A DNA stretch of 64,000 nt from the NCBI RefSeq assembly GCF_963676685.1, contig NC_092345.1, forward strand, positions 11,346,001 to 11,410,000, given 5' to 3'. The translations under genes were made by a program, and so were the position numbers. Source of the DNA: Mytilus edulis. Its lineage: Eukaryota. This document shows positions 1 to 64,000 of this stretch, one piece after another. The notes under the pieces are model-generated. The model saw nothing but the letters and a program-made list of their open reading frames with translations. It was not told the origin of the DNA and did not search any database. How positions within the stretch are numbered: the stretch's first letter is position 1; each line of letters begins with the position of its first letter.

Positions 1-500
1 GACCTTTGAAAAGAGCCCATCCATACATATTCAAAATTCGAACCTTACATGTGAAAAACAGTAAAATTATTTGGCATTGAAATAGACAACCAGCTAAATT
101 TTGATGTTCATATCAGCTCAATCTGTAGGAAAACATCACAGCAATTAAAAGTTTTAAAACGTTTAGGCACAGTTTTGAATAGACTAAGTAAACTTACTAT
201 GGTTCATACTTTTATTCTTAGTAATTTTAATTTTTGCCCTTTGGCATGGCATTTTTGCACTGAGAAAAAATCCAAAAAACTAGAAAAGGTGCAGGAAAGA
301 CCACTACGTTTTGTATATAAGGATTTTACCAGCTCCTACAAGGACCTCTTACTTAAAGGTAAGGTGCCCATCTTGCAGATCAGACGGATAAGAACAATGG
401 CTCTAGAAACTTTTAAAACTATGAACAATATAGCTCATGCGTGCTTAGAAAATTTGGTGAATGTCAAAAATATGTAAATATACTTGAAATTCCACAGGTA
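1..500 (+). mobile_element. Degenerate non-LTR retrotransposon (CR1/L2-group) ORF2 C-terminal RT fragment
   Basis: Frame reads VKLFGIEIDNQLNFDVHISSICRK..LKRL..FILSNFNFCPLAWHFC..KLEKVQERPLR, the typical RT thumb region of L2/Crack-like LINEs. There are upstream in-frame stops and the element is cut by the window edge. Confidence 0.8.
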
Positions 501-2716
501 AAGTCTGACACCTCGAAACCAGCCATAGTTGTCTATAGAGTTTACCCTAAAGTTTACTACCTTTGCAACGATTTTGAATAACCGTGTGTGTTTGCGCAAA
601 GAATTTCATATATAACTGTACTCTTCTTAGTCAATACGCATAATTATACTGTATTCCCGGGTTTTTTTACGCGAATATTTCATCATAGATTCTATGATAA
701 ACATTGTGTACGTAAAACACGCGTTTCATCTAAAAAAAAACTTAAACACATCTACTTATAAGTGACATCCGAATCAAAAATTTATAAAAAGGCCAAGTAA
801 AATTCCAAGTTGAAGAGCTTTATTTACTGTTGATTTATCATTAGGAACATACCAATGATACTTTCTTACCATCACAAGTGTTGACTACTGGGATAATGAG
901 ACAATCGGCAAGAAAACCTGCGCTAGCAGGGGAATCAACCAAGTTAATACTTTCGTAAGTTGCGTTACTTTCATTTTCATCCTGTCATAGACACGGTTAA
1001 ACACATCTACCATTTACCAGACCAGGATATTCCTTATCAAACCGTACACCCCTATTCCTCCGACAAAAGAATAATAAATTTAGAAAATACCTAAATACAA
1101 CAGAGACTTTGTAAAAGACTGGAATTTCAGTAATCTTAGAAAATATTGAAATAAATAAAAACATATACAACGATCGTTTTACTATCATAGTCTGATTTAG
1201 CTGTAGTCAACAAACTATTTCATATTATCTACCGGGTAGTGACTTAAAGTCATATGAAACGAGTGACTGGTTAAAAAACCTTTTTCCAATTCTTGAACCA
1301 ATGCAAGTAATTATCAAAGTTATAATTTGATATGCGAAATGCGAGTTTTGTCTACATATAAGACTCATCAGTGACGCTCAGATTGTCAACAGGAAATTTA
1401 TAGAAATGAACATATAATTGATATTTATGTCAACACCGAAATGCTGACTACTGGGCTGGTGAACATGTATAAACTTAGTCCCCTCTGCACCATTTTATAT
1501 TATTTTTACGCACCCATATCGAATAATCGCCCCCAGCCCCGAAAAAATCCCTAAGTCTGTTATGATGTGAAATTATGCCAGCTAATTATTTGTCGTGATT
1601 TGATTGTCATCTAAGTGTACAACCAACAAATAAGCATTGATTTGAACACGTGTATGACATGTACAATAATATAATAGTTTACTTATATTTCAGTGACAGA
1701 TCCATACGTATTTCGATCACTTGAGTTTTAAAAGAAAAGTTACGCCGAGATCGCTGCATACGCAAAATTTGCGAATTGCTTACTGGAAGATTATAGTATA
1801 ACCTTGCATCAGTAACATAATTACTGCTTGAACTCATAAATAAATTTTGCTATTAAGGCACTTAATACAAATGGAAATTAGGAAATGAAAAATCAACTGT
1901 TTTCCTTATTTTTGCAACACAACAAGCACTGTTGATTAAGGGTTCCCCTTGTATCATACACATTTTTTGATACCCCTTTGTACTAATTTTATATTATCAT
2001 CATTACAGTTTTAAAAATTAATTAAAACATATCAATGTTAATTTATCTTTAGCCATTTGTAAATGCATATCTTTTCTTTGTTGTGATGTAACACAATTGT
2101 TTCAGTTAAGGGTGAACGTTTGGTACCATAAAACGGTTTAAATTCGCTGCAATTGTTTGCACCTCTCCTAAGTTGGGAATCTGATGTTCAGTAATTGTCG
2201 TTTGTTAATATGGTTCATAAGCATTTCTCTTTTTTTTTTCTTTTTCATATAGTTAGATTCCTGGTTTTCCCGTTTAAATGGTTTAACACTAGTAATCTTT
2301 TGGGCCCTTAATAGCTTGTTGCACAGTGTGAGCCAAAATTTCGTGTTGAGACCGTACCTTGAAATATAATGGTTTATTTTTTATAATTTGTGACTTTGAT
2401 GGAGAGTTGTCTAATAGGCATTCGTTCCTTGTTCATGTTATTTTTCTTTATCTATTTATGATAGAATTTGTTTTTTTGAAATAACAACTGTTTAATTAAT
2501 AGCAAACATTTTTAACCCGATAAAATCCCGACACAATGAACCCAGACGTTGCAGCTTTCAAAAAAGAGTACCAGAAATACCGAACTCCAAGGTAAATAAG
2601 TAAAACTGAAGCGATAATAAGGATGAAATTTTGGATGAAAACAGTTTCGAATGACTTTCTAGAATTTATGGAAGTATGTATCAAATTGTTCATGAACAGT
2701 CTAGTTTATCTAATCA

Positions 2717-2758
2717 ATTATGCAATGACGATATTGTTGCAAAACCTGCATATATAAG
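2717..2758 (+). promoter_or_regulatory. Putative lectin core promoter: TATA box (TATATAA ~2751) with upstream C/EBP-like ATTATGCAAT
   Basis: TATATAAG lies ~60 nt upstream of the ATG at 2812. ATTATGCAAT is at 2717-2726. Confidence 0.45.
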
Positions 2759-2811
2759 ACACGCAAGGTTGTCCAAACAAAGATAAGGAACTGGCAAACC
2801 AAAATATTGAA

Positions 2812-5800
2812 ATGGACATTGGTGTTTTACTTTGCATAACCTTAGGTATGTTTACATTGTATATCTACAAAATAAAAGTATTAAATCTCTAACGTTATTG
2901 TGAAATATAAAAACAATATTCAGTCAAATAGGTAATGATCATGTTAAATGTTTACTAGAATTTACTACGTAATAAAAATATTGAGTCACATAGGTAATTA
3001 TCAAAAAATATTTGATTAATAACAAAGTGATAAGTATTATTAAAATTGTTTTAAAATGAGTTTGTAAGTTTAATAAATTCTATACATCAAATTGATATTG
3101 CGCCATTTTTGGAATTTGCCAAAAGGGGTCATGTAACTAAAAAATAAATTTCAATATGAGCTCTATTCAAAAGCGATCCTCATGAATGAAAATTGTATAA
3201 CCCCCTTTTCCATCCAGGATGGTAAGGTTGTCAAATATCAAATTAAAGTTCATTACGCGTTCATTTCTAATGTTTTTTTGTCGTATAACAAACAAAAGGT
3301 CATACTGTGTATGTTTTAAAATGTCAAACTCCTGTCCCCCCAAATATTAGTTGGATAGGGTTATTAAGTTAAAACAATCTTTCAAAACAAAACTTTCTAG
3401 ATGGTGGTGTTGTCGCATTTACAATTGACTTCTCATTAAGTCTACATTACAAATATCATGCTACCGATCTAACAAATGTAGGGTGGTATATGAAAAAAGA
3501 CGATATGGTATAATTGCAAATGAGACAACTTTCCACACGAGACCAAATGACACAGAAATGTACATCTATAGGTGACCGTACGGTCTCGAACAAAAACCAA
3601 AGTCCATTCCGCATATATAAAAGGCCTTGAAATGATAAATGTAAAACAGTTAAAACGAGAAAACCAACGGCCTAATTTATGTACAAAAATGATTAACTAC
3701 TAGTAACATAAATATGTAACATTGCAACAATAAACCACTTTCGAGTTCATCCGTCACCGGAAAAAACTGGTTAATTAAGCGCGCCGTTGTGACGTCATTT
3801 TCCAGATAGACGGGTCGCCTGTATCCCTGCACTATCAACGTTCATCAAGCGTCTAAGTGATCGTTATTGTGCAGGATAAACTAGAAATAATTTTTGTTTC
3901 GTAGGTGCTCAGTGGTGGATCCAGGCGGAGGGTCCGGGGGTTGGAACCCCCATTTTTTTGGACGATCAATGCATTCAAATGGAAGCATATTGTTGAAACC
4001 ACCCCCTTTTTTTCACTCTGGGTTGAGACCCCCCCTTTTTATAAATGGCTGGATCCGCCACTGGTGCTTAAGCAAAATTCCCTAATGACAGCAGTGCTGA
4101 TTGTCAATTATGAGAATTTAGCTTGCCAAATAAATCGTGCAATATAGTATTATAGTTTTCCAACCATTCGCTCAACATTGGAATGGAACTGACGATGCCC
4201 CTAAACGCACGAATGATGTTCACTAAAGCCAGAGTTTTTGACGGAAATGCATCGAACTCGAAGTTGTCTATTGACATGGAATGATTTAAAGGCTCCTTGA
4301 TTTGGACAGGCATATACAGAATGTGGTGGGGTTAAACTTATTTGAAGGGGCCAGCCCTCCCATAACCTAGGACAGTGGTGAAATAGTTCAACATAAAAAA
4401 TAAACACTATAAAAATAGTAGAAAGAGGCGTTACTCGTCAGATAAATACAAATAGAAAAAATATCCTTCAAAAACACCGAGTGGACGTGACGATTACTTT
4501 GACATCGATCAATAAAAAGACACAAAGTACAAATCTGAGAGTACTCGCAGCTACTGATAGCTAGATGAAAGCCAATACCAAAACTGTTAAAAAAAAACAT
4601 TCATCTAAGACTAAATCAATCAGTCATATTTTTTTTTTCTTATTGTGGTTACTTTATAATTTTCGTACTGTTATATTAATTGTTGCAGGCCTAGTGTGTC
4701 CACCGGACTGGGAACACCATGATGACAACTGTTATTTCTTCAGTAACGATACCCTTCCATGGGATGTCGCACAGGTAAACTTATGAAAATTGAATCACTA
4801 GTATACGGAAACAACAAAATTGTTGTAGGGATTTTATATGGAAGGTTTTAACACAAAAAAAAAAAAGTTTAAGCTTTAAATGTTGATTGCTTGCAAGATA
4901 CCTTGTAAGGGTTCTTAACGTGCAAACAGCGTGGCAATCTCTTTTCACGAGGCATAGGATTCAACGTTCCGATTCTGACCGGACGTTACTGCAAACTTGA
5001 ACATCAAGTACAGCAAAATGGACACCAAAAGGTTAGAAAAGAAATACATACGAGTAAAACAATATTCATTCCATAATGTAATCTATAAAATGTGCATTAA
5101 GACTGTTATCTTTGAAGCTTTTTTTCAAACATTGGTTGAATACAACTACTGGTGGACGTTCCGAATGATACGGAATACACATTTTTTTTACTAGACATTT
5201 CCTGTTAATTGCAAGTAATGAAATGTTAAATTCATTTGGAGCACAAGATATTTGTACCACAGAAAACGATGAATATAGGTTGATTTAGCACATTTTGTTT
5301 TTAATCTTATGTAGAGTAAACGTTCGTCTGACGTACGGAGCTTGTGCATGACTTTAATGTGCCTGTCTATACAACATGTCACAATTCTTTTTGAGAGGAT
5401 AAAATATGAACCATTGTATAAATTTACATTTAAACAAAAGCTTTACTGTTAACGCATTTTTAATTATTTTAATATCTGTATAACCTCACTTAATTCATCT
5501 GATTTGACACGTCTTCAATGAGCTTTCATTGCAGTAATTCAATATGTAGTTATTTTGTAAATAGAATGTTAGTAAGTATTGAATACTTGTTTGCCGATTC
5601 TAATCAAGTCAAGTTTTTTAAGTTATATAAAGGTTATTAACAGAGATAGGGCAAATTTTATTGCTTTCCTTTGCATGTCAAAATCAAGAAGTTTTTAAGA
5701 CATTGATGAATATTAACATTACTTTTCTTTACGGTGATTTGAGCCTTGGCTCACACCAAACAGCAAGCTATAAAGGCCCCATAATGACTGTTATAAAACA

Positions 5801-8121
5801 ATTCAAACAGGAATATCAACGGCCTATACTATTAAAAAAAGAAACAAAAAACACTCATGAACCACATCAACAAACAACACACCCTGAACAACCGGCTTCT
5901 GAATTAGAACATGTGCAAACAAATCCAGCGGGTTTACACTTTTGACCTCCAGTACAATTTTAATTTGATAACAAAAGCCATTTCATTTGCAATAAATTTC
6001 CGGTTTTGAATCATCTTGTCGAATTCAAATTTTGAACGATGATAATAAAAAAAAACCTTATCTGGCACTGGTTCCCCAAAAAAAGAAGAATAGAAACGTT
6101 CACACTGCATGCGAACGTCAGAATATTATTGAAATACCTTTTGAAGACAGTCCTGGTATGAAATATTCAGGGCGAATTGACCTTGACTCATTTAGTTCGA
6201 ACATTTAAATAAATATATTTCATGGTGTTTAGAACTATTGTCAAGAATTTGGAGGTTACTTGGCTGAATTAACAACCACAGATGAAAACAATTACATAGA
6301 ACAGATGTCGAAACACTACTATCATCCAAACAGTACAACACAAGGGGATTACATATATGGTAAAATATATATTATAATAATTATAATATATATATATAAA
6401 TTTATACATGTGCACGTTTGGAAAGGAGAAAAACAAAATTGGAGAAAATATTGTGCAGCAACTACGTTATTCAACGTTTTTCTATCAAATAAGAAATACA
6501 AATTTAAGAACTGAAATTTAAATAGTTCTATGCATGTAGTTAGTGCAATTCAGTTTTACAATAAAGAGATCCTTGATTTGTTCAATCCGGTCATTGAGCG
6601 CAATGCAAATGCTGGGGTATCACCAGCCAAGAAGTGAGCACTACTATGTTGACTTTAGTTATTATTGATATGTTCATAATTATAAAATGTAGATTTTTTT
6701 TAAATACTAAGGCTTGTCTACATCAGGACTAGATTACCTAAGTTGTATTTGGAAAAACTTGTATGAATTTTTGGTCCTCAATGCTCTTCAACTTCGTACT
6801 GTATTTGGCCTTTTTGGCATTTGTTTTTATTCGAGCGTCACTGATGAGTTTTTTTGTAGCGGACACCAAAATTTCCATCCTGGTATCTATGATGAGTTTA
6901 TTAAGTTCTATTTCCACCCAATCCCTATGTTGATAATCGATTGTCGGATACAGATAACTGTTAAATACATTTCTCTTCCAATAAAGGATACTGGACCGGA
7001 GGGGTGAAAAACCGGACCGATGGCAATTGGTATTGGAACGGCAGTGGTCAAAAGATCACATTATTTAACTGGGCTAAACCTGAACCAAATGACCTTGCCC
7101 GAAAAGAAAACTGCATCCATATAAACTCTAATGAAGGGTTCAAATGGAATGATTATGTGTGTACACAGAATGAGTATTTCATTTGCGAGAAAGGGTAAGA
7201 TAAGAGTATATATGATTATTTGATGCTTGATTTTAAACCCAACGAAAAAATCGTTATGAGAAAAATAAACCAACATCTATGAACTTCAGATGTTACAATC
7301 GACGCCTCCTAAAATTCATTTTATCTTAAGAATATATTAGGAAATGAAAAATTATATTATAATTATTATGTATCATTACAATTAACCAATAACACTTGAA
7401 TTGATATGTTATTATTGCCTCAAATTTATTTCACAAAACATTTCTTTTTAATATTTTATGAAATCTGTTGATTGAAATAGTTGTAGAAAGGGTTCCATAA
7501 ATAAAGGCAACAGTAGTATACCGCTGTTCAAAACTCATAAATCTATGGACAAAAAACAAAATCGGGGTAACAAACTATAATTAATCCATATTATTAATCT
7601 GTTTGAAATAAAGCTGGATAAAGTCGTTATTGATGCCACAATTAATAAATTAATACACTTGAGGAAAAAACAAAAAACTCACAAGTGACGCTCGAATCAA
7701 AACAGTTCGAAGGCCGCACCAAATATGACCATCCATTAATAGCCAAAATTATCAAAAGCAAATAGGCCCTATAATGCTTAGGAAATCTATACATGGGTTA
7801 GTCGCAATTAAACATTTCATAAAAAAAATTAATACAGAAAAACATTCTTTACAAAAATTGTCAATTAAAACGTTAATTATATTGATGATATTGCTTTTAT
7901 CTTTGAAGCCGTGTCGACAAGAGGATTGGATTTAAATCTATGATTTATATTCAATTTAATGCACGGTGTATATGAACAATCAAAAATCGTTAAAAAAAAT
8001 AAATTTTAAAACCACACGGTGTAGCAAATATAAAAGTTCACCACACATATATTCATGAACTACAACACTTTTCATTTCTTTTTTCAGACAAGCACGTTAC
8101 TGCCCAGAAGTAGTAGGATAA
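2812..8121 (+). CDS. Secreted single-CRD C-type lectin (perlucin-like), 5 coding exons
   Basis: Exons 2812-2845, 4689-4774, 6233-6359, 6987-7194, 8088-8121 are all GT-AG and phase-compatible. Protein: MDIGVLLCITLGLVCPPDWEHHDDNCYFFSNDTLPWDVAQNYCQEFGGYLAEL...YWTGG...NWAKPEPND...ENCIHI...WNDYVC..NEYFICEKGQARYCPEVVG*. It has six canonical CRD cysteines plus EPN and WND motifs; ATTAAA at ~8191. Exon 1 is the least certain. Confidence 0.88.
3910..4063. mobile_element. MITE with CAGTGG(T/C)GGATCCAG TIRs and 5-bp TSD GTGCT (hAT5-like)
   Basis: gtgct|CAGTGGTGGATCCAG...CTGGATCCGCCACTG|gtgct. Confidence 0.8.
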
Positions 8122-9945
8122 ATGGATACTATTGCAAAAACTGTAGTCTTGTACCTTTTTTTTTTTCTTTTTTTTTTTTAAAGTATTGAGATTAAAGATG
8201 TATTCACGATATTGAATTTTCTATTAATACTTTTTGAAATATGTATTAAGGACCATTTAGCACAACTGTCTGAAACAAATTAAATGTAATGTTATGTCTG
8301 AAGTCACAGTCCTTGACTACAATTTGCCCAGTATTCCGCGAATTGAAACAGTTATGATAACACACAGATAACATATTGTCTATCTTTATTCAAACATTGA
8401 CATCCTTTTATGCTCGGCTCTTTCAATCTACAAAACCGATTCGCTACACAACCTATTCGGAGAATTTGCGTTTAAATATGGAATCAAGTGTAAATCATTT
8501 AATGAATAATGAGCACATAAGAGGAGATTCTGAAATTAAACGTATGAACGTAAAGTAACTTTTTAAAACATGTTGAAGTTATTAAAGTCAAGCAAAGTTT
8601 ATAGGTTTCGTGCCATTTCATTTGTTACGGCATATCTTCCCTTGATAACTAGATACTAGGCCAGCCGACGACGGTTGAGCTAGTGAAGAATCCGTTAATG
8701 CGCTGGATTGTAACAGAGGTCCCGAATTAAAATCCCACAGGAGAAAATGTGATTTTCTAGTGAGAATCACGTTCACATGTTACATTTTGCGCCCATCTAA
8801 AATACGCACGGTGTATACAAGGAATTTCCAGAATATATTTGTAGCCAGAAAATGTGTTGTGCTAGTCATTTGAATCTTGCAATAAAATATGTGTGACAGG
8901 ACTACTCCTCCTTAGTATTAAGCAATAAGCGGTTTATATAATTAAATACGTGTTTACCTAGGTCTCCGTCGGTTAGAGTGCTGACTAGTAAAAGTGAACC
9001 AGGGATAGAGTCGGTACGAGATAATTTGATTTTCTAATAATAAGCAATAAATTACCTTTTATATGTACATAGTTATATTATAATACTATTGTGATTTTTA
9101 TTGTTATTAAATACATCAATAATCATTATTGCAAACCTAATCTTGAACTATATCCTTTTTTTCAATTTAGAAATTTACTTGAGTGATGTAGTTATTTTAG
9201 TGTTATATTTATCATTGCCATTAAAGCTGGTGGTTTGGCTAGCCACAAAACCAGGTTCAACCCAACATTTTTTTCTTAAAATGCCCTGTATAAAGTCAGG
9301 AAAATAGATAATTGTTATATTTTAGTTCGTTTCTGAGTGTGTTGCATTGTCGTTTGGTTTTATGTTGCATTTTAGTGTTTCTGTTGTTTCGTTGATTTCC
9401 TCTTATATTTGATGCGTCTCCCTCAGTTTTAGTTTGTAAACTGGATTTGTTTTTCTCTCAATCGATTTATGACTGTAGAACAGCGGTATACTACAGTAGC
9501 CTTTATTTATAGGTAATCACCATACAAAAATAATAAATGAAAATACAAACGACATGCGAATAACATATACGTACAAAACAGAAGAAGATGTTTTTATCTT
9601 TTATGTGATAGCTAGCCTACATGGGCATCAGTATAATTGGACTAGAAAATAACATTAGAATATTATATGACGTAACCAACAATAAGAATACAATTAAACG
9701 AAAAACGATAGATGTGGTATTGGTTTTTACTTTCATTTTAAATCACTTTCTAAAAGCAAAATATGCAAACTTTCCGAAGAAAAAAAGTTTTGAGTGCTAA
9801 AGCTTCACAAAGTGAGTATTGACAGTTTCGGATTGTATATTAATTTTAACAAGAAAAAAAGGAAGTTGCGAAAAAAAGGAATAAAGTGCATAATACATAA
9901 TCCAAGAACAACCAAAGAATGATAAATAATAACAAATATTATTCA

Positions 9946-12900
9946 TTAATTTGTTTTGATATTCCCTCTGCAAACCGGACACACAGCTTGACTCTGAAAA
10001 TAAAAATATATATATATTCTTAAAAAGAAGTTCAAAAGTTAATGCCGGAAATTTTAATTCAAAATAATTTAGGGAATTGTAAGTAAAGTAAATGCGAAGT
10101 AATCAAATTGTTAGTTTAGTTAACAAAGGGAATTGTAAGCTAAATTTTCAACAGAGGTAAGTTAAGTCAAGACATGAAACTGGCAGTTCATACAGGGAAT
10201 TGTAAGTTTAGTTAATACAAGGAATTATAATTCAAGTTTTCACAGCGAATATATGAACCTCCTTAGTCAATATACATTATTACATATACAATTGTAACTT
10301 TTGACCAAACATATAATTCTGCATTCTCTAAAATTACAACCAATCTGATGTAGCCGTAGACATCCACTTTTTCTTTTTAACCAACGAGAAGTTCTTAAAC
10401 TACTTGCAAGATAACTCTTTCAAAATATTACCAGGATCAATAATTAAAAAGAAGATAGACGAGAAGACACGAATATCCGCCAAAAAATTACAGATTTGAA
10501 AAGTGAAGATTGAGCAACATGCCCCTGAAGGGTAGGCAGTTCCTATTCTATAAAGAGCACAAGTCGACATGTGTTGCTCATAACATGTTGACCTCCAGTG
10601 AAAATGCATTAATGAGGAAAAAGAAAAAAATTAACAAAAATCCTAGTGACAAGGAAAAAGAGGAAGTCCATAGAAACTGACGGAACGAGTGAAAAACAAC
10701 TGCCGTATATTCGTATAATTGACCTAGTACATATCGTGGCTAATACGTATTAGTTGGGTAAAATATAATGTACACTAGAACTCATATAAATATTTGCTGC
10801 ATGTTGCTACATAAGAATGAAAATAAATCATCTCTTTTAATATATTTAAAACATGTCGCATACTGTTGATTAAGAGTTTAATCTCCTTATATGAAGAAAT
10901 GAAGGTCTGTACATTTTGTTTTAGTGCTGTGATTTGTTTTTTCCTATTTTAAGAAATACTGTTTAAAACTTTTAAGACAAATCAAATTTTTCTCACCTTT
11001 AACCATTTATCTATGCATGTTTTATGATACGAATGGAAACACGGCAACGTTTTTATACTTTCTCCATCTTTGTATTCATTTAGGCATATACTACATGAAT
11101 TTTTATCACTTTTGAAAGTTTTATTTAGTCCTGGTGTAGATTTGAATTTGTGACAAGGTATTCGTCCTATTTGTTCTCCCGTCAGTCCTTTACTACGCAC
11201 ATCGCCGTTTCTTTCTTGTAATTCCCATAAGGCCTGTAAATATCAATTGATTTTTTTTTAATTTAAAACTCCAAAGATTAAGCTTCTTCGTCCCGTATGT
11301 GGTTCAATGGCTTGGACAAATACTCTGCAGATAAACTTAATTCGAAAGTATAAAAAAGCTGGTACTACAGATGCTTTATAAGACTAGTTTTTTCTACCAA
11401 TCCATTTATTTATCATCTTAAATAAAAATAATTGTGTCTTTCTCAAATTAATTTGTTTTTAGTTCATTTTTTAAATTCAGTTGTGTTGTATGTCTGTGCT
11501 GTATGTGTACACTGATTTGGCTACAGGAGCCAAACTATTGTCATATTAACCAATAATGTCTGTTAGGGTTGCGCACCCAATGTTATCAAAATAACTGGAC
11601 TATAAACAACTGTAATACAAGTGGAAGATTTGGCTAGCTAGAAATCTAGGTTTAATCCACTTTTTTCTTCGAAAACACAGGTACCGAATCAGGAATATGA
11701 AAGTTTATTTCCATTTATTCCGTTGGTTGTTAGTCTAACGTTTGTTTTTCAGGTTTTGTGGACTTTCGCCTTTTTGAATTCACATTGGAGTTCTGTATTT
11801 TTTTATACTTTTTTTCTTGTCCAGAAAATTCATTTATCAGGTTCTTACATATGAAAGCAAAGTCCTTAAACAAAAACTGTGTAATTCTATATACAATGTA
11901 CGTGTTAAGATTTTTGCTTAAAAGAGAAACACTACACCAACCTTTGTGTAGGCATGTCATACAGCTACAAAAAAACTAAGCCCTCAGTCAGTGGACAAGC
12001 TGTGCTTCGTTTGACTACTACATCTACCGTATCCAGGGAGACGGTAAATACAACTAGCAGTGTTATAACCATTGTTATACAATAGAACTGTGTAATAATT
12101 ACAAGATACGGACTGTGCATAGAACTTGAACACAAATCATTGGAATATTGGAGAGCTATCTGTGTTGTTGAAATGTATATAAAAGTTATATTTTAAAGAA
12201 TTCTGTGTAAGTCAAAAATATGACAATTGTTATCCATTCGTTTGATGTGTTTGAGCTTTTAATTTTGCCGTTTGATAAGGGACTTTCCGTTTTAAATTAT
12301 CCTCAGAGTTCGGTATTTAAGTGATTTTACTTATCCTACAAATCTGTTGCAAGTTTGTAAATTTACCTCATAATCATCAACATCTATATCATCACTCGTA
12401 AAACGGCTCATGTTATCACGGTTCTGAATGGGATTCCTGTGATAACCACCAAAGTCCATTAACCTTGCTCTTAATCCTCCAGAAGGTAGTAGATTGTGTG
12501 GCTATAATAAAAAAAAATATGTAACTTTAAAATCAATGAATTGTTGCCCTTTTAGTTTATGGCTAGGTATTCGGCTATACATTTTGTCATTTTTGTGGTT
12601 CTATCAGCTCTCCAAGCTCTTTTTTAAGTTATGTCTTTCCGTTAGTATTATCATATTGAGTAACAGCAATACTCAAAATTTTATTTACTTCGCGTTTTGT
12701 CTGTAGACATGGTTTTGAAGTTCCTGCTAAAGAAACTCATCGTAGATACAAGTATACCAGGATTAAAATTTTGTACGTCAGATTCGCGTTTCGTTTACAA
12801 AGTTCGAATCTTAAATAAAGTATCTCGTAAGCAAAATAATTATAAGTCCTTCGAAAGGTTTGTCCATGCTTTCCATTGAATGTACTTGTAGTCAAAATCC

Positions 12901-15900
12901 CAAAAATAAACAATAAAGAATTGTGGTATGATTTTAAAAGAAACAACTATCCACAAAAGACCAAATTTTGAGGATGTAAGCCTTAATAATTATGTCATTT
13001 TATGGCTTTCAGCAATGAGCAAATCGAAAACCCGTATAAAAAACTATAAAAGGTCCTAACATGATAAAAATGTGACACAATTCAAAATAGATTACCTACG
13101 GCTTAATTTATACTTATAAACGGAAAAAATAAATATGAAAGACTTCAACCAAAGACAACCACTGATTTAAAGGCTCCTGACTGCCGTCAGACGCGTTCAT
13201 ATGTTGCGGGATTAAACGTCATTGTGAGCGCTCAACCCTTCCCTAAAATGGGAGAGTAGAATAACACACAGTATCAACTATAGACATCATTTTGAAAAGG
13301 CTTGACTTTATGTTTAAGTAATCTAACAACTTTTTGAACACTTATATGTTTCAATCATTATTTATATAATAATTATTATATAATAAATGAGCTCTGTCTC
13401 CTTGACCTATATATATATATATACATACATTCCTCTGAATTGGGGGTTGCACTATGTCGTGTCGCTGCTCTTGGTTAAAATCCGGCACATTATCTCTATT
13501 TCCTCTTAACCGAAACATGCCTGGCAAAGGCTGTATATCCGGTCTATGACCGTTTTCATCTGCCCTCTGGAATCGGTTTGGATCCGGTCCTCTTCTATTA
13601 TATAGCAGTCTAGGTCTTGGTTGGGGAAGTATGGAGGGCTCAACATCTGTTCTCTGGTTGTTTTCGTCTGTCCGAATATTCCTCTGGAATGGGTTTTCGT
13701 CCGATCCTCTTCTATGGTGTTGCAGTCTAGGTCTTGGTTGGGGCAGTATGGAGGGCTCACCGTCTATTTCTATAAGGGGAAAAAACTTGGTTTTTGAGGG
13801 TGAAATTCATCATAAAAAATGCTTAAACGTTGCATACTTATGATAATATGACCAACACATTATAAATCATGTAGGTCAAAAGTTGGAGGACATATTTTAA
13901 AATTTCAAATAAGCAGCAATATTATACTCACAAAGGCGAGTGGAAATTATGCTTACTCTTCTTACTCTTTAAGAGATCTTGAAAATATCGGTCCTACTAT
14001 AAAAGTTAGAATAAATAATATCATAAAACATTTTCGCTCAATTTCCTTTTTTTTCCAAGTCCCACTCTTTACTCTTTACATACCACTTGTTTTACACACC
14101 ATATACCACATAACACATTTTGTTACCCACTAAATCCCACATCCCAAAAGCGAACCATCCCTTCGTATATTGTTTTCGAATGTTCCCAAAAAAACATTTA
14201 TTTGGCATCAGAATCTGATGTTTGTTTTTTCTTGTTAGTAACTTCGTTAATATAGCTTCATATCAATTTACACTTTCGAGGCGTCTTAGTTTTTTACGGG
14301 GTCAGTAACCAGAGGCGGATTTAGAGGGGGCCAGGGGGCCCGGGTCCCCCCTTTTTGGGAAAAAAATTGGTTGCTTATATAGAAAATCACTGAAGCGTAA
14401 CTGGAGTGGGCCCCCTCTTCGCGCAGTCAGTGCGCGAAAATTTCTAGATCCGCCAGTGGTAACGTTGTCCAATCTTTATTTTTGTGTATTTGGTGTTTTG
14501 TTGGTTTTTTTCTGTTTTGATAATTGCTTTATTTACTCCTTTGCTATCTAATTCGAACTGCATCTATGCTTTCGGTAATTTTGTTTTAACTTCGATGAGT
14601 GGGCGACAATGGCTGTAGATATAATAACTTAATCATATTGTGCCTTTCTGTGACTTTTTCTTGTCTACTTCTACTTGGACAACTTTAGTTTTGGATGTTG
14701 ACAAATCTTTGTAACAATATTCACAAAGTGATGCAATATCTTTTTTCTGCATCATATACCTGTTTCGTCTGAACTGCTGTCTATTAATGTGCCGGGACCG
14801 AACACATGTAGCCCTGGACTGGATGGAAGTGTTCCCATCATAGATGGCCCTCGAACTGATCTGCCGAAGTTCATCTGTTGAACATAAAAATATGCAATTA
14901 TTACCTTCTTTTTTTTAAACTTATTTGAAACATGAAATTGCACCAGTCTTAACCGAATCACATTGAACATGAAGATTGTAAAAAGATTCAAAAGCTGTTC
15001 GGTTTCAATGTTTTTATTTTATAGTGAGTATTTAGTTTAGTCTTGTTTTGATAGGGTTCGCCGTTTTGACATATTTCAGTTCAAGATAAGGCTTCGTTTA
15101 TACATGTTTCCTGTTAGATAGTGTTCGGATTAGACAGATTTTCGTTTTAGACAAGGTTCAGTTTATACATATTAGGATAGTGTTCACTTCCTATAATTCG
15201 TTGTCTAATTAAAGAGGTAAACCTTACTTCTGTCGGACTATGTTTACCTTAGCTGTATTTGGCAAAATTTTTAGGAATATTTGGTCATCAATGCTCTTCA
15301 ACTTCGTACATTATTTGGCATTTTAACATCTTTTTATTCGAGGTCACTGACGAGTCTTTTGTAGACCAAACGCGCGTCTGGCGTAAATATAAAATTTCAA
15401 TCCTGGTATCTATGATGAGTTTTTTTATTGTATGAGACAGCTCTGGTTTTGATTAAATGAAACTCTTAAAAGAAGTATAGACCCGAAGGCGTTCCCGTTG
15501 TAAGTGTTTCAATATAGAAATTGATGAATGCAGTCGAATCTGAATAATTTAAGTGTCTTAATAATATTCTTTGAGAAATGTTTCTCTTGTCAACCTGCAT
15601 TTTTTATTAGCCATACACTCTGCTGTTACAAAGGATTTTAACGACATACTACAAATCACACACTTGTTGTTTTAAAAATCTCTGATCATATGCGTCTAGT
15701 ATCAAAATTATGGACGTCAAGTTGGTTACTTATTCCTTATTCCCTATTCGTAACCTATTCCCTATTCCCTATTTGTTACCTATTCCCTATTCCCTATTCG
15801 TTACCTATTCGTTACCTATTTCCTATTCCCTATTCGTTACCTATTCGTTACCTATTCCCTATTCCCTATTCGTTACCTATTCGTTTCTTATTCCCTATTC

Positions 15901-18900
15901 CCTATCGTTACCTATTCGTTACTTATTCCCTATTCCTTATTCGTTACTTATTCGATTTTTAATATCCTTCTCCCTTTTTAATTGTTTATACTCTTATATC
16001 TGGTTATAGTTCTAAATTTGTTGAGGTAAAATGATCTTTTAGACCTATTTATATGTGTTTGTGCTCAACCGATCCTTTTACTTTATGTTCGATACTCATT
16101 TGTTCCTTATTTGATTTTTATGCGTTCTACCTTTTAACTGCTTTATGTCCGTATGTTTGAAGATGGATCTTGGTTCGAAGCGATGAAATCACCGTGTTAG
16201 CGCTTGTATAAAAAAGAAGATGTGGTATGATTGCCAATGAGACAACACCCCACAATAGACCAAAATGACACAGAAATTATCAACTATAGGTCACTGTACG
16301 GCCTTCAACAATGAGCATAGCCCAAACCGTGTAGTCACCTATAAAAGGTCCAGACATGACAATCTCAAACAATTCAAACAATAAAACTAACGGCCGTTTT
16401 TCATATACAAAAAAATAAACGGAAAACAAATATGTAACACAAAAACAAACGATAACTACTTAATTTCAGGCTCTTGTCTAGGGACAGGTACATACTAACA
16501 TATTGTGGTGGGGTAACATGTTAGCAAGGGTGTACATCGTTTCGGAGCATACTATTACCTTGTTTAATTCGTTCCATCAGTCGCTTATAATTCGCTTATA
16601 ATACATGTATCATACGTTGCACCTTTTAAAACATGATTTTCAATTGTTTTGTTGTCTCTGGTGGTAGATTTGGGTTCTTAGAGGTAATATAACTCTATAA
16701 GCGCATATGTACCCGTTCCAGCGCTCGGATAATACCCTATTAAATATTCGTTACTTATTCGCTTTTAATACGTTTGTTGTACGTTGCACCTTTTAGAAAA
16801 GGATTTTCAATTGTGTTCATATCTCTGTTGGTAATAATGTGTTCTTATAGATGAAATACCCCTATTATCGCGTATGTACCCGTTTCAGCGCCCGACTGAT
16901 ACCCTGTTACTTATTCGTTCCTTATTCGCTTTAAATACGCGTGGTATACGTTGCACCTTGGAATAAATCGATTATCTATTGCTTTCATGTCTCTGGCGGT
17001 AATTATGTGTTCTCTGAAGTGACAAAAAAAACCTATTGGCGCATATGTACTCGTTTCAGCGCAACACTGATACCCTGTTCCTTATTCGTTTCTTATTCGC
17101 CTATTCAACGTGTGTTATGCGTTGCACTTTAAAAAAAAGAAATATGTTTGTGTCTCTGGGGGTAACTGTCGGTTCTTAGAGGTGAAATAACCCTAATCGA
17201 ACATATGTACCCGTTTCAGCGCTCGACTGATACCCTGTTACTTATTCGTTCCTTATTCGCTTTTAAAACGTGTGTTATGCGTTGCACTTTAAGAAAGAAA
17301 TATGTTTGTGTCTCTGGTGGTAACTGTCGGTTATTATAGGTGAAATTACTCTAATAGAATATATGTACCCGTTTCAGCGCCCGACTGATACCCTGTTACT
17401 TATTCGTTCCTTATTCGCTTTAAATACGCGTGGTATACGTTGCACCTTGGAATAAATCGATTATCTATTGCTTTCATGTCTCTGGCGGTAATTATGTGTT
17501 CTCTGAAGTGAAAAAAACCCTATTAGCGCATATGTACTCGTTTCAGCGCAACACTGATACCCTGTTACTTATTTGTTTCTTATTCGCTTATAAAACGTGT
17601 GTTATGCGTTGCACTTTAAAAAAAAAGAAATATGTTTGTGTCTCTGGTGGTAACTGTCGGTTCTTAGAGGTGAAATAACCCTAATCGAACATATTTACCC
17701 GTTTCAGCGCTCGACTGATACCCTGTTACTTATTCGTTCCTTATTCGCTTTAAATACGCGTGCTATGCGTTGCACCTTGAAATAAGAATAAGTAACAAGG
17801 TATTAGCCGAGCGCTGGAACGGGTACATACGCGCTAATAGGGTTATTTCATCTATAAGAACCCGTTATTACCAACAGAGATATGAACACAATTGAAAATC
17901 CTTTTCTAAAAGGTGCAACGTACAACAAACGTATTAAAAGCGAATAAGTAACGAATATTTAACAGGGTATTATCCGAGCGCTGGAACGGGTACATATGCG
18001 CTTATAGAGTTATATCACCTCTAAGAACCAAAATCTACCACCAGAGACAACAAAACAATTGAAAATCATGTTTTAAAAGGTGCAACGTATGATACACGTA
18101 TTATAAGCGAATTATAAGCGACTGATGGAACAAATTAAACAAGGTAATAGCATGCTCCGAAACGATGTACACCCTGCTAACATGTTTAACCCCACCACAA
18201 TATGTTAGTATGTGCCTGTCCCTAGACAAGAGCCTGAAATTAAGTAGTTATCGTTTGTTTTTGTGTTACATATTTGTTTTCCGTTTATTTTTTTGTATAT
18301 GAAATACGGCCGTTAGTTTTGTTGTTTGAATTGTTTGGGATTGTCATGTCTGGACCTTTTATAGGTGACTACACGGTTTGGGCTATGCTCATTGTTGAAG
18401 GCCGTACAGTGACCTATAGTTGATAATTTCTGTGTCATTTTGATCTATTGTGGGGTGTTGTCTCATTGGCAATCATACCACATCTTCTTTTTTATACAAG
18501 CGCTAACACGGTGATTTCATCGCTTCGAACCAAGATCCATCTTCAAACATACGGACATAAAGCAGTTAAAAGGTAGAACGTATAAAAATCAAATAAGGAA
18601 CAAATGAGTATCGAACATAAAGTAAAAGGATCGGTTGAGCACAAACACGTATAAATAGGTCATAAAAAGATCATTTTACCTCAACAAATTTAGAACTATT
18701 ACCAGATATAAGAGTATAAACAATTAAAAAGGGGAAAGGATATTAAAAATCGAATAAGTAACGAATGAGGAATAGGGAATAAGTAACGAATAGGTAACGA
18801 TAGGGAATAGGGAATAAGTAACGAATAGGTAACGAATAGGGAATAGGGAATAGGTAACGAATAGGGAATATGGAATAGGTAACGAATAGGGAATATGGAA

Positions 18901-20788
18901 TAGGTAACGAATAGGTAACGAATAGAGAATAGGGAATAGGTAACGAATAGGTAACGAATAGGGAATAGGGAATAGGTAACGAATAGGTTACGAATAGGGA
19001 ATAGGGAATAGGTAACGAATAGGTAACGAATAGGGAATAGGGAATAGGTAACGAATAGGGAATAGGGAATAAGTAACCAACTTGACGTCAATATCAAAAT
19101 TAATGTAATTTCATATCTGAAAGACAGTATATAAAAGTCAAGTTCCCATGATAGGTTGGTTTAGAGGTTCTCACTTATCATGATTTTAGATATAAGAATA
19201 AAGTAATGAATAATTAACATACAGAAGTGATCATTTCATGTTGGCGAACCCAAAAGGGTACACATAATTATTTTTTTTTAAATAATTGTTTACACTTATA
19301 AAAATCAAAGATCCAATGCAGAGAAATGGCAATATCCAATAAAAATAATGAAAAACGATAAATGGAATTACCAAAAACATTAAACAGTTCAACACACACA
19401 CCAGTAAATACTGAACAAAAGTATCAGGCTTATATTTGGTAGGCCAGGCGTGCGTTTTGTCTACTCACAAGACTCATCAGTGACGCTCAGATAAAAATAG
19501 TTAGAAAGCCAAACAAGTATAAAGTTGAAGAGCATTTAGAACCCAAAACTCCAAAAAAAGTTGTGCCTAATACGGCTAAGGTGATCTATACCTGGGATAA
19601 GAAAATCCTCAGTATTTCGAATAATTTATAATTTTGTTCACAGTAAATTATAAAAATGACCATATAATTGATATTCATGTCAACACCAAAGTACTGACTA
19701 CTAGGCTCGTAATACACCCGGGAACAAAACGTCCACTAGCATTGACATCGACCCAGTGGTAAATAGATATCAAAGGTACCAGGCTTTTAATTTGATACAT
19801 TAGACGTGTAAAAGACTTACAAGCAAAACAAACAATTACAGACACAAAGCATGGTAAAGATAGCATGACTTGGAACAAACACAAAATGTTGCAGGGTTAA
19901 ACAAGTTTCCCCTGTGTCCCTTCTCCGTCCCGTTTTGCTTATTTGAACCGTATGCCATAAAAGTAATATATTGATTAAATAAAACGTGCCCAGACCAGCT
20001 ACCACTAAACTGACCATCAGTAATAACAGGCTGCATGAACTAGTGAGAGGCGAATAACCATTTAAAAATCGTCAGACCAGTGAAAGAAATACCACTTCAA
20101 CTAAATTGGTAAATAAACCCTGTAGCTATTGCTGTTGAACAATGTGAGAACCCTCCCAACTTTCACGTGTATACATTTTAATGTTGAAGTCCTATTTACG
20201 GCATTAAAATAGAATTTAGGGCGAGAAATAACAAATGCAAGGATATTTTTTCGGACAAATAGCTGTTCTAATAATAACATTTCTCATTTATTTTCAAGAT
20301 CAGTTGTATATAAGATGTCAGAGTGTTATATATATCTCGCATACTTTACAACTTCTGTAATACAATTAAGTAATAAGTGCTCAATTTACTAGTAATTGTT
20401 TTACCTGATTACTTGGCCTAAGTCCATGCATGCTGTGTAATGCCTCATTTAGCTGCGGAACTCGTCCATCCTCATTTTGCCTTTGCCATCCATTCCCATC
20501 ACCTCCTGCTAATCTTTGGGCAACCTCTCTATCGTGGAGCTCTTGCTCGAGATGTTCTTGTTCTTGCAACTGCAATGCAATAACTGCACTGTGGTCTTCG
20601 TCAATATCTGGAGGTAACGGTGTCTGGACTTCTCTTTTTTGAAGTCTTAATGCCAAAGCAGCATCAGGATTTCTCCTGACACTTTCGGTTAAAGGTCTCT
20701 GAGCAGCTTCGTATGCAGAAGCAGCAATTTCATTCTGAAGAACCCGTTTTTCAAAATCATCATCGACATGAAACATGCGAAAAGCCAT
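9946..20788 (-). CDS. RING-H2 E3 ubiquitin ligase (RNF38/44/Arkadia/BIG BROTHER-like C-terminus) with N-terminal MIU-like motifs, ~419 aa
   Basis: Coding exons 20788-20405, 14874-14760, 13769-13429, 12501-12367, 11233-10997, 9993-9946 are GT-AG and in phase. C-terminus: DIDVDDYEALWELQERNGDVRSKGL...CSICLNEYKDGESIKTLPCFHSYHKTCIDKWLKSQAVCPVCR (C3H2C3). A probable non-coding first exon ends at 21411 (GTAAG donor). Confidence 0.85.
14310..14458. mobile_element. MITE, CAGAGGCGGAT TIR, 5-bp TSD GTAAC (hAT5-like)
   Basis: gtaac|CAGAGGCGGATTTAG...CTAGATCCGCCAGTG|gtaac. Its internal sequence is shared with 47673-47791. Confidence 0.75.
15225..15425 (+). repeat. Dispersed repeat family B (…TCAATGCTCTTCAACTTCGTAC…CCTGGTATCTATGATGAGTTT)
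   Basis: Related copies at ~6690-6900 (+), and reverse copies at ~700-960, 1330-1460, 12735-12830 and 19440-19820. Confidence 0.65.
15711..19091. mobile_element. Non-autonomous foldback (FB/TU/Mutator-like) element with ~1.2-1.3 kb inverted arms and 11-bp TSD
   Basis: Termini TGGACGTCAAGTTGGTTACTTATTCC and GGAATAAGTAACCAACTTGACGTCAA. Direct repeat TATCAAAATTA at 15700-15710 and 19092-19102. Arms ~15711-16920 and ~17787-19091 are near-identical reverse complements. The spacer consists of ~163-bp tandem units. Confidence 0.9.
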
Positions 20789-21605
20789 TAGATCAATGCA
20801 TCATTCTACAATAAAATATAAAGAATCTAGTCTTTTTTGAAATAGTAAGTTATTTTCCTATTTGGTAAACATCTCTTTAAATCACATTTGTAGCGGAACA
20901 CGTTAAAAAGTATTCTCATTTTGATTGATGTACTGTGTGAATATTATTTTAAACATACCAGAAAGTATTTCTATAGAAATATGTAATCTTATTGATTATC
21001 ATTGAATCATAATGAAGATAAATGGAATCACCAAAAATATTAAACATGCAGTACGTACAATAGAACACACCAACCATGCACCAACGAAAGATTGCTCCAA
21101 AATCCTAGACTTGCAAACAAAACAAACAAATACAGAGACAACACAAAACTTTGTAGAAAATAAGAATAGAGGGACACTACTACAATATATTGTAACACAT
21201 GTTGTATTGCGCATTAAATAAGTTACAAATTAAAGAACAGTATAGCAAACAATTGAAGTGCATGTCCTTATTCAGCTCAGGACTGTGCTTTCGGAATTTA
21301 TATATGACTTTAAAAAAATCAAACGAATTACTTCTGACAAACTGGAAAAAAAACAACATACACATAAAAGAAATAAAATAAGATGAAACAAAACATTAAA
21401 TCAAACTTACGAGTAAATTAAATAACTGTCAAATTCTCTAACCTGACGACAATTTATATCGTATCGCTTTCTAAGATCGCTTGTGTGCTTGGCCTAGCTA
21501 GAATGTGTATTCAAAACGACAATATTTTCCCCTTCTTTTGTTGTAATAACATTTTGTAATTGTCTAATCGAAACTAAAACATGTGAAACACTTGCTGCTG
21601 TACGC

Positions 21606-21620
21606 AGAATATTCTAGAAG
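21606..21620. promoter_or_regulatory. Putative heat-shock element (three inverted nGAAn units)
   Basis: aGAAt-aTTCt-aGAAg lies ~200 nt upstream of the donor of the RING gene's putative non-coding first exon. Confidence 0.45.
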
Positions 21621-23004
21621 AGTTCTATCGAATGATCCAATACTAACAAGAAGTAACAAAGTTACTTTCGTTTCTACCTGCATATAGGAATGAGGTCATC
21701 GAAAGTTTTATCTCGATTTTGTAGTGCTTATATTTATTACAGTTCTCATATCTTCCCATGGTGATATTAAGAAAACAATTTATCACGATATATGTGAAAC
21801 CTTCAGATTAATGTCATTTAACGTGTTAACATAAATATATTTAATATATCGACTTTTACTCGACAAAAAAATTCTACTTTCAACAATACGAATTTCGTTT
21901 ACCATATAGTTACAGGTTAAACATTAGTTTATTCATACAATGTGGAAATCTCTGATGATAGAAAGTCAGAACTTACCCATTTTCGTGAATAAAAACAATT
22001 AAAGTCTGAGTAAATAGTGGCTGACTACACAGTTCCGGTGTTAAGAACCTGTATTTAATTTCCTTGTTGCTGTATGTTTACTAGTATACATATCTATAAA
22101 TAAAACATTTCACATGAATGTGTTGATATTATCATGCTTTATTATCTGTAATTATATTATTCATAAATTTCATATTGAATTCAGGAATCCATATACAAAA
22201 TTCCAGGAAATGTTAATCGATTTTGAATCAATTTTTCTTTGTAATATATAAAACTTTTTTTGCAAGTTCAAGAAGTTTGGGGTAATTGGTGTAATAATCT
22301 GGTCTAAAAATATGCTACATTTTGGCTAATGGCAATTTGACATTTTGGCTAAATTTTTATATGTAAATGTAAATTTTCATGTTAAGTATAATATATATAT
22401 ATCTTTTTTTTGTATATGCTAATATTCTATTAATTTGTAATAAATGGCATTCTATTTATAACATTTTCTTGTTTTATAAATGTACCAATAATCAGTTTGC
22501 CAAACAGTGTTTGTTTAAAATACGAATTCAAAGTCAGTATATGTAAATATATGTAAATGTGTATATTTGTTTTTATTTTTGCACAATTTTTTTATTGATC
22601 ATTGCACTCATAAAATTGTTAACTTTAGACGTTTCATGGTACTTTTCTATTTGAGTGTGAATTCACATTATTATAAGACGTGTCACGGTTCTTTTCTATC
22701 CCAAATTCATGTATTTAGTTTTGATGTTATATATATATGTTGTATTTGTTATTCTCATCGGATTTTGTCTAATGCTTATAGCTCGTTTCTTTGTGTGCTA
22801 CATTTTAATGTTGTGTCGTTGTTTTCCTGTTATAAGTAATGTGTTTCCCTCAGTTAGTTTGTAACCCGGATTTGTTTTTTTCTATGGATTTATGAGTTTT
22901 GAACAGCGGTATACTTCTGTTGCCTTTATCTAAATTAATAAGTGTCTGTTTGCGATGCGCCGACGAATAGTCATCAATGTGCTAATATTTCGTCGTACGG
23001 TGTA

Positions 23005-23488
23005 GAATAAGAAAAAGAATATTAAGAATAAGAATACGAATATTTGTTATTCCAATCAAGGGCCCATGCATGACATGACTTTTTTGTACACATAAAACAA
23101 TACATCATGATTTTTTACAGATAGTATTGAAATGAAAAATTCAAAAGTTCAGATAGATGTTAATTATTATCTCCATTCTATAAAAATCACATACATTAAT
23201 TCCAGACAGGACCAGAACCATAAAATTATTACAATAAGCATCACATTATTATTACATGCAGTAATTTACATTTCGTCTAACATCTAGACATGTAGCCTAG
23301 TAATATATATGTTCCTTAAATATTTAAGTATAGACAAATTTTCATATAAGTAAATAACCAAACAAATTTTGCCTCATTTGAGAGATGTGAAAAATAAGGA
23401 CAAATACTGTTTATCTCCTTGAAAAATATCTCCCTATCATCTTTGTGTGCTGGACAACTAGTTATAAAATGTTGTTCATCTTCAACCC
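23005..23488 (-). mobile_element. 5'-truncated LINE 3' end, related to the 60594-62208 element
   Basis: Minus strand reads VEDEQHFITSCPAHKDDREIFF...KFVWLF (compare VEDELHFLIECP...KFIWLL) and ends in a (TATTCT)n-like tail. Confidence 0.75.
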
Positions 23489-23861
23489 TTTACGTACGAA
23501 AAGGGTAAAATAAAGCACACATGTATAAACGATATTATATTTGAACTATTTATATTTGAAAAGTTTTATGCACGATATAGCATCACTGTCCTACCGTGAA
23601 ATGAAACAATCAAGTGCAATTCATCTGAACTCATGATCAGTTACGTTAATTATTCTTGGGAGTTCTTAAAAACGGCCGCAGTCGTGTCATGATAAAAGGC
23701 ATATTTATACTTCGTGATTATCTGCTATATAAATAGAATCATATGATTTAAAAAATGGAGTCAGGCCGTAACCGGCAGTAATAATTCAATTTTAACCACA
23801 AAAACAGTACGTACTAATGAAAAGATCGTTAAAAAGACGTTTTTACTAATTATTTATTTAT

Positions 23862-24130
23862 TTATTTAATGTTTTATTTAAACAAAATTATTTAATGTTT
23901 TATTTAAACAAAATTATTTAATGTTTTATTTAAACAAAATTATTTAATGTTTTATTTAAACAAAATTATTTAATGTTTTATTTAAACAAAATTATTTAAT
24001 GTTTTATTTAAACAAAATTATTTAATGTTTTATTTAAACAAAATTATTTTTATATTATTTTATTATATTTATTTTTATATTATTTTATTATATTTATTTT
24101 TATATTATTTTATTATATTTATTTTTATAT
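23862..24130. repeat. AT-rich minisatellite: 26-bp unit x~7 followed by a ~23-bp unit array
   Basis: Unit TTATTTAATGTTTTATTTAAACAAAA repeats with period 26. Confidence 0.9.
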
Positions 24131-24628
24131 TCTTTTCTTTTTTTATTTACTTATTCATCAATTTATTTATTCATTTATTTATTCAAATTTTTGCTCTATA
24201 AATTTTTATTAAATTTTACCTATTATTCTAAATTATGTCAATTACCACATGATAAAAATATATTATTTAATGCCCAAAAAGGCGCAAGCCAGGGCCGACC
24301 GTGCAAGGGCTGTATAGCCAGTCAAGGTCGTTAAAAACTTCTATTTGTTGTTCATCAATTATCATCTTGTTACCAAGCAATAACAGTTGTTATAAAAGAC
24401 ATCCAACAACAATAGACAATGGTGAACGTTTTTGGAAAGTAACTGATGCAAATGCATTAGGGGACGACCATTTGATATTCTAAAGGGGGGGGGGGGCTGT
24501 TTAGGATCGGTTACTTTTTTTGTAGACTAAGAAGACAGATTATTCCACCGTTGAAGCATGAATTAATTTTCATTAAAACAAGGGACTGATTTTTTATTTT
24601 CATAACTAATTTATATTATTTGAAAACA

Positions 24629-25515
24629 CAAGTACACACCCGTGATATCGCGGGTCCGTGACTGACTTAAAGTATATAACTATGCCTAACCTTATTTTAG
24701 TAATTGGTATTGTCATCTGATAAAGTAATGTCGATTATAAGATACACAGTTTTTTTTTTTGCTTTCAAATCTTTCTGTTTGAACCCGTCGACCTGGAACT
24801 TATCAATTATTGGTAATATTAATTATTTGGAAAACAAAAGGTCCTGGCTATCCAGGAATGGAGTATTTTTTAATCAACAGCATTGTCCTCCTATAGATTA
24901 AAAATTACACCACTCCAGACCCTTTTGTTTTCCACATAACTAATATTGCCAATAATTAACAAGTTCCGGGTCGAATCCGATACCGATACCAATAGTATAT
25001 TCACCTGTTAGCTATTACCTTATCTGTACGTTCCGCATTTGACAGGCGCACCACCAAACGGTGTATTTAGGATTTTGCTATATACACGGGTCATAATCAA
25101 AGGGCTGACACTACTAAATTCTATCATTGTCAAATTGTTCCCTATTGTAGTTTTATTCAGCAATCAGCAAGACTTTCTAAGATAACTAATATAGGACAAA
25201 TTGAATGCTGTTGACCCGTGTATATAGCAAAATCCTAAATACACCGTTTGTTGGTGCGCCTGTCAAATGCGGAACGTACAGATAAGGTAATAGCTAACAG
25301 GTGAATATACTATTGGTATCGGTATCGGATTCGACCCGGAACTTGTTAATTTTTGGCAATATTAATTATGTGGAAAACAAAAGGGTCTGGAGTGGTGTAA
25401 TTTTTAATCTACACCATTGTCCTATATTAGTTCTATATAGAGTTGAATTCTTTGATTTGTCGTTTTTACCCGATGACGGCTGACAAAATGGACCTCGTAA
25501 TTTTAGTATTATAGA
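24629..25515 (-). mobile_element. Non-autonomous Helitron with internal inverted duplication
   Basis: Minus strand starts a|TCTATAATACTAAAA and ends with hairpin CCCGCGATATCACGGG followed by GTACTTG|t (a CTAG variant). It sits between A and T with no TSD. Confidence 0.65.
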
Positions 25516-25530
25516 TACAATTTTTAGCAT

Positions 25531-25632
25531 AGGCACTTGTTTCTGTCAATATGGGGTTTACTATCCATACCCGTACGTAATTTTTCGTACGGGTATGGAT
25601 AGTAAACCCCATATTGACAGAAACAATTGCCT
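25531..25632. repeat. Near-perfect ~47-bp stem hairpin (collapsed palindromic element)
   Basis: AGGCACTTGTTTCTGTCAATATGGGGTTTACTATCCATACCCGTACG, an 8-nt loop, then the reverse complement. Confidence 0.9.
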
Positions 25633-26146
25633 GTGATTTTTAGATATAAAATAATACATGTATAGGCAAATCATTATAGCTGCAATTTAATCAGAATTCA
25701 TTGCATCATCCTCTGTGGATATGAATCTTCTGTTTTTCAACTGCATATACATGTATTGCATAGAAACACAGTATTATTTAAATTTAAGCTGTAACTAGCC
25801 TCTTTTAAAATTATAACCAAACATTTATTCGTTTATCCTTCCCCATGGGTTATCGAAGCCAGATATTAAAACGCACCGTAATCTTTTATTTATTTTAACG
25901 TGTTCATTTATATGAGAAAATGGGTGCAATATTCGAGAAGAAAAGAAAAATGTAATTATAAAATAAACTTGAAAATGAAATAAAGTAATACTTATTGATA
26001 TTTTAAAGATTTCAAATGATCAGAAAATAGGTCAAAGTAATTTTTCTTAACGAAAAGAATGAACAAGAAATATACACTTTAAAATAGAAATTCTGACTGG
26101 TTTAAAAATATCCTCATCGGGTACCAGAAACAGGGAAAACGACAAA

Positions 26147-29100
26147 ATGTCTGACATTGAAAAGTGGATTGAAATAGCAAAAGATTGCAATTACTTGCCA
26201 GAGAATGACCTCAAAGTATGAAGCTTGAGAATTTTAACAATGTCAAACGATGCTTAATGTTAAAATGGGGAAAAAAGAACCCAAGACATGAATCGTCAGA
26301 GTTATTTTTAGAATTCTTTCTCAGTTTCTGTTGTGAAGTTGATATTATTTTATTTTTTAATCGTTTTTACAGTCGGTTTTTCATACTTACTTTCATCACA
26401 TAACTGACAGATTAGCTCTAGCCATATACTCATATATTTAGAGTAATATTTAAGAATTGAATGCTCTTTTTATGCCCCACCTACGATAGTAGAGGGGCAT
26501 TATGTTTTCTGGTCTGTGCGTCCGTCCGTCTGTCTGTCTGTCTATTCGTCCGTCCGTCTGTTTGTTCGTCCGTCCGTCTGTCCCGCTTCAGGTTAAAGTT
26601 TTTGGTCGAGGTAGTTTTTGATGAAGTTGAAGTCCAATCGACTTCAAACTTGGTACACATGTTCCCTATGATATGATCTTTCTAATTTTAATGCCAAATT
26701 AGAGATTTTACCCCAATTTCACGGTCCACTGAACATAGAAAATGATAGTGCGAGTGGGGCATTCGTGTACTGAGGACACATTCTTGTATGTAAATTTATT
26801 GGGGTGTAAAAGCGTTGACCGAAGTACATTTTGTATGAAGCGCGGAAGCATTTCATACTTAAAATGTGCGCACGGTCAACGCTTTTACAACCCTATAAAG
26901 TTACAAAAAAAAGCATTCAATACTTATAATCACATTTTTACCTATAGGATCATGAAAACACGCCTTTTATCAAGTTTTTATTTCATTTACCTGTGCACTT
27001 TATTGTGGGACCTCGTGTCATCATGGATGAGAAGTTTTATTGAGTGACACAACTGCTTAAGGAATAACACATGATGTGCAGTTAGCCAAATAGCAGAATA
27101 ACGTATTGTAATGAAACATACATCTAATGTAATTATTGTAATATGCTTTTGTTTACAGAAATAATCTAATACACCTTATCATGCTTATCACTATTTAGAA
27201 ATCTGTCCCGCTTCGCTTGAAGTTGAACTGTTGACAGCATACAACAATCACTTTTTTTTATTGTGGTTAGGTATCAGATATTTTCTATTATGTCTTTAAA
27301 ATTTTATTGGAACTTTTGTGATGTCCACTGAACTACTGAACTATGTCATGTAATAAAAAAATTATTTGATTTATATATTGACTTTTTATAAATACTTTTT
27401 CAGCGATTATGTGACATGGTATGTGAGTTATTGCTTGAAGAATCCAATGTACAGCCTGTGTCATCCCCTGTCACTGTGTGTGGTGACATTCATGGACAGG
27501 TAAATATTTATCATAGATCCCTCAATTATAGAAGTGTTATGAAGTAGAGGAAAACTTCTTCTATAAGTTGATGAATTAATGCACACCCAAAATTGTGATT
27601 GATTGAACTAGACATGTTCAAAAACTTTCTTGATTAATCTGTCCTGACTAAAGTGAACACTTTCTGAAAAAGATGCCCTATATGTCCTACCTATGATTAT
27701 TAGAAATTAAACTTTTTTTTATCTCAAAATAGAAGATTAATATACATGTACCATGTATATGGATGGCCAATAAAAGGCAATTAGGTAACACCTATATATA
27801 TAGCTACTACATATTACATGTTAAATGATCAATGTTTAGGCCTTTATCATTACATGTCTTTGTGTGCTGAGATTCCAGGCCAGGTAAGTATTTTACTTTG
27901 TTTTTGTATATTGTTCAGTCCATTTCAACATACTCACAGAAGTTTTACCATGTATTGTATCACTTACAAAACTCTGAAATGCACCATTCTACTTTGATAA
28001 ATTATGTCAACCAAGGAAATTTTTATCTTAGAAATTATGAAAGAATAAATTAATAAGACATAACCGTAGGAACTTGCAACAAGTTTTTCACAAAAATGAG
28101 TAGTTGTGAAACAATGTCATGAATGTGAAACAAGAACAAAAGATCTCTACTTTAGTTACCGTAGATCATGTCTTAAGAAACTTCAGAAACTTTGATAGCT
28201 TTGAACATATGCAAATGCCTAAACATCAAATAATATTTACACAGTGCAAAATTTAAAATTATTTTTTAATTTTCCTTCAGTTTTATGACCTGATAGAATT
28301 GTTCAAAACAGGAGGCCAAGCACCTGACACTAATTATATTTTTATGGTAAGTCACCAGACTACGTAACATAGCATTATAGATCTATTGATTATTGAGATT
28401 CTGTATTTAAAAAAAATGAATTACTTGCTAAATATGTAAGCATGAACATGTGGAATGGGATCCCATACCGATTGTTTGTCATGAATGAATGCACCATATA
28501 TATATTTTGTTCTTTTCTATCCCATTTTGAAAAAGTTTTTAATAAAAATTTTAAAGAAATATTAGTACATGTATTTTATACCTCCACTCTAGATGTGGGG
28601 TCGATATTGCATTTACCTTGTCTGTCCATTCCTCCACTCTAGATGTGGGGTCGATATTGCATTTACCTTGTCTGTCCATTCCTCCAACAACACACAATAA
28701 TTTCATATTTAATCAGCAACTTGACAGTGATGAGTTTTAAAATGTAATCATTTGTTTTTTATTCTTCAGATTAACTGATTCATTGAATTTTTCAATACCT
28801 TGAAATATGAACTTTAAAAATAATTGGTCCTCAAATATAACTGCACTGAATGACTTTATAGTTAGATATTTCAGACACTTATCATTGGCAGAATTGTTAT
28901 AGTTCTTATATTTTGTATGATGTAAATATATATACATGATATAATGAGTTTTATATAATATGAACAGTGAACAGAAACTTTGATTTCATTCTAGGGTGAT
29001 TTTGTAGACCGAGGATATTACAGTTTAGAAACTTTTACGTTACTGCTCACATTAAAGGCAAGGTAGGTCTGCTTGGTATGAACACTGTTGAAAGGTTGTC

Positions 29101-32100
29101 AGTCTTATTTTTAAAATATATGTCTTATATCTCGTTCACCTTGTACATTTGTTTGTCTAACAAATTTTTCACTAATACATGTACTTCTGAACAGAAGGGC
29201 TTCATGTTTAATCAGAAGTTTGATAGTGATAAGTTGTGTGCAAATCTACTTTCTGTTTTATAGGAATTGAAAACTAAACACTCATAGTTGTAAATATTGT
29301 AATAATTATAAAGAAAGGTAAAAAGAAATCTCTGTACATGTATAAAGGGAGAAATTGTATGGAAACCAGATGTTAGATGTTGATGACTGAAAAAATTAGA
29401 TAAAAAAGTTATTTGATTTTATGAAAATATGTTGATGATTTTTATATTGAAGAAAATATGTATGTAAGAGATTGTCACTGAATTTTTGATGGTTTTCAAG
29501 TTTTATATTTGATCTAGGTCAACGTATTTCAATGTTTAGACAATAACTCTAAATATCAGCACAACTATGTTAAATTTGCAAATTTGATTCCAAATATAAA
29601 AAAATCTCACACCAGGACTAGAGTTCATGCATAATATATTCAAATTCAATTCCTTCTAAAAAAATGCACTATCATTATAGACATGACTTGATATTAAAAG
29701 AACTAAAAATGAATTTGAATGTTTTAGGTGGCCAGACAAAATGACCCTACTGAGAGGTAACCACGAAAGCAGACAGATAACACAGATATATGGATTCTAT
29801 GGTAATGAAGAATTCGTTTTTGACCATCTTCCAAATGACAAACACAGAAATAGATATAAGAAGATGTGGTATGAGTGCCAATGAGACAACTCTCCATCCA
29901 AGTCACAATTTGTAAAAGTAAACCATAATAGGTCAAAGTACAGTTTTCAAAACGGAGCCTTGACTCACACCTACCCCAAAAATGACTAGTGTAAAACCAT
30001 TGAAACATGAAAACTGACTGTATAATTTATATAAATACAAGAAACACCTATGAACCACATCAACAAAGTACAACCACTGAACATCAGGTTCCTGACTTAG
30101 AATAGGTGCAAACAAATGCAGGAACTACATTTACTTCAGGATTAGCAGGGGCAATTTCCCCTCTCATCATTGCCAATACATTACATGTAAATATGGTCCT
30201 GTAATTTAGAAACTAATTATATATTAAATTATGTTTTTTTATGTTAGCAGTCTTATTGGTCTGAATGAATTTGTCACTCTTAAATGTGAATCTACTGAAT
30301 TTGTCACTCTTAAATGTGAATCTGCTGTATTTGTCACTCTTAAATGTGAATCTACTGAATTTGTCACTCTTAAATGTGAATCTACTGAATTTGTCACTCA
30401 TTAATTTGAATCTACTGAATTTGTCACTCTTAAATGTGAATCTACTGAAATTGCTGAAGGAAACAACTGCTGATTTAAAAGTCAAGCAAAAGATACTAAA
30501 CATTGCTAAAGGGACATTCAAGACTGAAGACATTGAAGAAAAACTGGCACATCATGGCAGAAAATGATTATCTTGAAAGACAAAACAACAGTCTATTAAA
30601 CACTACATAGAAAGCTATAAACTGACAACCAATGAACTTCTGCTCCACTAGTGGCACCCATCATGTTGCTCATGGTAATTACACTTGTGGGGAAAGTAAA
30701 GGATGTATGCCTTTTTGTAAAATGAAAACAAATGTGTTTAAATATCAGAAATTGAATTAATTATGGTTTTTATATAAAGATTCAAATGACACACACCTGG
30801 AAACATGTTTGTTATTTAACCCCCTCAAAATAAAATCCTTTATCTGCCCCTTAAAGAATGATGTCTCCGTATAACGTATAAATATTTGTTTGTGTTATAC
30901 AGATGAGTGCCAGACAAAGTATGGTAATGCTAATGCATGGAGATATTGTTGTAAAGTATTTGATCTACTAACAGTTGCAGCAGTAAGTTTATAACAGTGA
31001 TTAAACGCTGTTGCAGTACATGTTAACAAATGTTGAAACCTAATACAGTGTTTATACACTTTTGTTGTACAAGTAAGGAAATTCTGAATAAATGTGTGAT
31101 ATAAATATATATTTCAATATTAAATAAGTATGTCACCTCAATCAGGTCAATTTACATTTAGTGTTTATGCACCTATCACAGACAGGGCATATTGCCATGG
31201 ACATTATGCATCATTCATCCATCCATCAACGCTTCCTTTAATAAGTCAAATTTTCTTTCACCAATTCTAGTTAAATTTTTTCCCAAAACATTAGGATTGA
31301 AGGAAGAAAATTTTCTGGTTTGTAATTCGATTGTTACAGTACTTTGATTATCAAATTGAAGCAAAATTTTCACATGTGCCATAACTTTGGTTCGCTTGGA
31401 TTACACAATAACTCTTATAAGAATTCATCTGGTAATTTTTGCGGCAATAGATAGTATGCAGATCAAATATCATAAAAAAAAATTATTTGAGCATTTTAAT
31501 AAATGTATATGCGAGCACAATTATATTGAATATGATAAAGTAGTGTGTGATATAAAAAACCTATGAAATGTATGCCACCTTAATATGACCTGATATTCAT
31601 TTGTGTACATTTAATTTGAATGCATTCACATCAGCTATCATTCTTATGAATCTGTAATATAAAATGCTGAATTAGTTTGCTAGATTGACTTGAATTTGAA
31701 TTGAAAATATCATTGACTTATTTTATTTTGTATAATTGTAGATAATAGATGAAACAATTTTATGTGTACATGGTGGATTATCACCAGACATTAAAACTAT
31801 TGACCAGATACGTACAATAGAGAGAAATCAAGAAATACCACATAAAGGGGCATTCTGTGATATCCTTTACAAATAATACACTACTCATCAGATGGAATTG
31901 TCCTTGATTGTAGGGACTGGGAATGAACAAAATTTCTGGATCGGGTCCCTGTGTTGTGTTTAAATAATACAATACACCTCACATTGATTTTGCAATGGCT
32001 TTCTGTCTATGATAAAATTTTAGAATGACCAAAACTTCTGGATGGGTCCTTGTGCTTCAATAATACACTACACCTCAAATGGATTTTATAATTTCTACCT

Positions 32101-35100
32101 GTCCATGATTAAAGTGTCTAGAAATGGCCAAAACTTCTTGATGGGTCCTTGTGCTTCAATAATACACTTTACCTCAAAAGGATTTTACAATATCTACCTG
32201 TACATCATTAAAGTGTCTAGAAATGGGCAAAACTTCTAAATGCCACCTATGCTTTATTGGAACACTAAAAGAAAAATTAATTTACATAAAGAATTCAACA
32301 TTTGTATTCAAATTAATACAGTGAATATACAATTTGTACAAAAAAAATATATACAAGAACCTAATTTGATGAGCTGTCCACCATAAGTATGTGGAAGACC
32401 AAACTAACTGTAGTGTACACACAAGCAGCCCTGATTTTATAGCATGATAAATCTTACTCACAAGTAACATTGCATATTCACAAATTTTCCTACCAGGACA
32501 CATTATGACTACTCCTAGCACTAAGATTATTTGTAAAATATAGAAACTGTTTATGAAACAATTTTTCTTGTAAAACTTTTCCTTAACACATTGAACATTT
32601 GGTATGGTCTGATCCAGAAGATGTAGATACATGGTCTGTTAGTCCAAGGGGAGCAGGATGGTTGTTTGGTGCCAAAGTTACCAATGAGGTTAGTATTATA
32701 CATGTTTCTATATCTAAAAGCTAGAGTTTATATAATATTATTAATATTTGACTCCAATTAACCCCATAAATCATTTTTCATGCCACCTTATTAGTCATAT
32801 CTGGACTTTTCAAACACTTCCTGATATTTTATCAAATATAGTCATTAGACCATTCAGGCACCTATAAAATCAATCACATATAGTCATTAGACCTTTCAGG
32901 CACCTACAAAATCAATCACATAAGTCATTCGACCTTTCAGGCACCTAAAAATTCAATCATATATAGACATTAGACCTTTCAGGCACCTATAAAATCAATC
33001 ACATATAGTCATTAGACCTTTCAGGCACCTATAAAATCAACTTGAACTGATTGTGACACTTACCAAAAAGCAATATTAAAGTTTTATATACATTACATTT
33101 GATAAATGTATCTTGTTGACTGTTCCCTAGTTTCAAATATATATGATTAACTTCTATATAAAAATGAGGAGATATAGGATAATTGCCAATGAGACCATAG
33201 GACTAAGATGTTAACACTATAGGTCATCTTAAGGATGTACTTAGGTGAGGTTTTGGAATTTGTGTCAAATGTTCGGACAACTTGGTGTTTTTCCATACAA
33301 TACAATGTAAAATATTTTGCCCCATAAGACCCATTTATTTTTTCATATAAGACTAAATAGCTCATGAAAAGTCATTTACCAAAAATTTAGAAGATTCTTG
33401 ATTTTCTTTCTTTTGTTTTGAGACCCAAATAATACCAATGCAAATAAAACGTAAAAGTCCGAGTCAGCCTTTTCTCGCCATATTTTAAATCTCAAATATT
33501 TCGAGAAGGAGGTCCATGACCTATCAATAATTTTAGTTTATCTTAATCCTTAATTAATGCTTCATCAGCTTATATTATCAATTTCTTAATTTCTTAATTT
33601 TTACCTAACCTCACCTAAGTACATCCTTAAGACCTTCAACAATGAGCAAAATCCATTCTGTTTATTAGGCTATAAAAGACCCTGACATCACAAAATGTAA
33701 AACAATCCGAAAGGAAAAACCATTAGCCTGATTTAGGCTAAAAGGAAACTAATCAAAGAACAAATATTACAGTAACTAACAACAATCTCTGAATTAAAGG
33801 ATCTTGAATATGGTTATGCACAGTTTATAGATATAGGAAGATGTGGTATGAGTGCCAATGAGACACTCTTCATCCAAGTAACAATTTATAAAAGTAAACC
33901 ATTATAATAGGTCAAGGTACGGCCTTCAACATGAAGCCTTGGCTCACACCGAACAGCAAGCTATAAAGGGCCCCAAAACTGATTACTAGTGTAAATCTAT
34001 TGAAATGGGGAAAACCAACGGTCTAATCTTTTTAAAAATGAGAAACGAGAAACATATGAACAACATTAACAGACGACAACTACTGTACATCAGATTCCTG
34101 ACTTTGGACAGGTGGAAACATTTGCTGCGGGATTAAACGTTTTAATAGTATGTTTGTGAACACTCAACCTTCCCTTTACCAGAATTAGTTTTTTTCAAAG
34201 CCTGTAATGCAGTTATTCAATTGTATAAAAATTAAAAAGTGCTATATATTGGAATCAAATTTGAATGTTTGTAATATATGTTTACAATTCTGTTTTAGTT
34301 TGTACATATAAACGGTTTGAAGTTGATATGTCGAGCTCATCAGTTAGTGCATGAAGGTAAGTTACTTTAGTTTTTTGTTGGATTTTTTTAATTTTGAATT
34401 GTCCATGTTTGTCTTGATTTGAAATTGCATTGAAAAACCTTCTCATGGTGTGGTCCTGCACTTTGAAAACAACCTCCACCACTAGTTTGTCACATTTATA
34501 GCTTTAGAGCATACTTGTACTAAACAATAATGGAAGTACCGGTATAATACAACTCAACATGTAACCCAAACAATGAAGCAAAAGAACTTTCTATTAAAAT
34601 AACCAAATTAAATTTGGATGCAATACGGTTAAATTCACCATATCAAGCCATCTTAGTATTCTTAGTATACATATGAATATAATTTATTTAAACAAAATTT
34701 GGAAATCAATAATACAAGAATTGGATCCACTTTCATACCTGCCATTTTTTTCCAAATCTCCATGGGAGATTTTAAGTACAAGAGGACCTAATGCATATAT
34801 TATATTTGTCATTTATGGTTTTGAATGAGTATACCTGTATTTAAATGTATATTAATTATAAAGAAAATTGGATTTTAAGCCTTTACACACCTACATTTCT
34901 TGTTGTTGTGAAATTTATATCATAGGTTTACATCAGCAATGTAAAGCAATTACAATTATTTTTTATAACATATTGAGTTGAAAAAATTGTATAATTATAA
35001 TAATAAAAAATATGAATTTTAATTTGTACATTTCAGGATATAAGTATATGTTTGATGAGAAGTTAGTAACAGTATGGTCAGCACCTAATTACTGCTACAG

Positions 35101-35227
35101 ATGTGGAAACATTGCCGCAGTATTATCATTTAACGACGCAGATAACAGAGAGGCGAAACTTTTCAGAGCGGTTCCTGATTCAGAACGAGTTATACCAGCA
35201 AAGTCAACAACACCATACTTTTTATAG
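26147..35227 (+). CDS. PPP6C: Serine/threonine-protein phosphatase 6 catalytic subunit, 303 aa, 10 coding exons
   Basis: Exons 26147-26215, 27404-27499, 28281-28346, 28995-29062, 29728-29801, 30903-30982, 31742-31859, 32597-32688, 34299-34356, 35037-35227 (912 nt). Motifs [36 protein letters not shown]-terminal TPYFL. PP6-specific stretches [31 protein letters not shown]. Confidence 0.97.
26467..26788 (+). mobile_element. HINE / DINE-1-like Helentron-associated non-autonomous element
   Basis: T-rich flank, subterminal inverted ATGCCCC..GGGGCAT, a (CGTC/TGTC)n microsatellite, and 3' GGGGCATTCGTGTACTGAGGACACATTCTTGT. Confidence 0.7.
30264..30449. repeat. 30-bp minisatellite x6 (PPP6C intron 5)
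   Basis: TGAATTTGTCACTCTTAAATGTGAATCTAC repeated. Confidence 0.9.
31860..32596 (+). other. U12-type (minor spliceosome) AT-AC intron, PPP6C intron 7
   Basis: 5' splice site ATATCCTTT, branch point TTTTCCTTAAC at 32577-32587, 3' splice site AC at 32595-32596. Removal restores GAFC-G|AT-LVWSDPE. Confidence 0.93.
32835..33040. repeat. ~42-bp minisatellite x5 (PPP6C intron 8)
   Basis: ATATAGTCATTAGACCTTTCAGGCACCTATAAAATCAATCAC repeated. Confidence 0.85.
33233..33626. mobile_element. Kolobok-type non-autonomous element (TTAA TSD, GG termini)
   Basis: ttaa|GGATGTACTTAGGTGAGGTT...AACCTCACCTAAGTACATCC|ttaa. It interrupts a family-A repeat. Confidence 0.8.
33830..34180 (+). repeat. Dispersed repeat family A (AAGATGTGGTATGA.TGCCAATGAGACAACT...)
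   Basis: Other copies at ~2070-2450(-), 3495-3740, 5740-5945, 12915-13260, 16210-16525, 18180-18495(-), 29855-30120, 42920-43125(-), 54160-54270(-). Confidence 0.75.
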
Positions 35228-38200
35228 AATTAGTTGATAAAGACAAATAATTTCAAACAGAATAGTTGAGTGACAAATAATTTCAAACAGAATAGTTGAG
35301 TGACAAATAATGACAGATTCATATGATTGCAAATGAACTGTTTAAGTAAACGGACCTGTAGAATCAGAAAATTGTATCAAAATAATCATATGTTTGAATT
35401 GACTAATTATTTATTCTGTATGTTTGAAACTAATTATATTGGATAAGGGCATAATCTAGGACAAATTGTGCATAAACAACTACTTAGTTGTGGTCACTTC
35501 TCTTCTTTTTTGTTGCATCTGGATATATACTGTAAAAAATTAACATTAATATGTAGACATTGCAACAATTATGTTCCTCTTATGAAATTCTAGATTATTT
35601 TCTGTTTACTTTAATCATTTGTTATTGTATAACTTTATTCATGAATATATTCACCAATACATGGTTATTCATTAATTTTAATGAAACTAATTATTTTGTA
35701 CATAATTCTCCCTCACAATTTTTCATCTGGGCTATTCCTATAAAATGAATGTGATAGGGTTGTAAAGGACTTCCAAATTTCCCCTACATACAACTTACTC
35801 TATTTTTTTTAGGTTTTGCAAACATCACATTGACAGTAGTAAATGACCAATGACCTATGTCCAAAAATTAATATGTGTTTTTCCTTTCTACAAATGTACA
35901 TCTATTTTATTGGAAAAGCCCTCATTATTTTATTCTGGTATATTTTATTCTGGTATATTTACTGAAGCTGTTTTTAGCCTTATTCAGTTGTTTTGTTTTC
36001 AGCTAAAATTTGAAGCACCTGATTTGGAAATAACAGACAAATGATATTTTCATAAGTATAGTCATCTTTAACTTATTTTGCTGACATAAGAAAGGGAAAC
36101 AATTCTGTGAAGCCTTGAATTCAAAGCTAAAGTTACATATTGTTAAAAGGTGATTTTATATTGAAATATACTTAGTACAGTGGGCTAGTCCTTATTTGTG
36201 ACAAACCATAAAATCTTAAAAAATCACCCAACTGTTTAATATTTGTTATAAATTATTTTAATGGTACTTTTTTTATGTTGGTAGAAATTAATGCTCTATC
36301 AAAGATGTATTTTAATGTATGTGTTAACAGTAATAGAATAAATAAAAGAAAAATGAACTTTCACAAGTTTGCTGCTTATTAAATATGAATCATTTTACTG
36401 TGCCTATCCGATCACCTTTGGGGTATTATAATACCTACAGTGTTACCTGGATAAAAAATTGTCTACACAATTTGTCCATTTAAACTGTACAATAGGTTTT
36501 GTGAGATGTTATCAATAGGTGGTCATTTAACTACCCAGTAAAAAAAAAATCACTAAAAGGTAAAATTTAAATGACTGATAGCTAGCTTGCTTTCCTCATG
36601 TATCATGACCAATGTCCTGAATAGACTATTCTATTTAGATATGGGACATTTAAGCCATTTCTCTTTGTGTCTCTAAACAGTGAAGATGGAAATTTCAATC
36701 AGTGAATTTAGTTTATAAAAAAAAAGATATATGTTTGCTTCATGGTGTTTTAATGTGGGATATATTTTAAGTTTCTGATTCCTGATATGGAATTAAAGTG
36801 TTTGTGAAATGGATTTATTTGGATGGTCCATCTACAATTTTTTTTGTAATTGTGAATAATTCTACAAAATGAATTATGTGTGGCTTGGTGTTTTCTAATG
36901 GGATATATTTTCATGTTATATTACGATTCCTGAAATGGAATAGTAGTGATGCTAAGTTTCATTTAATATTCAGGATCTACTTCAATTGGAATTACTGTTA
37001 AAAACTTATTTTCGATATATAGATTGTATCAAAAAAAAAGTACAAATGGTTTAGTGAATAGAAATTTTAGTGCTTAATTTATTCTTCATTATGAAAGTGG
37101 GATTTACAAGGAATGATTTATTTGTGATTGTTAGCAAAAAAAATAATTTTACAATAATATCTTTATTAGAAAGAACATATTGTGTATTAAATGTAAAATG
37201 TCCTATACCTCAATAGAATAGTCCATTCTTCAGGACATTGGACATGAGGAAAGCAAGCTAGCCATCAGTAATTTAAATTAGCTCTGTCAAAAACAACCAG
37301 GTAAATCTACAGGTAGTTAAATGACCATGCACCTGTTGATGACAGCTCTCACAATACCTATTGTACAATTTAAATGGCCAAATTGTATTGAAATTGTATT
37401 TAAACTGGCCAGGCAATAGGTAATTCACTACCACAAAGGTTATTGGATAAACACAGTAACATTATTTTGTACTGTGTTTTTGAAAAAAGAAACAAGGGTT
37501 GAAATTGTATGTTTCTATCAAAGTGCATTCTTATTTGAATCTAATGACATTTCATCAACAGTTATGTACTATAGATATTTGCAATTTCAATGCATTAACA
37601 TCTCGTTCTGTGGTTGAATTCACTTATCGAATGATAAATGGGCCCTTCCCATAAATATTGTTGATTTGTATAAAATATTCAAGTGGGGAATATTTTCCCA
37701 CATTTTATGTGATTCGCAAAATAGGTGAAGATTACCACTGCACGAGAATTTCCATTTTTACCGTTAAAAATTAAGTGTAATTAATTTTTTATAATGTAAA
37801 TAAAAGTATAGAAATTTGTTTTGGTATTATTCACTTGAACATTATTATGTGATGTTTTAAGAAAAAGAAGGTACATAATGTTACTGTGTAAAAGAAGTAT
37901 TATTAGAAAATATGGTTTGGGGGTAAAAATGCCATTTTTTGGCCATCATTTGGCATGTTTCAATCTTATTTCTGTTGAACTGCAGTCAAATTAACCTGAC
38001 AGGATTGTAGAAAACTCTTTTTGTCGTAAAACATTTGTCTCTTGTGTTCAGTCATGGTTCTTTGACTTTGCATTTTCTGTATATAGAAGCTCATATCATC
38101 TAGTTGCCTAAAACTCAACCTAATTTTACTTCAACAAAGCCACATAAATACTTAACCCTCATTTATAGTTGCTACCACAAGATTATGGTTTTGTGTTTTA

Positions 38201-38230
38201 GTTCATTTCTAACAAGGAAATTGTGCTTAA

Positions 38231-39207
38231 GGGCATACGATACAGTTTTGATCCCGTATTTACAGTTTGATAAAAAAAATTCCATATAGGCTATTTTTTG
38301 CCTGATTAAATCAAATATGTAATAAAAAATATACCTTCATGTGCTACTTTTTGAGTAAAATGAGGTCGAAATGTATATTTGCTCAAAATTCGGATTTGTG
38401 GCCGTATTTTTCTTTCGAAAGAAAGCCATAACTTTTTTGTTTTAAAAGATAAACACAAACTGTTGTTTGTTAAATAATTTGTAATTTCTGTATTTTATAA
38501 GTATCCTAAAAACTTATGCATTTTTTATGTAGAAATAACTCATATTGTGCGTATTGTTATGCGTTTACTTTTTTACATTGGCTAGAGGTATAGGGGGAGG
38601 GTTGAGATCTCACAAACATGTTTAACCCCGCCACATTTTTGCGCCTGTCCCAAGTCAGGAGCCTCTGGCCTTTGTTAGTCTTGTATTATTTTAATTTTAG
38701 TTTCTTGTGTACAATTTGGAAATTAGTATGGCGTTCATTATCACTGAACTAGTATATATTTGTTTAGGGGCCAGCTGAAGGACGCCTCCGGGTGCGGGAA
38801 TTTCTCGCTACATTGAAGACCTGTTGGTGACCTTCTGCTGTTGTTTTTTTCTATGGTCGGGTTGTTGTCTCTATGGCACATTCCCCATTTCCATTCTCAA
38901 TTTTATTATCAAATGGTCATGAATTGAGAAAAAAACGTAATTTTTTGCTGTATATTTATCAACATTAAAAATATTGCACTATTTACAGTTTTATCAAATT
39001 TGGTTCACATAATCTACCTGCAAAATGAAACAAAATGTTGTTTTAAAAAATAGGGGTCCATGCACTCGTTTGAAAATTAAATCAGTTTGAATGATAAAAA
39101 TCAGTTGAAAAATGCATCTTTTCCCGGAATGTCACAGCTTGACGTCGCGAAAATAACATTTTACATTAGCAACGTCATTACCTCCCCTGTAACTGTATCG
39201 TATGCCC
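38231..39207. mobile_element. Kolobok-type non-autonomous element with nested ~360-bp dispersed repeat (38543-38907)
   Basis: ttaa|GGGCATACGATACAGTT...AACTGTATCGTATGCCC|ttaa. The nested repeat ends CACATTCCCCATTTCCATTCTCAATTTTA and also occurs partially at ~48985-49130(-), 58180-58280 and 59660-59730. Confidence 0.8.
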
Positions 39208-40399
39208 TTAAGATATTCAATTATTTGATAATGTAGAGAATATAGAGCCATAAAGAGATCCTTTTTTTCCTCTTTTTTGTTAAAGATATGAAATAAAGCT
39301 ACTGCCGGAACAATTGTTTTTTTGGCATTTTAAGGTTCAACAACAAATATTTCATATATATTCAGGAATTATGAAGGTATGAATCAACCCTGCTCCATAT
39401 ACTACATGTACACTAAAAGAATCTGATTTTAGTATGCTAGCTCATAGAAAGACCCTAAAGATGTCAGACCACCAATTACTCCCTCCAATTAGAACATATA
39501 TAAAAGAAGGCCTACTCGGGGAAAAAATTTAGTGCATTTGATGTCATTGCTTACTTAAACTAACCAATAAATTTGCATAAATAAAACTTTTGGTGAAAGA
39601 GAAATATATTTAGACCATTTCAAGCCAAAATTTACTTGTCTATGAGTGTGCATTAACCATATTGCCCTCCATAGTAAAACTATACTAATTTAAGATTTCC
39701 AGAAAACCAGGGGTTATTTTAGCGGTACCTCAGTTCGGGAGGTCTCTTCTTTCTTGTAAGATTTTAAAGAAATTTTGAAAAGTGACAAGTAGAAAAGTGA
39801 TACCTGTACAATTCAGGATATACCTGGTTTCTAAAAAGTTAAACTTAACGTAAAATGTGTAGAAAGCTGTGAAAATTTCAAAATTTGGTTGACCAGATAG
39901 GGATTTTTAATTGGTGGTCGAACACCTATTGTCTACAGAAATACCTGTGCTCTACTGTATACCTAGTTTTGATTACAAGCTAAAGTTCTTTGCTCATATG
40001 TCTAAGGACCACTTGCTTTTGAAAAGAAACAACATAAACTGTTTTTAAAGTCTTGTTTGAATTAGATATTGATCAAACCAGTAACTTTCTGCACTTGTGA
40101 CAAGCAGGTGACCACCAATCCAGTATATTGCACAATATAATAGATGATTAAACAAGACAAAGTTTAAAAATGTCCAGTAAATAAATATGTACCTTCATCA
40201 TATGAAGAATGAAAATTTTCAAACTTTCTTGTCCGACAATTTAAAGATATTTTTTTAAAACACCAGAACACGTTGAATATACCTAAATAAGAGTGCACAC
40301 AATGTCTCACCTTTATTACTTACCATTGATTTTATGTGGATAGTCCTATAAATAAAGCTTTATTACAAGTATCGCATGAACTTAACATGATCTGAGAAA

Positions 40400-42900
40400 A
40401 TGTGAACAAGGTAAGATAAACCGAACAAGAAATACATGTACACTTTACGATCATTCAATTCACCAAATATAGTTGACCTATTGCTTATAGTTTCTAAAAA
40501 ATAGACTTAACCAAGAAAACTGAACATTGACCAATTAACCATAAAAATGAGGTCAAGGTCAGATGAACCATGTCAGAAAAACACCTTACAATCATTCCAT
40601 ACAACAAACATAGTATTTAGTTGACCTATCGCTTTTAGTATCTAAGAAAACAGAACAAATCACAACCAGATGCTCTGCAGGGCGCAGCTTTATACGACCA
40701 CAGAGGTTGAACACTGAACGGTTTGGGCAAGAATGGATACAACATTCAAGCTGGATTAAGCTTTAAATTTGGATTGTGATTAAATAGTTGACACAGCATA
40801 GGTTTCTGACACAGAATGAATGTCGTCTAATGAACTTAAAATATTTTGTTTGCCTTTGAGCAATTCACTATGCTGTTGAATATTAATCCTCTCAAAAAAA
40901 TGTTTGAAGAAATTTTCTTTTTATTTATGAAATCTGAAATGAGAAAAATTTAACAATGATTTAAGTTGATTCAACTATTATTCTGGACAAAGAAAGATAA
41001 CTCCAGTCAATTGAAAATTTCTTGCTATTGCACAATATTGTGCAATTAGATATTTCTTGCTATTGCGCAATACTGTGCAATTGAAAATATTTGCTATTGC
41101 ACAGTGCAATTGAAGATTTCTTGCTATTGCTGAATACTGTGCAATTGAAAATTTCTTGCTATTGCACAATACTTATTATAATAATTTTGGATCCTGATTT
41201 GAACCAACTTGAAAACTGGGCCCATAATCAAAAATCTAAGTACATGTTTAATTTCAGCATATCAAAAAAGCCCAAGAATTCAATTTTTGTTAAAATCAAA
41301 CTTAGTTTAATTTTGGACCCTTTGGACTTTAATGTAGACTAATTTGAAAACGGGACTAAAAATTAAGAATCTACATACAGTTAGATATGGCATATCAAAG
41401 AACCCCAATTATTCAATTTTTGATGAAATCAAACAAAGTTTAATTTTGGACCCCGATTTGGACCAACTTGAAAACTGGGCCAATAATCAAAAATCTAAGT
41501 ACATTTTTAGATTCAGCATATCAAAGAACCCCAAGGATTCATTTTTTGTTAAAATCAAACTAAGTTTAATTTTGGACCATTTGGACCTAAATGTAGACCA
41601 ATTTGAAATGGGACCAAAAATTAAAAATCTACATACAGTTAGATTTGGCATATCAAAGAACCCCAATTATTCAATTTTGGACCCTTTGGGCCCCTTATTC
41701 CTAAACTGTTGGGACCAAAACTCACAAAATCAAACCCAACCTTCCTTCAGTGATCATAAACCTTGTGTTTAAATTTCATAGATTTCTATTTACTTATACT
41801 AAAGTTATGGTGCGAAAACCAAGAATAATGCTTACTTGGGCCCCTTTTTGGCCCTTAATTCCTAAACTGTTCAGACCTCAACTCCCAAAATCATTCCCAA
41901 CCTTCCTTTTGTGGTCATAAACCTTGTGTTTAAATTTCATTGATTTCTATTTACTTATACTAAAGTTATAGTGCGAAAACCAAGAATAATGCTTATTTGG
42001 GCCCTTTTTTGGCCCCTAATTCCTAAACTGTTTTAACTAAAACTCCCAAAATCAATCCCACCTTCCTTTTGTGGTCATAAACCTTGTGTCAAAATTTCAT
42101 AGATTTCTATTCACTTTTACTAAAGTAAGAGTGCGAAAACCAAAAGTATTCGGACGTCGACGAAGCAGACGATGACGCCAACGTGATACCAATATAGGAC
42201 CAAAATTTTTTTAATTTTTGCGGTCGTATAAAAACTTTAAACTGAGCAATTAACCATAAAAATGAGGTCAAGGTCAATGAAAATCTTTATGACTGATATG
42301 TATGTTGATACATCTCAAAATATTTCCCTTCACCAAATATAGTTCCTATTCCATATAGTATTAGAACAAAAGACCAAACCTCAACACTCAACTTTGACCA
42401 CTTAACCATGAAAATGAGGTCAATGTCAGATGAACCATGTCAGACAAACATGGACACCTTACAATCATTACATACAACAAACATAGTAATTAGTTGACCT
42501 ATTGCTTTTAGTATCTTAGAAAACAACAAATCACAAACACTTTACACTGAGCAATTAACCATAAAAATGAGGTCAAGGTCAATGAAAATCTTTATGACTG
42601 ATATGCAAGTTGATACATCTCAAAATATTTCCCTTCACCAAATATAGTTCCTATTCCATATAGTATTAGAACAAAAGACCAAAACTCAACACTCAACTTT
42701 GACCACTGAACCATGAAAATGAGGTCAAGGTCAGATCATTAGATGACACCTGCCAGTTGAACATGTACACCTTACAATCATTCCATACACCAAATATAGA
42801 AGACCCATTGCGTACAGTATCTGATATGTGGACTTGACCAACAAAACTTAACCTTGTTCACTTGTCCATAAAATGGACCAAGGTCAAATGAAAACTATCT
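40400..42900. repeat. Degenerate ~160-bp-unit bivalve satellite-like array (AAAATGAGGTCAAGGTCA core) interrupted by a HINE
   Basis: Recurrent TGACC..ACCAT.AAAATGAGGTCAAGGTCA and CCATACACCAAATATAG at ~40380-40660 and 42235-42900. Confidence 0.65.
40665..42234. mobile_element. HINE/Helentron-associated element carrying internal ~259-bp and ~161-bp tandem repeats
   Basis: End hairpin GCTCTGCAGGGCGCAGC, subterminal inverted repeat TTATACGACCACA / TGCGGTCGTATAA, a GAC-rich microsatellite near 42155, and ApaI-site (GGGCCC) monomers at 41680-42140. Confidence 0.65.
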
Positions 42901-43308
42901 GGTGGGCACAAGGACATTTTTTTATATAGATTAGATTGTTGGTTTTCCTGCTTGAATTGTTTTACACTTCAATGAATTGTCATTTTGTGGGCTCTTTATA
43001 GCCTGTTGTTCAGTGTGAGCCAGGGCTTGAGAGTGTTGAAAGTCATACTTTGACCCATAATGGTTTACTTTTTACAAATTGGATGGAGAGTTGTCTCATT
43101 GGCAATCATACCACATCTTTTTATATTAATACAAGTATTCACAAACATAGAACTTATGAAGAATTTAAATATTTTATTCATTCTAATTTTTTTAATTGTG
43201 AAAAGATATCTTTCACTTTGTTTGACCATTTAAAATCTATGTTGTGAAAAGCAATGTTTTGTCAAACTTCAGCACTTATTTAACTGGTTAATCTGGATTC
43301 TCTGGAGG

Positions 43309-46300
43309 CTAAGTTGTACCAGAGGGTCTGAAAAATAAAAAAAAAGTCTTATTAATAATTAAAATCAAAATCTAATTGAACAATCATATTTCATAATTTG
43401 GGTTATGAATAAATCCGATATTCATGTCAATGGTTGTGTGAGGTTAGGGTTGTTGACAACATTTTTTGTAGATAATGTCTGCCTATAATGGTTGTGTGAG
43501 GTTAGGGCTGTTGACAACATTTTTTGTAGAAAATGTCTGCCTATAATGGTTGTGTGAGGTTAGGGCTGTTGACAACATTGTTTGTAGATAATGTCTGCCT
43601 ATAATGGTTGTGTGAGGTTAGGGCTGTTGACAACATTGTTTGTAGATAATGTCTGCCTATAATGGTTGTGTGAGGTTAGGGCTGTTGACAACATTTTTTG
43701 TAGATAATGTCTGCCTATAATGGTTGTGTGAGGTTAGGGCTGTTGACAACATTGTTTGTAGATAATGTCTGCCTATAATGGTTGTGTGAGGTTAGGGCTG
43801 TTGACAACATTGTTTGTAGATAATGTCTGCCTATAATGGTTGTGTGAGGTTAGGGCTGTTGACAACATTGTTTGTAGATAATGTCTGCCTATAATGCTTG
43901 TGTGAGGTTAGGGCTGTTGACAACATTGTTTGTAGATAATGTCTGCCTATAATGGTTGTGTGAGGTTAGGGCTGTTGACAACATTGTTTGTAGATAATGT
44001 CTGCCTATAATGGTTGTGTGAGGTTAGGGCTGTTGACAACATTTTTTGTAGATAATGTCTGCCTATAATGGTTGTGTGAGGGGCTGTTGACAACATTTTT
44101 TGTAGATAATGTCTGCCTATAATGGTTGTGTGAGGGGCTGTTGACAACATTTTTTGTAGATAATATCTGCCTATAATGGTTGTGTGAGGGGCTGTTGACA
44201 ACATTTTTTGTAGATAATGTCTGCCTATAATGGTTGTGTGAGGGGCTGTTGACAACATTTTTTGTAGATAATATCTGCCTATAATGGTTGTGTGAGGGGC
44301 TGTTAACATTTTTTGTAGATAATGTCTGCCTATAATGGTTGTGTGAGGGCTGTTGACAACATTTTTTGTAGATAATGTCTGCCTATAATGGTTGTGTGAG
44401 GGGCTGTTGACAACATTTTTTGTAGATAATGTCTGCCTATAATGGTCGTGTGAGGGGCTGTTGACAACATTTTTTGTAGATAATGTCTGCCTATAATGGT
44501 TGTGTGAGGGCTGTTGACAACATTTTTTGTAGATAATGTCTGCCTATAATGGTTGTGTGAGGGGCTGTTGACAACATTTTTTGTAGATAATGTCTGCCTA
44601 TAATGGTTGTGTGAGGTTAGGGCTGTTGACAACATTTTTTGTAGATAATGTCTGCCTATAATGGTTGTGTGAGGTTAGGGATGTTGACAACATTTTTTGT
44701 AGATAATGTCTGCCTATAATGGTTGTGTGAGGTTAGGGCTGTTGACAACATTTTTTGTAGATAATGTCTGCCTATAATGGTTGTGTGAGGTTAGGGCTGT
44801 TGACAACATTTTTTGTAGATAATGTCTGCCTATAATGGTTGTGTGAGGTTAGGGCTGTTGACAACATTGTTTGTAGATAATGTCTGCCTATAATGGTTGT
44901 GTGAGGTTAGGGCTGTTGACAACATTTTTTGTAGATAATGTCTGCCTATAATGGTTGTGTGAGGTTAGGGCTGTTGACAACATTTTTTGTAGATAATGTC
45001 TGCCTATAAAGGTTGTGTGAGGTTAGGGCTGTTGACAACATTTTTTGTAGATAATGTCTGCCTATAATGGTTGTGTGAGGTTAGGGCTGTTGACAACATT
45101 TTTTGTAGATAATGTCTGCCTATAATGGTTGTGTGAGGTTAGGGCTGTTGACAACATTTTTTGTAGATAATATCTGCCTATAATGGTTGTGTGAGGTTAG
45201 GGCTGTTGACAACATTGTTTGTAGATAATGTCTGCCTATAATGGTTGTGTGAGGTTAGGGCTGTTGACAACATTGTTTGTAGATAATGTCTGCCTATAAT
45301 GGTTGTGTGAGGTTAGGGCTGTTGACAACATTTTTTGTAGATAATGTCTGCCTATAATGGTTGTGTGAGGTTAGGGCTGTTGACAACATTGTTTGTAGAT
45401 AATATCTGCCTATAATGGTTGTGTGAGGTTAGGGCTGTTGACAACATTTTTTGTAGATAATGTCTGCCTATAATGGTTGTGTGAGGTTAGGGCTGTTGAC
45501 AACATTTTTTGTAGATAATGTCTGCCTATAATGGTTGTGTGAGGTTAGGGCTGTTGACAACATTTTTTGTAGATAATGTCTGCCTATAATGGTTGTGTGA
45601 GGTTAGGGCTGTTGACAACATTGTTTGTAGATAATGTCTGCCTATAATGGTTGTGTGAGGTTAGGGCTGTTGACAACATTGTTTGTAGATAATGTCTGCC
45701 TATAATGGTTGTGTGAGGTTAGGGCTGTTGACAACATTGTTTGTAGATAATGTCTGCCTATAATGGTTGTGTGAGGTTAGGGCTGTTGACAACATTGTTT
45801 GTAGATAATGTCTGCCTATAATGGTTGTGTGAGGTTAGGGCTGTTGACAACATTGTTTGTAGATAATGTCTGCCTATAATGGTTGTGTGAGGTTAGGGCT
45901 GTTGACAACATTGTTTGTAGATAATATCTGCCTATAATGGTTGTGTGAGGTTAGGGCTGTTGACAACATTTTTTGTAGATAATGTCTGCCTATAATGGTT
46001 GTGTGAGGTTAGGGCTGTTGACAACATTTTTTGTAGATAATGTCTGCCTATAATGGTTGTGTGAGGTTAGGGCTGTTGACAACATTGTTTGTAGATAATA
46101 TCTGCCTATAATGGTTGTGTGAGGTTAGGGCTGTTGACAACATTGTTTGTAGATAATATCTGCCTATAATGGTTGTGTGAGGTTAGGGCTGTTGACAACA
46201 TTGTTTGTAGATAATATCTGCCTATAATGGTTGTGTGAGGTTAGGGCTGTTGACAACATTGTTTGTAGATAATGTCTGCCTATAATCACCATAGATAAGT

Positions 46301-49300
46301 AATTCACTCTCCTTTATTTGTAAAATTGATAAAAACTAAACATATGTGCTTGATCTGCAATTTTGTTGTCACATGTTTTCGTGCTTGATGTTTGTTATCC
46401 ACCGTGTGTAATACAAATTGGTGAAAAAGCAACAATTGAGCAATTTTATTTCATCATGAAATTCAATACCCCTCTCTAAGTACAGCCCTATTTATTACAC
46501 TCTTTCCACTGATCAGCTGTTTATACAGGCCTATTAAGATTTTTCCTTACACTAACTACCATGAAAATGAACAAATTTGTTACAAAACAAACACAAAACA
46601 AGCATAATTTATTGAAGTTGTAAAATTGCAATAAAATAGAAAAGCAAGTCTTTCATATACATGATTAAATTGCAATTAATTAAACAATTTAAGTTTTTAC
46701 CCAAAACAAAACTGGTATCAGACTAAACATTACACTTACTTTGCCCATTCAACATTAAGAATAAGATGATCATATCCAAATCCAGACACACCAGCAATGG
46801 CCCGAGCTGCATCCTCCCTTCTGTGGAAGTTGATAAATGCAAACCCCTGTAAAACAGAACAATTAGCATTTTAGGACAGTTATAATATCTAATCTAGAGG
46901 TGTACTTTTCTCATTGATTTTTCAGTTTACACCTCAGTTTATTCATGTTCATCCACATACAATTTCAGTAAATACAACCATCAAATATATATAAAGATAA
47001 AAACAATAGAAATTAAAATTATGAACAATATATATAATATGTCAGAAAAAACATTTGTGTTTTTAGAGTCACTCAATTAATTAACCCTTTTCTAGGCTGT
47101 AACCATAACAATTTTATTTCTAGCAAAAAGACCAAAAATAATTTACATAAAATCAAATATTTTATGCGACCTTTAATGAATATAATTGTTAACTTCATTT
47201 GTCAAATCAAAGTGCTTGTAAGCACTGAATGGTAAAGATTGTTTTAATTTATCAGTGGGAAGTAAAATTAAATATTGCAATGTCTAAAGCATTGGTTGTA
47301 GTTGATTCAACTACAATTATTGACAATGGAAGATAACTCCTATTTTCTAAAGATGACTTTAACAATGTCAGACATCATGGATATTTTTAGAACAGATATT
47401 AGATTAAGTCCAGTCAATCTAGCATAAATTTGACCCCAACCTGAAAGTAATTGCAACAGAAGATTTTTAAGTTTTAATCTTTAGCATTATACCCCAAATA
47501 TACACAGAAAAAAGTCCCATAAAATCTTACTTGAGGAAGACTAAAACAATCACCATTTAATATTCCTATGGAGATTTGCGTTGAAAAGGGAGATAACTCT
47601 TGCAAAAAAGGCAGAAATATCAATAAAAATTGATACAAAATTATAATTTAACCGCTTCCATTCATCAGAATGCATAGGCGGATCCAGGAGGGCCCCCCTT
47701 TCGTGGGAAAAATTAGGTTGATTATATAGGGAATCATTGAAGCATGACTGGAGCGGGCCCCCCCTTAGGAAAAGTTCTGGATCCGCCACTAAAATGTATT
47801 GATTATTGATTTTTTAGTGGTATTTAGAGTATAACAAACAATTCTAAAGGTATTTTCACATATTTTTTATCAAGCTATTATCTAGATTTCGTAATTCATT
47901 AGTTGACCATTTATTGAATTTTTCAACATGTCAAGGTAAAGAATCTCAAATTTGATAAAAATAATTAAGCATGTATTCTTCTTTTTGTGGTTTAAAGTTT
48001 CTTTAGAAAAGTAAGATGCTGAAAGAATATAATACACAGATATAAACAATACCAAATTTTCATATTATTTTTTCAAAATGGTCACAAAGCTTCAAATTTG
48101 CAATTTCTTTAATGAAAAATGCACCAAAAAAATATAACTACCCATAACACATCGATTTTGTACATTTCATGAGCAGAAGATTATATAATTTAGTTAAATA
48201 CAAACTTATAACTCCATCAAAGTATCGTACTTTCAAAAAAATCAACCAAAAACTGATCAAGAAAGGACTCATTTTTGCGGAGTTATCTCCCCTTCCAAAG
48301 TTTATTTCCATAGGAAATTAAAAATACTGATTTTGAGTTTTCCTCACCTTAGATTTTATGGGACTTTTTTCTGTGTAAATAAAGGACATAATGCTATAGA
48401 TTAGAACTAAAACATTTTCTGTTGCAATTAGTTTGAGGTTAAATCTTAGTTTGACTGGACTAATTCCTGCACCTTGCAAAAGTTATGCAATTTTCTTGTC
48501 AGGTGTACCATTGTTTTGTGATAATGCTTAAGACTAACAACATGAGCAGTATTTAGCCTTACCTTAGACTGCCCTGTATTTTTGTCTTTTGCCAAGTAAA
48601 TTCTCTGTATAGGACCAAATGGTCTAAACAATTCCTGTAAATCAGACTCTCTGGTATCCTCTGATAAATTAGTAACTCTAATAGTAGCAGACTCATCTGA
48701 AATATTTACAAATCAATAGAAGGAGGCAAACACAAAAAAAACAACATCTAAAATAAATATTATAATATCATGAGTGGCCAAATCATTTCAAACAATGTGT
48801 TAAATTTTACAAAAAGACATCTTCACAATAAGAATAAGATACAGCATATCCCTCAAGCAATTGTATAATTATTTGTTTTTTCCCTTGCAGTAAACTCTTG
48901 TTGTCTCAAACTAAATAGGACTTTAATTTCAATTCAACATTTTTCTGTCAATTGTAAACTGATACACTAAAGACCTGTAGAATAAAATATGAAATTTGAG
49001 AAAGGAAATGGGAAATGTGTCAAAGCGACAACAACCCGACCATAGAACAGACAACAGCCGAAGGCCACCAATGGGTCTTCAATGTAGCTAGAAACTCCCG
49101 CATCCGGAGGCATCTTTCAGCTGGCACCTAAAAAAATATTGTCTGCAATGGTACAGTCATAATCACTGACAACCCTGATTATTTTACCTCTTTTAGACTG
49201 CATTGTCTCCCCTTTTCCTTTAGATGGTCCATCTCTAAGACTGGGTGGGACATACTTTCCACCTGCTTTATTAGCCTGAGCTGGTGCCCCAGGAATAGCT

Positions 49301-52300
49301 GGTGTTGGTACTGCTCCTGCTTCTCCTGCTGGTTTATCTCCATCTTGTAGTTTCTCCTGGATTGGACCTAAAGTGTCCTTGTATGGACATTTAGTAGTCC
49401 AATGGTCTCCTTTACATATACGACAAGACACCATTTTCGTGGCCTTCAGTTTAGCCAGTGGGTCTTCTTCTTTTTCTTCTTTAACCTGTAAAATTGTAAA
49501 AGTTTAAATCTAAATCCAAACAAAATATTTGACCATAGGACATCATGCCTTAACTGCTACTATCTCATTTCCATTTTCAATCTACACTTCAGACTTGGGG
49601 TCAATTACATTGGAATGTAATTAATTAAATTACACATTACATTGCAAAAATGATCAATTACACTAATTACACATTACAGTTTTTGAAATGTAATTAATTA
49701 AATTACAATTACTTTACTAAAGTAATTAATTAAATTACACATTACATTTCATCATGATATTTTTTAATAATCTTTTACATGTATATATAATGCATGTGTA
49801 AAATATTCACGTAAGCATTCATTCATTCATATCTTTAATTCCTCATAAATGAGATTCAATGAACATACAATTAATAAATATAAGCAAACGTTACAACATA
49901 ATTACACACAAATAATAAGTATAAGAGCAAAGTATAAGGTAAATACACAAAAGATGATATATAAATAATCTATAAAAGCAATGTTTAAAGTATAACTGCA
50001 GTGACACATCATGTATTGACACATCGTGTATTGACACATCTAATAACACTGTCTAAGAGATCGACTATATTCTGCTACACACTGAATAACATGTGCATGA
50101 CACAGCTTGAGAAATTGAACCGATTCATCTATGCTTGAAAAAATTGTCAGTGGTTTTCGACCGAGTAACATTTGAAACAGGATTTCGTCGTCATACATGT
50201 TTAATTCACAGTAAAGCTGCACTGGAAAATTGTCACTTAAAATGTCCCACCAGACTTCTCGCTGTGCATTAGTACTTGGACAATTGCAACAAGCGTGTAC
50301 ATAAACATCTTTAAAATTCCTTGAACATATATCACATATATCACTTGTTGTATTTGGTATTTCAGTTAGTAATTTAGTGATTAAAAAAGAATTTTTAATC
50401 TCATTAAAAGAATTTGAGTGTTTCCAAAATTCTGTAATTGTCACTGACGTATGAATATTCCTGAAACGTGTGAAGCTGTCATCTGAAATAACACGGTTTA
50501 ACCAATTGTTTAACTGTATACTATCGACTGCGCTATAAACAATAGACTTCCAGCAATTGTAAATAATCTTTCGACAGAAGCTAATGTGCTAAATATTGCT
50601 TGATCAGAACATGGAAGTTTTATGATTAGAAGATCATCATATTGATAGGAGAGGGAATTTGTTCCTATTTACAAAAGGCATTTTAACTTCGCAGAAATGA
50701 ACTCATTTGAATTAAACATAATATGAATAAAGAAATTATAAATGAATTAGAATTTTATTTTTATTTTTTAAATATTAAAAAGTGTGCTTGTCACAATATT
50801 GAAATAAATTTTTAGTACAAACAATGTATATATATATAATGTCTAAATATAAGCAATATTTTGCTAATTAGATAAAATATATGTAATAGTGGCATTGCCT
50901 CTGGACATTTTAATCTGATTAATTGCTGTTTGTTTTTACAGCTGTTAATTTTTATTTCTATAATCCTTTTGTGTATACTAATTTGACAAAATGATTGTAT
51001 GCAGTGATTCAATTCTAAAATTGTCTAAGAAAGATGTTTTACAGTGACACATTTTTGTGTTTTGTTTAACAAGCTGATTAATTAATTATCAATCTATTTA
51101 GTTAAAAGATCTTTCTTAAAAACTGAACAACACTAATATATGATTCTCACATTTTGTAAATTATAAGACTATTAAAAAAATCTAAAGTTCAAATAAATGA
51201 TATAAAAACTTCAGAATAAATTACAGACTTCATATATTAAAAAAGCATGTGATATCAATATTTGAAAAATACATGTACATATAATTTTACAATTTGTATA
51301 ATTAAACACAAATCCTTATCTTTAACACCATAAAAGTACATGTAATTGAAATGTAATTCAAAAGTAATTCAGCATTACATGCTTTTTTCAATGTAATTAA
51401 TTAAATTACCATTACATGTAATTAAAAAAATGCTCAATTACACATTACATGCAATTAATTACATGGAAAAGTGTAATGCATTACACTTAATTACCATTAC
51501 ATTTTTAATTACCCCATCCCTGCTACACTTATACAAAATGATCATACACATGTATTCACTAATCAATCATTTTAAAATACAAATAACTTACTGAATTGAA
51601 TTTTCATTTTAGGATTGCTATGCTTGTAATACAACTGTCACTCAGTATTGTATGCAATCTAAAGGTCCACTCCAACATAATATTTTTTTTGTTTTAATAT
51701 ATTAGTTGGACATCAGGCTTATAAAAGCTTAATTTTAACATGAATTCATACCTGACAGGAAACTATACTGATAAAATTTAGAAGAGTTATTCATTTATTT
51801 ATAACTTTTGGGCAAACAACATCAACAATTTCGACACTTACAAATCAAAACTTATTATTCAAAGATGAAAAGCAAACATATCATACTGATTTCACTGGAA
51901 GTAAGCTTCATCATGTATCATCAAGACAAAAAGTTTGTAAAGCCAACAATAGGACAAAAATCTTTCAGAGCATACCAAACTTAGAAAGGCCATCAAAAGA
52001 ACAGCCAAAACTGACATATTATGTCAAGTTCACCTGAGGTAGTCAAAAGAACAGCCAAAACTGACATATGTCAAGTTCACCTGAGGTAGTCAAAAGAACA
52101 GCCAAAACTGACATATGTCAAGTTCACCTGAGGTAGTCAAAAGAACAGCCAAAACTGACATATGTCAAGTTGACCTGAGGTAGTTTCTGCAAATTATGAT
52201 CCATGCACAAGTATCATTTAAAGAATATATATTTGCATTTTATACAGCTTTTCTGATTTTTGTTTTTATTAGTTTGTTTCAATTTTGATCTGTAAATTTT

Positions 52301-55300
52301 GTTGTCTTGCCTCTACCATTTCGATTTTAATTTCTATGTATCCCTATATTTCTTTCGTTCTTTCTTACCTCATCATTTTGAACAAACTGCATGAGGATTT
52401 CTTCTACTTGTACTATAGTATTGGCAGGGTTAGGGCCTGGTGGATCCTTCTCTGCTGATCCAAACTTCCTCCAATTCTGTAAACAAGTTGTAAATTATGT
52501 TAATTTCAAAAGAGTAAAACAAGATGTACTATGAATGCTACCCTAGGCCTAAATTAAAATATTGTTTGTTTCCCCAATCCCGACCCTGCCAAGCCAGGTG
52601 TGGGTAGGTAGGGAAATAATTTTATTTTTCCAAAAAGCTTGACATTATCGGACGATCCGGCAAGCCTGAAAATCCAAAATGAATAAAATAATTTTTCACT
52701 TAGTTTTGACAATAAAATTTTATGAGTAGCACCAATTTTGCAGGGTCGGTCGGGATTGGGGAAACAAACAATATTTTATTTTAGGCCCTACTATAAGTAT
52801 TTGGTTAACAGTTAATGAGCAATAGATGTGGAAAAGCTTCTTACACTGTTTCATTGTACAGCATGCTCACATAATGCATTAGGGGTGTGATACCAAATTT
52901 TAGAATGCTCTCATTGTTAATCTGCTTCATGAACAAAATATTATAATTCCATCTGATAGATGGAAAGAAGTAAGCAACACACCCTCTTTCCATTCATCCC
53001 AGGGATATTAATTACAATCTAGGAAATATTCTTATCTGTTTATTTACAATCAACTTTGTTACTCAGGCAAAATTAAAAGCTATGAATGTGATACATAATA
53101 TAAGTATCTAATTTTGTCAGCAATGGGCGATGAATGGATCTCAAAATTAACACAATCAATTAAACCGTAACAAACATATACCTTTCTTCTAGCAATTGAT
53201 TTTGGGACTTTTCTTCTTTCAATCCTGTATGTCTTAATAATCTACAAGTAAAAAAAAAGCAAAAATATTACCAATTATTACAGTCTCAGAATTAATTAAA
53301 ACTTTAACTTGTCTATTTCTGCAAGTCAAAATGTGCTTTTATTTGGTGAAATCAATTTTTGAATTGTACAAGTTGGTTTTTTTCTTCTTCTGCTGGTTAT
53401 TTATTATCAGTCTTTATATGCATTGCCTTTAAAATAAAGTCCTTGATACTTAATCTTTGATCAATTATATTGTTTGCATGACCTTTGAAATAATCTACTG
53501 TGACTATTTTTCACTTGTAAACTATAGTTCAATTTTTATACTAATCTGTTAATTTGTCCTTTTTGGTTTTCTATGGTTGATTGTTTCTATTTAGATTTCA
53601 ATTATGTTCTATCTTAACACAACTTAAATATACTGTCTCTGGTTTAACCACAAAGTTGAACAAAATCAATTTACCATAACCATGTTCAGATTTGCACAAG
53701 AAACAAATGGTCTAAATATTTACTATTTTCTCCACATTTTTACATTTAATAACTGATAACATTTTGCTAATGTTTCATGTGGGATTTATCAAAACATTTC
53801 AGCACTTGTCAAAACTGTTTTTCAAATGCTGTTTAAAACTTGGAAGAATTTACAATGTTATGATTAATGTCCATGGCCAGTGGCCTCATTTATTATAATC
53901 AAGCATAACCTAAATACTGGTGAAATGCGTGTCAGCATGGTTATTGGTTCTACATGTTAAACAGGATTACTGACCTTGACAGTTTTACCATCTTCATTGT
54001 ACTTGTATTCTGTGATTACTTTGATGCCTTTGTTTTCATCAATGGTCTCTGTAGAAGGTGGCAGAACTCCTGAAAATAAATCATCTGAATTATCATTTGG
54101 GTCATTTATTTTTGAACAAAGTTTTGTCTTTTAATGTAAATAAACATGTTTAACAAGTTTGAAGTCAGGAGCCTATAGTTCAGTGGTTAAATTGCTTATA
54201 TCCTCTCCATTTGAACTCTGGTGGATAGTTGTCTCATCAGCAATCATATCACATCACCTTATTTTATATGTATATATTTTTCTAGCCTCATTTTCAGAAA
54301 AACATAAGAGACGTTTGGAATGGTGCGTCAATTTTCTTTTTTGCAGACAAAATCTGAGAAATTTTCATATGGTCTCCATGGAAAGTGATGTCCCAACATG
54401 TTTTATTCATGGTGCCCCATGTCCATCAAATTATCCTTAACGATTTTCTACGATGTAATCCAACATGGTTAAATTTTCACTGTAAGTGTTGCTGTTGAGT
54501 TTCACGCTCAGTTTATTTATTTATTTTCCTGACCACATGGAACTTTTCCTTAATCACAAGGTAAGTCTAGAGCAATAATTTATAGCAGAAGATAGGTTAC
54601 CATAAAGTACAGAAAACTGAATTACATCAATGACACAATTATCAACTATTGGAGAATAACTGAATGTTATGTACTTAAAGATTCTCATTGAAACCATGAT
54701 GGTGGATTAAATATGGACAATGGATTAGAAATTTTAAAGTCTGCAGAGTTATACTGTGCAACCACACTAAAAATAAATGTGGAATCTGTACATGACACAC
54801 AGAAAGTGCCCCATTTGCATATCATATAAAGTTATAAAGGGACATAACTGAAGAACAGTAAAAGTGACCCTACTAGAATGTGTACTTGAATGTGTTTTGT
54901 GGTTATAAGTATTGTGTATAAGTTTCATAACATGTGGTAAAGGCAATCTTATATTAAGTTTTTAGAAAACAGAAATAAAAATTCAACATTTATTCCATTT
55001 GTAAAGGGATGAGTTTAGAACACTATAAGTGAACCCACCAAATTTCAAACTTGATCTGTATTATGCGGTAATAAGCAATGTGTAAAAGTTTCATAACATT
55101 TGTTTAAGGCTGACTTCAGTACATTGTTCATAGCATTTGGTTGAGGCAAACTAACATGACTAAAGTTTTAGAAATGCAGCATAAAATTCAGCGTATATTT
55201 ACATTTGTAATTAAAGGGGCACAACTGTAGATCGTTTATAGTGACTCCACCAAAAATTCAAAATTGATCTGTGTTTTGTGTAGTCAGAGATTACTCTGAC

Positions 55301-57149
55301 GTCCAACGGCTGGTTTGCCAGACAAGCTGGGGCCATTGGACGTCAGAGCTCGTCCCATATCAAAAAGTGGATATTTGCCCACCCAAAATAGATGCCCTGC
55401 TTCGTCGCTTCTGGTGCCGACTGACGGCCTTGGAATTACATAAATCGGGCATCAATCTGTTCATTTTTCATTTATCTTTTCATTTATGTAAGTTTTACCT
55501 ACCTGCCAACCTTTATTTTTCCATATTTTAACAGTTTTCACCGAGACCCATCGTCTTTCAAGGCTATTTTTTCCAGGACACCTTTCTATCATGAAGGTGT
55601 CCCAGATTACAGCAGACGCCATAAACTTTTATTTGGACTAGTTTGGAAAGAACATAATGAAAGCAATTGGTATTTTAGAAATTTTTCAACTAAAAACCTG
55701 ATGCTATTCAAACATGACAGCATCTATAATATTGACAGTGCTCTAGCTAGAAATCAAAAGAGGCAGGGTGCCAGTGGAGGGCAGGGCACTTTTTATGATA
55801 AGAAAAGGCTCTGCAAATTTTTTTGTCTACGTTTCTGTGTGTATCACGAGTTAACGAATCTCTTTTTTTTTACTGTATATGTTGGTTTTTTTTAAATAAA
55901 GATGCATTTTAACTATAGTCTTTATTTCATTGTTTGTGTAGTTATGAATTATATAGTACATCTCTAAGTTTCTGTGTATTACTAATTTATCAATGTTTAG
56001 AACATGGATTGCTAAAAGTATAATTATCAAACAGAAATTGCAATATATTTTTTTTAATATGTTCAAAGACAGTTAATATCCTTAAGGTAACATTATTATG
56101 TTATTATATATTCAATTGGTTCTTTATTCCTTTTTTTGATACTAGATAATATTTTTAGAGCACAAATTTGTAATAAGCTAAAACAGGGGAAGTAACTCCA
56201 AAATTAAATTCCAACACGTTTGCGTTAATTAAAAACTGTGCTTGTCGCTAACAAGTTGAGATGGAAGGCATTTCTGTGAAGGCATAGTTTTATTTTGATG
56301 ACTTAAATTCAATTCTAAAGTCATGAAAGTCTTCATTTATACACTCTTCCATTGTGACTTGGAAATCGAAAATGACGACCCAAGCTAAACACACTAAGCT
56401 AAACACACTCGCTGACACATTCATCAAATGTATGACAAAAAGATACATTGTCCTAATTAAATTACCTAGATATTAACACCTTTGAAGTCTTTATCATTGT
56501 AATTGATTGTAATGACATGATTAACCTGGGGGCAATCACACTAGTGTCATATATGTAATTAACTTGGAGATCAGAAATCAATGAAACAAAAGGCAATTTT
56601 ACCAAAACGGCACAAGAGAATTTTGGAAAAAAGACATCAGGACAGAAGGGCGCGGATGAAGGCACCCAGGGCGCGGCTGAGTGCACCCAGGGCGCGGCGC
56701 CCTTCTATTTCAGGCTAGCGAGACCACTGATTGATGTATGCACTATCCATGCTATCTGTGGCTAATTTATGTAGACCATTGATTGACACCGACAGTGATC
56801 ATGTGACTATAACTTATAATGAAAAAAGTATACTCCATAGGCAACCACCCTTTTAAATTTATAAACGATACAAGACAATGAGACCAAACAGAACCTTCTG
56901 GTTTATTTACTCCCTTTAGTATATGATCAGAATGAAAGCAGCTGGAACATATGATAAGATGACAATATGTCAAAGGCGCCTTACCATCTTCTCCTTGCTC
57001 TACCTGTTCGGCCCAACTGAATCCTTTCGGCCTAAAATAGAAAAGAAGTTATAGAGTTTATCAAGGTTAGGGAGTCTTTCAGATTTGAAAATAGTAGACT
57101 ATCATATAGTAATTTTAAGCCAAACATACTCTGCGTCTATTGACGGCAT
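43309..57149 (-). CDS. EIF3G: Eukaryotic translation initiation factor 3 subunit G, 9 coding exons
   Basis: Exons 57149-57130, 57031-56985, 54069-53975, 53241-53182, 52476-52369, 49485-49188, 48696-48563, 46846-46740, 43327-43309 are all GT-AG and in phase. Motifs SWAEQVE, WRKFG..DPPGPN, zinc knuckle [37 protein letters not shown]...KGFAFINF...[17 protein letters not shown]. Confidence 0.96.
43429..46285. repeat. 58-bp tandem satellite, ~49 copies, most containing TTAGGG
   Basis: Unit ATAATGGTTGTGTGAGGTTAGGGCTGTTGACAACATT(T/G)TTTGTAGATAATGTCTGCCT. Deletion variants are clustered at ~44070-44570. Confidence 0.97.
47673..47791. mobile_element. MITE of the GGCGGATCCAG family, 5-bp TSD (GAATG/AAATG)
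   Basis: gaatg|CATAGGCGGATCCAG...CTGGATCCGCCACTA|aaatg. It is nested in an older element with long degenerate TIRs (~47415-47600 and 48270-48460). Confidence 0.7.
49590..51522. mobile_element. Non-autonomous hAT element (8-bp TSD CTACACTT) containing a LINE 3' fragment
   Basis: ctacactt|CAGACTTGGGGTCAATTAC...TAATTACCCCATCCCTG|ctacactt, with subterminal (T)AATTAC arrays at both ends. Internal minus-strand ORF 50040-50444 has CDIC...HACCNCP (zf-RVT-like) and a 15-bp tandem tail. Confidence 0.82.
51993..52183. repeat. 47-bp minisatellite x4
   Basis: TCAAAAGAACAGCCAAAACTGACATATGTCAAGTTCACCTGAGGTAG repeated. Confidence 0.9.
52546..52787. mobile_element. MITE with ~40-bp TIRs, 3-bp TSD CTA (PIF/Harbinger-like)
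   Basis: cta|GGCCTAAATTAAAATATTGTTTGTTTCCCCAATCCCGACC...GGTCGGGATTGGGGAAACAAACAATATTTTATTTTAGGCC|cta. Confidence 0.8.
55736..56729. mobile_element. ~1-kb non-autonomous CAGTG-TIR element, 5-bp TSD ATTGA (hAT5-like)
   Basis: attga|CAGTGCTCTAGCTAG...CTAGCGAGACCACTG|attga, with GC-rich subterminal AGGGCGC/AGGGCA repeats at both ends. Confidence 0.7.
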
Positions 57150-57168
57150 GCTTCTTGACTTATTTGAC

Positions 57169-57176
57169 ACTTCCGG
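57169..57176 (-). promoter_or_regulatory. ETS/GABP-type site CCGGAAGT at the eIF3g 5' end
   Basis: Exact CCGGAAGT 20 nt upstream of the ATG, typical of housekeeping promoters. Confidence 0.45.
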
Positions 57177-58769
57177 TTAAATGGGCAAAACTAAATGATA
57201 ACATTATCTCGTCCCAAGTTGCTTTTGAGACGTTTCGGCCACAATACCAGTTCGTCCATAGGTCATTTCGGCACATTACCAGTTTGACACCTGTTGATTC
57301 GGCCATATTTTTTCATATTTTTCATAATCATTATTTTGGTTATAGAAATTTGTTTTGGAAATTTTACTTGACAAAAAGAAAATTGTTCAAATGAAAAAGA
57401 TAATTGATATTTGAGTAAAAATGCATCATATAAAAACAAGAGAAAACTGTTGAAATTGATCATAACACTTGTATATGTGTCTGATAATAAGAATTAATAA
57501 GAATTTGTAGACTGTTTGATATTTTCTAAACAATGACTTGACAAAAGCATAATATTATGACTTCTAAAGATAAATCAACGGAATGATAATTAAAAACAAA
57601 TGATCAGAGGGCACACCCGCAGCCAGGGGTGTTCGATGGGTTCTGTTTTAATTGCAACTGTTAAAGTTAAGTATGATTGTATCGAAAGAGACCGTGGTTG
57701 ATCCTCTAGTGTGGCCAATACGTCCTGCATCACTCACGTTTAATGGCTTTCATTTATTATGTACACGCAAGCTTAAAAATCGAGCATTTTGAACTGATGA
57801 TTGTTTCTATACTATGTCTAGCGGCAAAACATTTCCCAACTCTTCAAATAAACAAATAAAGATCTATTTCGTGTCAGAACAGACATAAAAATATATGTGA
57901 AAAAATGAAAACTAGTTAAATTACGATAAAAAAAAAGAAGACAAAAAACACATAAAGCACCGATCTTATCTGACATGAATATAAAAACAAGAAGGGGTAC
58001 AATTTCTCAATGAGGCAACTATCCATCAAATTAAACGGCATGATTTATGAAATATTTTTTCTCGTATCGTATCGTATGTGAAACAATTTAATGGTGCAAA
58101 TCAACGGCAGGGTCTGAATGTGGTTAGAAGAGTCGAGAATAATTAGCAAAATACAGAATTAATGGCCAAAAAGATAAATGCGGGATTGTCTCGCTGTGCC
58201 CATTGGTAGCCTCGTTTTCTGCGTTTTCAGTTGGGTTGTTGTCTCTTTGACACATTCCTCGTTTCCATTCTTAATTTTATTGTAAATATACTAGAGAAAA
58301 TAGAAGGAAAAAATCACACAATCTATAGTTTCCGGCATAACGCACAACACATAACGCCCAAAAATGGATAATAATCACCATTCAACATCTACATCTCCGT
58401 TTTATCCATGCAATATGGCTTCGTGTATTTTATACATTTGTCCAAGCTAAAGAAGGTTCCAAGTGATTGTGTAATAGCCGTGGGAGCGATTGAACAGGGC
58501 GTCAATGAAATATCAGGCTTTGAGATAATGAATTTATTTCAACTTTTACTGTGGCAATGGCATTTTAACTTGAAGAGAAATGTATCAGAAAAGGAACACT
58601 ATAGTAAAAATGTATGTATAGCAACGATGTTTTTTTTTTAATGTTTTTGATATGATTTTGTCACTGTTGTTTGACAATTTTGAACAATTTACTCGAAGCT
58701 CTTTCATTTTAAGGAACCCGTATGGATATATATTGATTTTTTACTATTTCATTGGTCCATATTTACACG

Positions 58770-59405
58770 TAACGTGACGGTACCCAAATTGCACCTATTT
58801 TGACTGTTTTTTCACCTACGTTTTTTTATGATCATGAAAAAAATGCCCATACTGTGTGTATTTTGTAGCCCTATCCTTCTTTATTGTATAGGTACACCAA
58901 TTTAATTTTGAATCCATATTGAGTCATAAAAAAATGGGTTTGAATCAACCTCCAAACTGTCCATGATTCTGTAATGAGGAGTACCCAAATTGCATCCATG
59001 CTTTATAAATTCACATCGTCAAAAGTCTGATAACCGAGCTTTTGTTTAATTTCTTCAAATATTTTGAACAATTGGATATTAGTCCATGCTTACTCTTCAT
59101 ATTTTACGAAATGGATACTTATGATATTGTATTTGGTAATTTTAGGAAGATGACGCTTTGATGACGTCGCATGATGACGTTTTCGTACATTTTGCTTTTT
59201 CAGTAAACAGTCCATCTGTTGATTATCACTGTGAACGTTTTGTGTATATCTAAATATGTTTACCTATGTTAAAAGACGTATATAGTATCAAATCATAAAA
59301 ATACAAAGTGATTAGTCTCTAGGAAATCTTGTAGGATTTCTGTTGCTATTTTTTCTAAATAGGTGCAATTTGGGTACTCGGTGCAATTTGGGTACCCTTA
59401 CGTTA
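58770..59405. mobile_element. TA-flanked TIR MITE (possibly Tc1/mariner-pogo type)
   Basis: TAACGTGACGGTACCCAAATTGCACC...GGTGCAATTTGGGTACCCTTACGTTA, with an internally reiterated GTACCCAAATTGCA motif. Confidence 0.7.
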
Positions 59406-60593
59406 GAATGTTTTCTTTATAACAGTTGAGTTCATCATACAATGTCCCATCCAACAACTTGTTAGTTTTTCGAATTGATATTCTCCCGAGCGACTATACT
59501 TTAAATATATTGATAGAATAAACATGATTACGGTCCATGCAGTTTTGTTTAAACACTTATGTTTGAGTGATAAAAATCAACGACCAGGGTCTAACAGGGT
59601 TGTTTACAGAATAGAGAATAATGAGCAAAAAATACAGAATCAAGGGGGAAATATTTAGGCAGGATTTTCTTGCTGTGTTGAAGACCATGCAAGTCTCTTA
59701 GACACATTCCTCGTTTCCATTCTCAATTTTATTGTAAATATACAAGAGAAAATAGAAGGAAACAAATATCCTTCAATCTATTGTTTTCGGCCAAAGCTCT
59801 ATTTTTCAGCATAACACTCAAGAATTGATAAAAATCATCATTCGTTATTACGTTTTATCCATGTAATGACATATATGTTCGTGTATCACTAAACACAAAA
59901 TGCATCGAAACAAGGTCATAATATGGTAGCTCAGTTTTCGATGAAACAAAAAAAAAAAACTCATTTAGTTATGTTTGCATACACAAACAAGCTGTAGAAT
60001 ATTATTAATTCATTTTTTCTATAAAAATTGATTGATTTCAAATTGGTCTGAAATTTAAAATTTACATTTTATGAATTGAATCCGTGAACCCGGTTTATTT
60101 TGGCTACTTTACACCACTGATTACTATATTATGAGTTGTTTGATTGACTGTCTACTTGTGACAATCACTTTATATTTTCTCTTTGCAGAATTTGTTAATA
60201 TTGTTTTTATTTTATTTATTATTTATATTTATCATATACTTAGCATTAATATGATAGCTTTTGCATATGTGTAACGAACGGAAGTACACAAGCCATAATT
60301 TCCCACCCAGGCTGATAACCCATATCAGCCCGGTCTGATAACCCATATCAGGGGCGTCTCGTGCAAAAACCCATAACAGTGCTTCTCGTGCAAGTTACTT
60401 CCGGTGTTTCCGGTATCGGTTGTTTATTTTTTCCATTGTGACGTCAGATATTGATGACGACGTCAAAATTTACGGGAACAGTTTTGTGGGGATAGTTTAG
60501 TACTTACTAACAAATACCATTGGCAATTATGAATCATTTTATAGTACAACAAACATGGAGTAATAATGATAATGAAACTCTTCCAACTACTCA

Positions 60594-62208
60594 ATGTTTC
60601 AAAATGCCTCTATAGGAAATGTTACCATAAAATGTACATATACTTTTAGAGTTAAATTAGGGGTTCGACAAGGTGATAACCTAAGCCCTAATCTTTTCAA
60701 AATTTTTATAAATGACTTTCCATCATATATTGATAATGTTGATGATGATCTGATTTTGGGTGATACTAATATTAATTGTTTAATGTATGCTGATGATATT
60801 GTTTTGCTCTCTACCACATCATATGGTCTTCAATCTAAGTTAAAAAATGTTGATAAGTTTTGCTCTGACTGGTGCTTAAACATAAACACCAATAAAACAA
60901 AAATTTTAGTATTTAATAAGCAAGGTAGACTTATCAATGAAAAATTTACTCTTCAGCAAGTTGAACTGGAATGTGTACAGCACTACAAGTATTTAGGCCT
61001 TATATTTTCGGCTTCAGGTGTCTTCTCTCATGCAAGACAGGAATTGTACAAAAAGAGTCTAAAAGGCTATTATAAATTATGCAAAGATGTTATTCGTTCA
61101 CATCCAAAAATTACTACCAGTCTACATCTATTTGATCACATGATCAAACCTATTTCTTTATATTCCTCTGAAATTTGGGGTACATTTAACCCAAAGAGTA
61201 GTAAATTTAGAAATGATATAGTCTTAGATAAAATTTATTCAGATCTTGAACCAGATAAATTACACATGAAAATAACAAAATTTATTTTGGGTGTAAACAG
61301 AAAGAGCAGCAATTTTGCTGTACTCTCTGAACTAGGTAGATTTCCTATTTATATTAGTATTGTGAAAAATCTACTGAATTATTATTTTAGAATTGAAAAT
61401 ATGCCTGAGGACTCTTTATTATATAAAGCCTTACAAACCTCTAAAGATTTAGATGATAAAAATCACAATAGTTGGTATAGCAGTGTCAGACACTTATGTA
61501 AAATTATTGACCTGCCTAGTAACTTCATTAATTTTAGTAAATACAAATTCAGAAAATGTTTACTTAATTGTTTAAAAGTATCCTATGTCAAATCTTGGGA
61601 AAATGCTTATAGCCAAAATAGCCAAGGAAAACTAAGAACATATTGTCAGTTTAAAACATCATTTTGTAAAGAAAATTATTTAAATATCTTGAAAAATTTT
61701 GATTTGAGAAAAGCTATCACAAAATTCAGGATTTCATCTCATAGACTTAAAATTGAAACTGGGAGATATTCCAAATTAGAAGTTCATCAAAGAATTTGTG
61801 ATAAATGCGATTTAAATAAAGTGGAAGATGAACTTCATTTTCTTATAGAATGTCCTGTATACTCTAAGGATAGAGACATGTTATTTGATCTGATATTTAA
61901 AGAATGTAAAAATTTTTACTCCTTGGATATGGTCAATAAATTTATTTGGCTATTAAACTGTGAGTCTATTAATATTTTAAAACAACTTGGCTATTTCTTA
62001 TCAAAACACCTGCCTTGAGTAAACATTTATAATATAACACTGGGATACTGTAAGTAATATTTAAAATGTCTAACTTTTTAAAGCATACTGTTTTGTTGTT
62101 TTGCTTTATTGTATTTGTAATTGTTTGTAACTATATATTGTCATGAATGTATATGCACTATGCCCCTTGAGGGTACCTCTTTATGGAAATAAAAGATATT
62201 CTATTCTA
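60594..62208 (+). mobile_element. 5'-truncated non-LTR retrotransposon (CR1/L2-group) with an uninterrupted 474-codon RT C-terminal ORF
   Basis: GVRQGDNLSPNLF, YADD, YKYLG, C-terminal CDKC..VEDELHFLIECP. The 3' UTR has AATAAA and a (TATTC)n tail at ~62188-62208. The endonuclease and N-terminal RT are missing. Confidence 0.92.
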
Positions 62209-62371
62209 TATGTATATGGAGGTAGTGATGCTGTTGGTTGCATTGACAGTTGTAGTATATTGGATTTATAACTTAACTTCTTTATAAAGTTTTTGACTGT
62301 TTTAGTTGTTGCATTTGTGTTTTTTTTTTTTTGCCTTACATAAAACTATTGTCGGAAGTATATGATAAAGC

Positions 62372-62507
62372 GATTAATACATGGCCTTTTCCATATCAGC
62401 CTGGGTATCATCCCTCGACCCATATCAGCGCCTCGACTCCGTCTCGGGCTGATATGGGGGTCTCTGGATGATACCCAGGCTGATATGGAAAAGGCCATGT
62501 ATTAATC
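62372..62507. repeat. Long GC-rich hairpin (42-bp perfect outer stem plus inner stem)
   Basis: GATTAATACATGGCCTTTTCCATATCAGCCTGGGTATCATCC ... GGATGATACCCAGGCTGATATGGAAAAGGCCATGTATTAATC. Confidence 0.9.
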
Positions 62508-62881
62508 TCTATAGAAATACAGAGGGAAAACTTAAGACTATATATACTGTATAGGACTTGGTGTTCACTAAATACGAGAGTTAAAACGATATATAGATCC
62601 TTTTTAGAATCATTGTATTTGAATTCCCCGGAATCTATTTGAGTAGCTGTTGATTGAATAAAGGGGTGCACGCTAATGAAACAAATTAAAGCGTCAACCG
62701 AACGATATAAATATACACATGACCTAAGGGTTAACCCATAAGAAAGATTAATATTATTCTGAAAAGTGCGGGGAAATCAGGAAATTTAAGTTAAACTTCA
62801 AATATATAACAAAGGGAAGAAGACACATCTTGACTATGACAATACAAACTGTACAACAAAAGAGATTCTTTTTGAAATATT

Positions 62882-62907
62882 TGGGTGGCCCTTAAAAGGG
62901 CCTTTGG
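62882..62907 (-). terminator. Histone mRNA 3' stem-loop (SLBP site) with ACCCA and downstream purine-rich element
   Basis: Minus strand CCAAA-GGCCCT-TTTA-AGGGCC-ACCCA, then AAAAGAATC, ~30 nt after the stop codon. Confidence 0.92.
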
Positions 62908-62932
62908 TTTGTGTTGTTTCTGGAAATAAAAT

Positions 62933-63553
62933 CTATTTCTTTGCAGCTTTCTTGGTGGCCTTCTTTTTTGGTGACTTCCTGGCCTTCTTCTTTGGAGACT
63001 TTCTTGCTGGTTTCTTGGCAGCCTTTTTCTTTGGAGACTTTGGCTTTTTGGCCTTAGACTTCGTTGACTTTTTAACTGCAGCCTTCTTACGTGGTGACTT
63101 CTTAGCCTTAGCATTGTTAGACTTATTCTTTGAACTCTTCTTTTTTGGTGACTTTGCTTTCCTTGCCTTTTTCTTGGGAGAAGCAGGTGCTTTTCCAACT
63201 CGGAAGCTACCAGTTGCACCAGAAGCACCAGCGGAAGTTTTGGGTCTGACTAAAACACCGGATTTCAATCCCTTTGCAAAAGCCAACTTCATTGCAGATC
63301 CAAGGTGTGATGTGTTGATTCCTTTGTTGTTAGCCAGGATGTACTTCCTAATGGCTTGGACTGAGGACCCTTTTCTGTTCTTCATTGCTGTGATGGCAGC
63401 AACAATCATGGATAAAGTAGATGGCTTCTTTACTCCTCCTGCTGCTCTTGGTTTCTTTGGTGTCTTTCTTGCCTTCTTTGCTGGACTTCTCTTTGGAGAT
63501 TTGCTCCTGCTCCTGGACCTAGATCGGGATCTTCTTCTACTTGGGCTTGGCAT
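62933..63553 (-). CDS. PL-II: Sperm-specific protamine-like PL-II/PL-IV (PHI-2B/PHI-3) precursor, H1-related SNBP
   Basis: Intronless, 206 aa. N-terminus PSPSRRRSRSRSRSRSKSP, H1 winged helix (KPSTLSMIVAAITAMKNRKGSSVQAIRKYI...GASGATGSFRV), NKSNN|AKAK processing site, and K-rich SPKK tail (PL-IV). Confidence 0.95.
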   Translation of the reverse strand: MPSPSRRRSRSRSRSRSKSPKRSPAKKARKTPKKPRAAGGVKKPSTLSMIVAAITAMKNRKGSSVQAIRKYILANNKGINTSHLGSAMKLAFAKGLKSGVLVRPKTSAGASGATGSFRVGKAPASPKKKARKAKSPKKKSSKNKSNNAKAKKSPRKKAAVKKSTKSKAKKPKSPKKKAAKKPARKSPKKKARKSPKKKATKKAAKK

Positions 63554-63614
63554 CTTGGTTACTTGCTACTACTACGTCAAAATTTAAGAATGACAACTTC
63601 AGCTACAGGTGCTT

Positions 63615-63640
63615 CCTTTATGTTAATAACGCGGACGTGA
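63615..63640 (-). promoter_or_regulatory. PL-II promoter: H4-box-like GTCCGC and TATA-like CATAAA
   Basis: Minus strand CACGTCCGCGTTATTAACATAAAGG, 60-85 nt upstream of the ATG. Confidence 0.5.
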
Positions 63641-64000
63641 TAGAGAGCACCCATAGAATTTGTTAATAAAAACAAGGGAAAATGGCGGACATGAAAATTT
63701 GTGCTTCCAAGTTCATTTCAATTACAGAAAATTTACAGGTTACAGTATGAAACAGGATATTTTTGACGTAGAAATAACTGGTAAGATCAAATCTTCAAAT
63801 TCCATAACAAATAACGCACATTTTAAAATTGCGTCGTCATGAAATCGTACGTCGAACTTCTAATTGTTTGTTTCTAAACTCTTTGCTCAGTCAAAGTGAA
63901 GCTAAAATGGGAAGAAACCTATGGTAAAAGGGTAAGGAATTGGTTTTACAATGCCAATAAATTATGCGGGTATAATACTTTATTATTTTGGTATAACTTA

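What the first reader, a model, noticed from the sequence alone, without database searches (positions are those of the whole stretch)
15711..19091. 3.4-kb foldback element able to form a ~1.2-kb dsRNA stem inside the RING-gene pre-mRNA
Seen: highly similar ~1.2-1.3 kb inverted arms, a perfect 11-bp TSD (TATCAAAATTA), modular internal repeats and no transposase ORF. Known: Drosophila FB and sea-urchin TU elements have long modular TIRs, and 9-11 bp TSDs typify Mutator/foldback elements. Inferred: a young, probably undescribed mussel foldback family. Host transcription would make long dsRNA (an ADAR or endo-siRNA substrate) and a rearrangement-prone cruciform, and it may be polymorphic for presence/absence.
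Basis: partly seen in the sequence, partly recalled or inferred. Interest (0 to 1): 0.7.

Follow-up and report, generated by a model that had tools for sequence, protein, structure and literature searches.

The report
Mussel foldback transposon with mirrored arms
This is a real, gene-less jumping element built as one long palindrome, present in some mussels and absent in others at this spot and likely sitting in an intron of a ubiquitin-ligase gene; it belongs to a family of a few hundred copies whose two arms share private mutations and so likely copy from each other, a known kind of transposon that we did not find described for mussels.

Summary
Confirmed, with corrections. The element spans 15710-19092 (3,383 bp) and its target-site duplication is 9 bp (ATCAAAATT), not 11: 22 of 38 other paired copies show an exact 9-bp duplication and none fits 11. 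Its arms are 97% identical. Three public data sets hold the empty site, so it is a real, polymorphic insertion. It likely lies in intron 1 of a RING-H2 gene. The genome holds at least 485 exact family ends, in copies of 0.4-23 kb. No transposase was found in any copy read. The 'spacer' is just more of the ~160-bp repeat. Mutations seen in only two arms mostly fall in the two arms of one element (16 of 24; 12 of 12), pointing to arm-to-arm copying, as proposed for Galileo. A second family with IS3EU-like ends and 6-bp duplications carries the same 160-bp arrays. It works like Tetris, Tm1 or Rehavkus; Mutator membership is likely but unproven. A 1.2-kb RNA stem is predicted, not shown; a published survey finds no endo-siRNAs in molluscs. 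New member of a known kind.

The parts
15701..15709 (+). left copy of the 9-bp target-site duplication ATCAAAATT
   Evidence: family tally; single copy at the empty site
15710..19092 (.). whole foldback element, 3,383 bp, no coding capacity
15710..15954 (+). left terminus ATGGACGTCAAGTTGG plus array of 7- and 11-bp repeats (motif GTTAC[C/T]TATTC); likely transposase-binding region (inferred)
15960..16205 (+). U1, family-specific non-repetitive arm segment; younger subfamilies carry extra inserts near its start, in both arms
16207..16515 (+). N, a copy of an abundant dispersed repeat nested in the left arm and mirrored in the right arm
   Evidence: related copies at window 3493-3735 and 12912-13182 and in unrelated loci
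16522..16582 (+). U2, short arm segment
16586..17785 (+). left array of about 7 units of the ~160-bp repeat (R160), most units bearing the terminal motif; 16917-17785 is the part not matched by the right arm
17786..18112 (-). right array, 2 R160 units; shortened relative to the sister copy C7_50.7, first unit likely a chimera of centre and outer units
18120..18745 (-). right-arm U2, N (18189-18493) and U1 (18498-18745)
18746..19092 (-). right terminal short-repeat array and terminus (ATTG variant)
19093..19101 (+). right copy of the 9-bp duplication
20405..20788 (-). likely first coding exon of the host gene; GT donor 1.3 kb from the element
   Evidence: no Pfam match; link to exon 2 inferred
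14760..14874 (-). host coding exon 2; AG acceptor about 0.84 kb from the element
9946..13769 (-). host coding exons 3-6 (13429-13769, 12367-12501, 10997-11233, 9946-9993); RING-H2 finger; predicted protein of 419 aa
   Evidence: zf-RING_2 E 2e-12 for exon 10997-11233

Best explanation
This is a gene-less foldback DNA transposon with a 9-bp target duplication that is present in some individuals and absent in others, likely moved by a Mutator-type cut-and-paste transposase supplied from elsewhere, and whose two arms are likely kept alike by copying from one arm to the other. Shown: ends, 9-bp duplication, copy number, module order, empty sites, absence of a gene in this copy, and the excess of mutations and nested insertions shared by the two arms of one element. 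Inferred: (1) a transposase binds the terminal motif and the repeated GTTAC[C/T]TATTC motif, cuts at both ends and inserts with a 9-base stagger, by analogy with Muta1; (2) breaks in one arm are repaired from the other, which mirrors point changes and nested repeats into both arms; (3) the 160-bp arrays grow and shrink by unequal exchange, giving copies of 0.4-23 kb, this one a contracted copy; (4) transcription of the host intron would give a stem of about 1.2 kb that ADAR could edit, probably as a side effect without a selected function.
For: Terminal 16-mers: 241 vs 6 control and 244 vs 0. Exact 9-bp duplication in 22 of 38 paired copies and 13 of 14 in the youngest subfamily. Empty site in 3 of 4 runs laid (X5, X6, X10; X11 gave no cover). 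A contig of run X4 runs 25 nt into the element end, below the tool's 31-letter bar. Variants carried by exactly two arms fall in one element in 16 of 24 cases among 34 arms, chance share 3%, p = 3e-19 (the divergent copy C2_71.3 was dropped; with it, 47 of 63), and 12 of 12 among 28 arms of the youngest subfamily. The tree of 36 arms shows no left-arm versus right-arm split. Subfamily-specific inserts stand in both arms. MULE duplications are 8-11 bp (PMC6446971, passages). Subterminal repeats raise Muta1 binding and excision (PMC5499845, passages).
Against: No transposase was found: none in 39 paired copies (38 plus this one), 40 unpaired ends read 10 kb inward, 18 further stretches or 87 interior frames scanned with Pfam (2 hits, reverse transcriptase and C2H2 finger). 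None of 40 Mutator-type transposase loci (10 kb each) or 30 ZSWIM-type loci carried the family's motifs. The ends begin ATGG, whereas the three Mutator elements found here with clear 9-bp duplications begin GGG. The own arm was the nearest neighbour in only 7 of 18 elements, so homogenisation is partial. 16 of 38 pairs lack an exact 9-bp duplication. No RNA was examined.
Confidence: 0.75

Rival explanations
1. A foldback family moved by a transposase of another superfamily that also makes 9-bp duplications; long inverted arms evolve repeatedly and say little about the enzyme.
For: No partner found. [quoted passage not shown] Family B in this genome has the same arrays with 6-bp duplications.
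Against: A constant 9-bp duplication fits MULE and Rehavkus (PMC6446971) and not Galileo (7-8 bp, PMC4168063) or IS3EU (6 bp, PMC10045372).
Confidence: 0.15
2. The sharing of variants between arms is an artefact of assembly or polishing, or reflects unsampled subfamilies, rather than ongoing copying in place.
For: Only 18 plus 14 elements were compared out of some 240; near-identical arms can attract mis-mapped reads; no raw reads were examined for this.
Against: Arms still differ by 0.2-3.4% in the non-tandem core (17 of 18 elements) and by many single-arm variants (81 singletons), so they were not collapsed. Inserts of hundreds of bases stand in both arms of many copies. A variant fixed in an unsampled donor still needed one arm-to-arm copying event.
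Confidence: 0.1
3. The palindrome is an assembly artefact or a one-off inverted duplication rather than a transposon.
For: One copy (C2_76.4) has flanks that are inverted copies of each other, so such duplications occur.
Against: Duplicated target, empty-site alleles, hundreds of ends and a shared central junction.
Confidence: 0.01
4. The insertion has been kept because its RNA stem regulates the host RING gene (editing, splicing or nuclear retention).
For: It makes up about 61% of a predicted 5.5-kb intron, and 1181 base pairs are predicted between the arms. ADAR genes are reported in molluscs (PMC6651903, search listing only).
Against: The site is empty in the three other data sets with cover; both splice sites lie 0.8-1.3 kb away; no RNA evidence; no evidence of endo-siRNAs in molluscs (PMC12479628).
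Confidence: 0.05

Closest known systems
Tetris of Drosophila virilis (PMC4079207, passages)
   Same: Non-autonomous foldback; long TIRs with an outer flank domain and an inner array of tandem repeats that share a motif with the outer domain; 8-10-bp duplications; no autonomous copy found; assigned to Mutator by duplication length.
   Different: Tetris has three complete copies and ~220-bp units. This family has hundreds of ends, ~160-bp units, copies up to 23 kb, and in many copies no middle domain at all. Sequence relationship not tested.
Rehavkus-like elements of Tribolium (PMC12581902, passages; PMC6446971)
   Same: 9-bp duplication; inverted termini with variable numbers of tandem repeats, sometimes over 11 kb; act as satellite carriers.
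   Different: Rehavkus was reported only from insects and annelids and has a transposase with a PHD finger; none was found here.
Tm1 of root-knot nematodes (PMC3169594, passages)
   Same: Composite foldback-type TIRs, mostly 9-bp duplications, nested insertions.
   Different: Tm1 has a copy with a Phantom-type MULE transposase; no such copy was found here.
Galileo of Drosophila (PMC3573991; PMC4168063; passages)
   Same: TIRs with expanding tandem repeats; secondary insertions in one TIR that become part of both; repair of one TIR from the other proposed.
   Different: P superfamily with 7-8-bp duplications. The passages read propose the exchange from structure; here it is counted from shared point variants.
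Pearl/MgE/HINE elements of bivalves (PMC7492417, passages)
   Same: Non-autonomous bivalve elements that disperse ~160-bp tandem repeats.
   Different: Those carry one array in a fixed orientation and are Helentron-related; here two arrays face each other inside terminal inverted arms with a 9-bp duplication. Whether R160 matches a published Mytilus satellite could not be tested.

Membership tests
Foldback elements (structural class) | long terminal inverted arms made largely of tandem subrepeats | tested here: met
Foldback elements (structural class) | dispersed copies of very variable length with target-site duplications | tested here: met
   0.36-23 kb; duplications
Mutator (MULE) superfamily | 8-11-bp target-site duplication (PMC6446971) | tested here: met
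   exact 9 bp in 22 of 38 and 13 of 14
Mutator (MULE) superfamily | long TIRs with a terminal motif and subterminal repeats | tested here: met
Mutator (MULE) superfamily | MULE-type DDE transposase in an autonomous copy with the same ends | tested here: inconclusive
   none found; most copies on C6-C14 and most interiors of the youngest subfamily were not read
Rehavkus | 9-bp duplication and tandem repeats inside the inverted termini | tested here: met
Rehavkus | Rehavkus transposase with PHD finger | not tested
   no profile or sequence for it was at hand; only PF10551, PF20700 and PF21056 were searched
Galileo / P superfamily | 7-8-bp duplication | tested here: not met
   1 of 38 pairs exact at 7, 0 at 8; 1 of 14 at 8
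IS3EU/GingerRoot (window element) | TA..TA ends and 6-bp duplication (PMC10045372) | tested here: not met
   ends AT..AT, 9-bp duplication
IS3EU/GingerRoot (family B, elsewhere in the genome) | TA..TA ends and 6-bp duplication | tested here: met
   5 pairs of the TTATG subtype: 3 exact, one 5 of 6, one 4 of 6; the 6 pairs of the other subtype have the motif inside longer arms and no duplication there
IS3EU/GingerRoot (family B, elsewhere in the genome) | IS3EU transposase | not tested
   no search made; the two copies read whole are 1.9 and 2.4 kb and mostly repeats
Helentron/HINE (Pearl-like) satellite carriers | single array in a fixed orientation between dissimilar flanks | tested here: not met
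   two arrays head to head inside identical inverted arms

The most novel reading that the evidence does not exclude
The palindrome acts as a factory for new transposons: anything that lands in one arm is mirrored into the other, so a foreign transposon end becomes an inward-facing pair and can carry the satellite core off under a different transposase. Family B, with IS3EU-like ends and 6-bp duplications around the same head-to-head 160-bp arrays (units 86-97% identical to the best family units), would be such a hand-over of one satellite between two transposon superfamilies.
Probability: 0.35. Interest if true: 0.6.

Novelty: new member of a known kind. Interest (0 to 1): 0.36.

Why it matters
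The element itself is a routine kind of selfish DNA. The family is useful in three ways. It is young and polymorphic, so filled and empty alleles of a gene can be compared for the effect of a 1.2-kb intronic RNA stem. Its hundreds of long palindromes allow arm-to-arm conversion in a transposon to be counted instead of assumed. And one 160-bp satellite (6302 exact hits of a 16-mer) appears to ride on two unrelated kinds of transposon ends, which bears on how dispersed satellites of bivalves spread.

Tried and rejected
Search for the partner transposase led nowhere. ORF scans and tblastn with Mutator-type ORFs from this genome were negative on 18 paired copies including this one, 21 more (3 of the 24 fetched lacked one end and were dropped), 40 unpaired ends and 18 further stretches. 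Pfam on 87 interior frames of 70 aa or more gave only a reverse transcriptase and a C2H2 finger; that finger lies beside a separate dispersed repeat nested in copy C1_60.2. Motif and blastn searches around 40 PF20700/PF10551 loci and 30 PF21056 loci were negative. A looser 12-mer gave 478 hits against 88 control; most of the 20 extra hits read belong to an unrelated repeat with the 12-mer inside it, and none was a family end. The 11-bp reading was rejected by the family tally; the empty site alone cannot tell 9 from 11. The first read-laying run was swamped by high-copy repeats in the flank; run X11 gave no cover, which proves nothing. A fold of 17100-18500 alone showed the arrays can also pair in another register, but the whole-element fold preferred the outer arms. 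Earlier findings of the scan gave nothing on this family. Nine literature searches listed no description of a mussel foldback family; Repbase, Dfam, subscription papers on Mytilus satellites (for example the MgE paper cited in PMC7492417) and the repeat libraries in supplements of PMC10294476 were not seen and may hold it.
Full report
Observation. The window is G000:C2:11346001-11410000 of a 1.37-Gb genome. It is likely a Mytilus mussel: it holds a linker-histone-domain gene at 62933-63565 that I recall as the sperm protein PL-II, and earlier notes of the scan call this genome a mussel. The inverted arms are real: 15710-16916 and 17786-19092 align with 1172 matches, 34 mismatches and 102 gap columns. 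The gaps fall mainly in the terminal 7/11-bp repeats. The only long frames inside are readings of those repeats.

Ends and duplication. Other copies show the terminus to be ATGGACGTCAAGTTGG, so the element runs 15710-19092 and is flanked by ATCAAAATT twice. Of 38 other paired copies, 22 have an exact 9-bp duplication (21, plus C1_31.3, mis-anchored there and 9 of 9); none supports the 11-bp reading. The other 16 have imperfect or no duplications; one is exact at 7 bp. In a younger subfamily with the terminus ATGGGCGTCAAGTTGG, 13 of 14 pairs are exact at 9 bp and one at 8. The duplicated sequences show no obvious consensus.

Family. The two terminal 16-mers occur 241 times (control 6) and 244 times (control 0), so there are at least 485 exact ends, roughly 240 elements if mostly paired (inference). 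Paired copies read range from 355 bp to 23 kb. Each arm has the order: terminal short repeats, U1, a nested dispersed repeat N, U2, then an array of ~160-bp units pointing inward. Most 160-bp units in this copy contain the motif GTTAC[C/T]TATT[C/T] of the terminal repeats. In this copy the arrays meet head to head at 17785/17786; the same junction occurs in 3 of the other 41 copies compared. Against its sister C7_50.7 (8.2 kb), the window copy has lost most array units, and its first right-hand unit starts like the centre unit and ends like the outer unit, as expected from unequal exchange within the array (inference). A 16-mer of the unit has 6302 exact hits, control 0.

Polymorphism. Contigs of three public runs from three studies (X5, X6, X10; two species labels) cross the site and continue straight into the right flank with a single ATCAAAATT; a fourth run, X11, gave no cover. 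One contig of run X4, a third species label, matches the left flank without a mismatch and runs 25 nt into the element end; this is below the tool's 31-letter bar and only suggests a carrier. The insertion is therefore real and not fixed.

Host gene. Six exons on the minus strand join by GT-AG introns into one open frame of 419 aa with a RING finger (zf-RING_2, E 2e-12). The element lies between exon 20405-20788 and exon 14760-14874 and makes up about 61% of that 5.5-kb intron. The join is inferred from sequence; the first exon has no Pfam match and no RNA was laid. The minus-strand transcript of the element is predicted to form 1181 pairs between the arms. ADAR genes are reported in molluscs (PMC6651903, search listing only).

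Arm-to-arm copying. In the 600-bp non-tandem core of 18 elements with both arms complete, the own arm was the nearest neighbour in 7 of 18, and the tree shows no split into left and right arms. Variants carried by exactly two arms fell in the same element in 47 of 63 cases; without the divergent copy C2_71.3, 16 of 24 against a chance share of 3% (p = 3e-19). In the youngest subfamily the count was 12 of 12 among 28 arms, beside 81 single-arm variants. Subfamily-specific inserts of several hundred bases or more stand in both arms, as does N. The simplest reading is repair or conversion of one arm from the other. This has precedent: Galileo copies have secondary insertions that became part of both TIRs (PMC4168063, passages), and repair from the opposite TIR was proposed (PMC3573991, passages). 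Polishing artefacts and incomplete sampling are not excluded.

Transposase. None was found in 39 paired copies, 40 unpaired ends, 18 further stretches or 87 interior frames, and none of 70 Mutator-type loci carried the family's motifs. The long frames inside copies look like nested retroelements (labels partly by eye; RVT_1). Most copies on C6-C14 and most interiors of the youngest subfamily were not read, so an autonomous copy may exist. The Mutator assignment rests on the 9-bp duplication and long TIRs (PMC6446971, passages), the same grounds used for Tetris (PMC4079207, passages). Binding to the repeated motif is inferred from Muta1 (PMC5499845, passages).

A second family with the same core. 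Some head-to-head 160-bp arrays have other ends, TATGGAACGCCGTAGCTGCC (112 hits, control 0), followed by 21-bp repeats. Of 30 such ends read, 12 belong to a subtype whose five pairs show 6-bp duplications (3 exact, one 5 of 6, one 4 of 6), and 10 of these 12 have the array within 1.5 kb inward; none of the other 18 does. TA..TA ends with 6-bp duplications define IS3EU/GingerRoot (PMC10045372, passages). Four units tested are 86-97% identical to their best match in the 9-bp family. Because the unit carries the 9-bp family's terminal motif and the family B end also exists without the array, transfer from the 9-bp family to family B is the likelier direction (inference). The route is unknown: mirroring of an inserted end, or capture during gap repair.

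Comparison and verdict. It works like Tetris, Tm1 (PMC3169594, passages) and the Rehavkus-like satellite carriers of Tribolium (PMC12581902, passages). It is a member of the foldback class; Mutator membership is probable but the defining enzyme is untested. Nine searches of the open library listed no description for mussels; passages of PMC7492417 and PMC10294476 mention other bivalve elements only. Repeat databases and supplements were not seen. New member of a known kind; interest 0.36.

Noticed in passing
G000 small contigs C72, C477, C520, C740, C1273, C2000 and others; C12:58.93-58.95 Mb: An uninterrupted Mutator-like (PF20700) frame of about 670 aa recurs every ~4.4 kb in tandem on many small contigs, and a 666-aa one every ~4.8 kb on C12: tandem arrays of intact transposase-like genes.
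   Followed up: no
L259-L262, L271-L300 (for example G000:C1:26294568-26297009): Family B: IS3EU-like ends with 6-bp duplications around the same 160-bp arrays; a second subtype has the same end embedded in both arms of longer inverted repeats.
   Followed up: partly
L036, G000:C2:76362035-76363702: A copy whose two flanks are inverted copies of each other, with no target duplication.
   Followed up: no
L034-L035, G000:C2:71337094-71352259: A copy with two right ends 5.7 kb apart, each followed by the same flank: a tandem duplication of end plus flank, or an assembly duplication.
   Followed up: no
L192 (G000:C5:12.67 Mb) and L204 (G000:C13:29.81 Mb): Another foldback-like family with ~1.1-kb inverted arms, 9-bp duplications, GGG ends and a PF10551 transposase frame between the arms; unrelated in sequence to the family studied.
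   Followed up: no
window 15206-15544: A contig of run X4 skips this flank segment, which holds a high-copy repeat present in the window: a second presence/absence variant in the same intron.
   Followed up: no
window 62933-63565 (-) and 49117-49503 (-): Linker-histone-domain, protamine-like gene (PL-II label recalled) and an eIF3g exon.
   Followed up: partly
window 43429-46286: Fifty copies of a 58-bp unit at 97% match.
   Followed up: no
window 60576-62018 (+): 480-aa frame with a reverse transcriptase domain.
   Followed up: no
window 24948-25465: A further inverted repeat of about 200-bp arms seen by eye in the sequence.
   Followed up: no

Follow-up and report, generated by a model that had tools for sequence, protein, structure and literature searches.

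Introns of the minor-spliceosome (U12) AT-AC type are rare. The collections and surveys that describe them (intronIC/IAOD, PMC7367187; MIDB, PMC6717393; and a pan-eukaryotic survey, PMC10639083) give a 5′ splice site and a branch box that are matched by ATATCCTTT and TTCCTTAAC in the intron described here, which interrupts the gene for the catalytic subunit of protein phosphatase 6 (PP6) in the mussel Mytilus edulis. The gene family itself has a listed minor intron, since human PPP6C stands in MIDB as a 'HumanOnly' minor-intron gene. The entry refers to an alternative transcript (ENST00000451402), in which a GT-AG intron of 614 nt has a weak 5′ splice site, CGG|GTATCCAGT, and because its exon context is CGG and not the Cys-Asp (TGY G|AY) junction, it occupies a different position from mussel intron 7. 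At orthologous positions, conversion of U12 introns to the U2 class and switching between the AT-AC and GT-AG subtypes have been documented (PMC7367187, Table 1 and text). Within the literature open to searching, no account of this particular PP6c intron or of a bivalve minor spliceosome turned up.

The window, by which we mean the whole 64-kb stretch of contig NC_092345.1 that was analysed, contains the mussel PP6 gene, and the feature at 31860-32596 is a real intron that is ordinary for its kind. We assign a probability of roughly 0.93 to the reading that intron 7 is an AT-AC intron which depends on U12, is spliced out constitutively and with high efficiency, and occupies an old intron position of animals where elsewhere the intron has been class-converted or lost.

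The PP6 gene and the signals of intron 7

The coding part of the gene and the features of intron 7 are collected in Table 1. The junctions of introns 6-9 were verified in RNA, and introns 1-5 were placed from the sequence and from tblastn with Haliotis PP6. There are nine introns, and the eight besides intron 7 are GT-AG, which for the neighbouring introns 6, 8 and 9 is read directly from RNA junctions. Over its whole length the predicted protein is closest to named PP6c proteins rather than to PP2A or PP4. In whole-codon exon pieces it is identical to Crassostrea PP6c at 253/276 positions and, again in exon pieces and with the lizard protein, like one other vertebrate-like protein, serving only as a yardstick, to lizard PP6c at 244/276, and its C-terminus (...TTPYFL) is the ending of named PP6c proteins. 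On exon 7 the paralogues in this genome reach 66% and 58% identity. The possibility of a second PP6 locus or of a retrocopy was considered and rejected, there being a single PP6 locus in this mussel genome, and an intron shared with the paralogues was likewise rejected because the PP2A-like and PP4-like genes have none at the site of PP6 intron 7. Scanning 25000-37000 with Rfam revealed no RNA gene inside the introns.

Table 1. Coordinates of the PP6 gene and of the features of its intron 7 in the window
Feature	Position	Strand	Details
PP6 catalytic-subunit gene, coding part	26147..35227	+	10 exons, 909 nt = 303 codons, plus stop
Exons 1-5	26147-26215, 27404-27499, 28281-28346, 28995-29062, 29728-29801	+	
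Exons 6-10	30903-30982, 31742-31859, 32597-32688, 34299-34356, 35037-35224	+	
Stop codon	35225-35227	+	
Coding exon 7, 118 nt	31742..31859	+	last base G is the first base of an Asp codon
U12-type AT-AC intron (intron 7), 737 nt, phase 1	31860..32596	+	junction in four runs, and signals
5′ splice site ATATCCTTT	31860..31868	+	9/9 against the U12 consensus; pairing with U11, then U6atac
In-frame TAA met on retention	31874..31876	+	read-through of the exon 7 frame
99-nt tandem repeat, 2.9 copies, within intron 7	31954..32237	.	
Branch-point box TTTTCCTTAAC	32577..32587	+	branch A 32586, 10 nt before the last intron base
3′ terminal AC	32595..32596	+	sequence and RNA junction
Coding exon 8, 92 nt	32597..32688	+	opens with AT of the Asp codon

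Exon 7 ends in ...GCATTCTGTG and exon 8 starts with ATTTGGTATGGTCTGATCCAGAA, the two together making 210 nt of the mussel gene. The PDB has no PP6c chain, and PP2A-C served there solely as a check that the junction drops no residue. Exon 7 corresponds to PP2A-C residues 158-195, with its best chains being a calcineurin fusion construct (scored over two segment copies) and PP2A-C at 43 bits, and exon 8 corresponds to residues 197-224, with PP2A-C as its best chain at 28 bits. The split Asp codon (G|AT) is all that separates the two alignments, and no residue is lost when the exons are joined.

Both ends of intron 7 carry the signals of its class. The 5′ splice site conforms to /[AG]TATCCTT, the sequence by which U12-type membership was judged, and the box TTCCTTAAC is matched perfectly, 10 nt before the 3′ end. 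The branch-box motif TCCTTAAC is thus present within the expected interval of about 10-20 nt from the 3′ end. The branch A is followed by CACATTGAAC, and a polypyrimidine tract is absent. The + strand of the window contains 6 copies of ATATCCTT and two of TCCTTAAC, and chance is excluded as an explanation by the placement of both motifs exactly at the RNA-verified junction. The 99-nt tandem repeat is a passenger that lies outside the splice signals.

The mussel genome also encodes the corresponding machinery. U11, U12, U4atac and U6atac are all present and exceed the Rfam cut-offs (the four scores being 120.9, 93.5, 96.2 and 80.2 bits). The recognition boxes are conserved. The U11 of this genome has 5′ AAAAAGGGC and its U6atac carries AAAGGAGAGA, and the U12 genes carry GTAAGGAAAA, which is complementary to the branch box TTTTCCTTAAC and leaves the branch A as a bulge. 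Following the established pathway of the minor spliceosome, we infer that removal of intron 7 depends on these RNAs. The U11/U12 di-snRNP would bind co-operatively, U11 to ATATCCTTT and U12 to TTTTCCTTAAC with the A at 32586 bulging out. The U4atac/U6atac.U5 particle would then be recruited, U6atac would displace U11 at the 5′ splice site, and ligation of G to AT would restore the Asp codon of ...KGAFC-D-LVWSDPE....

Junction and retention in RNA

The joint 31859->32597, which skips 737 nt from AT to AC, is exact in four runs from four studies under two species labels. Two of these are raw-read RNA-seq runs, with 10 reads at 8 starts (X21) and 38 reads at 9 starts (X24), and two are sets of contigs from runs guessed to be RNA, in which the joint lies on a contig of depth 211.6 (X1) or 128.3 (X4). 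Introns 8 and 9, which are GT-AG, are likewise spliced out of both these contigs, and so is intron 6 from the one of X1, which identifies the contigs as mRNA; the X21 reads have a single orientation, as fits a + strand transcript. An ambiguity of 2 nt permits the ends to be read as AT..AC, TA..CA or AT..AT, but never as GT..AG. These data, together with the exact signals, the four minor snRNAs and the U12 signals found in other taxa, bear out an earlier note made from the sequence alone, which had proposed an AT-AC U12-type intron in PP6 with no usable GT-AG pair. Its boundaries (31860-32596, 737 nt, AT...AC, branch A 10 nt from the end) agree with the sequence, the junction that it asked for across 31859/32597 is present in all four runs, as reads or in contigs, and read-through gives the CDILYK-TAA ending that it predicted for a retained transcript.

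In the two RNA-seq runs, which represent whole-tissue steady-state RNA and were sampled at 6% and 18%, the bins of intron 7 have a depth of about 0-1 compared with exon-bin means of 12-18 per orientation. Since depth is near zero against exon coverage in the tens, retention of intron 7 is negligible, and in this steady-state RNA of two runs it shows no excess over the neighbouring major introns.

These observations bear on two other accounts of the feature. One is that the 737 bp are an allele-specific insertion or a mis-assembly, so that the joint would come from DNA lacking the insert or from a jump of reverse transcriptase. The tandem repeat within the intron and the 2 nt of microhomology at the joint are what such an account could draw on, but the mRNA contigs that carry the joint are the very ones from which GT-AG introns are missing, it recurs across the raw reads and contigs of four studies, U12 signals are complete at both ends, and orthologous introns differ from it in length and sequence while carrying the same signals; we regard an artefact as having next to no probability. 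A more substantial proposal makes the intron a regulatory switch, in which slow, rate-limiting splicing would let U6atac activity set the output of PP6, with retained transcripts ending at the TAA at 31874 and being degraded. Retention would indeed produce a premature stop after ...CDILYK, and for human minor introns the concept has appeared in print (PMC3728624). However, the near-empty interior of intron 7 stands beside 10-38 junction reads, and outside repeats its depth is the same as that of the GT-AG introns 6, 8 and 9, so such a switch appears unlikely. The suggestion in the earlier note that PP6 dosage is gated by the minor spliceosome thus finds no support in the steady-state RNA of two runs. 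These data give no sign that PP6 is regulated by way of intron 7, and our understanding of how minor introns work is unchanged.

The Cys|Asp position in other animals

The same codon position was followed in 80 loci, 67 of which have no intron at the Cys|Asp site, and in peptide fragments. The searches were made with single exons or with natural proteins and ORFs, and a large one of representative sequences with exon 10 yielded chiefly ORF fragments and unusual isoforms, several of them vertebrate-type in appearance. The taxa of these relatives come mostly from short exact peptide matches (28-39 aa), and Dreissena alone is named. Two metagenome contigs carry a complete AT-AC intron at the codon position of mussel intron 7, with both the branch box and its 10-nt spacing conserved, namely L022 (1184 nt; ATATCCTTAAC...TTTTCCTTAGC-10 nt-AC) and L029 (616 nt; ATATCCTTTAT...ACCTTAAC-10 nt-AC), and in L023 and L044 the 5′ splice site ATATCCTTT is followed by the contig end. 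ORF fragments that read ...KGAFC-DIL[YFS], corresponding to G|ATATCCTTT, come from Dreissena polymorpha, from P0151 and P0169, and from the spider-like P0160. For the Argopecten-identical fragment P0216 the peptide is H-LVWSDPE, the mark of an intron that ends in AC. In P0158 the peptide 'GIL', the form in which this fragment is known, is compatible with GTATCCTT, and it is possibly a GT-AG U12 intermediate.

Major-type introns occupy the same site elsewhere. Nine metagenome loci have the U2-type 5′ splice sites GTGCGT, GTACGT or GTGAGT, and the four U2-type loci that reach exon 8 (L031, L034, L050 and L070) have a 3′ end in ...TAG. Introns that are GT-AG or end in AG are found at this site in gastropod-identical, annelid-like, Trichoplax-identical and sponge-identical fragments, those of the gastropod-identical fragments being AG-ended. 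The label annelid-like is presumptive and follows the sample names; by their JGI sample names L029 and L020 would be coral-associated and L063-L070 gutless-worm samples, two attributions that carry no weight as evidence here. Vertebrate-type and insect-type fragments show no intron at the site, and the vertebrate-type ORFs read straight through it, which is indirectly consistent with the uninterrupted 210-nt human exon that the earlier note had placed here.

This distribution, and the signals within it, weigh on two further readings. An AT-AC intron removed by the major spliceosome is a known if rare type (PMC7367187, Table 2). The 5′ splice site of intron 7 is however ATATCCTTT and not ATAAGT-like, the perfect TTCCTTAAC box stands 10 nt before the 3′ end, a polypyrimidine tract being absent, and the conservation of box and spacing in L022 and L029 points the same way, which leaves a U2-type assignment very improbable. 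A minor intron gained specifically in mussels or bivalves would explain why vertebrate-type and insect-type PP6 and the mussel PP2A-like and PP4-like paralogues lack it. Such a gain is nonetheless very unlikely, given that an intron lies at the same phase-1 site in gastropod-, Trichoplax- and sponge-identical, spider-like and several other sequences, that AT-AC/U12 signals extend outside bivalve-type sequences to P0160, the L029 group and L044, and that minor introns are reportedly gained only very rarely (PMC10639083). The earlier note had left open whether the intron was ancient and lost in vertebrates or lineage-specific. The shared position favours the former over the latter.

The best reading of these comparisons is therefore that of an ancient intron that the mussel has probably retained in U12 form, because the phase-1 position bears an intron in many distant animals and AT-AC/U12 forms occur in bivalve-type, spider-like and other sequences. 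The U12 AT-AC form would have been kept in bivalve-type genes and some other lineages, changed into the U2-type GT-AG form in others, the gastropod-type among them, and lost from vertebrate-type and insect-type genes. The direction of these changes is presumed, with that from U12 to U2 being taken from PMC7367187. A practical consequence is that gene models for mollusc PP6c must permit an AT-AC intron. The warning that gene finders would mis-annotate such a gene has a real example in the GenBank model of Dreissena polymorpha (KAH3798195.1), a 'hypothetical protein' of 72 aa that continues past the end of exon 7, by way of G|ATATCCTT, into intron sequence and is broken exactly there. Being verified, and lying in the gene for a conserved housekeeping phosphatase of a bivalve, this U12 intron can also serve as a marker in assays of minor-spliceosome function in molluscs.

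Comparison with known minor introns

In its working parts, PP6 intron 7 shares with described U12 AT-AC introns the short distance from branch to 3′ end without a polypyrimidine tract and the AT-AC ends. It likewise has a non-zero phase (phase 1), is found in a genome with all four minor snRNAs, and is a lone minor intron among major introns in an old housekeeping gene; we see no mechanistic difference. The difference from vertebrate-type PP6 is simply that the intron is absent there.

The comparison with documented class conversion is of another kind. At the PP6 site the intron is AT-AC U12 in bivalve-type sequences, U2 with GTAAG, GTGAG or GTGCG...AG in gastropod-type and other sequences, and elsewhere there is none, which adds a clear case of a minor intron being kept, class-converted and lost in different animals at one orthologous position. 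The odds seem even that the Cys|Asp junction held an ancestral metazoan U12 AT-AC intron that survives in all three states, as AT-AC U12 in bivalves, chelicerate-like and some other animals, as U2 GT-AG in gastropod, annelid-like and sponge-/placozoan-like animals, and as no intron in vertebrates and insects. AT-AC introns have been argued to be largely spared conversion (PMC7367187), whereas the PP6 AT-AC intron appears to have U2 GT-AG orthologues. If this is true, the three-state junction would provide a natural series for the conversion of an AT-AC minor intron into a major one, in a subtype thought to be resistant to it.

Boundaries and splicing of intron 7

Exon 7 of the PP6 catalytic-subunit (PP6c) gene terminates at 31859 in ...AAAGGGGCATTCTGTG, the intron begins with ATATCCTTTACAAATAA and ends at 32596 in ...AAAACTTTTCCTTAACACATTGAAC, and exon 8 opens with ATTTGGTATGGTCTGATCCAGAA. 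Aligned to PP2A-C, the 39 whole codons of exon 7 cover residues 158-195, and exon 8 picks up at 197 and runs to 224. Exactly one residue spans the junction, an Asp whose codon is split as G/AT, which makes this a phase-1 intron. The sequence reads as the earlier note had described it, with a break in coding similarity, its resumption after a 737-nt gap, a branch-point box and a TAA on read-through. The + strand of the window contains six copies of ATATCCTT and two of TCCTTAAC, so the motifs by themselves are not rare; the weight comes from their placement at both ends of a frame-preserving gap.

Features of the PP6c gene in the window
Feature	Position	Strand	Remark
PP6c coding part	26147-35227	+	10 coding exons, 909 nt = 303 codons + stop
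Repeat in intron 5	30265-30564	+	translation with long regular periodicity; short-period tandem repeat
Exon 7	31742-31859	+	
Intron 7	31860-32596	+	737 nt, AT-AC
In-frame TAA on read-through	31874-31876	+	ends the translation if the intron is retained
Tandem repeat in intron 7	31954-32237		99-nt unit, 2.9 copies, 85% match
Branch-point box TCCTTAAC	32580-32587	+	second A at 32586, 10 nt before the last intron base
Exon 8	32597-32688	+	
Intron 8	32689-34298	+	
Dispersed repeat in intron 8	33230-33632		~402 bp

Raw RNA-seq reads of runs X21 and X24 and contigs of runs X1 and X4, from four studies under two species labels, were followed over 30800-36500. The joint 31859/32597 predicted in the earlier note is present in all four, skipping 737 nt as AT..AC and never as GT-AG (10 reads with 8 distinct starts in X21 and 38 with 9 in X24; contig depths of 211.6 in X1 and 128.3 in X4). 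Its placement is ambiguous by 2 nt, and the other possible cuts are only TA..CA and AT..AT, so a GT-AG reading is impossible. The contigs carrying it contain two further joints, 32688/34299 and 34356/35037, and that of X1 a third, 30982/31742, all of them GT..AG, which identifies these contigs as spliced mRNA. In X21, a stranded run, the first mate lies on the minus strand only, as fits a + strand transcript. X1 contig depth is low over the 99-nt tandem repeat and probably stems from other copies.

Within intron 7 read depth is 0 in X24 and at most 0.98 in X21, that maximum in one repeat-overlapping bin, against a mean of 12-18 per orientation in exon-containing bins. Retention is therefore negligible, and neither run shows an excess over the neighbouring GT-AG introns. 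Because none is seen, these data lend no support to the proposal that minor-spliceosome activity gates PP6 dosage.

Gene, paralogues and minor-spliceosome snRNAs

Eight introns of the gene are GT-AG and one is AT-AC. Compared exon by exon, its whole-codon pieces are identical to Crassostrea PP6c at 253/276 residues and to those of other molluscs and of a lizard at 244-252/276; the full-length relatives are named serine/threonine-protein phosphatase 6 catalytic subunit at source. Exon 7 matches at 100% a single locus in the genome assembly (G000, 1.37 Gb), the next best loci being paralogues. A PP4-like paralogue reads uninterrupted through ...PMCDLLWSDPE and a PP2A-like one is interrupted three codons upstream, after PHE, so the position of intron 7 is PP6-specific. 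The dispersed repeat of intron 8 has 40 scored copies (~92% identity) on 14 contigs of the assembly, out of 4302 first-look candidates, and has no match to an Rfam family; between 33092 and 34237 it accounts for the many loose ends and for RNA depths in the hundreds, which affect both strands.

The assembly encodes U12 (120.9 bits), U11 (96.2), U6atac (93.5) and U4atac (80.2), each scoring higher than its Rfam gathering cut-off. Its U12 genes contain ...GAGTAAGGAAAATAATG..., in which TAAGGAAAA is the exact complement of TTTTCCTTA in intron 7, and the G preceding TAAGGAAAA can in principle pair with the C that follows the branch A, bulging that A. U11 starts at its 5′ end with AAAAAGGGC and U6atac contains AAAGGAGAGA, the known pairing boxes for ATATCCTTT. 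We infer from these complementarities that the snRNAs would pair with the intron 7 signals.

The Cys/Asp site in related genes

The protein collection includes ORF-type entries from genomic contigs that run past an exon edge into the neighbouring intron and so report its end. In phase 1, after ...KGAFC, DIL followed by Y, F or S denotes G/ATATCCTTT; GK, GE and GA denote G/GTAAR, GTGAR and GTGCN; and DLVWSDPE denotes absence of the intron. DIL[YFS] occurs in Dreissena polymorpha KAH3798195.1 and in fragments P0151, P0169 and P0160, the last identical to spider PP6c at 37/39 residues by direct comparison (31/33 on the core) and sharing its unusual SPLI and IKRNQ residues. GK, GE or GA follows in P0157, P0159, P0163, P0167, P0168 and P0182, P0158 has GIL, compatible with GTATCCTT, and vertebrate-type and insect-type fragments read through. 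Before LVWSDPE, H (CAT) marks an AC-ended intron and D after an N-Y-A codon a YAG-ended one. H occurs in P0216 only, whose exon-8 peptide is identical to Argopecten irradians PP6c (28/28); AG-type ends, with upstream residues unlike GAFC, occur in gastropod-identical fragments (Haliotis, Patella, Littorina and Elysia/Plakobranchus) and likewise in those identical to Trichoplax and the sponge Corticium. All taxon labels except Dreissena derive from short exact peptide matches.

The Dreissena entry (P0154, DPMN_151788), a 72-aa "hypothetical protein", is a piece of the PP6c gene in which exon 7 is read on across G/ATATCCTT into the orthologous AT-AC intron, an actual instance of the mis-annotation that the earlier note had anticipated. 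Haliotis rubra XP_046555159.1 (P0280) reads ...HKGPLCNLVWSDPE, against ...HKGAFCDLVWSDPE in every other retrieved mollusc PP6c; the difference may reflect true divergence or an erroneous gene model at the Cys/Asp junction.

An alignment of exon-7 fragments, used to scan metagenome contigs, gave 80 loci. The intron is absent from 67; nine have a U2-type 5′ splice site (GTGCGT, GTACGT or GTGAGT), with a ...TAG 3′ end where the contig reaches exon 8, and four have ATATCCTT. Two of the four are complete, L022 (ATATCCTTAAC...TTTTCCTTAGCCTGCATAC/AT, 1184 nt) and L029 (ATATCCTTTAT...ACCTTAACAGTTTGTAC/AT, 616 nt), and in both, as in the window, exactly 10 nt separate the branch A from the AC end; L023 and L044 carry ATATCCTTT and stop short of exon 8. 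Contig L020 (Ga0099820_1082137) resembles a spliced transcript and comes from an organism related to that of L029 (Ga0099811_1097859; 86-89% nucleotide identity, exon by exon); it reads CDLVWSDPE uninterrupted. The L020/L029 protein is ~90% identical to vertebrate PP6c, and genomic contig L029 has the AT-AC intron. Identity to named proteins makes L023 mollusc-like and gives L029, L022 and L044 no clear molluscan affinity.

Origin of the intron and known minor introns

These comparisons suggest that the Cys/Asp position is an old animal intron site. Bivalve-type sequences from several orders have the U12 AT-AC state (the window, Dreissena, the Argopecten-identical fragment and probably the oyster-compatible P0151), and it is present too in at least one chelicerate-like sequence and several further ones. 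Since intron class conversion is reported to run from U12 to U2 (PMC7367187) and gain of minor introns to be very rare (PMC10639083), an ancestral U12 intron would be the simplest history. It would have survived in the mussel lineage, changed class to U2 in gastropod-type lineages among others, and disappeared from vertebrate-type and insect-type genes. Of the two origins the earlier note had offered, an ancient intron lost in vertebrates is thus favoured over a lineage-specific one by the shared site across animals, the U12 state outside bivalve-type sequences and the reported rarity of gain.

In sum, intron 7 is a real, textbook-quality U12 AT-AC intron of a well-known kind. It is of use as a marker and in gene annotation, and it is mildly interesting as a series of retention, conversion and loss. 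No specific description of a PP6c AT-AC intron was found in the searchable literature. Molluscs are reported to be comparatively rich in minor introns (PMC10639083). Human PPP6C appears in MIDB among the "HumanOnly" minor-intron genes, with a 614-nt GT-AG intron in the alternative transcript ENST00000451402 and branch box TTCTCCTTAACC (PMC6717393, supplementary files 2, 3, 8). That intron, however, has the exon context CGG/GTATCCAGT, which is incompatible with the Cys/Asp junction of the mussel intron and therefore places it at a different position.
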